Shown: piece by piece, positions 1 through 64,000 of the stretch | Layout of the letters: the number at the start of each line of letters is the position of its first letter | Position numbering within the stretch: the stretch's first letter is position 1 | DNA from: Octopus bimaculoides | Lineage: Eukaryota | Length of the DNA: 64,000 bases | Reading direction: 5' to 3' | Assembly (NCBI RefSeq): GCF_001194135.2 | Contig: NC_068981.1 | Span: forward strand, 158,595,560-158,659,559 | The notes under the pieces: model-generated | Seen by the model: only the letters and a program-made list of their open reading frames with translations | Database searches by the model: none | What the model was told of the DNA's origin: nothing | Program-made: the position numbers and the translations under genes

Positions 1-23
1 TCCGCTGTCTTCGTCCTGATAAG
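1..23 (+). CDS. DNAH3: Dynein HC exon end (..RCLRPDK), truncated by window start
   Basis: CGC TGT CTT CGT CCT GAT AAG then donor GTAGAC. Confidence 0.8.
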
Positions 24-3000
24 GTAGACATATTTCCTAAAACAAATATTTGGTGCTAATGGCCTTCAAGCTAAACCTTCCCCATTTTTTCATTTGCTTT
101 TTGTTTCACCTTTGTTCTATCATTATCTCTGTTTTTCCCTCTGTCACGGTATTACTTCTACAGGGTGTCCACAAAGTCTGGGTACATGGGGATTAGCACA
201 TACTTTAAGAAATTATCATTTCTTATATTTAATTGTTCATGTTATGATTTTATTTACTCCATATACCCAGACTTTGTGGACACCCTGTAGTTTGATTTTG
301 ATATCTTCACTATTCTATCATAACAATTCATTTAGCTTCACCTCTGTTACATCATTACCACTGTACCCCACACCTAACTTATCATTACCTCTAGTTCTCC
401 TCTATCATAAGCTTAGACTTGACTTGCCCTCATTACACCATTACCTCTTGTGTAAATTACTCCTTCATATCTGTAAACCGTATGGCAATCTTTCATATTT
501 TCAAGCTCTTTCACAGTGTTCTTTCATACCTTTGAGCTCTGCTATGTACCTGCCAGCCTATCATCACCATAATAACCACCATCATTGTTGCAACTACTAA
601 CATCACTGCTCACCCCATCATCATCACCACAACCATCATCCACACAACCATTATAACTATGTTTCTTATTCACCAGATGATCCCAGCGATACAAAATTTT
701 ATTCAACAGAGGATGGGTCAGGCTTACATTGAACCAACCACATTTGATCTGTCAGTCAGCTACGAAGAGTCCAGCCCACAGACCCCACTCATATTTATAC
801 TGTCCCCTGGAGTGGACCCTATGGCAGCACTCTTCAGATTTGCTGAAGACAAAGGTAGGTTTCTTTCTGTGTTAGTTATGTGAGTCAGTGATGTTTACCA
901 TCATCAGCAATAATGTTATTATTGTCGTTGTCACCATCGCAATCACCATCACCATTACCATCATCATTACCACCATCATCATTACCATCATCATCATTAC
1001 CTCTGGTAAAGAGATGCTGGATAGTTTATTATATCAGCCATGATATGAGCCACTGTCAGCAGTTGGAACCAATGAGGAGGCCTCTACATGGTTGCTTGAC
1101 CTGTTAAAGGAAGCAATCAAATATCAAAAATTTCCCACTGTTAGATATTGTATTGTATCTTGAAAAAAGACAGGATGGTCACAGTAGGAATGTTTGGTTA
1201 TAAAACTGAAATATCTTTGACTAATAATTCTAGATGTACCTGATAAAAGTGAAGGCACATGGCTCAGTGGTTAGAGCATTGAGCTTACGATCGTGAGGTT
1301 GTGAGTTCGAATCCCGGACCGGGCTGCATGTTGTGTTCTTGAGAAAGACACTTTATTTTCACGTTGCTCCAGTTTACTCAGCTGTAGAAATGAGTTGTGA
1401 CGTCACTGGTGCCAAGCTGTATCGGCCTTTGCCTTTCCCTTGGATAACATCAGTGGTGTGGAGAGGGGAGGCTGGCATGCATGGGCGACTGCTGGTCTTC
1501 CATAAACAACCTTGCCCGGACTTGTGCCTCGGAGGGTAACTTTCTAGGTGCAATCCCATAGTCAGTTATGACCGAAGTGGGTCTCAGCACCTGATAAAAA
1601 GATGGAGTGGTCAAGGCTGGAACACCTTTGATCATTGGTCTGCTCGATCAAGATAGAAATGGAGCTTAACAACAACCAGCTGATGTCTGCAATGAAGCAT
1701 ACAGATTTATGTCTTGGTATGTTGTAAATCCTTAGATTGATTTATATATTTTGATGGCAAATTTAATAATTTTCTTTTCTTTTGAATGTATAGGAAGAAG
1801 TAAAGGGCTCCAAGCCATCTCTCTTGGGCAAGGACAGGGACCAATTGCTGAACAAAGAATATTAGAGGTATGTAGAGATATTTTACCTTACATACTAACT
1901 GCAGTGTTAATACCGATCAAACTATAGCAGCTGCTAAACTTCATTCAGCTACTAAACTTTGATATTGGTCAATTAACTCACAGGTCATGAATTCAGATCC
2001 ACTGTAGGTTCTACATTGTAATTTCTATGGCTTTCAATGACCTATTTATGGTGGAATTCAATACCAAACTTCAAGAAATGTTACATGTGATACTAGGTCT
2101 TTGTTTTTGAGAAGATTTATCTCTCAAGCACTATCCCTTAAAAATTTAAGTTCATAAGATCTTTACATGTTACTTTTAAGTGGTGGCGGTGGTGGTGGTG
2201 GTGGCAGCGGCGGCGGCGGTGGTGGCTCAATCAAACCATAGTATAAGTATTTCAATATGCGCTTGATATAACCAAGATGCTGCTCCAAATGATGCATGGT
2301 TCCCCCTTATATTAGAGGCCTGCCATTGTTAGCCAGACCCCCAAAGGCTCTGTTTCCTGCCATTAGGTAGCCAATTATAGAAAATTAGAACTCAGAATGC
2401 AAAAAGCTGGAACAGATGCCACAAGATTTCCTATTATGTGATACTCCACCAATTCTCTGCAAAGTCAACAAGCTGGACTGCTACTTTAATCAGTCCTGAA
2501 ACAATGACAAAGATGATTCTGGCAGGATTTGAACTCAGATCTCAGATTGAAATAACAAATACCACAAAACATTTTATATGATACTCTAATGACTCTTCCA
2601 CTTCACTGCCCACTCTCAACACACATACACACTTGCATATACACATGCACACACCCACACACACATGTATACACGCACACATGCACGCGCACACACATAC
2701 ACATGTGCACGTGCGCGCACACATCTTTAATGATTCTAAATAACATTTATAATCCATAAATGTATGTGGATATAATCTGATAACTAATGTTCATTTCTTT
2801 GTTGTCAGGCTACAGAACAAGGTACCTGGGTTGTCTTGCAGAACTGTCACCTGGCTGTCTCCTGGTTTGGACACTTGGAAAACATCTGTGAAACAGTAAG
2901 ATCTTTTTTAATAATAAACCAATGTTCTTTATCACTTCCTCGTCTTCCCTTTCTCTTTCTCTTCTTCCATTTGTTTCATTCTCACATCCATGACTTTTCA

Positions 3001-4529
3001 AAACATGTTTTCATACTCAGAATTGCTGAAGCATTGAATAAATTACCCACTTCAGGACACTGCATCCTTCAGAAATTCCATGTTTCCCAAAATTCACCAA
3101 CACTACTCCTGAAGTGCTTATGCACTCTTTCCTGTTCATGGCTCTTTTACAGTTCACTTTTCATGGACAGGAGTTGGGGTTGTGTATTATTAAAAATGTG
3201 CATTCACCATCATTTAGCTATTATTGCTGTCTTTCTTAATTTAATTTATTGCTGCTTTATGTTACCCCTTTTACCCTTTTCTGTCAACTGATAGTGCACT
3301 TGAGCACAGTATACACGTTCATTATAATATCATTATCATAATCATCAACCTCATGGAATCCCTCTTAAGTAAGGTACCTATCTAGCAGGATTTTTAATTA
3401 GGTAAAGTATTGCAGAATTCAGTACTAATATTGACCAAGGTGGATAGGGTGTCTATGCTTCTAAGATGAGTAACTGGATTGGTTTCCTGTTATCTTCTTC
3501 GAGCCCATAAATGACTTGAACTCAGTACAGCAAAGTTCCAGTAGATATAATCCAACACTTGGTTTAACACCACCATCTAACATTTGGTTACTTTGAGCAG
3601 AAAGTTTTCAGACAATGTCTCTAGTCTGACTATAACTTGATGATAAGAATAAAAGACAACAAATCTGGAGAAAGAGAACAAATAAATGAGCCCCACTATT
3701 TGAGCCATATTTATTCCCATGAAGAAGCCTCTATGCAGAGGCTCAATCTGCTAGACTGACCAGAGCTCACTCAAATCATAGCCACACTATACACTATGAT
3801 ACACTACACAAACTCACAGACAGCATACTGCACTATACACTATAAATACATACAGACACCATATGCTAGAGCACACCACTAACCATAGTACACACACTTT
3901 CTACATTGCACAAACATTACATCACACATTCCACAAACACACTAATAAATACCATATGCATTACACTCCATGCATGCACGTAGGCTCACACCACACATGC
4001 ACACACATTATACTACACAGTTCATCATCACAGATCCACTATCCAGCAAATAAACTGTTTTGTTGTATGTATATAGGTCCTCCAAAACCCAGCACATACG
4101 AAAGAAAGCTTCAGACTCTGGCTGACAACATACCCATCATCACAGTTCCCTGTCTCTGTGCTACAGAACAGCATCAAAATCATCAATGAGCCACCAAAGG
4201 GTCTAAGAGCAAAACTGCTGCAGTCTTATTCAAGCAGTCCTGTAGCTGAACAGCAATTCTTTGAGTCTTGCAACAAACCACGGGTGAGTAAAGATTACAT
4301 TGTTCTTTTATCAATGTTGGGATCATCATCATCATTATTATTGATATGCAGATAATTGTGGACAATTTTCAAAGCAGTGTTAAGGTGGTGGGGGGTAGTA
4401 ATGCCTTTTTGGGATAAAATCTACAAGCATGGACTGGGTTATTTAAAGTAAAGTGTCTAGTGATAAAATACAAACTGAGTAGTCTTTTATTGATATCAAA
4501 TTTATAATCTATCAAATTTATAACCTATT

Positions 4530-4576
<47 letters not shown>

Positions 4577-5156
4577 ACCTTTCCTTTTGCCTCTAATTAA
4601 ATATAATGAAGAATTGTGTTTTCTTTGTTTGTGGATTTATTGCAGGTGTTTAAGAAACTTTTGTTTGGCCTCTGTTTCTTCCATGCCTTGGTACAAGAGC
4701 GACGCAAGTTTGGAGCCCTTGGCTGGAATATTCCATACCAGTTCAATGAATCTGATCTCAACGTTTCTATACAGCAGTTGCAGGTATTTGTATTTTACAT
4801 AAAAAGTTTAAAGAAAATACCTAGGGATGTCTGTTGCATAAAAAAACAAATGGTAAAATGACCCTAACATACTTGTAGAAACCAAGAAATTTCAATTGAT
4901 TAAAAATTCTCCATTTGTATGATCAACAAAAAAGCAAAACAATCTTAATGATTGGCAGCATTTTGTCCATCTTCACATTCTGAGTTCAAATTCTACCAGG
5001 GTTGACTTTGCCTTCCATCCTTTCAGGGTCGATAAATTAAGTACCAGTGAAACACTGAGGTTGATTTAATAGACTAGTTCCCTTCCCCAAAATTTCAGGT
5101 CTTGTGCTTTTAGTAGAAAGGATTGTTATTATTATTATCATTATTATTATTATTAT

Positions 5157-5201
<45 letters not shown>

Positions 5202-5205
5202 AAGT

Positions 5206-5246
<41 letters not shown>

Positions 5247-6159
5247 TAGTAACTCTAGTCACTATCATCTCTTTGTTATTCATTGATTGCAAACCATAAT
5301 GGTTTTATCATATTATGTAGATGTTGATCAATGACTATGAAGATCCCCCATTGGAAGCCCTGGTTTACCTGACAGGTGAGTGCAACTATGGTGGTCGAGT
5401 GACCGACAACAGTGACCGACGCCTTATTATGAGTCTACTCAAGAAGTTCTACTGCCATGACATTATTGTGAATGATGACTATAAATTCTCCGAGAGTGGC
5501 TTATATTATGCTCCACCCTGTGGCAGTTTGGACTGTTACCTGGAATACATCCGTGGGCTGCCTTATATACCACATCCTGAGGTAAGTCTGGATATGTTAA
5601 CACAGTTCAGTGATAGGGATCAGAGTATGGTGTTGATTTTGTGTTGGTGTGGAATGAAGAGTGGCTGGAAGACATACATACATACATACATACATACATA
5701 CATGCATGCATCAAGTGTTGACACAAGGGAAACTCCTCCTTTCTGTCTCACTTCAACTAGAGACTTCTTGACTAAAGAAATAAGTTCTCTAACATTATAC
5801 AGAGCATCCTTGATAGGGCCCCTTCTTACTCATCAAGAATTTTCAATTGTCAGATCTGCCTTCATAAGAAACTGCATATACTGCAACAGCTGTAGCCATC
5901 AATAGGAAATCTGATCTACTCTACTATTATCACCAAAGATACACCCTGTTAATGAACTTCAAATCATTAGCTACAGACAACCCAAAAAGTCCACTTTAGC
6001 TTCAGCTGACCCATACACAACTGCAAATATGCAATTCCTGTTTGCCCTTAGTGAGATTATTTCCCTTCACTAACATCATGGCCTACTATCACTCAGCTAA
6101 AATCATACAGTGCAGCAATGTTCCATATGAAAACTGATAAACAATCCAACACCACCAGA

Positions 6160-6246
<87 letters not shown>

Positions 6247-9200
6247 ACACATATATGCATATTTATGCATGTATCGTCTAATTTTATGTTTACTTGTACA
6301 TACCTTATATCTTACTGCCACCACAATTCTTCAATTCTTTTATCAGGTATTTGGTCTACATGAAAATGCTGACATTTCTAAAGACCAGCAAGAAACACAG
6401 CAACTATTTGAGGGTGTTCTCATGACTCTTCCTAAACAGGTAACATTTTATCTTTAGAATTTTAAGAAACTATTTTGACAGTAATGATGTCATTGAAACC
6501 CAGTGGTTATGAGGGTAAGGTTCTGAACAACTATCAAAAGTGCATAAGTTCAATCTGATTACAGTCGTTATGTTTTACCCCTTGGGCAATTTACAGAGCA
6601 CTGTTTGACTGAGTTTGCCTAACTACAGTGGGATGATATTGAGGGAAGGTTGTATAAGTAGAAAGAAACTGCTCAAAAATACACTATCATACTCATACTA
6701 ACACAGAATCAATATACCATACCTGTATGTAGTATTTATAAATGTATCTTAGCTGTAATTAACTTGCAACAACTATAATGTCATTCCCATGAGCAAGGAG
6801 CATACATTTATATAACCAAGTTTGTTTTGGTAACATGTTTCATGTTATGTATTACTTCATTGTTGAGTAGCTTGCTGAAGTGCTATTATCATCCAACATA
6901 TCTAATAATAATCTCCAGATCTTATAGTATCCTCTAATCCATACCATACTGAGAATATAAGATGTAAAATATTAACAACATCCTCCAATCCATGCTACAC
7001 TGGAAACATTGGATGTAAAATAGAATCACAAAGGTGCAAGGTCACAAATTATGAATGTGTGAAATACGGTTGCTTTTCTACAACCATGTATCTTCTGAAT
7101 TTCTATATATTGTTCATGTTGTCATTTTTATAAATACATTTATCGTATATCTACTTCATCATACTACCACCACTCCAACCATAATCATCATTATCATCAT
7201 CTTCATCATCATCATCATCATCGTTTAACGTCCGCTTTCCATGCTAGCACGGATTGGATGATTTGATTGAGGACTGGTGAACCAGATGGCTACACCAGGC
7301 TCCAATCTGATTTGGCAGAGTTTCTACAGCTGGATGCCCTTCCTAACGCCAACCACTCCAAGAGTGTAGTGGGTGCTTTTACTTGCCACCGGCACGAAGG
7401 CCAGTCAGGCGGTACTGGCAACGGCCACACTCAAAATGGTGTATTTTACGTGCCACCTGCACAGGGCCAGTGCAGCGGCACTGGCAACGATCTCGCTTGA
7501 ATGTCTTTACACGTGCCATCCGGCACGTGTAATGAAGGAGACGACGTTGGCATGGGTGCCAGTCGTTGGATTTAGTTCGATTACGATTTCACTTGCCTCA
7601 ACAGGTCTTCGCAAGCAGAGTTTAGTGGTCTTCGCAAGCAGAGTTTAGTGGTCTTTGCAAGCAGAGTTTAGTGGTCTTCGCAAGCAGAGTTTAGTGGTCT
7701 TCGCAAGCAGAGTTTAGTGGTCTTCGCAAGCAGAGTTCAGTGGTCTTCGCACATCATTATTTTTATTTTTCATGCTGGCACAGGTTGGATGAACAAGGTC
7801 AATTCTTATTCAGAATGACTGTCCTGATTCATATGTTTGTGCACAAGTACATAATTTTTTTTCATGTGCATATGTGGAAGTATGTATTCATATGTGTTGT
7901 TTATGCTTTGTCTAGGAGTACGTATATTTGTTTCATGGACAAGTAACTCTGAGTGTTTGCTTACAGGTGTGTGCACATGTGTGAGCCTTAATATTTAGAT
8001 CTTTAAAGCTATCTTCATGCCTACAGATCTTCTCCACCACAGCATCTCACCACTTGTCACAGCCCATTGTCATCTTCTTCATGAAGTTCATCCTTTCAAG
8101 ATCAGCATTCACCACACCTTTCCATGTCTTATTTAGTCTCCTTTTTCTACTAATTCATTCTGTTTGTTCTTTTAATCAATTATCATCCATCATATGCTTT
8201 ATATATCCACACCAGCTCTCTCTCTCTCCCCTCTTTCTCTCCCTTTTTCTCGTGTACACTGCTTCTTGTACACCTATGCCCAGTTTTTCTCTCACTTCAT
8301 TTGTTCTCCATTATTCAACCCACTAAAATTATACATCTGGCATCACATGTTCACCTCATTTCTTTTCTTACATTTACAAATCTTGCACATTCAATACAGT
8401 ATATCTCTTTACCATTTAGCACCATGCTTCACACAGAGGCATCATATTGTCTGCCCTTTACTCTGAAATGGAACCCAGCAGAAGTTATAGCTCTTGAACT
8501 GTTTCTATCCTGCTCTTATTCTGTCTGCTATGCTTTCAAGTCAACTACCTCCATAGCTAAGATGGTCGCCTAGGTAATAGAAGCTATCAATTATTTCTAG
8601 ATAGTCTTCCTGCCATTTGAATGAATTTATTTCACTGAAATGTTTAATAATAACTATATCTGTGCCTCTGATGCAAACAAAGTCTATTTTCTTGATCAGC
8701 CTACTTGTGATAACACTACACTTCATTGTTCACACAGGGTGTACCACAAGGAATTCTCACAACTTTTCTGTATACTGAGCATGGATATATCTCATATTCT
8801 TAGCTTTAAAAATTATTACAGAGCTTTAGATAATCAATACTTTCCTTTGTCATTAAAACAGTGGTAGTATAGTGCAGTGCAAAGTAAACTTGATATAATG
8901 TCTAGAATGTTTCTTATATTTTTAATACTTAGTGAATATAAAGCTTCAAGACTCACAAAAATTGATCAATCCTTGTAAACTTCATTGGTAACAATAATAA
9001 TCATTGAGTTATATAGTAACCTTGTTTTGTATATGTGGTTTCTAATTTTCAGTCTCTCTTTGCAACAGACATTGGGTGCTGGGAAGTCATCTCAAGATAT
9101 CATCGAAGACTTGGCCAGTGATATCCTCTCCAAAATGCCAGCTGCATTTGAAGTTGAAGAAATTCAGGTATGGTACATTTCTTTCCAAAAAATGTGAAAC

Positions 9201-12200
9201 TAGTACAATATATTTGTTACAACAAATATATGAAGTGCTTTCATGCAGATGGGATTTTAGTTTCCCCTGTTATTTTAGCCAACCAGAAATTTTAACTTTG
9301 AAAACTGATAACAGTTTGGAAGTCATTGGGTGGCAGGGCTAGTTTAGAATAAAAGCATGTGATTATTTTATTTTAGATTCATTGTCATCACATGTCATTT
9401 TAACCAATTAAACATTTTATTAAATCAGAAATTTTAACCAATGAGAAACTGTCGTTTGTGAAGCTTAGTTTTAACTGTTTTGAGTAAGCAAAAATTTGGA
9501 CTAAAGGTCCTCACTTGTCACATTTGCTCAACACCAAACAAGCCTGTCTCTCTCTTCTAATGATTTTCATTCTGATAACAACCATGCATAAGCTGTTACT
9601 TTATAATCTCATTCCATTCTCTCTTTCCTGGCTAGACATTAGCTTTGGTCTAACCTTAACAGAATAATTTCTACCAGTTTAAATACATATACACTTATCT
9701 GACTTTCCTTTTTATCACAAGCCATTTATTTGCTGGCACATGTTTAACACTGTAGCACAAATTATTCCACTGAAATAAAAAGATGAAAGTATCTATGTTC
9801 ATTTTTCTAAATAACATTTCTACAACATAAATTATCTAATGGACTTATCAATGTACATTCTCACAAATGCATGTTTATAAATTTTGTTGTGCAAAGTATT
9901 TATTTTCCAATGTAATATTTTCAGTAATATACCCTATGTATGAATCTTCTCATATTTTAAGCTGTATTCACAAAACATGTGCAGTTTAATCTTTATTGCA
10001 TTATTTGACCATGAAAATCAGTTGTTGATATTTAGGAAATAAAAGGAAGATTTATATATAATTCATTTTACTTGTTGCTTCTATTAACATTCTTTTAACT
10101 TCCTCCATCATGTGATCTGGCAGTTTTGGTACCCGTGCCAGACGGTTCTTGCCTGCTGTGTGTAATCTTTGCACTATGCATCTATATGAGAGAATCTCTT
10201 AAGGTGAATACTGCAGTATTCAGCATTCTAATAATACATTCATATTGAGTAAGATATGAAGATTGCCAATCAATGATAATAATAATGATGATAATGATAA
10301 TAATTATCACTACAATTTATTTATTCCAATCAAATATATTCAATACACAACCATAAAAACAACTGTCCTCTGTTTATCTCTTCAGAAGAAATATGCAGTC
10401 AGTTATCATGAATCAATGAATACAGTACTGGTACAAGAGTTGTTACGCTTTAACAGATTACTAAAAGTGATCATATGGAGTCTGGAGGAGATTCAGAAAG
10501 CTATCTATGGCTTAGTAGTGATGTCAGCCAAATTGGAGAGGATTGTTAACAGTATGATTGTCGGCAAGGTAGGCATTTTCTTTAATTTCTCTCACCTTCA
10601 TCATCATCATCGTTTAACGTCCGCTTTCCATGCTAGCATGGGTTGGACGATTTGACTGAGAACTGGTGAACTAGATGGCTACACCAGGCTCCAATCTGAT
10701 TTGGCAGAGTTTCTACAGCTGGATGCCCTTCCTAATGCCAACCACTCCGAGAGTGTAGTGGGTGCTTTTACGTGCCACTGGCACGAAGGTCAGTCAGGAG
10801 GTACTGGCAACGGCCACGCTCAAAATGGTGTATTTTACATTCCACCTCTCTGACAAAATATTCTTTTCTTATTTTGGCACAACACCAGCAATTTTTAAGA
10901 GTGAGGAAGTCAGTTACATCAACCCCAATACTTAACTGATACTTATTTCATTGACCCCCAAAAGGATGAAAGATAAAGGTGACCTCAGAACAGAGACAGG
11001 TGAAATGCTGCTAAGCATTTTGTCCAGCATGCTAATGATTCTGTCAACTTTCTGTCTTTCTCTCTGACAAAATATTGATATACAATATCAAATGTAAGCC
11101 ATATAAATGTTGTATGACATGTCAAAATTAAATAACAGTCATCATCATCATTTAACATTTGTTTTCCATGAGGGCATGGGTCGGATGGTTTGATAGCTTC
11201 ACAAACGACATCAGAGAGTTGCCCAGGCTGCAGCTGTCTATTTTGGCTTGCTTTCTACAGCTAGTTGCCATTCCTAATACCAACCACTAGGTACTTTTAA
11301 TGTGGCATTGGCATGGGTGTTTTACATGTAGTACCTGCATGGGTACTTTATATGTGACACTGGCACTGGTGCTTTCTACATGGTAGTGACATGGATGCTT
11401 TTCATACAGCATCATCATGAGTGCTGTTAATGTAGCACTGACATAGGTATTGTTAATGCAACATTAGCACAGGTGTTATTCATATGGCACTGGCATGAAT
11501 GTTTTTTACATGGCACAAGCACTATCAAATGTCAAATAAATGATATAATAATCTTTAATCTAATATTAAGAATATTACATTAATTCAGCAATTACATCAT
11601 GGGAAAAACATTTTACCTAACTAAAAATACACAAAACCTGTTAAATTATTTCTTAAGGTGTTAACTGACACAATTCCATTGTGGAACTGTGTCAGTAACA
11701 ATAGAACAGCAAAACTTTTAATCCTTCAAGAAATAACAGGAAAATTAATCTAGCAGTTTTTGAGTGCTAAAATGGTACTTCCCAGGGTTGTTGCATGACT
11801 TTTAGAGGCCCCCTGCAACTTTTTGTTTCGAGGCCCCATCTCTTCAATCAAAATTCAAAAGAAGCTTCAATTTTATTTAGCCAGAACTAAATATGAATAA
11901 ATGGTGTATTAATTGTTTAATGGTATATTTAATTGTTAACTGATATTAAATGTATGATGTGTTAATACTTTATATTAAATAGTAAACGTATGTATTACTT
12001 ATCTAATACTAAACGATATTTTATATATTAATGTTCTTTTATTCATTTTCCTACAATGTTTAGGTTCCAGCAGTGTGGGCAGAAAAATCTTACCCTTCTT
12101 TGAAGCCTCTGGGGAGTTATGTTTCAGACCTTCTTGCACGAATACAATTCTTCAATGTATGTGTTTGGAATTTTTTTGTATTTAGTTCTGTATGAGATAG

Positions 12201-15200
12201 ATAGAAAGAAGGAGAGGAAAGAATAAAATACACAAGAGAGATCGAGAGACATGTAGATAAGCTGTGAAAGTATGTGGGAATATTTTGGAATGGAAAGTGA
12301 AAAAATTAGAGTATAAGAGTGGAGGAGCAAGGCAGAAAAAAGAACAAAAATGAGAGAAATGTTGAGGTAGAGAGAAAAAAATATTATAGACTGAGAAACA
12401 GAAGAGATAGCCACAGTTACAGGAGATAGGTGATAGGACAGTGAATTAACTTCTGGAGTACTAATTATTCTAAACTTACTGCATACTCACATCAAACTAG
12501 TTCTGTGTGTGTGTTTGTATATATGTGCAAACATATGCTTATGTATCTCTGTGTTTGTTTGCTTTTGCATTGGCTTCTATGAAAGTTGGATCTACAAATG
12601 CTGATGTCACTTCTCTTATCAACAAATTATTTTCTCACTTCACTCCTTCAAAGATGTATAGAATAACAGATCCTTCATTTGAAAAACAAGTGAGGGTTAG
12701 TAAGAGGAAGGCATCCAGCAGTAAAACAAAGCTTTAATAACATATTTATCTAACCCAAAACAGATGTAAAGCTGCATGAATGAATAACTGTATATGTATA
12801 TTGTTTGTAGCAACTTATAAACAGTTAAATTAAATATCCTAACTATTTTCTACTGTTTGGCTGGTGTCTTTTCTAATGAATTTATTTTTGCAATGTTTCA
12901 CTCTTTAAGCATTGGATATCTGAAGGTCAACCAACAGTCTTCTGGATATCTGGTTTTTATTTCACTCAGTCTTTCCTGATGGGAGTCATGCAAAACTATG
13001 CTCGGTCTCATAAAATCCCCATTGATCACCTGACACTCAGCTTCAGGATCATGAAACAAGAACATGAAATGCCCAGTAAACCAGTAAGTTACAAATTTTA
13101 ATTTCTGAGATGAGTTACTGTGACAAGAGTTAACATTCAGATCTATAAAAACCAATCTCATATGTGCATAACCTCTACACTGGGATGCTTTTCCTAATGC
13201 CAACCATTTAACAGTGTGTACTGGGTGTTATTTACATGAGCAGGGTATATTAGAGGAACATATATATCATCATTTCCATCATCATTTAATGTACATCTTC
13301 CATGCTGGCATGGGGCAGACAGTTTCAGGAGCTGGCAAGCCAGAGGACTGCACCAAGCTCCACTGTCTGTTTTGGCATGGTTTTTACAGCTGGATGCCAT
13401 TCCTAATGTCAGCCACTTCAGAAAGTGGACTGGGTGCTTTTTATGTAGCATGCTCACATTTTTATATTTCTGATAATCAGCTATATTTAAAATCATTAAT
13501 CAAGTTGTTTTGTTTCTATATTGCGTTTTAGTGTTTGATTAGGAGACTGTTGTTAATGTTCTAGTTGTTGTTCTTTATTAGCCCCAAATTAGCCCTGGTG
13601 AAGCAGATATATGGTCAAATGCACTTCACCCATGACATCCCATCCTTTTGTTTAGCTAGGACTACATTCTCTAAAGTCTTTTTTTTTAAAGAAAAATTAA
13701 CTGCAATTTCTAGTAATTCAAATAACTGCATACAATCACTTTCAAATTCTAGTTATTACTGATATTGTTAAATTCTAGTTATTTCTGTTGATGAAGTTTA
13801 TCTCCAGGTTCAGTAGACTGAATTAAATAATCAAAGTTGTTCCAACCTTAACCATCCCATCTTTTTCTCTAGCAAGGAACTCTCCCTGCTTTGTAATCAC
13901 AAGAAATTTGGCTGCTATTTCAAATGGGTCAATGTGTAATGGTTTCTTCTTTGCCCTTGTTACTGGATATTTGTTTAGTAACCTCAATAAGTTCCAACTG
14001 AACATTGTTTCAGATAAATAACCAATCAAATGTCTTGTTTAGCTGACTTGAGTATGAGCGTAGTCTCATCCAAAGATTCTTCTAATTTATATATATATAT
14101 AAGGTTAAAGACCCCTTTCAGTCATGAATGACCATGGAATTGCATCTAGGAAGTTCCCCTCAGAGGCACAAGTCCAGGCACAATTGGTTATGGAAGACCA
14201 GTAGTTGCCTGTGCATACCAGCTTCTCTCCCCTCTCCATGCCACTGATGTTACCCAAGGAAAAAAAGCAAAGGCCTATACAACTTGGCACCAGTGACATC
14301 GCAACTCATTTTTACAACTGAGTATACTGAAGCAATGTAAAAATAAAGTGTCTTGCTCAAGAACACAACACATAGCCCAGTCCATAAATCAAACTCACTA
14401 ACCCATGATTGTGAGTCTGACATGCTAACCACTGAGAACTTGTACATCTCCTATTTAATTTAATTCAAATACCATCTTAAATATTGATGTTATGTTTTAC
14501 AATGCACTGCACTAAGCACCATTTTCCTTTAAAAAATACTGTCCTCATACTTAATTTCAGATAACAGGGGCTTACATCAATGGTTTGTTCTTAGAAGGAG
14601 CATGTTGGTGTCGACAGGCTGGAATCCTTTCAGAAGCACTACCAAAAGTTCTTTATGATTTGATGCCAATTGTATCCTTCAAATTTTAATAAGAGTTTAG
14701 GACCATAGAACTTTTTTTTTTTTGCATGGTTTTATATATACATTTTAACTGTGGTATGAGTAAGCTTTCAAATTTAAACATTTGGATATTGATGAGCAAG
14801 TGATGTCATTGCTACCATTATGCAATCAAAAAAATAGAAGTCAAACCTATTATCAGCAAACTGACTGAGGGAAGTGGAATCATGTGCTTGGTTTTAAGAA
14901 ACACTATAAAAGGTTCCCACCACATTGATAGAATATATCAAACTCACAGAAGGATGTAAAACAAAAAGATCAACCAAGACAAGATTTTGACCACTGAAAC
15001 TTAAGGCGAGACAAAATAGATTACTATTAATTGCATCAATATCATCTATTCTACATTTTAAGCAGTTATTACAGCATTGAATATTCTTTTCTACTCTAGG
15101 CACAAGGCCTGAAATTTGGGGGGAGGGGGCCAGTTGATTAGATCGACCCAGTATGCAACTGGTACTTAATTTATTGACTCTGAAAGGATGAAAGGCAAAG

Positions 15201-17911
15201 TCAACCTCAGTGGAATTTGAACTCAGAACGACAGCATTGAATATTGTTGTTACAGTATTGAAATATTGAAATAATTTTAAATTTTCTGTGCTCTGAATTC
15301 AAATTCTCCTGCAGTTAACTTTGCCTTTCATACTTTCAAAGTTGATTAAGAGTCAGTCAGGTACTGGAGTTGATTTTTCTTTCTCTCAAAATTGGCAGTA
15401 CCGAACACGATGGTGTGTTGTAAAAGACATCCAAAGAAAGGCAATGGGTGGAGCGCTTTTGTATTTTCCCCAGGAAGATTTGATGACCAACACCATGTTA
15501 CATGTCACTGCAAGTTGTAAGAACCATGTTCAACCTTTGTGGGTATTTTTAGTTTGAAGAAGTCAATACAATTACTGTTTAGCTTTAACAATAGCTCAAA
15601 TAGATGCTAGACATTACTCCATAAAACAGGTCCAGTAAGTCATTTAAGGACTTTTTTTATAGAATCTCTTTTGCCTCTTTGGTTAAGCAAAATTATATTC
15701 ATAATCATTGATCTATATGACATCAAATGTGGGTGATACTTTGACTCAGTAAGATTATACCCTTAATTCACAGTTAGATATGGATAAAACCAGTAAAGAA
15801 GGAAGAATTTCAAGCAGAAGAAAATTATCAATGTCCAGGTAAACATTTTTTTTTTTTTTTTTTTACTAAGAGATAAGGTGATATAAACTAAATCATTCGC
15901 ATATAAAATTAAACAAAAATTATTGCTTTTTCATCTTGTAGTCTGATCATGCTACCACTACAACACACACACATATATATAACAAAACATCGTTTACATA
16001 AATTCGAATTAAAATATGATAGCTGGCTTTCAAAATTAACTATAGTTCAGACATTGGGAATTGTTTTTATTTGTTGTGGGCAAATCATACTTTTGTTAAT
16101 GAGCAAATCATTGCCTCGCAAAAGAAATACACAGAATTTTAAACTTTGAAACAGACTGAATGACTACAGTGAGAGTACCAACACAGTCAAACAGGAATTG
16201 ATGAGTATGAGGTACGATTGGTTGAAAAGGATATCTTAAATTAACCAATCATATGTTCTTTTTAAAATAGCTTACTGGAGCCCAGTGAACCTATAAAAAA
16301 CTGTAGGTTGAGGCTCTCACATTTAGAGTTGATCTGGTCAGTAAGTATGGCTCAAGTCAACCTTGTTTCTCTCATGCACACATTCCAACATCCCTTACAT
16401 TCTTTCGCTATCATAATGAATTATAACAAGGACTTTCATAAATGATCTGCATACCCTTTGAATGTTGAATTTTAAAATACCAATTGACTGTTACTGTTAA
16501 ATCATTATCATTAGTTTAATGTCCACTTCTCCATGCTTGCATGGATCAGATGGAATTTGTTGTGACAAATTTTCTACAGCCAGATACCCTTCCTGTCCAA
16601 CCCTCACCTGTTTCCAAGTAAGGTAATTATTTTCCCATTACAAAACATGTTTCACAAAAGACCAGAAACATACGATGCTGATGTACAACAATGACACTTG
16701 TTTACAACTATCATGCAATGTCAAGACAAGATAAGACCAACTCACACACAAAAATACAAATATACAACAGGCTTATTTCAGTTTCCATCTACCAAATCCA
16801 CTCACAAGGCTTTTGTCAGCCTGGGGCTGCTTGACATTCAAGGTGCCAAGCAGTGGAACTGAACACTGAACCATATGGTTGTGTAGCAAGCTTAACTACA
16901 GTCATACCTATTAATATAAGTAAAACAAAGTTTTGTGACTGTTAGTGAAATTAAACAATGTTATAAAAAAATGAAAGTAAGACCTTTTTGTCATCAGTTA
17001 CTCGACTGACTGGATAGCAAAAACTCTGTGAAAAACAGCAATCTTTTTCAGTAAAAATTCAGGGAAAGTTAAACATCAAGGGAAATTCTTCTCAGGAATA
17101 ATAAGAGCTTCCATTCTTGGTAACATAAATATTATTATATTTTAATAATGATCTAATGTAATGTAAATAAATAAGTGTTCAGATCTCTTCACTGAGGATA
17201 AGGGATCAATCTCTTATTAACAGCTTTACCTATTTTAAATTGGAACTATTTTCCTGTAACACTGTTTTGTTGCATAATACAGTTCTATATTTAAGAGATG
17301 AGGAATTATGTACATTATTTACAATTGATGGATATTTGTTCTCATCTTGTTTGTTGTTAACACAACGTTTCGGCTGATATACCCTCCAGCCTTCATCAGG
17401 TGTCTTAGGGAAAGTTTGAACCTGAGTTTTCATTCCTTAAGTATTTTCGATGTTGTTATTATCATTATTAAGGTCACTGCCTGGAATCGAACTCAGAATC
17501 TTGGGGTTAGTAGCCCGCACTCTTAACCACTATGCTATATGCCCAGGCATATGGCATAGTGGTTAAGAGCACGAGCTACTAACCCCAAGATTCCAAGTTT
17601 GATTCCAGTCAGTGGCCTGGATAATAATAACATCGAAAAATACCTTAGGAATGAGAACCCAGGTTCGAAATTTCTCCAAGACACCTGAAACGTTGTGTTA
17701 ACAACAAACAAGATGAGGACAAATATCTGTCAATTGTAAATAATGTAAATAATGTTTTGTTGCAGTTTATAAGACAAGTGCAAGACGAGGTAATTTATCT
17801 ACAACTGGACATTCTACCAATTATGTGCTGACCATACAACTGCCAAGCAACAGAGATGAGGATTACTGGATAAACCAAGGGGTCGCTTTGCTTTGTCAAC
17901 TTGATAATTAA
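1..17911 (+). CDS. DNAH3: Axonemal inner-arm dynein heavy chain (DNAH3/7/12 group, best match DNAH3), 3' part: AAA6 and C-terminal domain, 15 exons
   Basis: Spliced exons 1-23, 677-854, 1794-1867, 2809-2895, 4077-4283, 4646-4783, 5321-5581, 6347-6439, 9069-9167, 10386-10568, 12064-12156, 12910-13083, 14561-14671, 15778-15838, 17766-17911 join in frame with GT-AG ends. Motifs: [93 protein letters not shown]-terminus [10 protein letters not shown] matches the DNAH3 ending as I recall it. Family is secure; paralog choice less so. Confidence 0.85.
677..854 (+). CDS. DNAH3: Dynein HC exon (MIPAIQNFI...[18 protein letters not shown])
   Basis: Acceptor caccAG, donor GTAGGT, 178 nt, phase 0 to 1. 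Confidence 0.9.
1249..1588 (+). mobile_element. tRNA-derived SINE with 11-bp TSD
   Basis: A box TGGCTCAGTGG, B box GTTCGAATCCC; TSD ACCTGATAAAA at 1238-1248 and 1589-1599; another copy at 14109-14440(-), partial at 27330-27500(+). Confidence 0.88.
1794..1867 (+). CDS. DNAH3: Dynein HC exon ([25 protein letters not shown])
   Basis: Acceptor tatAG, donor GTATGT, 74 nt, phase 1 to 0. Confidence 0.9.
2809..2895 (+). CDS. DNAH3: Dynein HC exon ([29 protein letters not shown])
   Basis: Acceptor gtcAG, donor GTAAGA, 87 nt. Confidence 0.9.
4077..4283 (+). CDS. DNAH3: Dynein HC exon ([21 protein letters not shown]...[10 protein letters not shown]...SCNKPR)
   Basis: Acceptor tatAG, donor GTGAGT, 207 nt. 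Confidence 0.9.
4532..4572. repeat. (CT)n microsatellite
   Basis: Read directly. Confidence 0.95.
4646..4783 (+). CDS. DNAH3: Dynein HC exon ([46 protein letters not shown])
   Basis: Acceptor ttgcAG, donor GTATTT, 138 nt. Confidence 0.92.
4955..5135 (+). mobile_element. Short SINE (gagttcaaatt...ctttgcctttcatcc family) with (ATT)n tail
   Basis: B-box-like GAGTTCAAATT and shared body; other copies near 10860-11050(-), 15086-15230(-), 15293-15400(+), 23120-23460(-), 23630-24000(-), 31900-32040(-), 42215-42430(-), 63490-63660(+). Confidence 0.75.
5126..5245. repeat. Compound microsatellite (ATT)n-(AGT)n-(AGC)n
   Basis: Read directly; continues the SINE tail. Confidence 0.95.
5321..5581 (+). 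CDS. DNAH3: Dynein HC exon (MLINDY...[11 protein letters not shown]...LPYIPHPE)
   Basis: Acceptor tgtAG, donor GTAAGT, 261 nt. Confidence 0.92.
6161..6250. repeat. (CA)n microsatellite, about 90 bp
   Basis: Read directly. Confidence 0.97.
6347..6439 (+). CDS. DNAH3: Dynein HC exon ([31 protein letters not shown])
   Basis: Acceptor atcAG, donor GTAACA, 93 nt. Confidence 0.92.
7190..7751 (-). mobile_element. 5'-truncated RTE-type LINE 3' end with (GAT)n tail
   Basis: (CAT)n then cgtttaacgtccgctttccatgctagc...ggatgcccttcctaacgccaacc; same family at 10603-10850(-), 30250-30395(+), 34880-35097(+), 38806-39235(-), 45583-45960(-). Confidence 0.8.
7604..7751. repeat. Minisatellite, 23-bp unit GGTCTTCGCAAGCAGAGTTTAGT, about 6.4 copies
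   Basis: Units start at 7604, 7627, 7650, 7673, 7696, 7719. Confidence 0.95.
8030..8620 (-). mobile_element. RTE-clade LINE C-terminal ORF remnant
   Basis: [44 protein letters not shown] on the minus strand. Confidence 0.75.
9069..9167 (+). CDS. DNAH3: Dynein HC exon ([33 protein letters not shown])
   Basis: Acceptor caacAG, donor GTATGG, 99 nt. Confidence 0.9.
10386..10568 (+). CDS. DNAH3: Dynein HC exon ([23 protein letters not shown]...SMIVGK)
   Basis: Acceptor cttcAG, donor GTAGGC, 183 nt. Confidence 0.92.
10603..10850 (-). mobile_element. RTE-type LINE 3' fragment
   Basis: Near-identical to 7205-7450; begins 35 nt after a dynein donor site. Confidence 0.8.
12064..12156 (+). CDS. DNAH3: Dynein HC exon ([31 protein letters not shown])
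   Basis: Acceptor tttAG, donor GTATGT, 93 nt; not in the ORF track. Confidence 0.92.
12910..13083 (+). CDS. DNAH3: Dynein HC exon ([25 protein letters not shown]...EMPSKP)
   Basis: Acceptor tttaAG, donor GTAAGT, 174 nt. Confidence 0.92.
14109..14440 (-). mobile_element. tRNA-derived SINE, same family as 1249-1588
   Basis: Reverse complement aligns along the whole body. Confidence 0.85.
14561..14671 (+). CDS. DNAH3: Dynein HC exon ([18 protein letters not shown]...VLYDLMPI)
   Basis: Acceptor tttcAG, donor GTATCCTT (U12-type), 111 nt. Confidence 0.9.
14672..15777 (+). other. U12-type (minor spliceosome) GT-AG intron
   Basis: 5' site GTATCCTTC; branch motif TACCCTTAAT at 15758-15767, about 11 nt before the AG at 15776-15777; no polypyrimidine tract; flanking exons join as MPI|IWIKP. 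Confidence 0.85.
15086..15230 (-). mobile_element. Truncated short SINE with 15-bp TSD inside the U12 intron
   Basis: ACAGCATTGAATATT at 15071-15085 and 15231-15245. Confidence 0.8.
15778..15838 (+). CDS. DNAH3: Dynein HC exon ([20 protein letters not shown])
   Basis: Acceptor gttAG, donor GTAAAC, 61 nt, phase 0 to 1. Confidence 0.88.
17275..17752. mobile_element. Fold-back element: two head-to-head tRNA-headed units with Penelope-like, hammerhead-bearing tails
   Basis: Inverted arms 17311-17543 and 17546-17747 around atatgcc-ca-ggcatat; 12-bp direct repeat TGTTTTGTTGCA at 17263-17274 and 17753-17764. Confidence 0.85.
17359..17404 (-). ncRNA. Minimal type I hammerhead ribozyme (Penelope-like)
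   Basis: Minus strand GACAC-CUGAUGA-A-GGCUG-gaggguauau-CAGCC-GAA-ACGU-U-GUGUU: stem I GACAC/GUGUU, stem II GGCUG/CAGCC, palindromic ACGU helix III, GUU cleavage triplet. Confidence 0.75.
17766..17911 (+). CDS. DNAH3: Dynein HC last coding exon ([20 protein letters not shown]...[10 protein letters not shown])
   Basis: Acceptor ttgcAG, 146 nt, ends TAA. Confidence 0.93.
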
Positions 17912-20900
17912 CTCGTCAGATATAATGGATTGATGAAACAGTAACAGCATAAACACCACTTTCAGCTCATATCTACACCAACTGAGCAAGAAAAACTCAC
18001 AGAAAGGTAACAAATGACCAAGATAATCCTTCCTAGAATTACAGCATGAAAGGTCCGAAAGGAGAATTACCATATTTACTCATGTATAAATTGCAGCCCT
18101 AATTAATATTAAATCTTCATGCTAAAGGTTTCCCCTTCATAGTTGTAGCTTTTCCCCATGTATAAGTCACACCCAAATTTGCCATTTGAAATCAAGTATA
18201 AAATAGTGCAACTTATGCAAGAGTAAACTGAACAAACACATGAAAATTAAACGCTAACTCCCTAAGCATATACCTTTGTTGAAGTGGTGAATGCCACAAA
18301 ACAGAAATCCAATTTCAATTCCTGCATGGAATTGCTTCACCATCATAATTGTGCATAGGGAAAGTATAAATAACAAAATTTCCTATTAATTCTCAGCTAC
18401 AAATTTGAGATATCAAACTTATAATAATAATAACTTATAAATAAAATTTCATTGCTATTTTCATCCAATGTATATTGTCATCTACTTACAGATATTAATT
18501 CACAATAAAAACCATATTTGATTTGTTTAATCCTTTATCGAGATTCTTTTATCAATAGTTATAGAAATTTTCCCAAAAAGTAATGGATCAGACTAGCTGT
18601 ATTATGATCTGGGATTCAAATTCCACTTCACATACATCATCTGTCTTTATTGAGGAAGCTTTTACATAGATGCCCTATCTGCTAGAAAAAAGAGCCAAAC
18701 ATTCTTTAAAACACACATTACTTCATTTTTTTCATTCTATTACCCCAGTTTTTTTATGCTAACATGGGTTGCATGGATACTTATTGAGATATTGCTTTAT
18801 GACCAAATGCCCTTCCTGTCACTAACCCTAATCTGTTTTTCAAGTAACAGATTTTTCATTCTGCTCGTCTTCAAAAGTACACATTTGTCAATAGGACTAA
18901 AAAAAAGTTTGGATGGTCACAATTGGAATGTCTTAGAACATAGATCTAGTCAATTAGAGCTAATAAAGTTAAATGGTATCAACAACCATACCTCTCATTT
19001 CTCTGGTATTCATATTTAGTATTGGTAATACATTTAAAATCACACATTTCCACTAGAAATATATTTCATAAAACATTCATAGAGACTTTATCCATTGTAT
19101 TTATATGATTAACCTTGGCCATATAAAAGTAACCAAGAGAGGTAAGAGAAAGCTGGAGATGACAAAATTTTTGCAATAGTTGCCACAAGCTTAGTTTACA
19201 TTGATACAAAATATATGTGCACTTCATTTTTAAAGCTCAGGTGAAACAATAGGGTGATACACAAGCACTTAATTATGAGTGTATTACATCTTAAAGCAGA
19301 AACAGTAATAAGCTAATGAAGTTCATGACAATTTTTTTTTATTCCCTTGTCATTTATCTAATTTCTTCCTACTGCTCTGTACTCAACTGACATTTTAGTC
19401 TGAAGCATGTGTATATTTTCTAACACTAAGTTATTAGTATCAATATGCACAAGAGAAATGATAAAATATTCATATTGTTTGCATCAAAAGAATTTAGAAA
19501 CTCCAAGATGTTAAATAAACCATTAACAGTAGAACTCAAAGTAGATAAAACTATATATAAAGTATAAATATTGGATTAAAAAACCCTTGGATGGAAAAAG
19601 TTGAAGGCTGCCTTTGAGGCATGAACTCACATCTTTCGTAAACATGACGGACATTCTACAATTGTAGGAAGCAATCATTCAAATTTCTCCTGTTTTAGAA
19701 GCTTTGTTCCTAGCAGCAAGATTTGTATGTTGTTTACATTTTAGGAATTTAGGAAATTCAAGAGACATGAAACAAATAGTTTTTAACATTGGAACTTGAA
19801 GCAAATCTGGAATCAGTATAAATAGTGGGGTGCAAAAAAAGTCAAAGGCTGCCCATGGAATACAAACCCATATTTTCTCCAAATGTGATTGATATTATAC
19901 ACCTACAGTGTGTATAAGCATATGTGTATACACACACTATATATATATATATATATATAAATAATATATATTTTACAAGCATAATATATATAGGTGCAAA
20001 TGTGGCTGTGATAGGTTTACTTCCCAACCACATGGTTCCAATTTCAGTCCCACTATGTAGCACCATGGACAGGTGCCTTCTACTGTAGCCTCAAGAGATT
20101 TGAACGAATGTGAAAGAAACCCATTGTGTATATATGTGTATGTGCTTGTCCACTATAACTGTTTGACAATTAGTGTTGGTTTGTTTACATCTCTGTAACT
20201 TAGCAGTTCAACAAGAGACTGATAGAATAAGTACCAGGCTTAAAAAAATAAATACTGGGGTCGATTTGTTTGACCTAACCCTTCAAGGTAGTGCCCCAGC
20301 CTGGCCACAGTCCAATGCTAGAAACAAGTAAAAGATAGTATTTGTGTATGGGATAACAAAAAGTCAGTGCATCAGACAATACCTTCTGAAATGGTTTTGC
20401 CCCTCTCACAAGGCCGCTAGAATATCATCTATCAGGATCACATTGGACATTCAACAAATCAAGATAATGCAATTATTAGTTGGGTTATAATCAAATTTTA
20501 AAGAAATATAACAAAGTTAAAAACATAGAAAGGAGGACATAGAAAAAGACAAACAAAAACATGACATGGGCACAACGTAAAGATTCAATGAAAGACAATA
20601 ATAGACCACATCAAGTCAAAGAGGATAAATTCTTTTATATTCACATCTACAATATCGTTGATATAGGTTTATGTACAAGTCAAAATGGTGATGGTAATTG
20701 CATTAGTAATAACAGCAATAGTAACAATTTTAATAGATAATAGTAGTAGAAATAACATTAATAGTAGAAAGAATAGAGTTCCATGAAAACTTCAACACAC
20801 GGCATTAACATACTTTCTAGATAACAGGGAAGATACACCCAGTCTCCCATCTTTCTGCATCATCCTACATTTATTTCTCCTCTTCCATGTTATTTGTAAT

Positions 20901-21399
20901 ACATCTGTGCTCTACAATTCTAGCCATAGATGTTTTATCATCAAATTAAACATTTTATATATAATGAAGTTTAAAGTTTATTTTTAAAGCATGACAGTCA
21001 AATGAAATTTTATATATATATATATATATACACATACACACAATAGTATTGAAAAGAGAGAGAATGCTTCTACACTGCATTTGGTGGATATTGTGGATTA
21101 ACAGTACTACCAATGGCATTTTGCAAGTACTGCACTTAAAAATGCTTGTAGTCATGTCCATATTGGTAGTCTAATCTACCATGGATGCAACAACCAGTGT
21201 TCTTAAGTAGAGAACTTGAAAAATGTGAACTTTCCAAATGAAACCAGTGGTAGTACTGCTAATAAATAAAGCATCTAAAGTATTATAACTACAATGTTGT
21301 TGCAACTACAAAATATTAATATAATCACTAAGTTCAAAAGAAATGAATTCTCAGATCACATCTCAGAATTTTATTCTAACTACATTTAATTAACATTAA

Positions 21400-21615
21400 C
21401 CCTTTAACATTCAGATTACTCTGTCATATGTAATGCTCATTAATTCACATTGTTTTGAATTAATTTTGTATTGTATCATTACGCTGAGATTTCGGTTACA
21501 TGGCTTGACTTTTAGAATGACATTGTGGAGTTGGTGTGAGAAGCTGGATCTGTCCAGTTTGAACAGAAAACAAAGAATATTTAAGTTAGACATAGCCAAT
21601 TTAAATGTTAAAGGG
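21400..21615. mobile_element. piggyBac-type MITE (216 bp)
   Basis: TTAA at 21396-99 and 21616-19; termini CCCTTTAACATT / AATGTTAAAGGG. Confidence 0.8.
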
Positions 21616-24211
21616 TTAAAAGGGACATAGAACAATTTCATATCAATGCAGCTGATAGAATTTTTACTGTCATAATTTTCTTTTAGTGGTTTCAGTCATG
21701 CTTAGGCAAGGTCTTCAAAAGTTTTAGTCAATATCATCATCCCTAGTGCATAGAGGAACATATCCATTCAATGAAATACCAGACTAAGTCTCTTGTAAAG
21801 ATGTAAAAACTATAAGGTATTTACACCCGTATATATAAAGTGCCAGATTGATTCAGGTTCATGGAATTATTAGAGCATCAGATGAGATGCTTGGTGGTAT
21901 TTATTCAGGCCCTCTGTATTCTGGCAGCAACGACTATAATGACACTAGTCAAGCAGGAAAGCCCTTGCCTTCCCATTAACTCTTTAGCCTTCACATAACC
22001 CAGTCAAAAATAATGCTTATTTATTCATTGTTTTCAAATTAATCAGGTGTTCTCTTGTTTTGAGATTTCAATGATATGATTGTTTATTTGGGCCTGATAC
22101 AGCTAGTTTAAATGCTAAGAGGGGGAAACTTGCACGTATGGCAAATTACTCTGTTGAGGCACTTTTCTAGTACAGAACCATGCCATTACAAAATGGAGAG
22201 GTATTAGTCAACTCTAGGTTATAATAGAAGAGACATGCCCAAAGTGTTACGTAGTAGCATTGCACTCAAGAAATGTAGATGCAAAGCAAACTTCTCAAAC
22301 ACATGTTTTTTACTATTATTAAATATTATAGAAGAAAATTCTATTATTAGATCAGAAATTGTTTTTGTTATAAATACATTGTTTATTGATGTAACTACAT
22401 TTATAATAATAAATAAAACTACAATGTATATCTCATTATAACTGTAATAATTATATATCACAGCATCATTAGCACATTATAACAAAAAGTTTATATGTAT
22501 AACGGCAACATATTTATTCAGCATAACAGTAAAAATAAAAAACAATTTAAAAGTGAATGATGGAAGAGAGAGAGAAATATTGTAGAGATGAAGTGTTATT
22601 ACAAACTATTTGGAGTGTTAAAGCACAGCTTCTCACTATCTCCATATATATTCTTCACTAGCCAATATAATAGAAAGACATGAAAATAATTGTTACCATT
22701 CCACAGATTGTCTTGCTAATGTGTTGTTATCAGTATTTTTGTTCTTAGATTTTGTTGAAAAAAAGAAATAGAATGTTTTTTTTTAAAAAGTCCAGCAATC
22801 AATTTTATTTTTAGTAATTATAAATCATCAATGTGAAAAAAATATGAAATATATTGAAAAAAGATTTCTTTTTTTTTTTTAATATATATACATTAGCACA
22901 AAGCCACAGATCTGCAGAAGTGTAGTGTAGTTGACTGAATTAACTCCAGTATATGTACAAATATTTATATTATTAAAGTCTTCTACACCAGAGTTTGAAC
23001 TTGAACGCAGAGACACAAAACTAAATGCATATAAAATTTTACCTTTTCTGTCTCCCTGACTGAAATCTTGTCATGGCTGACTTCCCTCTTCATTTCTGCT
23101 TCACTAAAAAGTTTCTAACACTGGCACAAAGCCAGAAATTTAAGGAGGGCTATAGCTGACTGAATTCCCCCAAAAGGGGATGCAGGGTAAGAATAAATTT
23201 TGGTGAGATTTGAACATAAATGACCATAACTAAACAGAGCAAGGTATTTTTATTCAGTAATAATGATTCAACTTTCTTACATAGATACAAGACCACAAAT
23301 CTGGTGGAGTTAGTCAATGATACTAACTCCAATAATGGATTGATATATTTTATCAATCCCAGAAGAATGAGAGGTAAAGTTAACATTGGTGGGATTTAAA
23401 CTCAGAACATATAGAGCTATTTCAAGGCATTTTGTTTGACGCTCTAACAATTCCACCAATTCACCTCATAACAATAATTTATTATATAAGCACAATTTAT
23501 TATTTAAGCACAAAGCTACAAATTTATAGGGAGGAGGATAAGACAGTTATATCTCTCACAAACAGGAATAAAAACTCAAGTCACAGAATGTGCTGGACAG
23601 CAACTCTATTTTCATAGAGAATACATAATAATAATAACAGTTCCTAACTTAGGCATAAGGCAAGAAATTTCGAGAGGAGTGGGCTAGTTCATATTGTATT
23701 TTATCAACCCTGGAGGGATGAAAGGTACAGTTGATCTCAGTGGGATTTGAACTGTGTGTAAAGAGCTGGAACAAATACTGCAAGGCACTTTTTCCAATGC
23801 TCTAATGATTCTACCAGCCTGACACCCTGAAGACTGTTTCTAAAATAAGCACAAGGCCTGAAATTTGTGAGAAGCAATGGTTAGTCAGTTAAATCAATCA
23901 CAGTATTTGACTGATACTTTATTTTGCCAACCATGGAATACAAAGCTGACATCAGGGAGATTTGAACTCAATAGATGAACAGGCAGAATGAATACCATAA
24001 GGCATATTTGTGCGACACTGCCAATTTCCCATAATAATAATAATAATTTTTGTTTCTAAGTACAAAGCTACGAATTTATAGGGGAGAAGAATGGGATGTT
24101 AAAGCAGTTGTAGTTCTCACAAGAGTATTACCAAGCTAACTGAAGTAAAATTGCTTTAAACGAGAATAAACCAAGTCACAGAATAGATGAGAGGTCAGTA
24201 ATAATAATTTC

Positions 24212-24773
24212 GGATCTTTTTTAAAACGGGGGCCACATTTTTCATTAATGTTTTACGTAGTGCTTTTGGTACCGAAAGACTTTCAAACTTCGTATACTTA
24301 TCTATTTTGTGTTATAGAACAGAAAAATATTTTTGTATTCGAATTTATTTCATGTAAAAAATTGTCTTATTTCGATAATTTCAACCAATCACTGACGTCC
24401 ATTCAGCCGATATACATTAAGTGCCGACTACATAAACAAACGATTCTTCGTTTTATTTGCTTTTTTCATTTTAAATTTGCTTTAACCCTAACCCTAACTC
24501 TAACCCTAGGGTTAGGGTTAGAGTTAGGGTTAGGGTTAATTGTTTCAGAATCGTTTATGTAGTCGGCACTTAATGTATATCGGCTGAATGGACGTCAGTG
24601 ATTGGTTGAAATTACAGAAATACGACAACTTTAACATGGAATAATTTATGGATTTCTTTTTTTTTAAAGAAGTCTAAGAGAAAAAGATGTTTTATATGAC
24701 ACATTCTACCAGTGTTCCCAGTTTCAAAGTGTTTCGTTAATGAAAAATGTGGCCCCCATTTTAAAAAAGATCC
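24212..24773. mobile_element. MITE with 37-bp TIRs, GG termini and 8-bp TSD (Merlin-like), internal telomeric palindrome
   Basis: TIR GGATCTTTTTTAAAA(c/t)GGGGGCCACATTTTTCATTAA with 1 mismatch; TSD ATAATTTC at 24204-24211 and 24774-24781. Confidence 0.85.
24482..24539. repeat. Inverted telomeric repeat (TAACCC)n-(GGGTTA)n
   Basis: ttaaccctaaccctaactctaaccct|agggttagggttagagttagggttagggttaa. Confidence 0.95.
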
Positions 24774-26156
24774 ATAATTTCTTACATTTGTCCAAGGCCA
24801 CATATATATAAGGGAATAAGTAATCTATCAGCTCAATTCATGAATACTTTTAGTCCCTCTTATTTTCATTAATCCAAGTGGAGACTTTTACACTGGAAAA
24901 TTGTAATTATCTGAATTAAAATCAGTTTACCAATGGTATTTATTTTATCAATCCCAGAAAAATATAAAAGGTGGAGTCAACTATGACAAGATCTGAACTT
25001 GAAGTCAAAGAAGATAAAAAATACATTCAAAAATTGTATTTAGGCTAGTGCTCTGCTCTCAGCTACCTCCAATTATGAAAAAAAGAAAAAAAATTATAGT
25101 GTAGTGAATGAAATGTAAGGTTCATGCTTTAGTCATGAGCAATAATGGTAATAAGAAATCAATTTTAATTAGGAGCTGAAGCAAGTTCACAGAAACTACA
25201 CCAGGTAGTTGCTTCTTGTGTTAGGGTACTTGTCATACTAATGTTGGTGGTGATGATATTGTAAATGAAAACATGACTATGAAATCCTAGGAGGAAAGAA
25301 ATGGGGTGCATTGTTCATACTGTTCCAACAGAACATTAGCAGCCATTCATTCATCTTCTATCTGCTCTACTATGCACATCACACAATAATAACTTTACAT
25401 ATTGGCAAAGGGCCAAAAATGTGTAGGGGTGTTGAAAAGTTGGCTGAGTTAACTCTAGGATATTAATGTTATCTATTCTGTTAATAACAATTAAGATAAT
25501 AATTTCAATTGATTAAGCTCAGGATGACCAGCTTTTGGAGGCACAGTGTACAATTAATTGAGCAGGCCTATACATTCCAGTATGATCTTCTGGTATCAAT
25601 CTCTCTAGGATGAAATGCAAAACAAACTAAAAAAAGATTTAAACCCAAAACAAAAATGGACAAAATTACAAAACAAAATACTCTAAGGTGTTTTAGGCAA
25701 TGAGGTCTGATGCATCAGTGCTCTCTACTCAAATCATACCCCATAAAAATCATAATATAAACTTAGCATCAGTTTCAGAGTTTTCACTAACAAGATGTTG
25801 ATTCAGGAGAAATGAGAAATGGAGGGTGTGAAAATATGGAGATGGGATTGTGTGCTAAACCAGTTGTAGAAAATAGTCATTTGTTTCAAGTGAGCAAGAA
25901 GGCAGATTTAGGGGCGGGAACTCAGGAGCAACTAAGGTGTCGGCTCACTGGTTACTTATAAATAAAATCAATCTTCTATTTACTGTTTGTGTACAAGTGT
26001 TTATGTATTATCACAGACCAGTGCATTTCTTTCCAGCTGTTTTAAAAACATTCTATTACTTCACAAGGTTTTGTTGTGTATATTTATGCATTTCTGTATG
26101 TATGTGTGCAACAAAGAAAGTTTCTGAGGTTGAGCAACAGGAGGGAGAAAAAATTG

Positions 26157-26255
26157 TCAAGAATCACAAGCGGCAGTCACTTTCTCAGGAAGTTCACAGC
26201 CAACATAAGCATCATTCTCTACACAGTACTTCAATAATGTTAACCAATAGAAATC
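26157..26255 (-). CDS. MOV10L1: MOV10L1 last exon ([32 protein letters not shown])
   Basis: tttccAG acceptor, TGA at 26159-26157; resembles the D..W..LL.Y...N..Y.GC.LP tail of MOV10L1; not in the ORF track. Confidence 0.88.
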   Translation of the reverse strand, partial: DFYWLTLLKYCVENDAYVGCELPEKVTAACDS

Positions 26256-29200
26256 CTGGAAAATAAACAAAAATTTTAATAAATTACAACATTAACAATT
26301 TCTAATGGAAGTACAAGGTTATTCCATCCCCACATCCCTATGAGAGAATATCTGATTGATTACTTTGGACCTAAATTTTTACTCATATCTACTCATATGA
26401 AAACTTTTACTCATATCTTGGTTCAATCTGCTAAAAACAGGAACCAAAACAACCTCAAATTAAATGCTACCACTTTGTATAATCCTAGACATACTGTATT
26501 AAAAAATAGTTTCAGCTTGATTAGGGTGAATGTCGATAGTGCCATATACCAGCTGTTATTGTGGTACAGAGGGCTGAAAAGTAATATGGAGTAAAGTGAA
26601 TATCAACATTTTCAATAACATTATTCCAGCTCTCTCACCAACAACAAACTAGCAACCTTTTGAATTAAATTACCCAAATCCTTTCAGCCTAGAAAGGTTC
26701 TTCACTTAAAAATGAACATAACAGTGCAATATTATTATCTCTGAGTTTCCACTTAAATGTTGTGGCCATCATGTAAGAACTGTTTTGTAATTATATAATC
26801 ATAAAATCTTTAGTTCTGAACAAATACTAAAATTAATATGTATTGAATACTGAGTGAAGTAATATATCTACATAATAAGAAACAAGAAGTTTTAAAATAT
26901 TCTCCTCTTGCTGTATTCATATGTTTGTCTGTGTACTTAAACATAACCAAATCTTTACAAGTGTGATTCTGTGATGCTCCTCCACTGCCTAATCTTTACA
27001 ATCAGACATCAACCTACAAAACTTCAAGCTGAACATCGATTGACTCAAATGTAGCAATCTTGGAAGGCTAGCAAATGATACAAGCACTGTCTCACTTTCT
27101 TTGACAAGCTAAACAGAAAACGCCTTATCACTTGCATTTTTTTTATATCAAAAAAATAAAAATTCAGAAACATGCAATTTCATGGGTTGGTAAGCATACT
27201 CTGCTCAATGCTGGTCAAATAACCATCAAATTGTTCTCTATTTTAATGTTGAACAATAACCCTTCTTTCTACACGACTATACTAACATCAGCTTCAAACT
27301 GTTTTGTTGCACTACTCTCATTAAGAACATGGCTTAGTGGTTGGGGTGTTGCACTCACAATCATAAAAGTGTAGTTTAAATTCCTGGACCAGGTGTGTTG
27401 TGTTCTTAAGCAAAACACTCAATTTCATCTGGTTCCAATCCACTCAGTTGTAAATCAGTCCCAGTAATAGCTGGGAAGTTAACCCTGTGATAGACCAGCA
27501 TTCTATTCAGTGGAGAATGTTGTAATTTCAGTCACAAATATGCCATTGAAAGCCAAGTCAAACTGACTGTATTAGTGTTAGGTCTCATGACAGACCTACA
27601 TACACTTCCATTATTCATTCATTCATCACATCACTGCAACAAATTAAGTCAGCCTTTGTCCACAACTACATCATTCCAGAACATCCTAACACATGTTGAT
27701 TCTACAAATATATAACAGTGTATTACTTATGCATATAATTTGACAAAGGAGGATACAGCTTTCAGTTTGAGTTTTGATTGTAAATAAGAGTTGCATGTTA
27801 GAGAAGTACATCATTAGGAGCCATAGTTTTCCATTTCTTTATTGCAGCATACATTGGACTTTTTCCTACTGCTAACAATACAACTTTTAAGGAATATAAC
27901 TTGCTTTCAGCTACGGAGATGTCAATAAATACAGATATGGACTTTGCTCAGACACACAGGTCAATGACAAAAGGAAAATTTAAAGTTTAAACTCATTATT
28001 ATGTGTTCCACACCATAATCTCAGCCATTTACTGACACCAATATCCTCCCCACCATAAAAAAAAACATTCCCTAAATTCTCAAATCCAAGAGAACTCTGT
28101 CAAGTTACTGGAGATTCACAAGAGTACAACAAATTATGATATAATAACAAGAAATCCTTGTGCTTACTTACATGCATCAAGACATAGGGGTTGCCTACAA
28201 TTATGAGCAGTGCTTGAGCACGGGTTATGCACACATTGAAACGCTTGGGGTTGCAAAGGAAACCCAAAATGTGACGCTGATCAAAGTTCATTAGTTCTTC
28301 ATTGGTACGAACCTATGAGGGAATAAAAGTAATTAGAAAGTTGGAATCAAATTCAAAAGATGAGATGTATGATGATGGAGCCTTCACATGGTTGCTCAAT
28401 TTGTTAGAAATAGCAGTCAAACACTTAAGTCACACCCTAAGGAGAGACATTAAATAGTATAATCCTATAAACCACTAAAAACTAGAGATGTCATGGTTGA
28501 GGTGCTTTTTCTCATAAGTTTCCTTCTTTGAGGTTGACCTGGAGTTAACAATATAACAACCATCAATTATTTTCACATATACCACCATGGACCAAACAAG
28601 AAAGCCTCTATATAGCCACTTGACTTGCTAGAAATAACAGTCAAATCTCCCTGATAGAACACAATGTACTTCTATATACCCCTAAAAGGACAGACTGGTT
28701 ATAGCAAGAATGTCTCTGATGATAGGTTTGCTTATTTAAGGATGACCTGGGGCTAAAACAATATCTACCACCGCCAGCACCATTCGTATTTTATCCTCTA
28801 AATTTGCCAAATTTATATTATGCTTATCAGAAAAATTACTGGAGTTATATTTTTCAAGAAAATCAATCCAAAAATAGGAGTAAATATTAAAAAGAAGTGG
28901 TTAGTCCATGAAACAATAATCTTATAGTCATCTCTTCTACATAGAACTAACAATGTTTTTAATGTCAGGTCACTATCTCAGCTTTTCTTATAAGTTAACA
29001 TTACACATCCAAAAGGCAACATAAAATATTTTTCTCCACTCATTGTAAACCCTCTACATTTATTGCTCATGACCGTCTGCCATACAATATCACACTCCTT
29101 ACATTTCACATACTTGAAACTTTAACAACCTAACTATCACTAACTGTCTTTGGCAAAAAATTATGTCAGTTAGGTAACAGAATTTCAAGCTACCTGTAAT

Positions 29201-32200
29201 AGCATCAGTAATACTTACTGCTGAAATTATTATTGCCTTCCTTTCTTGACCTTGGAACTCTTCAACAGAACCAACTTTTACAACATCTCGGCCAAGGTGG
29301 GACAATAACATACGAATCTTCTCTACCTGTAATAGCAACAAAAAAAGATCTCTACAGTAATTCTATGGTTAATTGTAGAAGATAAAACAAACAACAAAAA
29401 CTATGAAAATATATATATATAAAAAAAAAAGCAAAATTCAAATACAACCACCCATGCAGCACTCCACCCAACACACAACCCAGATGGTACTCCACCCAAA
29501 ATATAGCTCACAAAGCAATCCACCCAACAGATATACCTAACATATCTGATAACACATCAGAAACTATAGCAGAGTCTTCCTACCCCTGATGGAAGTGTGC
29601 CATATCCAGTTAGCTGGATATGTGTGCCACTCGTGAAGATTTCAGTGATAACATACATCTAACACAGAACTCACAAGAACTAGAACAGCTTTAATAGCTT
29701 ACATACATTGAAAAGCAATTTATTCTAAATCATCCTGGTTTATATATTAGGGAAGTGAACAAGAATACACCTGCTTTGACAAGGTTATCCTACAAAAGCA
29801 GTAATAAAAACAGTTGCCAGACTTTCAATGCTAACATTAGTTATAAATTTGAAATTCCAACTACATACCTGTTTTCTATAAGGAGTAATAATACCGATAT
29901 CTTCTTCAGTCAAATAAGAGCTGTAATCAGCTAAAAGGCCTTGCAAATATCTCACTACTTGCACAGTCTCAAAAGGATTAAACCATGAAGGACAGTTGCC
30001 TTCCCTCAAATCTTCACCCTAAAAATATAAAAAATAAAGTATAAGTTAAAACTGAAGCTGAAAGAATTCGTAAATTCTTCAAAGAATCAGATTAAGCATT
30101 TATATTAGTTTACCAATTTAATAAAACAAGTTCAAACAGTAGAGCAGCTTACTTGATATGTTTCAACAAATTAAAAACAGCAGAGGTGAGTAGAATTACC
30201 TTTTGGAAGAAAAATTTTTAGCTATTTCAGAATACCCACATGCTTATGTCCACTACAAAGTCTCACTCTGCCAAATCAGATTGGAGCCTGGTGTGGCCAT
30301 CTGGTTCACCAGTCCTCAGTCAAATCGTCCAACCCATGCTAGCATGGAAAGCAGACGTTAAACGACGATGATGATGATGATGATGATGATGATTTATACA
30401 TCATAAGACCTCAAAGTATACTTTTACATCCAGACATAGTTTTAAAATTTATATTGCCATCAGTTCCTTAGTCCTCGCTCTATGGAAAAACAGGGTTACA
30501 CAATCTTTTCCCCTCAAAACTGCATCTCTCTAGAATTTCCACCCTGTCCCAATACTACTTTCAACCATTAACAATGAAAATATCCAAACTAATAAGTGAC
30601 TATTTAATGTTAATCTATTGTAAGCATAAGGCTATAGATATTACCTTTCCTCCCACTTCTCAAAAATAAGAAGAAAATGTATAGCTAAATTTTAGGATCT
30701 TACTAATATTTAATGTATCAATCCCCAGTTGGTGAAACAAAAATCAACTCTGGTAGAATTTTTAACTCAAAATAGGTTATCACCAAAACTACATCCAGTA
30801 TCTAAGGAGCACCACATGTCTTGCCATCTCTTCTACATACAATTTTATTGTTTTGCATCTTATTTTAGCAAGGGATGGTTACAGGAGCAATTATTTTTAC
30901 AGTTAAATGTCTTACCAAACAAGAACTTGACTTGTTAACAGAGAAAATGAAGTTGAGAATGATGTACCTTGCTCTGAGGGTAATGTTTGAACTTATGGCC
31001 ACTTGATTAGGAGTCTAAAACCTAAATCTCAGTTGCTGGGTCTCTTTATTTCTACTCATTAACTACATTCACAAATAATCATGAAATAAATTCAATAAAA
31101 AATCACTTACCCGAATTCCATGAAAAAGTATTGGCACTGTCTTGTTGGGTAATGACTTCCATCCACAGAGGCTGTGGGTAAGTGTTTTCTCTGCTTTCAC
31201 CTCCAGTTCATTGGCATAGAATAGAACTGATGGTAGGTGCAGCAAAGCAGGATGGGAGCGATAGTTGTATATAAGCTTCGTCACCTACAATGAAGATGAT
31301 GTTAATGAGACTATGTTACAGGAGCAAGGCCCTCATGGACCTCTTCCATTTAGAGATTATATTTTAAAAACTTCTAGCAGTCCTAAAATCTTTTACATTG
31401 CCTTTAGTAAACTGAACAGTAATATATCAAGCCATATACTCACCAACATTGGATCAAAGTATCCAGAAGTGACAAATTTGGTTTCATCTCTGGAATAAAG
31501 TTCTTGTCCCATGATTCTTTCTAAAAAGGAAAGTTCTAAACCATGAGATTTGGTATAAGGAGAATGCAGGATGGGACCAAGTTGCTCTGGATCTCCAGAA
31601 AGAGTAATCTGAAAAATAAAATCAAAGCACAAAACTCTCAATAATCACTTGAATAGAAAGCTAAAATAATTATAGATTAAGATTCATTTTCCCAGATTGT
31701 CAATATTTGGACAGTTCTTCAAATATCTTGCAACACTTTCTCACTCACAATACAGTATCCATTCACATTTTTAGCCCATAAAGTTGTCAGCTATTTAGTT
31801 TCGTCATTTCAATTGCACACATCTCTCATGATCACATCAAATAACCAATCAGTCATACTCATCACTACAAAGAAAAGTTGTCATAAACACTTTCTTTTTT
31901 GTTTCAGTCATTAGACTGTGACTATACTAAGGTTTTAGTTGATTATGTCAGCCCCAGTACTGTCTAATGCTTATTTTTGATCAACCTCAGAAGGATGAAG
32001 GGCAAAGTCAACTTAGGTGTGTAGGGACAGAAATCAAACACCACAAGGTATTTTTTATCCAACTTAACAGCCATATTTGATTATTTGGCATGAAAGCTGT
32101 AGCTCAGATATGTTTTGTTAAATCTCAGTATCTTAATTAAAGCTATAAAAAAGAATTTAAGAAGCTTACATGAATAACTATTATTACATAATAAATAACT

Positions 32201-35200
32201 TAGGTATATGTAATTAGGTATATATAACAGCAGGAAAAAGCTAACTTGTAGTTTTAACCCTAAAGATTTGAAAGCAAATTCTGCCTTGTAGTCAATCAAC
32301 CAGCGCTAAACTATCTTCAATGGTTCAATATAAGACAAAAACCATTAAGTTGTTTCTATGAATGCCATACAGTCAACCAATCACCACTCACCTGTCCATC
32401 TGTTCCAGCTACTAGTCCAACTGGTATTAAACATTCTGGTTCTGTTGCTTGCCCAGCCTAGTAAAAGAAAGAAACAAAGAAGTTATTACAGAACTATATA
32501 TAATGAAACAGATTGTCAATCCAGTTTTCCATGCTAGTATAGGAGGATATAAATTTTGATATTTCCTTGTGAATTATTAGGGTTGATATTTTTACAGAGA
32601 GTCAAAGCTGGTCGAATGCTGGACAACTGTGCGGTATTGTGTCCATGACCAAGATGGTTAACTGCTGACAGACCACTCCACTTAGCTCTAGCTGGAATGA
32701 TTCATGATTATAAATAGAACGGTAAAATTAATGAGTATTTCATTGTGCTCACATCCTTCTATGAAATGGTATCACTGAAACATCAATGCAGTAAATTTAA
32801 TCACTACCATTCCTGAGTAGAATCAACATGTTTTACAGTTGGATACTTCAACAAATTTCAGCTCAGCAACTTTGAAGTGAGAGCATGTGTTTATCTGAGG
32901 GAAATAATATGACTGAAGCAAGATTTGAAGTTGTGACTAATCAGTGAGCTAGCTGACCTACAGCCTCTAACCATCCATCATAAACAATACTTGTTCCTCA
33001 ATGAATACTTTGTTCCAATTTGTAGAATAACATCTTCACTTAATTGCTTTGGTATAGAAACCATCTTTTAATTTTAGATTTAAAAGATTAGATGACAGGA
33101 AAGTCATCTAGTTACAAAAATTAAATGCTTGTACTTAATATTCATGAAAATGTACCATCTCTTCACAAGTCATTGGGTCCCTAAGGATCATTTTCAAGGC
33201 AGTATCAGGAGAATAAGTCAGTTATCTCTTTACAGGCTTCTGACAACAACCAGAAATCCTATGTATAAGTTATAAGTAAAATGAAATGAAACAACTCAAT
33301 TAAAAATTGAATAATCATCTGACTTGGCCTAACAGGAGCTTATTACCATTCTATTGCACATATACAGTAAAACTACAGTTTAACTCATACAAAAACAGAA
33401 TCTTAAAAGAATTAGAGATAAAAAAGGAGAAAAGCTCTCACCTCATCAATAAAAACGTGTGTAAAATGGCCAGGCTTTAATCCATAAGTATACAAAACGC
33501 CTGAATTCACACAAGTAGAGATAATAATTCGATAATGTACAACAATATCAAGATTATTTCCAGAAGAACAATATGGCCGAATTTTATCTGGTATATTCTG
33601 AAAAAGAGAGAAAATAGGCACCATTAATAATAAATGTTTATTTTACAATCTGGTTAATTAAGGTTAACAAAACACCAAGAATCATATACCGAAAAAGTTT
33701 ATTGTGATCTAGGTACTATCCTGCATTCTATAGGTTTTAATTTGCTCGGAAACTATCTTTAGCTACTATAGAAATGCTACAAATTGGAAAAATTTAAGAA
33801 CTAAAACTTGTTAATATTACCATACTCAGTATTGTGTTATGGCAGATGCTTCACCTTTTCATTCAAATCAGTTCAAACTGTTGTTGCCAATGTAAAACTT
33901 CCATTATCCCTAAACAGATCGCTAGTCTACTTACGTTGTTGTTAGAGGTTCTTTAGTCCAAATAATTTTGATGCAAGTAAATCTATATCATTTCCATATA
34001 GATGCAACTGTAGTCATTCCTTAAAACATCAAAAAAAGTGCTTACCAAGTTTTAGTGTGTCTACAGTTTGGAAATATCACATGGAAATTACAGTACACAA
34101 CTCTAAAATACACATATAACACTTGCCTACAAGCTTTATAAAATATATTCTTTACCCCATCTAACAGGACCCAACACTTTACAGAACATTGAAAGAGTCT
34201 CTATGAAGTTGCAATTCCACTAATAACAATGGCCAAATTGCCCTCCAATCACACCCTAACATCTTAAATAAAAAAAGGAAGGGCACATTGGACATTGATA
34301 TGTAATACATTGATATACAATAAAAAACAGAGAAGTCACAACTGAAATCCCTTTGGTCATAGGTATGCTTGATCAGAAGTTGAGCAACTGAACACCTTAG
34401 TTTGTACACACCACTGACCCCAACCTTGCAAGATACATGCATACCTTACTTTAACAAAGTCTAAAGTCAATTCTAGACTGCTCCCTATAAATAAATCTTA
34501 CTAAAAGGCTCCTCTCCAGAAACCATTCCATCCACTTTCATCAATCCTAATTTGTAATTTAGTAGTTACTTACATCTTCATTCCTCTGGAAAGCATTCAG
34601 CCGTACCATGTCCGTTAACTTCAAAATACCACTTTTATGAAGCCTTTCAGCCTGCAAGAGAAATGTTGATTAGCGACAGGTTAATAGCAAAAACTTGTTC
34701 AAACTGTACAGACTGCCAGGAGAAGCACACTAATGCAGCTAACACCAAAGAGAGGAAAGAGTTACATTACTTTGAGAATTCCTAGCAAAGCTAAATATTA
34801 TTCTGAGATTTTAGGATAAACCATTAAACAAGATAGCTGTGCGAGCCATGTACAGGGATGCTGTCAGTAAGGTGAGAATTGGCAACAAGTACAGTGAAGA
34901 ATTCCAGGTGCTGGTGGCACATAAAAGCACCCACTACACTCTTGGAGTGGTTGGCATTAGGAAGGGCATCCGGCACTAGAAACTCTGCCAGATCAGATTG
35001 GAGCCTGGTGCAGCCATCTGGTTCGCCAGTCCTCAGTCAAATCGTCCAACCCAAGCTAGCATGGAAAGCAGATGTTAAACGATGATGATGATGATGTCTT
35101 CATTTTAAATTAGCTTTCTATGCTGGTACAGGTTGTATGGGTCATCATAGTCCAAATCATTTCTAATTCAGCATTACTGCCCTCCCAGGTAAGTTAGAGG

Positions 35201-38200
35201 ACCTTTTCTCACCTGTCCATTTCATTTTTGGTTTGGTTTCTACAACTGGATACTCTGCATAACATCAACCATTTTAGAGTGTGTATAGAGTACATTTTAC
35301 CATGGCACCAGCACACAGGAAGTTATCATGTCCTTGATATCACTACAAAGTCCCCTCAATCCAATGACTTCATTACTCATTTGCCAACTGCTTTCCAAAA
35401 TGTACTCACTGCATTTTATTGCGGCATCAGAACTAGTGAGATTGTTTTGTATCCCATAAGACTAAAGAGTTATTGTTTTCATAACCAAGACAATAAATAG
35501 AAGAGAGGGCAATGACAAAAGAACTAAGATGAGTGAAAGAATAAGAGTGTGACGGTAGAAACAGAATAATGGTTAGAAATAGAGGTGGACAATGTTAATA
35601 GAAAGTGATACATGTGAATAACAAATGGTTTCAGGAAGAGGAGTGATGACAGAACAGAATATTCAATGCAACTCTTTATACAGAGGCTTCATGATAGGTA
35701 AGAGAGATAGAGTGTGTGATAAGGATGGTATTGAGTAGGAATAGGTCCAATACCATCCCTCATTACAAGAGTGACATGGTACAGTGAATAGGAAAGAGAC
35801 CGACTATCAGAGTGATAAGAGGATCAAGCAGCATGGAACAGGAGATCCACTGCCATCCTTAGTTGTTCACATGAGTAAAGAGAGAGAAGAGGGTGTCAAA
35901 GAGACAGCTGATGCAGCAGGAATAAACTTAACAGAGAAACACAGGGTAAGAGAATTAAAAGTTAGATTATATGCCTCAGCTTTCATCATTACCTTCTATT
36001 TTTAACATTTGTTTTGCCATGCTTGCAGAAACAGGTGATTGATGGAAGAACTTGGTAGCTGGCATGTAATCATTGCAGTGTAGGTGTGTTGTATGCAGCT
36101 GCAGTGTGACTATCTATATATATTATATAGTCTTGATGTTCTACAGTTGTTCTGAGAGACAAAACTAGCTATATGAGCAAGGTGTTCTAACAAGAGATAC
36201 ATATGAACAGGATGTTTACAAATATTTACTGACAGGTAGAAAGTGAGCATAAAATCATAATTTCTATGATAACCAATGATCTATGTTGCAGATAACAGAG
36301 CAGAGTTAACCCTATATTAAAGCAGAAAAAACATTATGCTAGTATCATGGTACATCTGAGAACAAATCATATGATAAAAGCAATGGAGACATAGTATTCA
36401 ATATGAAAACAAAGCCTCTACCTAAAAAATACCACTTACCAGGAGGTCAGCAGCACTATTGGATGGTGCACAGGCCAGAATACGACTGCCAGGAAGTTTG
36501 GTTAAGATTTGAAGGATAGTTTCAACAAGAGTTATTGTCTTCCCAGTACCTACAAAAAACAAAATTTGGTATATTGAAACAAATAAATATTCTCTCTCCC
36601 AGAGAGAGAGAGAGAGAGAGAGAGAGGGATTGTTCTCTTTGTAAAGCCAGACACATTGTTCACAAATGACAAAATCAAAACAATAACATCAAATATAGGA
36701 AAAACAGTCTAAAATAAAAGCAACTAAATAAAGAAATAAGAAATGTATGTTAAGCCAATCTCTGATTCTATTACAAAAGACGCAACCCAATAGAACAAAA
36801 CAAAATTCTTATGTATCTAAATTTGCATCTTTGCAAGCAAAAAGTAGCCATAACTTAAAAACAGTCAAGCATCTCAAGTCTAAATGATGTGGGCTTTGCT
36901 TTTGTTAATGGTTCCTAATCTATAAGAAATGCCTTAATGAAATAATATAAATCATAATGTTTTCAATGTTGTGAGTAATAATATTCAGTTAACTGATGGA
37001 GCTGATCCAGGGGATACTTGCATAGAAAAAAAGAAAAAAAGAACTATGCTGACTCTTTATAGAAAGCACTTATTCTCAGCCAGCTAAAGTACTGTTCCTA
37101 GATTTAGTTTCATACAACATACCCACACTAGTAGAAGCTCATTGGTTAACTGGAAATGAGTCAAGACATCTGAAAATTGCTTCTCTCCTCTGACTTCACG
37201 AAAAACAAAAAGAAAACTATATACAAAATCATTAACATACAAAAGATGTGCAAAATTAACACAATATTACTTCACTACACTAGAAGTACTATTATCATTG
37301 TCAGATACCAACTAAATACAGCAACAAACTTGGTCTTCATGTACACGTTCACTTCTCAATGGTTTCCCCAACACTACAGATGATCTTCAAGGAATAGAGA
37401 AATGTGTTTATGTGTTTTATTTTCAAATCTGCTATGCAACATACCAAATAAATCAACAGTCTATTTGGGAGAACAGAAGTGAGCTGTGATCCCAAATCTC
37501 GTAATCTACCAAATACTAGCATGCAGCCTACAATTGTAGTACATCAACCTAGAGGCTGAATTCAATAAAATAGAGTACATGAGCACGTAGAGACAGAAAC
37601 AAGGTTTAATGAAATTTAAAATTTTACCTGGTGGTCCAAACAAAATATAAGGCATCGGGCGACACTGGCCAAGAAGAATCCGTTTGACCGCAGACATTTG
37701 TCTGTCGTTGAGTTGCCTGTTAAAAAACTGCAGAGTGAGTTGAGAAGAAATATCCACTCGAGAAGCTGATTTGGTTGGGGTCAAATAACTTGACTCAGTA
37801 GCTTGGTCTGATGATGGATTGTACAGTGGTGGTTGATTTTCAACAGTTGTAGGAAATAGCACTGAAAGAGGACACGATGAGTTTCAGGTTCAAGATCTAC
37901 CATTGATTAATGTACAATCACTTTCATGCAAGTCACATTACTTGTCTCCTTTTATCTGGCAAAGCAATAAGTATTACTACTAGTTGGAAGGTAGGAAGTC
38001 AATTTTGAAAATAAAAACACTTGCTGCAACATAACTTAAGCATTAATGAAAGAAAAAAGCAATAATAATGAATATAAAACATTCATGTCTGATATCTGCA
38101 AACCTCTTGGAGACCACATGTGATAAAGCATGTCCTCAATCTCATGTGGAGCACATCCACAATATCTTGTGAACCATTTCTTGCAACTCACATGATAATG

Positions 38201-41200
38201 ACAAAGTACACCCACATCCACATGTGGGCCACATATGACAAGGAACACCAGCTCTTGTGGAGCACACATAAGGCATATCTACAACCTCAAGGGCCACATG
38301 TGACATGACATCCACAGCTCCCACACACACATACTATCTCTTCATTACGCATTGTATCTAGATGTCACAGCATACTTGAGACTATCCTATTTTAATCTTA
38401 AGCTGTTTAAAGACCCCTCTTACTGGATGAAATACAACTCTATTGCAAGTTTAATCTGCTAAATAATTTGAACTCAATGCTGTACTATTATAGAATGCTC
38501 TTGCTGATTACAGCAGTAACTAGTTTTTACATAGTACCTTAGATGCATAAGGTAAATGGCTGTAACAAGTGCAACACCAATAATGGTACATGAGCCATTT
38601 ATAAACTCAATCACTTGTAACTCAGTTGGAAATAATTCTTAGAAGTAAAAATTGTACAAATAATTTCTTTAATAATTTTGTGATGAAGAAATAAAGAAAT
38701 AAACAAAAATATTAACATATTTACCATTCCTTCCAAGATTAGGGGCATACTCAACAGCTTGGTGAAATCGTCTTAAAGGAGTCCTGTAAAACAAGAACAA
38801 AAACAATCATTGTCGTTTAACGTCTGCTTTCCATGCTAGCATGGGTTGGATGATTTGACTGAGGACTGGTGAACCAGATGGCTACACCAGGCTCCAATCT
38901 GATTTGGCAGAGTTTCTATAGCTGAATGCCCTTCCTAACGCCAACCACTCCAAGAGTGTAGCGGGTGCTTTTACGTGCCACCGGCACGAGGGCTAATCAG
39001 GCAGTACTGGCGACGGCCACGCTCGAAATGGTGTATTTTACGTGCCACCTGCACAGGAGTCAGTTCATCAGCACTGATAACGATCCAGTCCATCAGCACT
39101 GGCAACAATCAGTCCATTGGCACTGGCAACGATCCAGTCCATCGGCACTGGCAACGATCTGGTCCATCGGCACTGGCAACGATCTGGTCCATCGGCACTG
39201 GCAACGATCTGGTCCATCGGCACTGGCAACGATCTGAGGCACACTCTTTCAATATAGAAAAAATTTTAACTGAATTCTTAAATATTTGCTGATGTAATTC
39301 ATCCTCCTCGTCATTGCTTTAACATTTGTTTTTAATAATTGGCATGGGTTGGATGACTCAGTTATATAGCTTATCACCACTCAAGGTCCTTTGCTGCATT
39401 ATCAGTGAAGCTCAGCATTCCACAAACTTCATTATTTCTTTCTGCTTTCTTTGACCTTCCTCTTGCATAAGTTCTCTCCATTAGCAGCAATTGGTACTCA
39501 TTGTCTATTCATATTACATAATTAATAGTGGTATTTCTTCCAAAAATCAGTAGTTGCTTAACCACATTTTAATGTTATCTTTAGCTAACCTTCATACAAG
39601 TTAACATGACACACATTAAGAAAAACTCTTTAGAATGAGAATAAAAATAGAAACTGTCCAAATGAATGTATACAGTTCTTGAGAAAAATCAATGCTTGAC
39701 AGAAGGCTTGAACTGTTTCAGCTGCAAAACCTTTCGTCATTATTCATACCACTAGAATCCATTTGGACCAACAAGAATAAATTTTGGGGGAAAAAAATTA
39801 AGATTCAAATCAGTTTAAAGTGAAGAGGAAAAAGATCATCTCTTTCAGTATATGGATTCCAAAATTTCTTTTTCAGTGGTTATAGTAACAAAAATTCCCC
39901 TAAAGTGCACTGATTTGACTCATTGAACTAGTGTTAATCACAACTCTAGTCAACCTCTGACTGAAATCATGTTAGCAATATGTATTTTTTTAAATATTTT
40001 AAAATTAAAAATTAAGAATTTTTTTTTATAAAACTGAGCTGAGAATGTGAATGATCTAAACATTGCCACAGGATGGATTTAGCCCAATGGGATATATGTT
40101 TGATACCCCTGGTCTCAAGAAACCAAAAACAAAGTGACATTCTGCTTGCTTAGAAAAAAAAAATTGAGCATTAAAATTAAAAGATAGCTGGACAATATCA
40201 GGAGTGAAATGAAAAAGAAGTGAACTACTGAACTATTGTAAAGTTTTCATTAGTTGATTTCAGAGCTCAAAATAAGGAAGCACTTAAGGAGGACATGGAA
40301 AAACCCTAAGAAAATAGTTTACCTGTTGAATGTGAACCGGACATCATAATCTTCCCCAAGATATTTACTGTGGAACTCGGCATTAAATTTTAGGTATACT
40401 TCATCACTGTGCACCTAGAAATGGAACAGTCAGAAGAAATACATTAGTTCTGTCAATCAACATATTACTGTTAGACACTTTGAAGGAGGAATGTTAGATA
40501 TATAAATATTAGTTTGTCTACAAGTAAAACATTATCAAAGAAGAAAGAATCATTTGTTTTCTAACTTTTCCTTCCATCAAAATTTAGTACAATATTCAGA
40601 TTTACATGATTAACTGCGTTTTTTTAGTTGAAATGTTGTTGCTGTACCATTGAAGGATTCTTGTTTTTATTCAGTGTATATAGGTTAAGACAAATTGGCA
40701 GAAACCATACCAAAAGTTTGTGGCTCAGTAAAATAACAAAAGTTTCCTCATTTAAAGAGCTATCAATGTTTATATGTATGAAATATACCTTCTCATAACG
40801 TTTCCAATGCAAAGAAACAAGATATCAGTAAGGAAAAAAAAACCTACTTTCTTTTAAAAGATCTAATTTTTATCTGTAAAAGGCACAGGCATGATTATGT
40901 GGCTAAGAAGTTAGCTTCCTAAGCACAAGGTTACAGGTTCAGTCCCACTGCATGGTAACTTGGGCAAGTGTCTTCTATAGCCCCAAACTGATCACAGACA
41001 TGTAAGCATATCAGTAGATAGAAACTGGAGGAAACTTGTTGTATATATGCATGTGTGTGTGTGTGTGTTTACATCTCCACTAAACATCACACTATAATTG
41101 TAAACTAGTGACACTGCTGTCCTCATCCATACACATCACATGACCATACAAGAGCAGTTGACCCTCTTGCACACATTTTATGCTTCTTATGTCCAACTTT

Positions 41201-44200
41201 TCTCTTAGGACACTTACACTCTGTTGTGCATGCGCACTGACATTGCACATCCAGCGGCTCATACTAGCTTCGTTTCTTTCAAGCTTACGCATGTCCTCAG
41301 CAGTCACAGCCCATTTTTCACACAGGCATCATACAGTCTACTTTTTTTTTAACTCTGAGCAAGAAGCCCATTGTTACTAGCAGAGGTAGGAGCTCTCTGA
41401 ACTTTGCCCAGGCTATTCTTATTCTAGCAGCTACACTCAGAGCATTCACTCCTACTACTGACTTGGTAACAGAAGCTATCAACTACTTTTAGTTTTTCCC
41501 CCTGACATGTGATGGAATCTGTTTTCTGTACATTTTTTGTGTTTATTGCACCTGTGCATCTTCCACACAAAAATTATCTTCCTTTGATATTGCTGTACCT
41601 CTTATGTGTCCATAGCTTACACCGGGTACATCTTATGGAGTTTCTACCTACACCTTTTCTACAGATCGAGTAGGGCCATCTACCTGAAGGGATTTGTGAT
41701 TTGTTTGCCTTCCTATTTACTAAGGTCCTTCGATTCTAGACTTTGCTTCCACACCTGAAACTTCTCTAGTTCTGGTAGTGATTTAGCTATTTGGGGAAGG
41801 TCATCAGCATAGAGGAGCTCCCAGGGGCATCCTGTCTTGAATTCCTCTGTTATTGCCTATGATGGAGCTGAGGACTAATCCCTGGTGAACCCATACTGTG
41901 TGCGAGTGTGTCAAAAAGGACATTAAGAAGCACCCACCTCATGAACAATTCCTTCAAACACTGGACCTCCTTCTGCACCAGGGGTTGACAGATAGACTCT
42001 GTCGCCAACAAGCACTGATGGTCTACCTTCTGCTAAACCTGGAACCTTCAAAGATAGGTACTCTCCAACAATATTCAGACATACCTGTAAAAGATAGTGA
42101 TAAATGCTTAATGTATATAAATATATATGCATGTACGTCTAAATAGGTAAATAGTATAACATTCATATTACTGTAATGCACCTTATGCCAGCATAGAAAA
42201 TGGGCATTAAATAACAATAATAATCCTTTCTACTAAAGTTACAAGGCCTAAAATTTTAGGGAAGGGTACTAGTCAATTACATCAACCCCAGTGTTTCACT
42301 GGTACTTTATTTATCAACTCTGAAAGGATGAAAGGCAAAGCCGACCTCGGCAGAATTTGAACTGAGAATGTAGCGAAATACTGCTAAGCATTTTGCTTAG
42401 TGCACTAACGATTCTACCAGCTCGCTACCTTAGTAGTAGTAGTAATAATGTTATTATTGCTGCAGACATGTTTTACATATTCATTATTTCTTTTACCAGT
42501 ACTATTTAATGATGATGAAGGGAGCTTGGTTATTCAGTTGAAAAAGGCTTCTGGCAGTAAAAGACCTATTGCAACAACAGCTTTACTTAGAAAAGTACCT
42601 TATTGTGGGACTTGAATAAGTACCTTACTGGGCTTAATATAGACAGGTGTGCATTGGACCTCATGGAGGCGATGACAAGTGACTGAGACCTTTGGAGATA
42701 TGCTGTGCTTGAGGAAACCCAGCAAGCCAAGTGAGACCATAACCATGGCCTATGCCAGTGCAGCATAACCGGCCCATTTAAGAGTACCCTTCAATCATTG
42801 GGCAATAAACTGTGCTTGTGAAAACCTGTTGAAGCAAGTGAAATCATTGTCATGGCCAATGACAGTACTGCTTGATTGGCACCCATGCCAGCGGCACATA
42901 AAAAGCACCATTTGAGCGTGATTGTTGCCAGTACCGCCTGACTGGCTCCCATGCCGGTTGCACGTAAAAAGCACCATTCAAGCATAGTTGATGCCAGTAC
43001 TGCCTGACTTGCGCTCATGCCGGTGGTATGTAAAAAGCACCCACTACACTCTCGGAGTGGTTGGTGTTAGGAAGGGCATCCAGCTGTAGAAACTTTGCCA
43101 GATCAGATTGGAGCCTGGTGCAGCCTTCTGGCTTGCCAGCCCTCTGTCAAACCATCCAATCCATGCCAACATGGAAAGCAGACGTCAAACGACGATGATG
43201 ATGATGTAGATTCTCATGTGCATGCATACATGGGTTAAGTGCACATGGAATATTATTGTGTATGTATGAATGCATATTGCTGACTGCGTGCATTTGGAAA
43301 TACTTTTAGCATTAATTACAAAATCTAACAAAGATCAATGAATATATGACAAGGAGAGAGGACAGACAAGATACTGCACACAATGTGTTCATGCAACTAA
43401 CAGTACTCAGTAGTATGTATTTCACTCATGCTATTTTTAATACCCATTCTCGTTTTCACAGATAAAGTTCGCAATATCTTCCAACTTACATTCTTAAAGT
43501 AAAATCAAGGTAATTACAATCTGAAATTAAACCATAGAGTAAACTTGATGCTGAAAACTATTTAGTTTGAGCACTCTACATTTCTACCATTAATTTTACA
43601 CTACGATAAAAGTGTCATCTCAAACTAGCAAAGAAGTCTCTGTTTTGCTGCTTGTCCTGCTTAAAATATGAACTTCATCTCTCTCATATCACATCCTACC
43701 AATTTAAAAAAAAAAAGGATTTATAAGAAATTATAGTTCTTGACACTTTAGAAGGGGAAGGAGAGAGCATTTAAAGAGCCGCAGTAGCATTTGGTTGGTA
43801 ATAATTTTGGCTGAGTAAACAAGAGCAACTTAAAATGAAATGCCTTGCTCAAAGACAACATACTGCACAGTCCAACAACAATAATACACCTACAAGGGAG
43901 TCTCTAGCTTGTAACTAAACCTGCTATAAATAGCAACCATATTTCCACATACCACATCCATCTTTTGAAAAAGGAAAGCACATATTGGATAATAAAGACC
44001 TATATACACAATATCTGGAAAAAAAAAGATGGTATGATTGTGGCTGGAATACCTTCAAACATTCATCTGCTCAATAAGAACTGACAACTGTGCAAGGGAG
44101 CCTCTACACAGTTACTTGGCCTACTAGATTGAACAACCAAATCTCCCTCGAGTCATGTCCTACTACTTTACAAAAAGGATACACTAGATGATGTAGTTCA

Positions 44201-47200
44201 AAAGTATTTTATGCCTGCAAGAAATAAAGATGGGTTATTCATGACAAGAATGATGAAATAAGTCTTACCTGTTCTAAGTCAAATGCTCTGATATCAATAT
44301 CTAACTGGATCTCCTCTAGATAAAGCAGTAGGGAAAACTTGGACTCATAATTCTCATAGCAGAGTGTCTGAAAGTAAACAGTAGAGATTCATCATTATCA
44401 ATAATCATCACCCTTTAAAAAGCTGTTTTCTATGCTGGCATGGGTTGGATGGCTTGACCAAAGCTGGCAAGTAGGAGAACTGCACGAGGTTCTAGTCTGG
44501 TTTGGCTTGGTTTCTATGGATGGATGCCCTTCCTAATGCCAACCACTTAACACTCATTACTTCACTGTTAACTTTCTATGGATGGATGGATGGATACAGA
44601 CTCATTGAATTCAGATAATTTTAATCTGAAATATTCTCTTAGTCTCTAACACAAAACTTTAATAAGCAGTTCTACATAAACCAAATACTCCAATGCGCAG
44701 TACTCACTCCAAGTCATACATTTCAATATGCAGTACACATCCAATCATAATTTAATCTGCAGTACCTTCAAATTTTTACTTATGACACTTAATATATTTC
44801 TTAGGAGTTTTATTTTTATAGTTCTTCATGTTGAATGTTGTCAATCTGATAATCTAGAAGTCTTGCCAAAAGGCAAAACAGACTACAACTGCAATAAAAA
44901 GCAAAATTCACTAACTTCAAAAATATTCAAATTTTGTTAAGTGGAATTAATGTGAACTCAGACCAGACTGAATGCTAGTTAAAGTTAGAGACTGCAACAG
45001 ATCACCAATATCAATTGGCCAATGGCTAGTATGTTTGACATGCCTTAAGACGCTTCAGTAAAATTATAATCTATGTTTGAACAAAAATAATTCAGTGAAA
45101 CAAACAAACTAAATACTTACTTCTTCTAGGAAGGGAAAAACTTCTCTTAGCTCATCAGAATTAATAACAGCATTTCGTATTTCTTGTGGAACACGATATT
45201 GGCCAAGTTTTTTTGGCAATTGCAGCTTTGGAAACCTTGAAGTAAAGAAGGACTTTAAAGTTTTTAAGAAAAAAATTTACCGAGTTTACATAATCAACAT
45301 CAGTTTCATGGATTCTTTTTGTATATAACTAATATAGTCAGCACTGATTTTTAAAATAAAATGGTATGAAACATAACCCAATAAAATTCATCTCTAGAGC
45401 AACTGAACTTGAGAAAGGCTATCCATCTCCAAGCTGAACTCACAAGAGGAATTAAGCACTGCAATGCCATTAATAAAAGACTTTACATTGAAGATTTGCT
45501 CTTCTGTATGGTACTTATTACAGCATGATGGACTGGTCAATTTGAGAACCATCGTCTCAAAGTAATGTCTGTGACAGAATCCTCATCATCATCATTTAAC
45601 GTCTGTTGTCCATGCTGGCATGGGATGGATAGCTTGACTGGGCTGATACACTGGAAGGTTGCACCAGGATCCAGTCTGATTTGGCATGGTTTTCTATGGT
45701 TGGCTGCCTTTCCTAATGCCAACCACTCTGAGAGTGTAATGAGTGCTTTTATGTACCACCAGCACAGGTACCATTTGTGTGACACCGGTATCTGTCAGGA
45801 CTGTGATTTTGCTTGACTTGATGGGTCTTCTCAAGCATGACATAATGCCAAAGATCTTGGCCACTGCCTCCATGAGGCCCAATGCTCGAAAGGAACTCGA
45901 CCACTTTGCCTCCATGAGGCCCAATGTTCAAAAGGAACTCAACCACCTTGCCTCTGTGGATCATTAAATTCTTGGTTGATGATTCAATATACTGACCAAC
46001 TCACCAATCTTACGTCCACTCTCACATATAAACATTGATTGGTGTCAAATCAGGAGTTACAAAAACAAACAAATTCATTTAGTAAATTGCTGTAATCATT
46101 TGTTTTAATCTAATTGGGACTGGTTAAATTTAACGATGCTGTATGAAAGTCCTATTTTGTTAATTTCCTGGTAATCATAAGTCAACATTCAACTGTTTAT
46201 ATGATACAAAAACTAAAATATTTTTATGTATCTGTGTTCATTTAGGCATGAAGCAAATGGTTCTTCCTAGCCATAATTATCCCCACAATTGCCACCAAGG
46301 CAATCAGAATAAGGTGTTTTGTTCAAAGAAAAAAAAATTTGTCACTAGTTTTGATCACTTGAGACCATCACTTTAACCCCTAAATAAGATCATACCATTA
46401 TTAATTAGTAACTATTCTCTGAATTTACCAAAACACCATCCCTCAGACTGGTCAGATCCTGTCAGATTTTTCAAATTTGCATCAAAAATGGATGTTAAAA
46501 AGAGGATTATGATAAACATCTTATCTCAAAGCAAAAAGCAAGAAAGCCAAGTTTAATACCTTGTTATTTTTTCCCCAGGAACAACCCAGCCTTCATCCAT
46601 CGACTCTCTGTACCGAGTGAAAGGAGTTTTACTTTGCTGTGATCCCTGTATAGGTTGTGACTGTTGGGGCATGTAATTTTGGTATGGATCAATTACAGTC
46701 ACTGTAAGATGTCGCCCAATTCTAAACTTGTCGAACTTGAAAACTAGTAAGACCTTATGGCTTCCAATATATCTGAAAGAGAAAATACAATAAAATACTA
46801 TAATAAATGTCAAATAAAAAAATCCCATTGAAATCAAGAAGTATACATCTTGATTTCAATGGAAATCAAGATGTATACATGGAAAGTATACATGGAAAGT
46901 TAAATTAATCCTCCTAAACAATTTAAAAAACAAGAGAAATGCAATTTATCATCATTATCATCAGAGGTTTGAGGTTTGCTTCCTATTATTGACATAGATA
47001 CAATACTGCACACCTGCCCAGTTTATCAATATGTTTCTCAAATGATTTTATTAAATTACTTGAGTTTAATTTTATTTTGACTACTTTTATCCGCCTAATC
47101 ATCAACTTATTGAATTTTTCTCTCTCTCTCTTTATTTTTACCAAGCATAGATGGTCCATTATTATTGCTTAGCCAAATCCTCATCCTAAGATAACTGGCA

Positions 47201-50200
47201 TATGGCCTCTATCTCAACTCTACTCATAGCAAGGTAAGAAAGGATTTGAAATTAAATTTCCATTTGACTTTCAGCAAAATTACATTTTGAAATAAGGACT
47301 GGTACAATTAAACAAATAAATTAGAGGGGGTTTATTTGCCTCACTAATATTTCATATCACAGATAGCTAATATCTGTTTGACCAGAGATAACTAGACTAC
47401 ACACCAACAAAAATAAACAGCAGAAATATCTTACTTGGTGGTGCAGGATATATTCACATAAGCTGCCATTTTAGGCTGAAGAACCAGCTGGCCTTTCACT
47501 TCTCTGGAACTTGAAGCTGATTTAGAGCTGGCCATCATTTCTTTCACCACCTTCAAACGGTCCACATGGTACTGAATTTCCTCAGTAGGTAGCTGAATTT
47601 CAAGCAGAGTCTGTGGATGGTTTCCATTGTTCCGAATCCACAAAGTTATAACCTTGCTCTCCTCTTTAGACATCTTGCCAAAATCAGAAATTCCACTAAT
47701 GATAATCCCTTCTTTGTCTTTTAGTAGATCACCCAGGTAGTTGCTGTGTGGGGCAGTCTCAATTTGGCTGCAGACAGAAATGATTAATAAACAATGAAAA
47801 ACAGTTCAATATAATAACATTTAATAAACCAGAATCATCCAACAGGTCTTTTAAGCTAGGATATTTTAAAACCATTCAAACAACAGGCTAATTCCATCCA
47901 GTTAGCTTTCGTAAGATAACAGAGAAACTGTTTATACACAAGTTAAAATATTAGATATCTATTTGACTCACCCCCCCCCCCCCATCATCATCATCATTAT
48001 TACTATTAATGGATTCACAGAGTTAATAAAAAATATTTATAGTAATTATAATTCAAAAAGTGTTGCATTTGAGAGGTTTCCCTTCTAGGAAGTGGTACAC
48101 TGTGGTATCAGCTTTCCAAAGAACAGGATAGATTCTTGTGGAATAGAGACAGAATGTGTATATATTTGTGTATGAAGAGTTTACAGACGAAGTGCACTGT
48201 CTGAGGGTTATAAAAGGATATTATCAGAGACAGTAGTCATGTTGGTTTGGAGTAACAAAAAGGTTTTTCCCAGTTCATATGTATGTATACATGGTAGTGG
48301 GACTGGTAGAATGAAGAAGGTAAAGTTTCAGTGTTTTGTCAAGGGCATACAACAAATGTGAAAGCTTTCACTGCTGAGTATTGATGGCAGAGTATTATGG
48401 TTGAGAAGTGTTGAGTAGATAGCTTCCTCAAAGATGGAACTCACAAACACCTTTTACTTCTCAGATGGCAACTGTGGCAACAGTATAAGTCAATATGTTG
48501 GTGAAGGTGACTAAGTTTTTCAAGGTGTTGTAGGCAGTGTTGTATACTCGACTTGAACTACTGTAGTACAGGTATAAGTGAACTTTTAAGGCACTTGTAG
48601 TTATTGGATTTGGTTGTTTGTGGAATGTAAAGAAACATGCTTAAATGGATGATTTTGGTTTCTTGTTGGCTGGATACCTTGGTGAGTCAGAGCTAAAGCA
48701 AATTTGCTACCAGGGACAGTTAGTGTAAAACTAAAAGGTCTCAATCCAGCTAACAGATATGAAGTACCATACAGTGCAGAAGTAATCATGTCAGAAGTTG
48801 GTTTGTGTAGTGCTGACAACAGAATATTCTAAAGCTATTTACAAACAAAATGGTGGTACAAAATTGGGCAGCTTTTATACCTGCACTAACTTACCCATTT
48901 ACATATAGCAGTAAGCATGCATAAAAAATTAAATTAGATAGCTTTTTCAGAGAGGAAAACTGCAACTTACTTGTGTGGAGACCGTGGCAGACGAGACACT
49001 GAAATGGCTCTCCAATTACATTTTCCTTGTTTACTTTCAATGGCTGTACAGCAGACTTGATCTTTACACTGTGGCTTATATCCATCAGCACAAGCTTTGA
49101 CATAAAAGAAGATATCTTTCTTGATGTAACCATGATCCCGAAGGACAACACTCACTTCACTAGTGAATTGCTGTTGTCGAAGTGGCTGCACATCAAATGC
49201 AACCACCTCACCATTGTTTTCACGCAGATCAACAGTTACCCAATCGCCCACTTCAGGTATGTAACCCTTGATACAGTTTTCTATTTTAAAGGGTATATCC
49301 TCATTAATTAATCCTTCACCAAGATGGCACTGTGTAATTGTGCCCACGCCAGGTGCTAACTCTTTCAAGAGTCCGTTAGAAACAGATTCAGATTCATTAC
49401 TATCATCAGAATGATCTAGAAAAGAAAAAAATTATATTTAGGAAAGTAAGATATAATTATTAGTTTTATGGAGTCAGTATTCTCAAATTTTTCTTGATAT
49501 AGTTCTTCAGCAGGTACCTTTCATCACAGACGCACAACGTTTCTTCATTCAACATCTCTCAAATGGTTGAGCTAATATTTCAACTAATACTTTCTCAACT
49601 GCACTCAATCCCTACAACAGCTTACACTTTACATAATTCTCAAATAATTTTATAAACATAAAAAAATAAACAAACTATATCTTACCAATACAGACAACAA
49701 TTATTTCAACTTTATCCTATGTTAAGCCACTATAATGTCAACCACTCCATCAGTATTATGCATGTATCCTAGGTAGCACAAATTAACTAATTAAAAAATT
49801 AGTAAACCACTTGTGCAGTCCATTGTTTTTGCATTAAGATTGTTCATATTGATGACTATTTTAGTGCATCTGCCCCAGCTAAAATTTTTGTTCTTATAAA
49901 TCTGTCATTACTCAAAATTATTCAATTTCTAAATGATTTGCTTTAAACTAAAGCTGAGAGATTACATTATTGTATTTAGTGCCAAACAATGAGTACACAC
50001 AAGCAACACAGTATTTTAGTTTCTGCTTATATGTTGCTATAAGGCATCTGGAGGTTCTTCTTGCAAATAATACCTTACTGTTGATCATATTTGTAACTTC
50101 AAGTATTTATTAAAGTACACTATCAACAAACAAAAGTTTTGTAGTTCTTAAAATTTTCACAATGAGAACCATGTTTTCAACATGCAAAAGTTCACATGAA

Positions 50201-53200
50201 CATCTAGTCCTGGACTTCAGTGCAATTGTCACAACAAACAAATTGAAGATAATAATAGACAGAGCCTTGGTTGAAACCCTCCTAAATTTTCAAGGAATCC
50301 ACTGTCAGTTCTGATACTTTTAGCTCTCTCTCTCTCTCTCACTCTATCTATCTATCTTTTAGTCTGACCCACTCTAAGAAGTCATCCATCCATACATTGT
50401 TTGGTCATTGAGAAATAAACCCTGTTAAAGTTCTATAGTTAATTGATTTAGCAAAACAAATTTCATCACTAATTACAATCAAGTTTGTAACCATATGAAA
50501 TATGTGGTCATGCAAGTGATGGAATGCTAACCCTGAAACCTAAAAGATAATCTTAACAGGAGATAATTGTTACTTTAACCCTCACCTAGATTACTAGTAA
50601 TTAAAGGCGAACAACAATCAATAATCAAGACCCAAATAGTGAAAAGTAAATGTATCTACATATAAAGATATTTTCCAGCCACAATAAAGTATCTGCACAA
50701 ATGGAGCTGGCCAATGAACATACTTCCAAATTTTTTCTTCTTTGCCACTGATGGGGAAGATGAAGTCACTGAGTACTTACAGCAGGATGACATACTGATG
50801 CAAACATAGTTGGTTGAAGTAATTGTATATTGATGTCCAGCTGTAGTTCTGTATCTCGCTAAACAAAATTGCTTCAGACAGTCAACATTAACAAGTCTCT
50901 TGTTTATCAGGCACGCCAAAGGTAAAATACTTAAAAATCCTGTATAATCTTGAAAGCTCCTTTATACAGAGTCTGAAGAGGCTACAAAACTTACATCTCA
51001 ATGACCAATTGGAGAGATATTAAGGAATGAGTATTGAAATCTGCTGTGATCAAGTGACAAACAGTAATATACTGGACTTCTGTTCATATAGTTGATGAAT
51101 ATAGTTGAATAGATCTGGTTCTGAAATAGGAAGAACTAGCTGTGACCATCCATTTTGGTAACATACAGAAATCTGGCTGGTGTACATCCAAGTTCATCCT
51201 TCATCGAAGAACATATTCTTGTTTAGTACAAGAAGATACTTTGATCTGCCAGCAACTTTAATGCTAACTTGAGCTAATAATAAAAGCATTCCACCTCATT
51301 GTTAATTTGTTGGATGGTAAAAGGTGTTACAGGTGCTACTGTAACTCAACAGCTGTATCAATTCAATAAATAAATTGGAATCAAATTGTCATGCTCTAAC
51401 TGTTGTAATGGTAAATGGTATGCTGTATCTAGAAATGTAAATATACAAAAGTCTTAGCAATTACTTCAGCTGTGATATCAAGTAGTGGAATAGCCTCAAG
51501 CCACCTGACATAGATGACAACATAGGTAAGCATAGAACTATGTCCAAGGGAAGGAGGAAGTGGTCCCAGAAAACCAATGTGAATGTGATTGTACGTAACA
51601 TCAAGGGTGCCTAATAGTGATGTACTTTTGCTTCCTGACATGCCATGCAGCTCCTGGTCTATTCTTTGAGTATCTTTGTTGATAACAATCCAAAAGGAAC
51701 ATGCCAATATGAACTTGTGTAGATCTGCTGTCTGGGTGTGACAAACAGTGCAGTGGATTAAAGATTTCATATTGATGCTAATTTTGGAACTAAAAGATGT
51801 TTGTGACCAGTGGAGATATCTCACCAAATATATTCATGTGAAGAAGTAGAACTTGCTAGACTAACAAAGAAGGTAATGAATTCTATAGCATGGAGAGTTT
51901 ATTGTGATTTTCTTGTATAAAACTGATGAAAGAAACAGAAATATAAAGTGCATCTATTACATGTGTGCATGATGTGTATCTGCTTCCATACAGTTGAGTC
52001 GCTTGATATGCTTAGTGTTAGTTGTATAGTGAGAAATCTAGTCCAAATGACAGGTCATTCTCACTGAATGACAATCAGTTTCAGATGTTAAGGTTTGCAT
52101 TAAAGTTTACAGATTGAGTAAATAATGAAGATATGACCTTCTAGTAAGTGTTAAAAGTGTTTTACTTCACACAGAGACACGCTGCATATAACTCCAGTCC
52201 AAAAGTGTTGTACTGTGTTTCTAGTGGTTGCAAACGTTTTGAGAAAGAAAGCTGTCAAACACCATCTACCACAGACACCTGATGCATAGTGGTGCATATA
52301 TTCTAGGATGAACAAGAATGGTAATTTCAGTCAACTTACCTTTCATCTTTCTAGCTCACTCTCATAAAGGTGATAGACTGAATCTTCTTTCTGTTCCTGG
52401 GTATGTCAATGAGCAATTGGATAGCATCAGTGCAATTACAGATGAAAGAGTAATAGAAGTTGTTGAAGCCAAGAAATTCTCTTAACTTACAGTGATGAAG
52501 GCACAAGCAATTCTTGAATGGCCTTCACTTTCTTCCCCAGAGGATAGATTCTTACTTTGTCATCAATTGGCCATGGAACATCAAAGGTGTATCATCAAAC
52601 AAACACATTATGACTGATGACTATGCCATATTCAGTTAGGCAATTAAGGAGTAATTGAAGATGTCCATATCTGGGCTTAGATAGAAGTAATCTTCAGATG
52701 TCAACTATCAATCTCTGATAGTGAGCAGCTACTTTCTCTGCTACTCCTGACAGAGTTGAGCTGTGAACACTTGCATATGATGTGTCAAACTCACAACATA
52801 GCACTAAGTGTTCTGGCAAGTGTGTTAATGTAGAGCAGATGATGGAACAGGGACCATAAACCATTAAAATTCAACTTAACCCAAGAAAACATGGTATATT
52901 TATTACAGTTGTTTTCAAAAAATTTTGCATCAGTTGTACCACAACTGAGTACAAACTCAAACTGCATACTTTCGAAACCAACTCCAATACTGTGAGAAGA
53001 CACAGTACTGGGCTACCTTCTCATGGTTATAAATTCAGATTTACTACAGCTTATTTCATCATGGGGCTGGTCATAAGACTATAGCACATTAATTTTCAAA
53101 CCTTCTTGCTATCAGATATTCTCGAAGTTGATAGATTACTAACGTACCTAGAACATGATATCACTGATGTAATTTAAAGACAGAACTAAATTGAAGAACC

Positions 53201-53726
53201 TTTAAGAGCTCTTATAGACCTCAAATATTTATACATATTAACTCCAAAATTAGATTCCTAGGTACTCTATGCATCTTTCTACCACTTTCAAAAGTTGGAA
53301 TTGTACCCAAACATACATTATACACACACCTATTTTACATGCAAATATCCACATTATTTAAACCCAAAGTTTACCTGAATCATTTTCTTCAGTCCACTGT
53401 TTCAATATACTCACTTGGTCAGCATACCACCCACCTTCACGATGTTGGCGACTGGCTATAACAGATACTTCATTACCCACCTGTGGCCGTTGACTTCCAA
53501 CAACAACATTGTATGAGAAATACACATCACCATCAATCAAGCCATGATTTCCAAATAGGTTAGTGATATAGCCTGTAAAGGTACGAGAGTTCTCCTCACA
53601 AGATTTGGTCCTCTCCCAGCTATGGGAGCGTACTACTACACCATCAACAGAACTGCTGAAGGACTGGCGTCGAGGAACATCCTCTTTCCACAGGAAATTA
53701 GCAAACTTTGTTAAGGCATTAAACAT
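26157..53726 (-). CDS. MOV10L1: MOV10L1/Armitage UPF1-like SF1 RNA helicase (piRNA biogenesis), complete, 20 coding exons, about 1111 aa
   Basis: 20 exons total 3336 nt in frame. N-terminal OB/S1-like repeats ([22 protein letters not shown]) separate it from MOV10. Motifs: [10 protein letters not shown], Walker A GPPGTGKT, Walker [50 protein letters not shown]; ends [14 protein letters not shown]...DS*. Confidence 0.93.
28172..28312 (-). CDS. MOV10L1: MOV10L1 exon 19 (VRTNE...[27 protein letters not shown])
   Basis: catAG / GTAAGT, 141 nt. Confidence 0.92.
28380..28760 (+). repeat. Dispersed repeat family (aaatagcagtcaaatctccc...aaaaagatggg...ggctggaatgcctttgatc), unclassified
   Basis: Related degenerate segments near 980-1240, 1600-1690, 18600-18720, 34230-34400, 43900-44260, 56330-56620. 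Confidence 0.5.
29219..29326 (-). CDS. MOV10L1: MOV10L1 exon 18 (VEKIRMLL...[19 protein letters not shown])
   Basis: tacAG / GTAAGT, 108 nt. Confidence 0.92.
29869..30018 (-). CDS. MOV10L1: MOV10L1 exon 17 ([15 protein letters not shown]...TPYRKQ)
   Basis: tttAG / GTATGT, 150 nt. Confidence 0.92.
31111..31284 (-). CDS. MOV10L1: MOV10L1 exon 16 ([12 protein letters not shown]...LFHGIR)
   Basis: tgtAG / GTAAGT, 174 nt. Confidence 0.92.
31444..31608 (-). CDS. MOV10L1: MOV10L1 exon 15 ([12 protein letters not shown]...YFDPML)
   Basis: ttcAG / GTGAGT, 165 nt. Confidence 0.92.
32392..32457 (-). CDS. MOV10L1: MOV10L1 exon 14 ([22 protein letters not shown])
   Basis: actAG / GTGAGT, 66 nt. Confidence 0.92.
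33442..33597 (-). CDS. MOV10L1: MOV10L1 exon 13 ([10 protein letters not shown]...[10 protein letters not shown])
   Basis: ttcAG / GTGAGA, 156 nt. Confidence 0.92.
34574..34651 (-). CDS. MOV10L1: MOV10L1 exon 12 ([26 protein letters not shown])
   Basis: ttgcAG / GTAAGT, 78 nt. Confidence 0.9.
36440..36549 (-). CDS. MOV10L1: MOV10L1 exon 11 ([10 protein letters not shown]...[11 protein letters not shown])
   Basis: ttgtAG / GTAAGT, 110 nt. Confidence 0.93.
37628..37861 (-). CDS. MOV10L1: MOV10L1 exon 10 (VLFP...[28 protein letters not shown])
   Basis: tttcAG / GTAAAA, 234 nt. Confidence 0.92.
38725..38783 (-). CDS. MOV10L1: MOV10L1 exon 9 ([19 protein letters not shown])
   Basis: ttacAG / GTAAAT, 59 nt, phase 2 to 1. 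Confidence 0.88.
38806..39235 (-). mobile_element. RTE-type LINE 3' fragment ending in a 25-bp tandem array
   Basis: Same family sequence; starts about 23 nt from the MOV10L1 exon 9 boundary. Confidence 0.8.
39060..39235. repeat. Minisatellite, 25-bp unit CCATCGGCACTGGCAACGATCTGGT, about 7 copies
   Basis: Right-hand copies exact, left-hand copies diverged. Confidence 0.9.
40323..40414 (-). CDS. MOV10L1: MOV10L1 exon 8 ([15 protein letters not shown]...FTFNR)
   Basis: ttctAG / GTAAAC, 92 nt. Confidence 0.9.
41095..41895 (-). mobile_element. RTE-clade LINE ORF fragment (RT and C-terminus)
   Basis: VHQG near 41885, LYADDL at 41814-41797, [14 protein letters not shown]...[10 protein letters not shown] at 41300-41180; frameshifted. 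Confidence 0.85.
41938..42084 (-). CDS. MOV10L1: MOV10L1 exon 7 ([28 protein letters not shown]...IVHE)
   Basis: ttacAG / GTGGGT, 147 nt. Confidence 0.92.
42640..43205 (+). mobile_element. RTE-type LINE 3' end including ORF C-terminus and (GAT)n tail
   Basis: [18 protein letters not shown] at about 42660-42715, followed by the shared 3' UTR; ties the (GAT)n family to RTE. Confidence 0.82.
44269..44367 (-). CDS. MOV10L1: MOV10L1 exon 6 ([21 protein letters not shown]...FDLEQ)
   Basis: tttcAG / GTAAGA, 99 nt. Confidence 0.9.
45121..45235 (-). CDS. MOV10L1: MOV10L1 exon 5 ([16 protein letters not shown]...FPFLEE)
   Basis: ttcaAG / GTAAGT, 115 nt, phase 2 to 0. Confidence 0.88.
46560..46772 (-). 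CDS. MOV10L1: MOV10L1 exon 4 ([22 protein letters not shown]...)
   Basis: tttcAG / GTATTA, 213 nt. Confidence 0.88.
47435..47767 (-). CDS. MOV10L1: MOV10L1 exon 3 (QIETAPHS...[18 protein letters not shown]...ISCTT)
   Basis: ctgcAG / GTAAGA, 333 nt, phase 2 to 2. Confidence 0.9.
48971..49415 (-). CDS. MOV10L1: MOV10L1 exon 2 (OB folds 2-3)
   Basis: ttctAG / GTAAGT, 445 nt, phase 1 to 2. Confidence 0.9.
50900..52800 (-). mobile_element. Degenerate Gypsy/Ty3 pol remnant (RT, RNase H, integrase)
   Basis: Minus-strand peptides [61 protein letters not shown], broken by many stops; boundaries approximate. Confidence 0.8.
53375..53726 (-). CDS. MOV10L1: MOV10L1 coding exon 1 ([13 protein letters not shown]...EENDS)
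   Basis: Acceptor ttttcAG ends at 53737, 10 nt of UTR, ATG at 53726; donor GTAAAC. A non-coding exon must lie upstream. Confidence 0.85.
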
Positions 53727-54327
53727 TCTGTAGACTCTGAAAACAGACATCAAAAGATATTCATCACCAAAGTTAATAATACAGAACTTCCAAAAGAACC
53801 TTTGGAAATAATAAGAAAATAGAAATGAAAAATTTTAATGAATTTAGTCATGGTTTTGCTTTATAGTAAAAAAAAAAAGTACTGTACAAGAGAGGAGTAA
53901 TTACAATGGTTTGGAAATATGAATAGATGATATGAAAGAAATAGGTGGGTGGAAAAGTACTATTAGCTGGTTCATGATGGTAACTAAAAAATATAGCTTG
54001 AAAGAACTAGGATTATTGGCTGAGAGTAATAAGATGAAAAGTAACTGAAAGATTTTAGGTAAAATTGGTTAATTCTGCTAAGGCAAACCTATATTTAGAA
54101 GTAATATCAATTTATAGTCAGGTTTAAGACCATGTCATAAATACAGTGTTTGGTCAGATAGGATACAAAGCAGTTGTCAGGGATTATTACACAAGTTTTA
54201 CCAACCAGTCTGTTTTTGTACAAATGAAAAGCCATTGATGAGTAGTAACATTTAAGTTTTGACATCTTAAAAGTAGTTGGTGACTGCACAGAATCCAGTC
54301 CATGTATAATTCTTGATATTGCAGTTA

Positions 54328-55616
54328 TCAGGTCATCCCGTAAGTTCTGTCCGATTTTACCTTTTTTTATAGTGAATGAAATTTAATAGTATTTTAGAAT
54401 GTCTAATGGAATTAAAAATTATTTTTATGCATTTGTGTACATTTAAACTAATTAAATATTATTTTATAGAAAAGTGGAATTAAAATTTCTGTGATTAAAA
54501 CCCTTTCTAACATAGAAGTATCCAAAGAGCATTTAAGGCACATAATGCTTTATGAGTACAAAAAAGGAAACTCTGCAGCCAAAGCGACTCAAAACATACA
54601 CTCAGTTTATGGCAAAGAATGCTTGAATGAAAGAACTTGCAGAAGACAGTTTGTAAAATTCAGAAGTGGAGATTTCAGCCTTGAAGATGAAGACCGAACA
54701 GGACATTCAGCTGAGTTTGATGATAAGCTCTTTGAGGCATTACTTGAAGAAAATCCTGCATTATCAGTTGAAGAATTGACAATAAAGCTTAGTTCAAACC
54801 ATACAACTGTTCATCGTCATCTTCAATAATTTGGAAAGGTTCCTAAACTTGGAAAATGGGTGTCTCATGAATTATCCAAAAGCAACGGCAAATCCCAAGT
54901 TGACATCTGCTTTCTCTCCATTCTCGTGAACTCATTTCACCCATTTTTGATAGACTTGTGACTGGTGATGAAAAACGGATCTTCTATCGAAATGTTAAAC
55001 ATTGTAAACAGTGGCTTAGTAAAAGGGAAAAAGCTCAACCACAACCGAGAAGGGAACTCCATGGGAAAAAGGTTCTTCTCTCTATCTGGTGGGATTGCAA
55101 AGGAGCAATTCACTTTGAATCGTTACCACCTAATGCAACAATCAATGCTCAAGTCAACTGTCAGCAATTAGAGTGTTTGAACCAAGTTTTGAAGAAAAAA
55201 GGACCCGCTCTAGTGAATCGAAAAGGAGTGATGTTTCATCAGGACAATGCATGACCCCACACTGCAAAGATCACATCACAGAAGATCGAAGAGCTTGGTT
55301 GGGAAAAAATTCCTCATCCACCTTATTCTCCCGACCTTGCTCCTTCAGACTACCATATGTTTCGTAGTTTACAGAATCATTTGGAGGACATAACTTTTGC
55401 AAGCCAGGAGGAGATCGAAACTGACATTTCAGAGTTCTTCGCTTTGAAACCAAAAGAGTTTTACATTGATGGGATTAAAAAGCTTGTAAATAGATGGAAG
55501 GAAGTCATATAGATAATCAGAGAAAGTACATTGATGATTAAATTTCAATTAAATATAACATTTGATCACTTGTTTTCTCTATTCAAAATTCAGACAGAAC
55601 TAATGGGATGACCTGA
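54328..55616 (+). mobile_element. Mariner (DD34D) DNA transposon, full length 1289 bp, transposase inactivated
   Basis: TA duplications at 54326-27 and 55617-18; about 31-bp TIRs TCAGGTCATCCC(g/a)T(a/t)AGTTCTGTC; motifs VTGDEK, HQDNA, HPPYSPDLAPSDY with 34 residues between D2 and D3. Confidence 0.95.
54512..55540 (+). pseudogene. Mariner transposase pseudogene
   Basis: Probable start decayed to ATA at 54512, TAA at 54827-29, frameshift near 54910, TGA at 55252-54. Confidence 0.88.
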
Positions 55617-55913
55617 TATTTTAGTATCTGTGCATTTTATATTTGTGTAAACCAGGTTAGAGAGAGTTTTAACTCAAATATCACTCTGGAGTGCTGTTGA
55701 TGTGTCTAGATGCTTTATGACAGCACAAGTATTTCAAGAAGCTGTGGTGCTGGCAGTAGTCAAATGGAAAATGTTAATATGACAGAATTTACTTGGAAGA
55801 GTTAAGAATGGTAGCTGGAGTAACATGGGCAGGGACAGAAGATATGAAGTGTAGAGTGGTTATATATGATAATAGACACATAGGATGAGAGAATATTTGC
55901 AGTCAAAGATTAA

Positions 55914-56121
55914 CCCTTTTGTTACCATATTTCTGTTGAAATACACTGCCTTAGTTTCAATGTTGGAAATAATGAAACAATAAAATAAGCAATCATGATT
56001 AAGCTGGTATTTGGAGTATAAATTAAAGTGAAATGTTGATGGGAATTTTGATTTAAATCACTTCAAAACAAAGTGTGTCAGAAAACCAGTGTCAGTCTTA
56101 AGCAGGTTGTTATGAAAAGGG
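55914..56121. mobile_element. piggyBac-type MITE (208 bp)
   Basis: TTAA at 55910-13 and 56122-25; termini CCCTTTT / AAAAGGG, imperfect 13-bp TIR. Confidence 0.7.
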
Positions 56122-57799
56122 TTAATAAACGAGTAGGAAGCCTTTTTATATATATATATAAGCATCATGGAGAGGAAATAAGGACCAAAACTATAAGGGT
56201 CTCTCTCAAAAGATAGATTATCAGTCATCATAACATTCATTCTGTATTAATAATTGACAATTAGTCAATAATGTCTATTCACTATCACTACTATCATACC
56301 CATCATCGATGATAATGACAGGAAGGCTCCCAAGACAACAAGGGAGCCTCTTTTGTGGTCACTCAACCTACTAGAAGTACTATTTTTAAAAAAGGAAGGG
56401 TACACTGGATAAAATAGTTGTATGAGCACTATGCCTAAAGAAATAAGAAGGAAAAAAACAGACAGTCATGGCTCAAACGCCTTTCTTCGATCTGAAACCT
56501 CTATGCAGCCACTAGACTTGCTATAAATTGCAACCAAATTTTTATCAAATCATACCCATCATTTTAAAGAAGAATACAATGGACAATATAATTCCTTGAT
56601 ATTCATATAAAAAGATATTAAGTTTAAGGCTGGAATCCTTTTAATTACTATTTACATACATTAATGATAGATATACAGGCAACAATGTGTGCATGGGTGG
56701 AAGAAGTTGGTCAAGACAGGTTGGTAGGTCTAAAGAGTTTCCTTTACCTAGTCACAGTTCTTATTCAGAATTACAGCACTCCTAAGTGCCCTGTTACTGA
56801 TGGAATTCAAATTTACCATTCCTTAGTTCCTTTTTATTTGACATGGTTGGATGTTCTCATTCAAAATTACTACAATCTCAGAGGGATTACATTTATTGTC
56901 TCTCAGTGACAGCTTATGACAATGAAGGTAAAAGATCGAACATTATGTAGGTAGGAGAGAACATCTAGCAGCAGTCAGTGGACAGGTTAACTCCATGACT
57001 TAGATAGGGTAAGGTTTATTTACTAACGGAACTAATGGCTACTGGACAAGTATACTGTTTAGTACACCTTTTAGACATAACGGGTAAGAGAGGCAGTCGT
57101 TTACATGCCTCCTTACATTTCAATTTTCCTCCCAATCAACTAAAAGTTACACTCTTTAACAAAGAGGTAGACACAGATTAAATCAGAGAGGAGTCTGCTT
57201 GAACCAAAACAAGTGAAAAGGCTATGTGTGGCATATCACATACTATGAGATTAATTCACAAGATTAGCCCAGATTATCAACCACCTACAACTTTACACTT
57301 ACATAAAAAAAAATAGGTGATAATCATCTTACAGAGATCAACTTTAACTCTGAGTATAGATAAGTGCAGTAAAATAACTGATATACTCAAAGATTTAGAC
57401 AATACTGGCATCTCATTTTAAAATAAATAAATATAATCATGAAGGTGACAAAAATGTTAAATTCCATAAGCTTTATAAGCCTATATATAGTCATTCAAGC
57501 TGCTAGAAATAACCGTAAAAATCTTCATTAAATCACACATTGCGGTCTTCAAAGCTGCTCTGGATTTTAAACATGGACTGAGGAAGTATGCTATTGTTAT
57601 GCATTCTTTAGATACATAATTACGATTTCTTTTTTCATGGGAGCAGGTTACGTACACAGGAATTGTCCCTATCATTTTAACGATTATATCTGATCACGAC
57701 CTACCCCATATAAAACTCAACGTTTTCAAACCTACTTTGGATCACCTCTACTATGAATCTATACAACATTCATTCACATATTTTGTTATCTTATCTAAA

Positions 57800-59883
57800 A
57801 AGTGAAAGTAAAACGCGAAAAACTGGTAAATGAAGAAACGAGAAATATTATGAACCAACGAAAGGGCATCTACGAAATAGCTCAACATAGTAGAAACAGC
57901 AGCCAAATCCCCCTAAATCATACCCTACCTTCTTAATTTGACAATGAAGTCTGAAACACAATATTTGGTGGGTGGTAGAAAAAGAGGGTTCGCAACAGCC
58001 TATTTTTATATCACTATTGTTATATCTTAAACGTAAGGCCGAAGGAAATCGAACCAACATTACAACTCTTACAAGCTGACAAGAAAATAAGTAAATATAT
58101 ATGCGGTATCAACAGGAGATAATCTGTCCGATGAGTCTATGTCAGTCGCTAAATTACCAATAACATTTTGTTCCAATATGTATCCTATACACCAATATAA
58201 ATATACAGGTGTGGAATGTATGATAGTTTAGGAATCATTTTTGCTCGCCGGTCGTAGTCTTTCACTCACGTCATTAATGCCATTGAGAAGACAAACATCA
58301 TAACTATTACTTGTTCTCTCGTTGTGTATCATTTATCAATAGATATTGTCAGTTTGAAAAATAATGAGAGGGTAAGAGTAAGCTGACATGTAAAAACGTC
58401 AAATTAATCAGAGAAAATAGAAAATAAATTAGCCAGCAACCTATCACCTTTCTTAAAGTGCGTCCTTCACCAAATACATACTAAAGTTCATATGCCGTGA
58501 GATGTGAGCTCAGAAGCATATACAAACAACAATGTGCATCCAAATTCCTTTATATGAGAGGGGTCTGGGTGTGAGTGCTTTTATTTCCGTAACATGTTTC
58601 TGGTTTTGCATGTGGATACGGGTAGATGAGCGCATTTTACAGGTATTCGGGTGGTCATGGTCGACCGCTGCGGCTTCGTCTGCTGCATGTAGACGACTGC
58701 CGTGGTTGGGGCTGTCGCTTATCATCTAAACCATATAAACTAGCGCCAAATGGAATTATTGATATTAAAAGAAAAATGGTAATTTTATATCTATAACAAT
58801 TTCAAAAAGCAGAAAATATTTCCAATTTTTTCATGACTTCCTACAAATGGAAAAAAGAGGGCCACACTATTTCATCTCAAACAAAATACACATACTTCAC
58901 TGTAAATAACCAAAAAAAAACAAGTTATAGATAGATACACACACGCATGTAAAACGTCAGAAAATTAAATCCATTCTACGCGGTAATTAAAAAAAATACA
59001 CACTACAGATATAAGAAAGATAGCATGTTTTCATTTTCCTAGTTTAACAACGTTAATTTCAATAAATTTACATTTTAAACACATATAATATGAAGGGAAG
59101 ACTTGCTGTGGGTAAACTTACATATAATTCTCAGCATGAAGATGTATATATTAGTCGAGGTTAAACTTTCGGTTTACATCATTTCGCTGCTATTTGTATT
59201 TATTTCCCTTCAGTTTATACTTCCGTTTAATGTCAGAATTTCCTCCCTTGAACTTTTTTCTTCTCCTTATTTAATAAATACTTTCTTACTTATCTTCTCT
59301 TTCTGTTTATTTCATTATAACACCCCCAACTTCTTTCTTACATCATCTCTCTCTAATTTATCATCCACCTTTTTTTATATGTTATCAACCGGTGTCATAT
59401 TAAAATTGTGTTTCTCATATTTATTTTCCTTTCAATTTCTCTTTTTCTTTCCCTTATTCTGTCTTTATAAAGTATTAATTCTGCTTTTATTTTTTTTTCT
59501 TTCCGTCTTGAATATGAACTTTTCTTCTCTTACTTTCTATATACTGCTGCTTTAGTCAACTTTCAATTACCTCCCCTTAGTTCCATCTCTGTAATTTCCC
59601 CCTCACACTCTCTTTTACTCTCTCTCTCTCTCTCCCTCACTCTGTCTCTCTTTTACTCTTTCGGTCTCGTTTACTTTCACACTTTTTCCCTGTCTTTTAG
59701 TTTCTCACTCTCACTTTGTTAAATATATATTCCTGTTTTTTTTTAGTCTGTGTCTTATTCCTTTCCTCTAAATTCTAACCGTGAAACATCCAGAATTTTC
59801 ATATCAATGGAGGCATCTAGTGCTTTTTATTATTAAATAGAATCAAATATTTCTCGACTTCACCCACGTGTATAGGCTCCAGT
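57800..59883. promoter_or_regulatory. Candidate shared promoter region between divergent MOV10L1 and TSR2
   Basis: Divergent genes; about 10 CpG in 58611-58720 against a CpG-poor background; transcription starts are not visible from sequence. Confidence 0.45.
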
Positions 59884-59958
59884 ATGTCAGGATCTGTTAC
59901 TACAGAGCTATTCCAGACAGCAGTTGATAAACTTCTGAATAGTTGGACAGTATTGCAG
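59884..59958 (+). CDS. TSR2: TSR2 pre-rRNA processing / eS26 escortin, exon 1 (MSGSVTTELFQTAVDKLLNSWTVLQ)
   Basis: ATG 59884, F...W..LQ pattern, donor GTAAAT, phase 0. Confidence 0.8.
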
Positions 59959-60469
59959 GTAAATGTTTCTTATTTCTTCCTTAATTTATATTTTAGAATT
60001 ATTTGATTCCTCGCCACTGCCACAGATACAGGAACGATACTTTTAGTTGTGTACAAACGACAATTGCTCATCTGAAACATCGCTACCTATATCAATTAGT
60101 CAAAACTTCAGGTGTGATGATAACCCCAAACCCTTTAGTTGTCGTCCTCATTCATAGCCTAAGCTCTAGCTAAAACATATCAGTCGTGATAATAAAACAT
60201 AAAGCAATAAATGTTTATATATGAGGTCCTTCTGAAAACTACTCGCAGAAACTAAGATCTTGTCTTCGTCATTCGTAGACCTGTTATAGAACATGCTGGC
60301 TCAGTATGGATCCTATATAAAAAGACGAGAAATATCAATGATTTGGAATTGTAAAGAAAGGTTTTCTGATGAATACAGATGCATTAATGTGACAAAATGG
60401 AAACCGGCATTCAATCGTTTTGAGTCTCAGACTTGTCAAGATTCATTCCTTAGTTTCTGCGTGCGTGAT

Positions 60470-60798
60470 GGTGGTTGGCACTCCGTAGGTTACCACGACG
60501 AGGGTTCCAATTGATCCGATCGATGGAACAGCCTGCTCGTACGTGTACCCTTAACGTAGTTCTCGGGGAGATTCAGTGTGACAAGGCTAGCCCTTTGAAA
60601 TAAATACAGGTACAACAGAAATAGGAAGAAAGAGTCAGAGAAAGTTGTGGTGAAAGAGTACAGCAGGATTCGCCGCCATCTCCTGCCTGAGCCTCGTGGA
60701 ACTTTAGGTGTTTTCGCTCAATAAACACTCACAACGCCCGGTCTGGGAATCGAAACCGCGAGTCCGCTGCCCTAACCACTGGGCCATTGCACCTCCAC
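60470..60798 (-). mobile_element. tRNA-derived SINE (third family) with 11-bp TSD in TSR2 intron 1
   Basis: Head TGGCCCAGTGGTTAGG...GGTTTCGATTCCC; TSD GCGTGCGTGAT at 60459-60469 and 60799-60809. Confidence 0.85.
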
Positions 60799-61016
60799 GC
60801 GTGCGTGATAGCACATACAGAAACTTTGATATTCGGCAACACAAAAGAATGGACTGATGGGTGGCCAGAGAAATTAACTGGCCATAGGTTTAGGAGACAT
60901 TCCGCTTGTTACATCAAGGAAATATGTTCGAAGTAGTCACTGAATAGTTCCCCCATGTTTAGCTCCAGCTCAATTCCGATCAAAGACACTCCGTTCATAA
61001 ATATCTCGTCTGTGTG

Positions 61017-61723
61017 GTCAATATAAATATCCTCACTCGTTAACGAAAAAAAAACAACCTGCTGGGTGTTACCAACTGTGTAGAAAACGAATATGAAAAG
61101 ATATTTTGCGCAAAGGAACCTGGGTAGTGGGGAGAGGACTTTCGGAAAAGGCGGAGACGGGCTATATATAATCTGAACCTTTCCCCCGCTTATTTGTTTT
61201 TTTGTTTTTTTTTTACGGAATCCCACGTTTTAGGCTATGGAGATTCCGATTCTGAAAAAAAAAAATTGTTGGTAAATTTTCAGATTTAACACCCGCACGA
61301 TTTTCACTAGGGTGTTAGGGTTAGGGAATTCCGTCCCTAACCGTGGTACTATTCAAGAAGAGTGGTCCCAATGCGCGTACTCGCGCATCGTGACTAGTCG
61401 ATCCTACGACTACCTAGCGCGAGTGTGCGTCATGCGCAAAACATGTTTGAGGGGTTTTTTCTAAACAAAGTAAATAATTTTTTTTAAATAAAGTAAATAA
61501 ATTATACACTACCTGTTTTTGGTAAAGTGTCCATTAAAAAGTCGGTCTTTCAAAATCTACTGTTGTTCAATGGATATTGTGAATTTTCCGAAAGTACTCT
61601 CTCCCACCCAGGTTCGTTTGCGCAATTTTATTTTTTTTTCATATTCATTTTCTACACAGTTGTTAACACCCAGCAGGCTGTTTTTTTTTTCTTTCGTTAA
61701 CAGGTGAGGATCTTTATATTGAC
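61017..61723. mobile_element. Fold-back / long-TIR element in TSR2 intron 1
   Basis: Arms 61017-61149 and 61584-61723 are reverse complements (roughly 80% by eye); 434-bp spacer; no TSD found. Confidence 0.7.
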
Positions 61724-62981
61724 GGCATTTGTGACCGTATTTAAGATGGTAGGATGCAATTCCTGAGAAATTTGCCTGCTATTCTTGTAATTTGTGCTTT
61801 TTCCCTGAAATTCTACCTCCAATCGATACAAAGTGTGACGCAGGGACCCTTACAAATAGCCACCTCCAAAGACGGTCTACTAGGAATGCAGTGTGCTTTA
61901 CTGACCACTGGTCATGCCACTTTTACTTGAAGAGGTGCAAAATTTACAGTAAATGCATCCATAATTTAAGTTGCCGGAGATTTGGAGCTGGTTATGAACG
62001 TGATGATTCTTCTAGCAAAAAAGAAAAAAAAGCATGTAGATTTTTTTTTCTACTCTTAAAAGAGAGAAGACAAGGGTTGTCTGTTGGAAGGCGACAGAAA
62101 TGGGAATCTGATCAATAGGTATGTATGCTAGAAGTACTGCTAAAAGTTGAGGTTTGGCAAACATCAAGAGAGAATATCATCCACTAAATGAGTGTTACCT
62201 TGTGCAAAGGAGTAGATTTCTTCAATTTTGAAGTTTAAGTCTTTACTACAAATCCATTGAAGTTTAGGAAATTATGAGAAGTGGATCGCAGTTTTAGTGT
62301 GTGCTCAAGAATATAAATGAGGTAGGAGCAAGTGTCTATAGGTTGTAGAATACAGTGGTGGATGATGTGATAAGAGACATAAGAAAATTGATGGAAGTAT
62401 TCAAGTTGTTGGATAGGAGTTCTTGTTTAAAGTGAGAATTATTAATGAGGCAGATAAAGCCAGGAAGCAGTAAAACTGGCCAGAAAAGCAATTTAGAGTG
62501 AAGATGGAAGTTGTTAGACCTGGTCAGCCCTGTTCAAGCTGATCTATGATTAAAGATATCAGTCACTGGCACAGTGTGTTAGGACTTATCCATCACATGT
62601 GAAGGTAAAAGGATGATCTGGGTTTTTATAGATTTGTGAATATAAGGAGAGATAGTGGCAATTCAGTGCACTTCATATTCACAATTATTGCTCTAGCTTC
62701 AATTCATTACCTCTTCCAAGCTTGCATATACCTATACATACTGATTCTGCTAACCCTTAATATTTTTTCTCCCTCTGATTATATGTTTGTGTGTATATAT
62801 TTATAACAAATCTTTGACTTAAGTTCATGTGTGGTCATACTCCCCTATATTTCCCGTATTTTTTCTTACATCCATCAACTTCATTCATCCCCTTTTCATT
62901 TCTCTTTACAAGCTAATCTTACTTTTACCAAACCTCATAAAATTTACTTGTGGAAATTAACAAGATTTGTATCTTCTCCAG

Positions 62982-63072
62982 CTTGCTGTAATGCATGGAT
63001 TTGGAGGATGTCAAAGTAAAGAGAAAGCTGCATGGTTGTCTTATGCCATTGATACCTGGTTTAAGGAAAACA
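62982..63072 (+). CDS. TSR2: TSR2 exon 2 (LAVMHGFGGCQSKEKAAWLSYAIDTWFKEN), WGG domain
   Basis: ctccAG / GTAAGT, 91 nt; resembles human [27 protein letters not shown]. Confidence 0.88.
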
Positions 63073-63987
63073 GTAAGTTGTTTACCAAACACTTTCGAGC
63101 ATTATATAGTCTGTTGCTTATTTTATATTGGTGGAACATGAATTATACAAATGAGTTAAGTATGGAGTGTTTTGTGAGGAAATCTGAGTTATGAAAGTGG
63201 TTAAGCATCAAAGACAAGTAAATATATGCAGAACTTGTGGATAGATGTTGGGTAAAAAAAGATTGTTAATCATGTAAAAATCATGCAGTAGAGGTAAAGT
63301 ATGAAAGGCCTGAGAATACTGGCTTCACATGTAAAGCAAGATACAAACAGAGATGATGTGGTGTTGTATCGCAGATACTAGTGATACTTACTAGCATGGA
63401 AGAGTGAACAGTTAAGTTTTGGTGGCAACATTTATTTTTCCTAAAATGGCAAACTGGCAGAATCATTACTGCACCAGACAAAATGTTTAGCTGCATTTCT
63501 TCTAACTTTATGTTCTGAGTTGACTTTGCTTTTCATCCTTTCAGAGTCTATAAAGTAAGTACTAGTTGATTACTGGATCATTGTAATCAACTTATCCCTT
63601 TCCTTGAAATAGCTGGCCTTGTGCCAAAATTTGAAACCAATATTTTTCCTGGCACCAAGTAGCCATGATAACCAAAATCCTTGGACAATTGCTTCTGTTA
63701 GAGAGGTGTTGTTTCTTATTTTGTTTTCATGGTTATAAAATTGCCAAAATTACATCTGAAAGGCTTGAACTTCTTCAAGGCCTGAAAATATTACCCTGAA
63801 CTCTAATTCACATACCTGGAACAATGCAGTTGCTACCTACATTATATACTATTTCCAAAAATGGACTATTATGGCGATTGGCAACCACTAACATTACACA
63901 TATTGTGTACTATCTGTTGCTCCCACATGTCATCCTTATTGTCTCGCTCTTCAAACTTTGTAATAAACACTTAACTTATCCCTTCAG

Positions 63988-64000
63988 ATTTGCAACTCCT
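63988..64000 (+). CDS. TSR2: Probable start of TSR2 exon 3 (NLQL..), truncated by window end
   Basis: Branch-like cacTTAAC, pyrimidines and cttcAG; phase 1 gives N-L-Q-L, similar to DLEL; only 13 nt visible. Confidence 0.5.

Follow-up and report, generated by a model that had tools for sequence, protein, structure and literature searches.

An inverted pair of SINE-like units with a hammerhead ribozyme motif in the last splice acceptor of an axonemal dynein heavy-chain gene

A 478-nt insert at the 3' end of the last intron of a DNAH3-like axonemal dynein heavy-chain gene consists of two head-to-head inverted copies of a 210-240-nt SINE-like unit and lies between the two copies of an exact 12-bp target-site duplication (TSD). 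Positions refer to the window, that is, the whole 64,000-nt stretch of DNA that was analysed. We propose, with a probability of about 0.6, that the insert is a non-autonomous retroelement mobilised by the machinery of Penelope-like elements (PLEs), that the gene was kept by an acceptor rebuilt from the TSD, and that the tail of the element now supplies the branch point. Under this proposal the long hairpin formed by the two units looks like a by-product of the insertion mechanism rather than a splicing-rescue device, because inverted head-to-head copies are a normal product of Penelope-type insertion.

A duplicated splice acceptor in the dynein gene

The dynein gene product matches Pfam Dynein_C with E = 2e-66. 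Using tblastn of an orthologous transcript together with flanking sequence, we placed the penultimate exon at 15778-15838 (+ strand); it ends in ...TGT CCA G at 15838, supplying the first base of a Val codon, and the donor gtaaac begins at 15839. The last intron (15839-17765, + strand; 1,927 nt, phase 1) bears the insertion at its 3' end. Its acceptor AG (17764-17765, + strand), the G of which is the original last base of the intron, is in phase: G+TT gives Val, and the spliced reading agrees with the orthologous transcript. The last coding exon (17766-17911, + strand) starts with the remainder of the Val codon and runs intact to the conserved ...LLCQLDN stop; its 80% identity to a distant orthologue is above the average of the other exons.

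The direct repeat, TGTTTTGTTGCA, occupies 17263-17274 (+ strand), where it is followed by T17275, and 17753-17764 (+ strand), where it is followed by G17765. The duplicated 12 nt are the last 12 nt of the intron minus the final G. The initial annotation had read this arrangement as an insertion into the 3' splice site that left a dead acceptor upstream and a live one downstream, and our analysis bears it out: the upstream copy ends in CAT, while the downstream copy provides the current pyrimidine tract plus the CA of the CAG and, together with the original G, restores an in-phase CAG, with G17765 in phase with the exon that ends at 15838. When we scored any 12-nt repeat with one copy no more than 45 nt before the left arm and the other directly after the right arm, such a geometry was obtained in 3 out of 62,301 random placements in the window (5e-5 per placement). 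The staggered cut would have copied the pyrimidine tract and the CA, and with the original G following the downstream copy the acceptor would have been rebuilt at 17765; the gene apparently survives because the duplication and this G together make up a complete in-phase acceptor.

Two head-to-head units, a ribozyme motif and a long hairpin

The left unit (17305-17543, - strand; 239 nt) comprises box A (17527-17537), box B (17483-17493), the ribozyme motif and an AU-rich tail, TGTAAATAATGTACATAA. The right unit (17546-17752, + strand; 207 nt) has its A and B boxes at 17552-17562 and 17596-17606, respectively, and ends in a tail of (TGTAAATAA)x2 at 17735-17752; a 26-nt deletion between 17686 and 17687 has removed the ribozyme core and helix II. 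The two arms share their starting base, which lies six bases ahead of box A, and the two heads meet at the same nucleotide, separated by the 2-nt spacer CA (17544-17545) at a near-palindromic junction. A one-sided tail of 30 nt (17275-17304, - strand), absent from the initial annotation like the Pol III boxes and the hammerhead motif, extends the 3' end of the left unit without a partner in the right arm and separates the left TSD copy from the hairpin as unpaired sequence. One TSD pair flanks the whole insert, and no separate duplication was found beside the head of the right unit.

The Pol III A and B boxes (TGGCATAGTGG and AGTTTGATTCC on the + strand, TAGCATAGTGG and AGTTCGATTCC on the - strand) stand at tRNA-like spacing on both arms, and none of 300 shuffles gave any such pair. 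Neither a tRNA cloverleaf (ARAGORN) nor tRNA similarity (Rfam tRNA, even at E <= 10) was found in the element. Within the window we found no second copy of the unit and no PLE reading frame or autonomous PLE; a gene (protein) model of Octopus bimaculoides contains one exonised copy of the unit, and the collections searched yielded no closer copy. Another SINE family in the window has opposite-orientation neighbours, one of them with its own 18-nt duplication (15071-15248).

Judged by sequence, a minimal hammerhead ribozyme of the PLE kind is complete in the left copy; the right copy has lost its own by deletion. The motif, identified with a min-HHR descriptor at 17359-17404 (- strand), is made up of helix I GACAC/GUGUU, the core CUGAUGA, an extra A, helix II GGCUGG...UCAGCC and then GAAAC-GU-U, with the predicted cleavage site after the U of GAAAC-GU-U. 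This is the sole descriptor match in the 64 kb, and shuffling gave a match in 0 of 200 cases. The Rfam hammerhead models did not match the element; the ribozyme call is based on our own descriptor and on conservation across genomes. In another genome the motif is 82-88% conserved and shows a compensatory change from a C-G to a U-A pair, and this conservation with the compensatory pair covers 11 copies from other assemblies. The ribozyme module alone gives more than 1,000 ORF-level matches in another assembly. Assembly ERZ21867824 has it as partial tandems of 129 nt and, at L004 9967-10494, as a head-to-head inverted pair with an extension of ~34 nt on one side.

In the minimum-free-energy structure the two arms form a hairpin of 192 bp, from 17305/17753 to 17542/17547, with a free energy of -314 kcal/mol (z = -29 against shuffles). 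The initial annotation had described a fold-back at 17311-17747, limits that are slightly narrow compared with 17305-17753 for a structure that is otherwise confirmed. The base of the hairpin places 17304 beside 17754, and 25 AGs lie within the stem. Aligned over 208 positions, the arms are 87% identical, differing by 13% and two indels; either they were identical long ago or they derive from two different copies. Since 11 of the 27 inter-arm differences are G·U-compatible in the + strand RNA and 10 are A·C mismatches, with the two indels unpaired, and there is thus no G·U excess, the differences give no sign of selection for pairing, in what is, with a single sequence, a weak test. Further fold-back repeats lie in the window at 24206-24779.

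Branch point and acceptor choice

The branch-like CTGTAAC (17254-17260, + strand) lies upstream of the insertion, as the initial annotation stated, and in the reconstructed empty site its A17259 is only 16 nt from the AG. This motif and the upstream TSD copy are predicted to form a local hairpin of 7 bp (-5.9 kcal/mol). Four AGs that the initial annotation had not noted are left exposed on the way from the old branch site to the stem; they start at 17281, 17294, 17296 and 17301. The first belongs to a CAG (aauaCAG; 17280-17282, + strand) that lies 23 nt after A17259 and behind the intact upstream copy of the pyrimidine tract, with 12/20 pyrimidines versus 10/20 at the real site. A spliceosome assembled on the old branch point should favour this CAG, because it is only 23 nt away and has an intact, equally rich tract, and its use would yield a truncated protein, VLYLRDEEL...RFG*. 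We infer that the old branch site and the upstream TSD copy now form a decoy 3' splice site at 17282.

No AG occurs at 17718-17763 (+ strand), a stretch that leads up to the acceptor and consists wholly of element tail and TSD. This stretch holds two branch candidates, A17743 (AAUAAUG, 22 nt from G17765) and A17752 (13 nt), and the branch point is now most likely to be found within these last ~45 nt, at A17743 of the AU-rich tail. A17743 could be used only if the stem opened at its weak outer end; the outermost 16 bp, which cover the tail candidates, account for only -9.2 kcal/mol. Counting against our proposal, pairing of the tail that includes the proposed branch point exceeds 99% in the thermodynamic ensemble.

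A different route was suggested in the initial annotation, namely that the hairpin could loop the insertion out and bring the old branch point back to about 60 nt from the AG, so that the insertion neutralises itself; U2 would then still bind CTGTAAC (A17259) and the AG at 17765 would be reached across the base of the stem. The geometry of this idea is right: through the extremely stable hairpin, whose base joins the two flanks, the distance from A17259 to the AG is 46 + 12 = 58 nt, all 25 internal AGs are occluded, and the alternative branch candidates of the tail sit inside the stem. There is also a precedent in yeast, where a stem between the branch site and the AG shortens the effective distance and hides internal AGs (PMC12350175). 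However, the yeast stems are short (6-20 bp), conserved and leave no exposed AG before the real site, whereas the stem in the window is of transposon origin, has four AGs outside it, shows no selection for pairing and, at 190 bp, is far beyond the size range of the yeast examples. Such a duplex would, moreover, be a substrate for ADAR and helicases. Further points against self-neutralisation are the first of the exposed AGs, which sits in a good CAG only 23 nt away and has a pyrimidine tract to itself, the predicted pairing of the old branch site itself with the upstream TSD copy, and a spacing of 58 nt, which is long for branch point to AG. We therefore regard the looping route as unlikely. 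A similarly unlikely outcome is that the insertion is not neutral and that a substantial share of transcripts uses 17282 or retains the intron, giving a dynein without its last 48 residues. The decoy does combine the old branch site at an ideal distance with a full pyrimidine tract, and the current acceptor, with 10/20, is the poorest in pyrimidines among the 13 acceptors of the gene in the window; yet the last exon has kept its reading frame, its conserved stop and its similarity to the distant orthologue, and the 13% divergence of the arms suggests long residence, if they were identical at insertion. Were the insertion not neutral, the allele would be mildly deleterious or polymorphic, or the gene would be under relaxed constraint.

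A more speculative idea, to which we attach little probability, is that the fold-back acts as a metazoan 'downstream stem' that buries the 25 AGs and ~450 nt as a short spacer, and/or that a related target preference is at work. If this were true, splice acceptors would be intrinsically tolerant of ribozyme-bearing SINEs that PLEs mobilise, because the insertion makes the hairpin and the staggered cut re-creates the pyrimidine tract. The related possibility is a preference for GTTTTGTT-like tracts that would steer the elements into acceptors; a GTTTTGTT-like motif is found at the site in the window and beside two insertion ends in the other genome.

Origin of the insert and relation to known systems

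On the reading that we prefer, a non-autonomous retroelement would have split the acceptor AG of the last intron, entering between its A and its G; target-primed reverse transcription followed by self-priming or template switching would have generated the inverted copy, and staggered nicks at a variable distance the TSD. PLE insertions typically show an inverted 5'-truncated copy adjoining the 5' end, a duplication of variable length and, on one side only, a tail of 30-40 bp, and PLEs occur in Octopus spp. (PMC8557442). In rotifer examples a 31-bp tail was found at the 3' end of one inverted pLTR, duplications were 8-10 bp long, and palindromic head-to-head junctions were read as the result of self-priming (PMC3846280). 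The insert in the window combines an inverted head-to-head copy, a one-sided 30-nt tail, a minimal hammerhead and a TSD. The 12-bp TSD exceeds the 8-10 bp of the rotifer cases, which speaks against the PLE reading, though PLE duplications are described as variable. Also counting against our proposal are the absence of an autonomous PLE and of a second unit copy from the window, the lack of a tRNA cloverleaf and of matches to the Rfam hammerhead models, and the divergence between the arms.

Two other origins have to be weighed against PLE mobilisation. It is quite improbable that the structure arose in two events, be it through independent opposite-orientation insertions of the same SINE or through a later inverted duplication of one insertion at the DNA level. 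The 13% difference and the two indels between the arms would fit such a history, as would the opposite-orientation neighbours of the other SINE family; against it stand the single TSD pair around the whole structure, the head of the right unit without a duplication of its own, and the junction of the heads at the same nucleotide with a 2-nt spacer. Less credible still is a MITE or Foldback DNA transposon that moved by cut-and-paste, with the 12 bp as its TSD. A long inverted repeat with a flanking direct repeat and the presence of other fold-back repeats in the window would be in line with it, but the left TSD copy is set off from the inverted repeat by 30 unpaired nt, so that the real ends of the insert, TAATACAG... 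and ...TAAATAA, are not inverted complements of each other. The inverted repeat itself has no short direct repeat on its flanks, and each arm has a polarity (promoter boxes, ribozyme, tail), with the heads meeting in the centre. To our knowledge, 12 bp is also longer than the duplication made by any common DNA transposon superfamily. As a candidate, a MITE was rejected on the ground that the terminal inverted repeats are not at ends abutting both TSD copies.

Judged by its architecture, the element probably belongs with PLE-type insertions. With the insertions of Penelope/Poseidon, Neptune, Naiad and other such elements and their pseudo-LTRs it shares head-to-head copies, a near-palindromic junction, a tail at one end, a TSD of the variable-length kind and a minimal hammerhead that has one additional base ahead of helix II and a palindromic ACGU. 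It differs in that it has no reverse transcriptase or GIY-YIG reading frame and in that its copies start with Pol III A/B boxes, not as a 5'-truncated PLE. The Sm-alpha and Sj-alpha elements of Schistosoma are reportedly SINE-like retroposons with hammerhead ribozymes (accounts attributed to Ferbeyre et al. 1998 and Laha et al. 2000, cited in PMC4209133). Compared by description, they too are short non-autonomous retroposons in which a type-2 Pol III promoter goes together with a type I hammerhead; the host phylum differs, however, and their ribozymes are canonical and have a short helix III, which is reduced to ACGU here. We know of no description of inverted-dimer insertion for Sm-alpha or Sj-alpha.

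Metazoan non-LTR retrozymes form tandem arrays of ~300 nt and circular RNAs, and molluscs are among their hosts (Cervera and de la Pena 2020, PMC7229834). The element resembles them in being small, AT-rich and non-autonomous with a type I hammerhead, and the related family of ERZ21867824 likewise occurs in short tandems; unlike retrozymes, the element consists of just one inverted pair in which one ribozyme is intact. Inverted Alu pairs in human introns, which are independent insertions hundreds of bases apart, form long duplexes that can affect splicing, are edited by ADAR and are unwound by DHX9. Here, too, two inverted SINE copies give a long intronic duplex; unlike the Alu pairs, the pair in the window arrived, as it appears, as one unit, has a 2-nt loop and ends 12 nt from the acceptor.

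The locus offers a clean natural case of a mobile element that landed one base from an exon in a gene that apparently survives through its TSD-rebuilt acceptor. It illustrates that a long hairpin in an intron is not necessarily an adaptation but can be the trace left by a Penelope-type insertion. It also documents a retroposon with a Pol III promoter and a minimal hammerhead in a cephalopod-like genome, with a ribozyme module that is common to an abundant family in another animal assembly and that shows a compensatory base-pair change. Finally, with a decoy and the old branch point on one side, a site 480 nt downstream on the other and a 190-bp duplex in between, the locus is a test of how the metazoan spliceosome chooses its acceptor.

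The duplicated acceptor of the dynein gene

Mapping with an orthologous dynein transcript from a public RNA assembly (L001) resolves 14 exons of a dynein heavy-chain gene on the + strand (674-17911). Its C-terminal 163 residues match Pfam Dynein_C (E = 2e-66), and its nearest named relatives are axonemal heavy chain 3-like proteins. The penultimate exon ends with ...TGT CCA G at 15838, followed by gtaaac, and the last exon begins at 17766 with TT TAT AAG. Since the resulting junction peptide, Cys-Pro-Val-Tyr-Lys-Thr-Ser, is the same in the orthologue, the AG at 17764-65 is the in-phase acceptor. The intact frame of the last exon, its stop at the conserved position and its 80% identity to the distant orthologue (above that of the other exons) suggest that the gene still needs this exon.

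The 12-mer TGTTTTGTTGCA lies at 17263-17274, where the next base is T, and again at 17753-17764, where the next base is G, exactly as the initial annotation had described; a third, unrelated copy is found at 27300. The duplication comprises the final 12 nt of the intron without the last G and, together with the in-phase AG at 17764-65, bears out the proposal that the 478-nt element (17275-17752) was inserted into the 3′ splice site. Deleting the insert and one repeat copy reconstructs an ordinary acceptor, ...ttttcctgtaacac-tgttttgttgca-g/TT. In random placements within the window, a 12-nt direct repeat shortly before a left arm and immediately after a right arm occurred in 3/62,301 cases. In a search for the empty site in relatives, the dynein C-terminus found no match above 67% identity, and the best one came from a spliced transcript instead of genomic DNA; two window ORFs beside the insertion, looked up for exact identity, gave none.

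The insert has two arms, 17305-17543 on the left and 17546-17753 on the right, with a 2-nt spacer between them, and they are preceded by an unpaired stretch of 30 nt (17275-17304) without a partner in the right arm. The predicted RNA fold of this region reaches -314 kcal/mol (z = -29 against dinucleotide shuffles), with a main stem of 192 bp (117 A-U, 65 G-C and 10 G·U). An assembly fold-back artefact was ruled out, as the arms are 13% different and the duplication bounds the whole structure. The ends of the insert as a whole do not form inverted repeats, and this counts against a cut-and-paste transposon; the element is no MITE.

SINE-like units and a predicted hammerhead ribozyme

The reverse complement of the left arm is 87% identical to the right arm over 208 aligned positions, the differences being 21 transitions, 6 transversions, a 5-nt indel and a 26-nt indel. 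Both units share their first base (GGCATAT), have a perfect Pol III box A six bases after the start (TGGCATAGTGG or TAGCATAGTGG) and a near-perfect box B about 33 nt beyond it (AGTTTGATTCC or AGTTCGATTCC), and end in an AU-rich tail, TGTAAATAATGTA(A/C)ATAA. A box A/B pair at such spacing was absent from all window shuffles, and the sense strands of both units are free of internal T4 runs. Judged by sequence, the shared start, promoter boxes and AU-rich tails mark the arms as polar SINE-like units, arranged head to head with their tails outward. No tRNA cloverleaf was detected with ARAGORN or Rfam, so the label 'tRNA-derived' is owed to the promoter boxes only. Using blastn, we found no second copy of the unit in the window (GC content 35%), and a metagenome pattern scan for more copies returned zero matches. 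The single relative of the unit, matched with a chimeric ORF as the query, is in one protein: the C-terminus of the O. bimaculoides NUP42 model (A0A0L8FR24) contains an exonised antisense copy with 72% identity across ~40 residues.

The left unit contains a predicted minimal hammerhead (17404 to 17359, - strand) with a complete motif, which reads on the sense strand GACAC-CUGAUGA-A-GGCUGG-AGGGUAUA-UCAGCC-GAAAC-GU-U/GUGUU. The features of Penelope-like element (PLE) ribozymes include a G10.1-C11.1 pair, a palindromic 15.2-16.2 (ACGU) that replaces helix III, and a short helix I (PMC4209133). The left-unit motif shows 4/4 of the features listed by Cervera and de la Pena (PMC4209133), which identifies it, at the level of sequence, as a complete minimal hammerhead of the PLE type. 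A descriptor that we wrote from these features, run on both strands of the 64 kb and on 200 shuffles, matched one site in the former and none in the latter. The Rfam hammerhead models, which require helix III, do not match the left-unit ribozyme; Rfam otherwise returned only hairpin-shaped microRNA models, far under thresholds, which we took as generic hairpin matches. Searching the literature for the ribozyme sequence brought up no relevant paper.

The right unit lacks exactly GAUGAAGGCUGGAGGGUAUAUCAGCC, and the ribozyme is therefore gone from it. The 26-nt gap at 17686/17687 (corresponding to 17372-17397) covers the ribozyme core and helix II and has GA microhomology at its bounds; the ribozyme has thus been lost in the dynein-sense copy and kept in the antisense copy. 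Chance, a polymerase skip over the helix II hairpin in copy-back and selection against a ribozyme in the pre-mRNA are all possible causes of the loss.

We sought relatives by six-frame translation of the antisense ribozyme region, the matches being spurious ORFs with the tandem motif IVFIFIVISTTFRPICPPAFFRCL; a second search with one such ORF yielded 1,015 ORFs. Among the 120 listed, nearly all are from ENA assembly ERZ21867824 (~36% GC) and one is from NCBI GCA_052426985.1. Comparison of five loci with the window revealed only a 68-nt module in common (the ribozyme and ~25 nt downstream), at 82-88% identity. In a 12-copy alignment helix II is 95.8% paired, and at its fourth pair nine copies have C-G, one has U·G and two, including the window copy, have U-A; on this alignment, C-G to U-A reads as a compensatory change. 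In ERZ21867824 the module sits within a longer element, as 129-nt partial tandems. In one locus of this assembly (L004, 9967-10494) an antisense tandem stands head to head with a sense 5′-truncated copy, with ~34 extra nt on one side only, and one ERZ21867824 insertion ends in, or sits in, a (TA)n microsatellite. In loci L002-L005 the ribozyme-bearing element continues upstream of its tRNA-like segment for 150 nt or more, and its 3′ end (...CAGAAATTTAGACAAC) lies just before the expected start of the next ribozyme in the tandem; since the two adjoin, unit ends and ribozyme position seem to be coupled in this element.

Proposed mechanism of insertion

PLE insertions often carry a 30- to 40-bp extension (tail) at one end only, the length of their target-site duplications varies with the spacing of the two nicks, and PLEs are present in Octopus species (PMC8557442). 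The window element shows the same traits: its two copies meet head to head across a 2-nt junction, just one of them bears a 30-nt tail at its 3′ end, the duplication measures 12 bp and the ribozyme is of the PLE type. By 4/5 features the element would belong with non-autonomous PLE-type insertions. Eleven nucleotides of the one-sided tail (AGAGATGAGGA, 17294-17304) are identical to dynein last exon 17852-17862, and nine of them, AGATGAGGA, recur in the same orientation in the right arm (17711-17719), which may be chance or a trace of tail templating. The schistosome Sm-alpha elements are SINE-like and hammerhead-bearing. Together with metazoan retrozymes (PMC7229834), they provide the closest precedents.

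We infer a four-step insertion. The + strand would be nicked after ...GTTGCA, and the left unit would be reverse-transcribed 3′ to 5′, tail first. The same enzyme would then copy the new strand back to form the right unit, halting 30 nt before it reached the start, and its product would be connected to the target at a second nick, 12 nt upstream. This left-unit-first order is favoured because there is no inverted target copy left of the left arm and because the insert as a whole does not end in inverted repeats. A primary right unit with synthesis into the flank predicts precisely such an inverted target copy, LINE-1-type twin priming would invert a different segment and not the same one, and independent insertion of the right unit is ruled out as it has no duplication of its own. 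Alternatively, a single insertion may have acquired its second arm later, by inverted duplication at the DNA level. The most likely reading of the hairpin is as a footprint of how the element inserted; if the arms were identical at insertion, their present 13% divergence makes the event old.

In the ribozyme-bearing family, several insertions end beside GTTTTG(TT)-like sequence, a motif shared with the window duplication, in L003 (~3100-3120), L004 (10490-10510 and 9955-9975) and the window (17263-17274). With up to one mismatch, CTGTTTTGTTG occurs 8 times in the window versus 3.3 expected, a modest enrichment; it forms the pyrimidine tract of another dynein acceptor (4055-4065) and is also present at 27299 behind TACTAAC. 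The GTTTTGTT-like motif may point to a target preference or be just a common T/G-rich motif.

The window holds other repeats and genes. At 15071-15420 lies a different SINE family (GAGTTCAAATTCCACTGAGGTTGACTTTGCCTTTCATCC...). One copy, antisense and 5′-truncated, has an 18-nt duplication of its own (ACAGCATTGAATATTSTT, found at 15071 and 15231), and a separate sense copy lies 64 nt off; the inverted pair at 15170-15349 was considered as a second head-to-head dimer and rejected, as the two copies were inserted independently. A 575-bp fold-back at 24206-24779, with arms 93-95% complementary (24206-24248/24737-24779; 24358-24437/24553-24632), is a candidate MITE, and a further inverted pair is located at 61046-61689. 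An abundant interspersed repeat has at least 7 copies in the 64 kb (7267, 10656, 13172, 34827(-), 38939, 42794(-) and 45529), several of them within dynein introns, and it yields a translation of at least 31 residues. Three reading-frame pieces at 54470-55509 (+) encode a mariner/Mos1-type transposase (Pfam HTH_48, Transposase_1, weak DDE_3), probably a decayed copy. Convergent with dynein is a multi-exon gene for a UPF1/MOV10-like superfamily 1 RNA helicase (~28100-49400, -), with Pfam AAA_11, AAA_12 and S1-like domains.

Splicing across the insertion

By sequence, the rebuilt acceptor appears intact and weaker: it has 10 pyrimidines at -23 to -4, compared with 11-17 for the gene's 12 other acceptors and 13 for the reconstructed empty site. 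The nearest AG upstream of G17765, the last intron base, is at 17716-17, so the AG-free zone (17718-17763) falls wholly within the element tail and the duplication. Its sole UNAy motifs are two copies of AAUAAUG: one places A17743 at 22 nt from the AG, the other A17752 at 13 nt, probably too close for branching. In the simplest route, the duplication would supply the pyrimidine tract and the CA, and the element tail the branch point. A branch point in the tail meets one difficulty: at equilibrium the predicted ensemble keeps the tail >99% paired. This difficulty would be eased by the outermost 16 bp of the stem being transcribed last, along with the pyrimidine tract; these are AU-rich, with -9.2 kcal/mol as an isolated duplex.

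The initial annotation had proposed that the hairpin loops the insertion out, allowing the old branch A17259 (in CTGTAAC, 17254-17260) to reach the AG across the stem base. The geometry of this proposal is sound (46 + 12 = 58 nt) and resembles that of yeast 'downstream stems', which shorten the effective branch-AG distance and hide cryptic sites (PMC12350175). However, the exposed 46 nt contain four AGs, and the first of these, aauaCAG at 17280-82, lies 23 nt past A17259, preceded directly by the upstream pyrimidine tract in intact form (12/20 pyrimidines); a spliceosome on the old branch should choose it, which would result in a truncated protein. A local hairpin of 7 bp is also predicted between the old branch site and the upstream copy of the duplication, and the arm transitions (11 retaining G·U in the + strand RNA, 10 yielding A·C) equal the neutral-decay expectation, with no G·U excess. 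Furthermore, the empty site would leave only 16 nt between A17259 and the AG, and CUUUACC, with A17228 at 47 nt, offers a stricter motif, so that the identity of the ancestral branch is itself uncertain. We consider looping from the old branch quite unlikely. The insertion's 'self-neutralising' quality would be due mainly to the target-site duplication, not to the fold-back. The locus is a well-preserved and instructive case of known kinds, and not a new kind of system.
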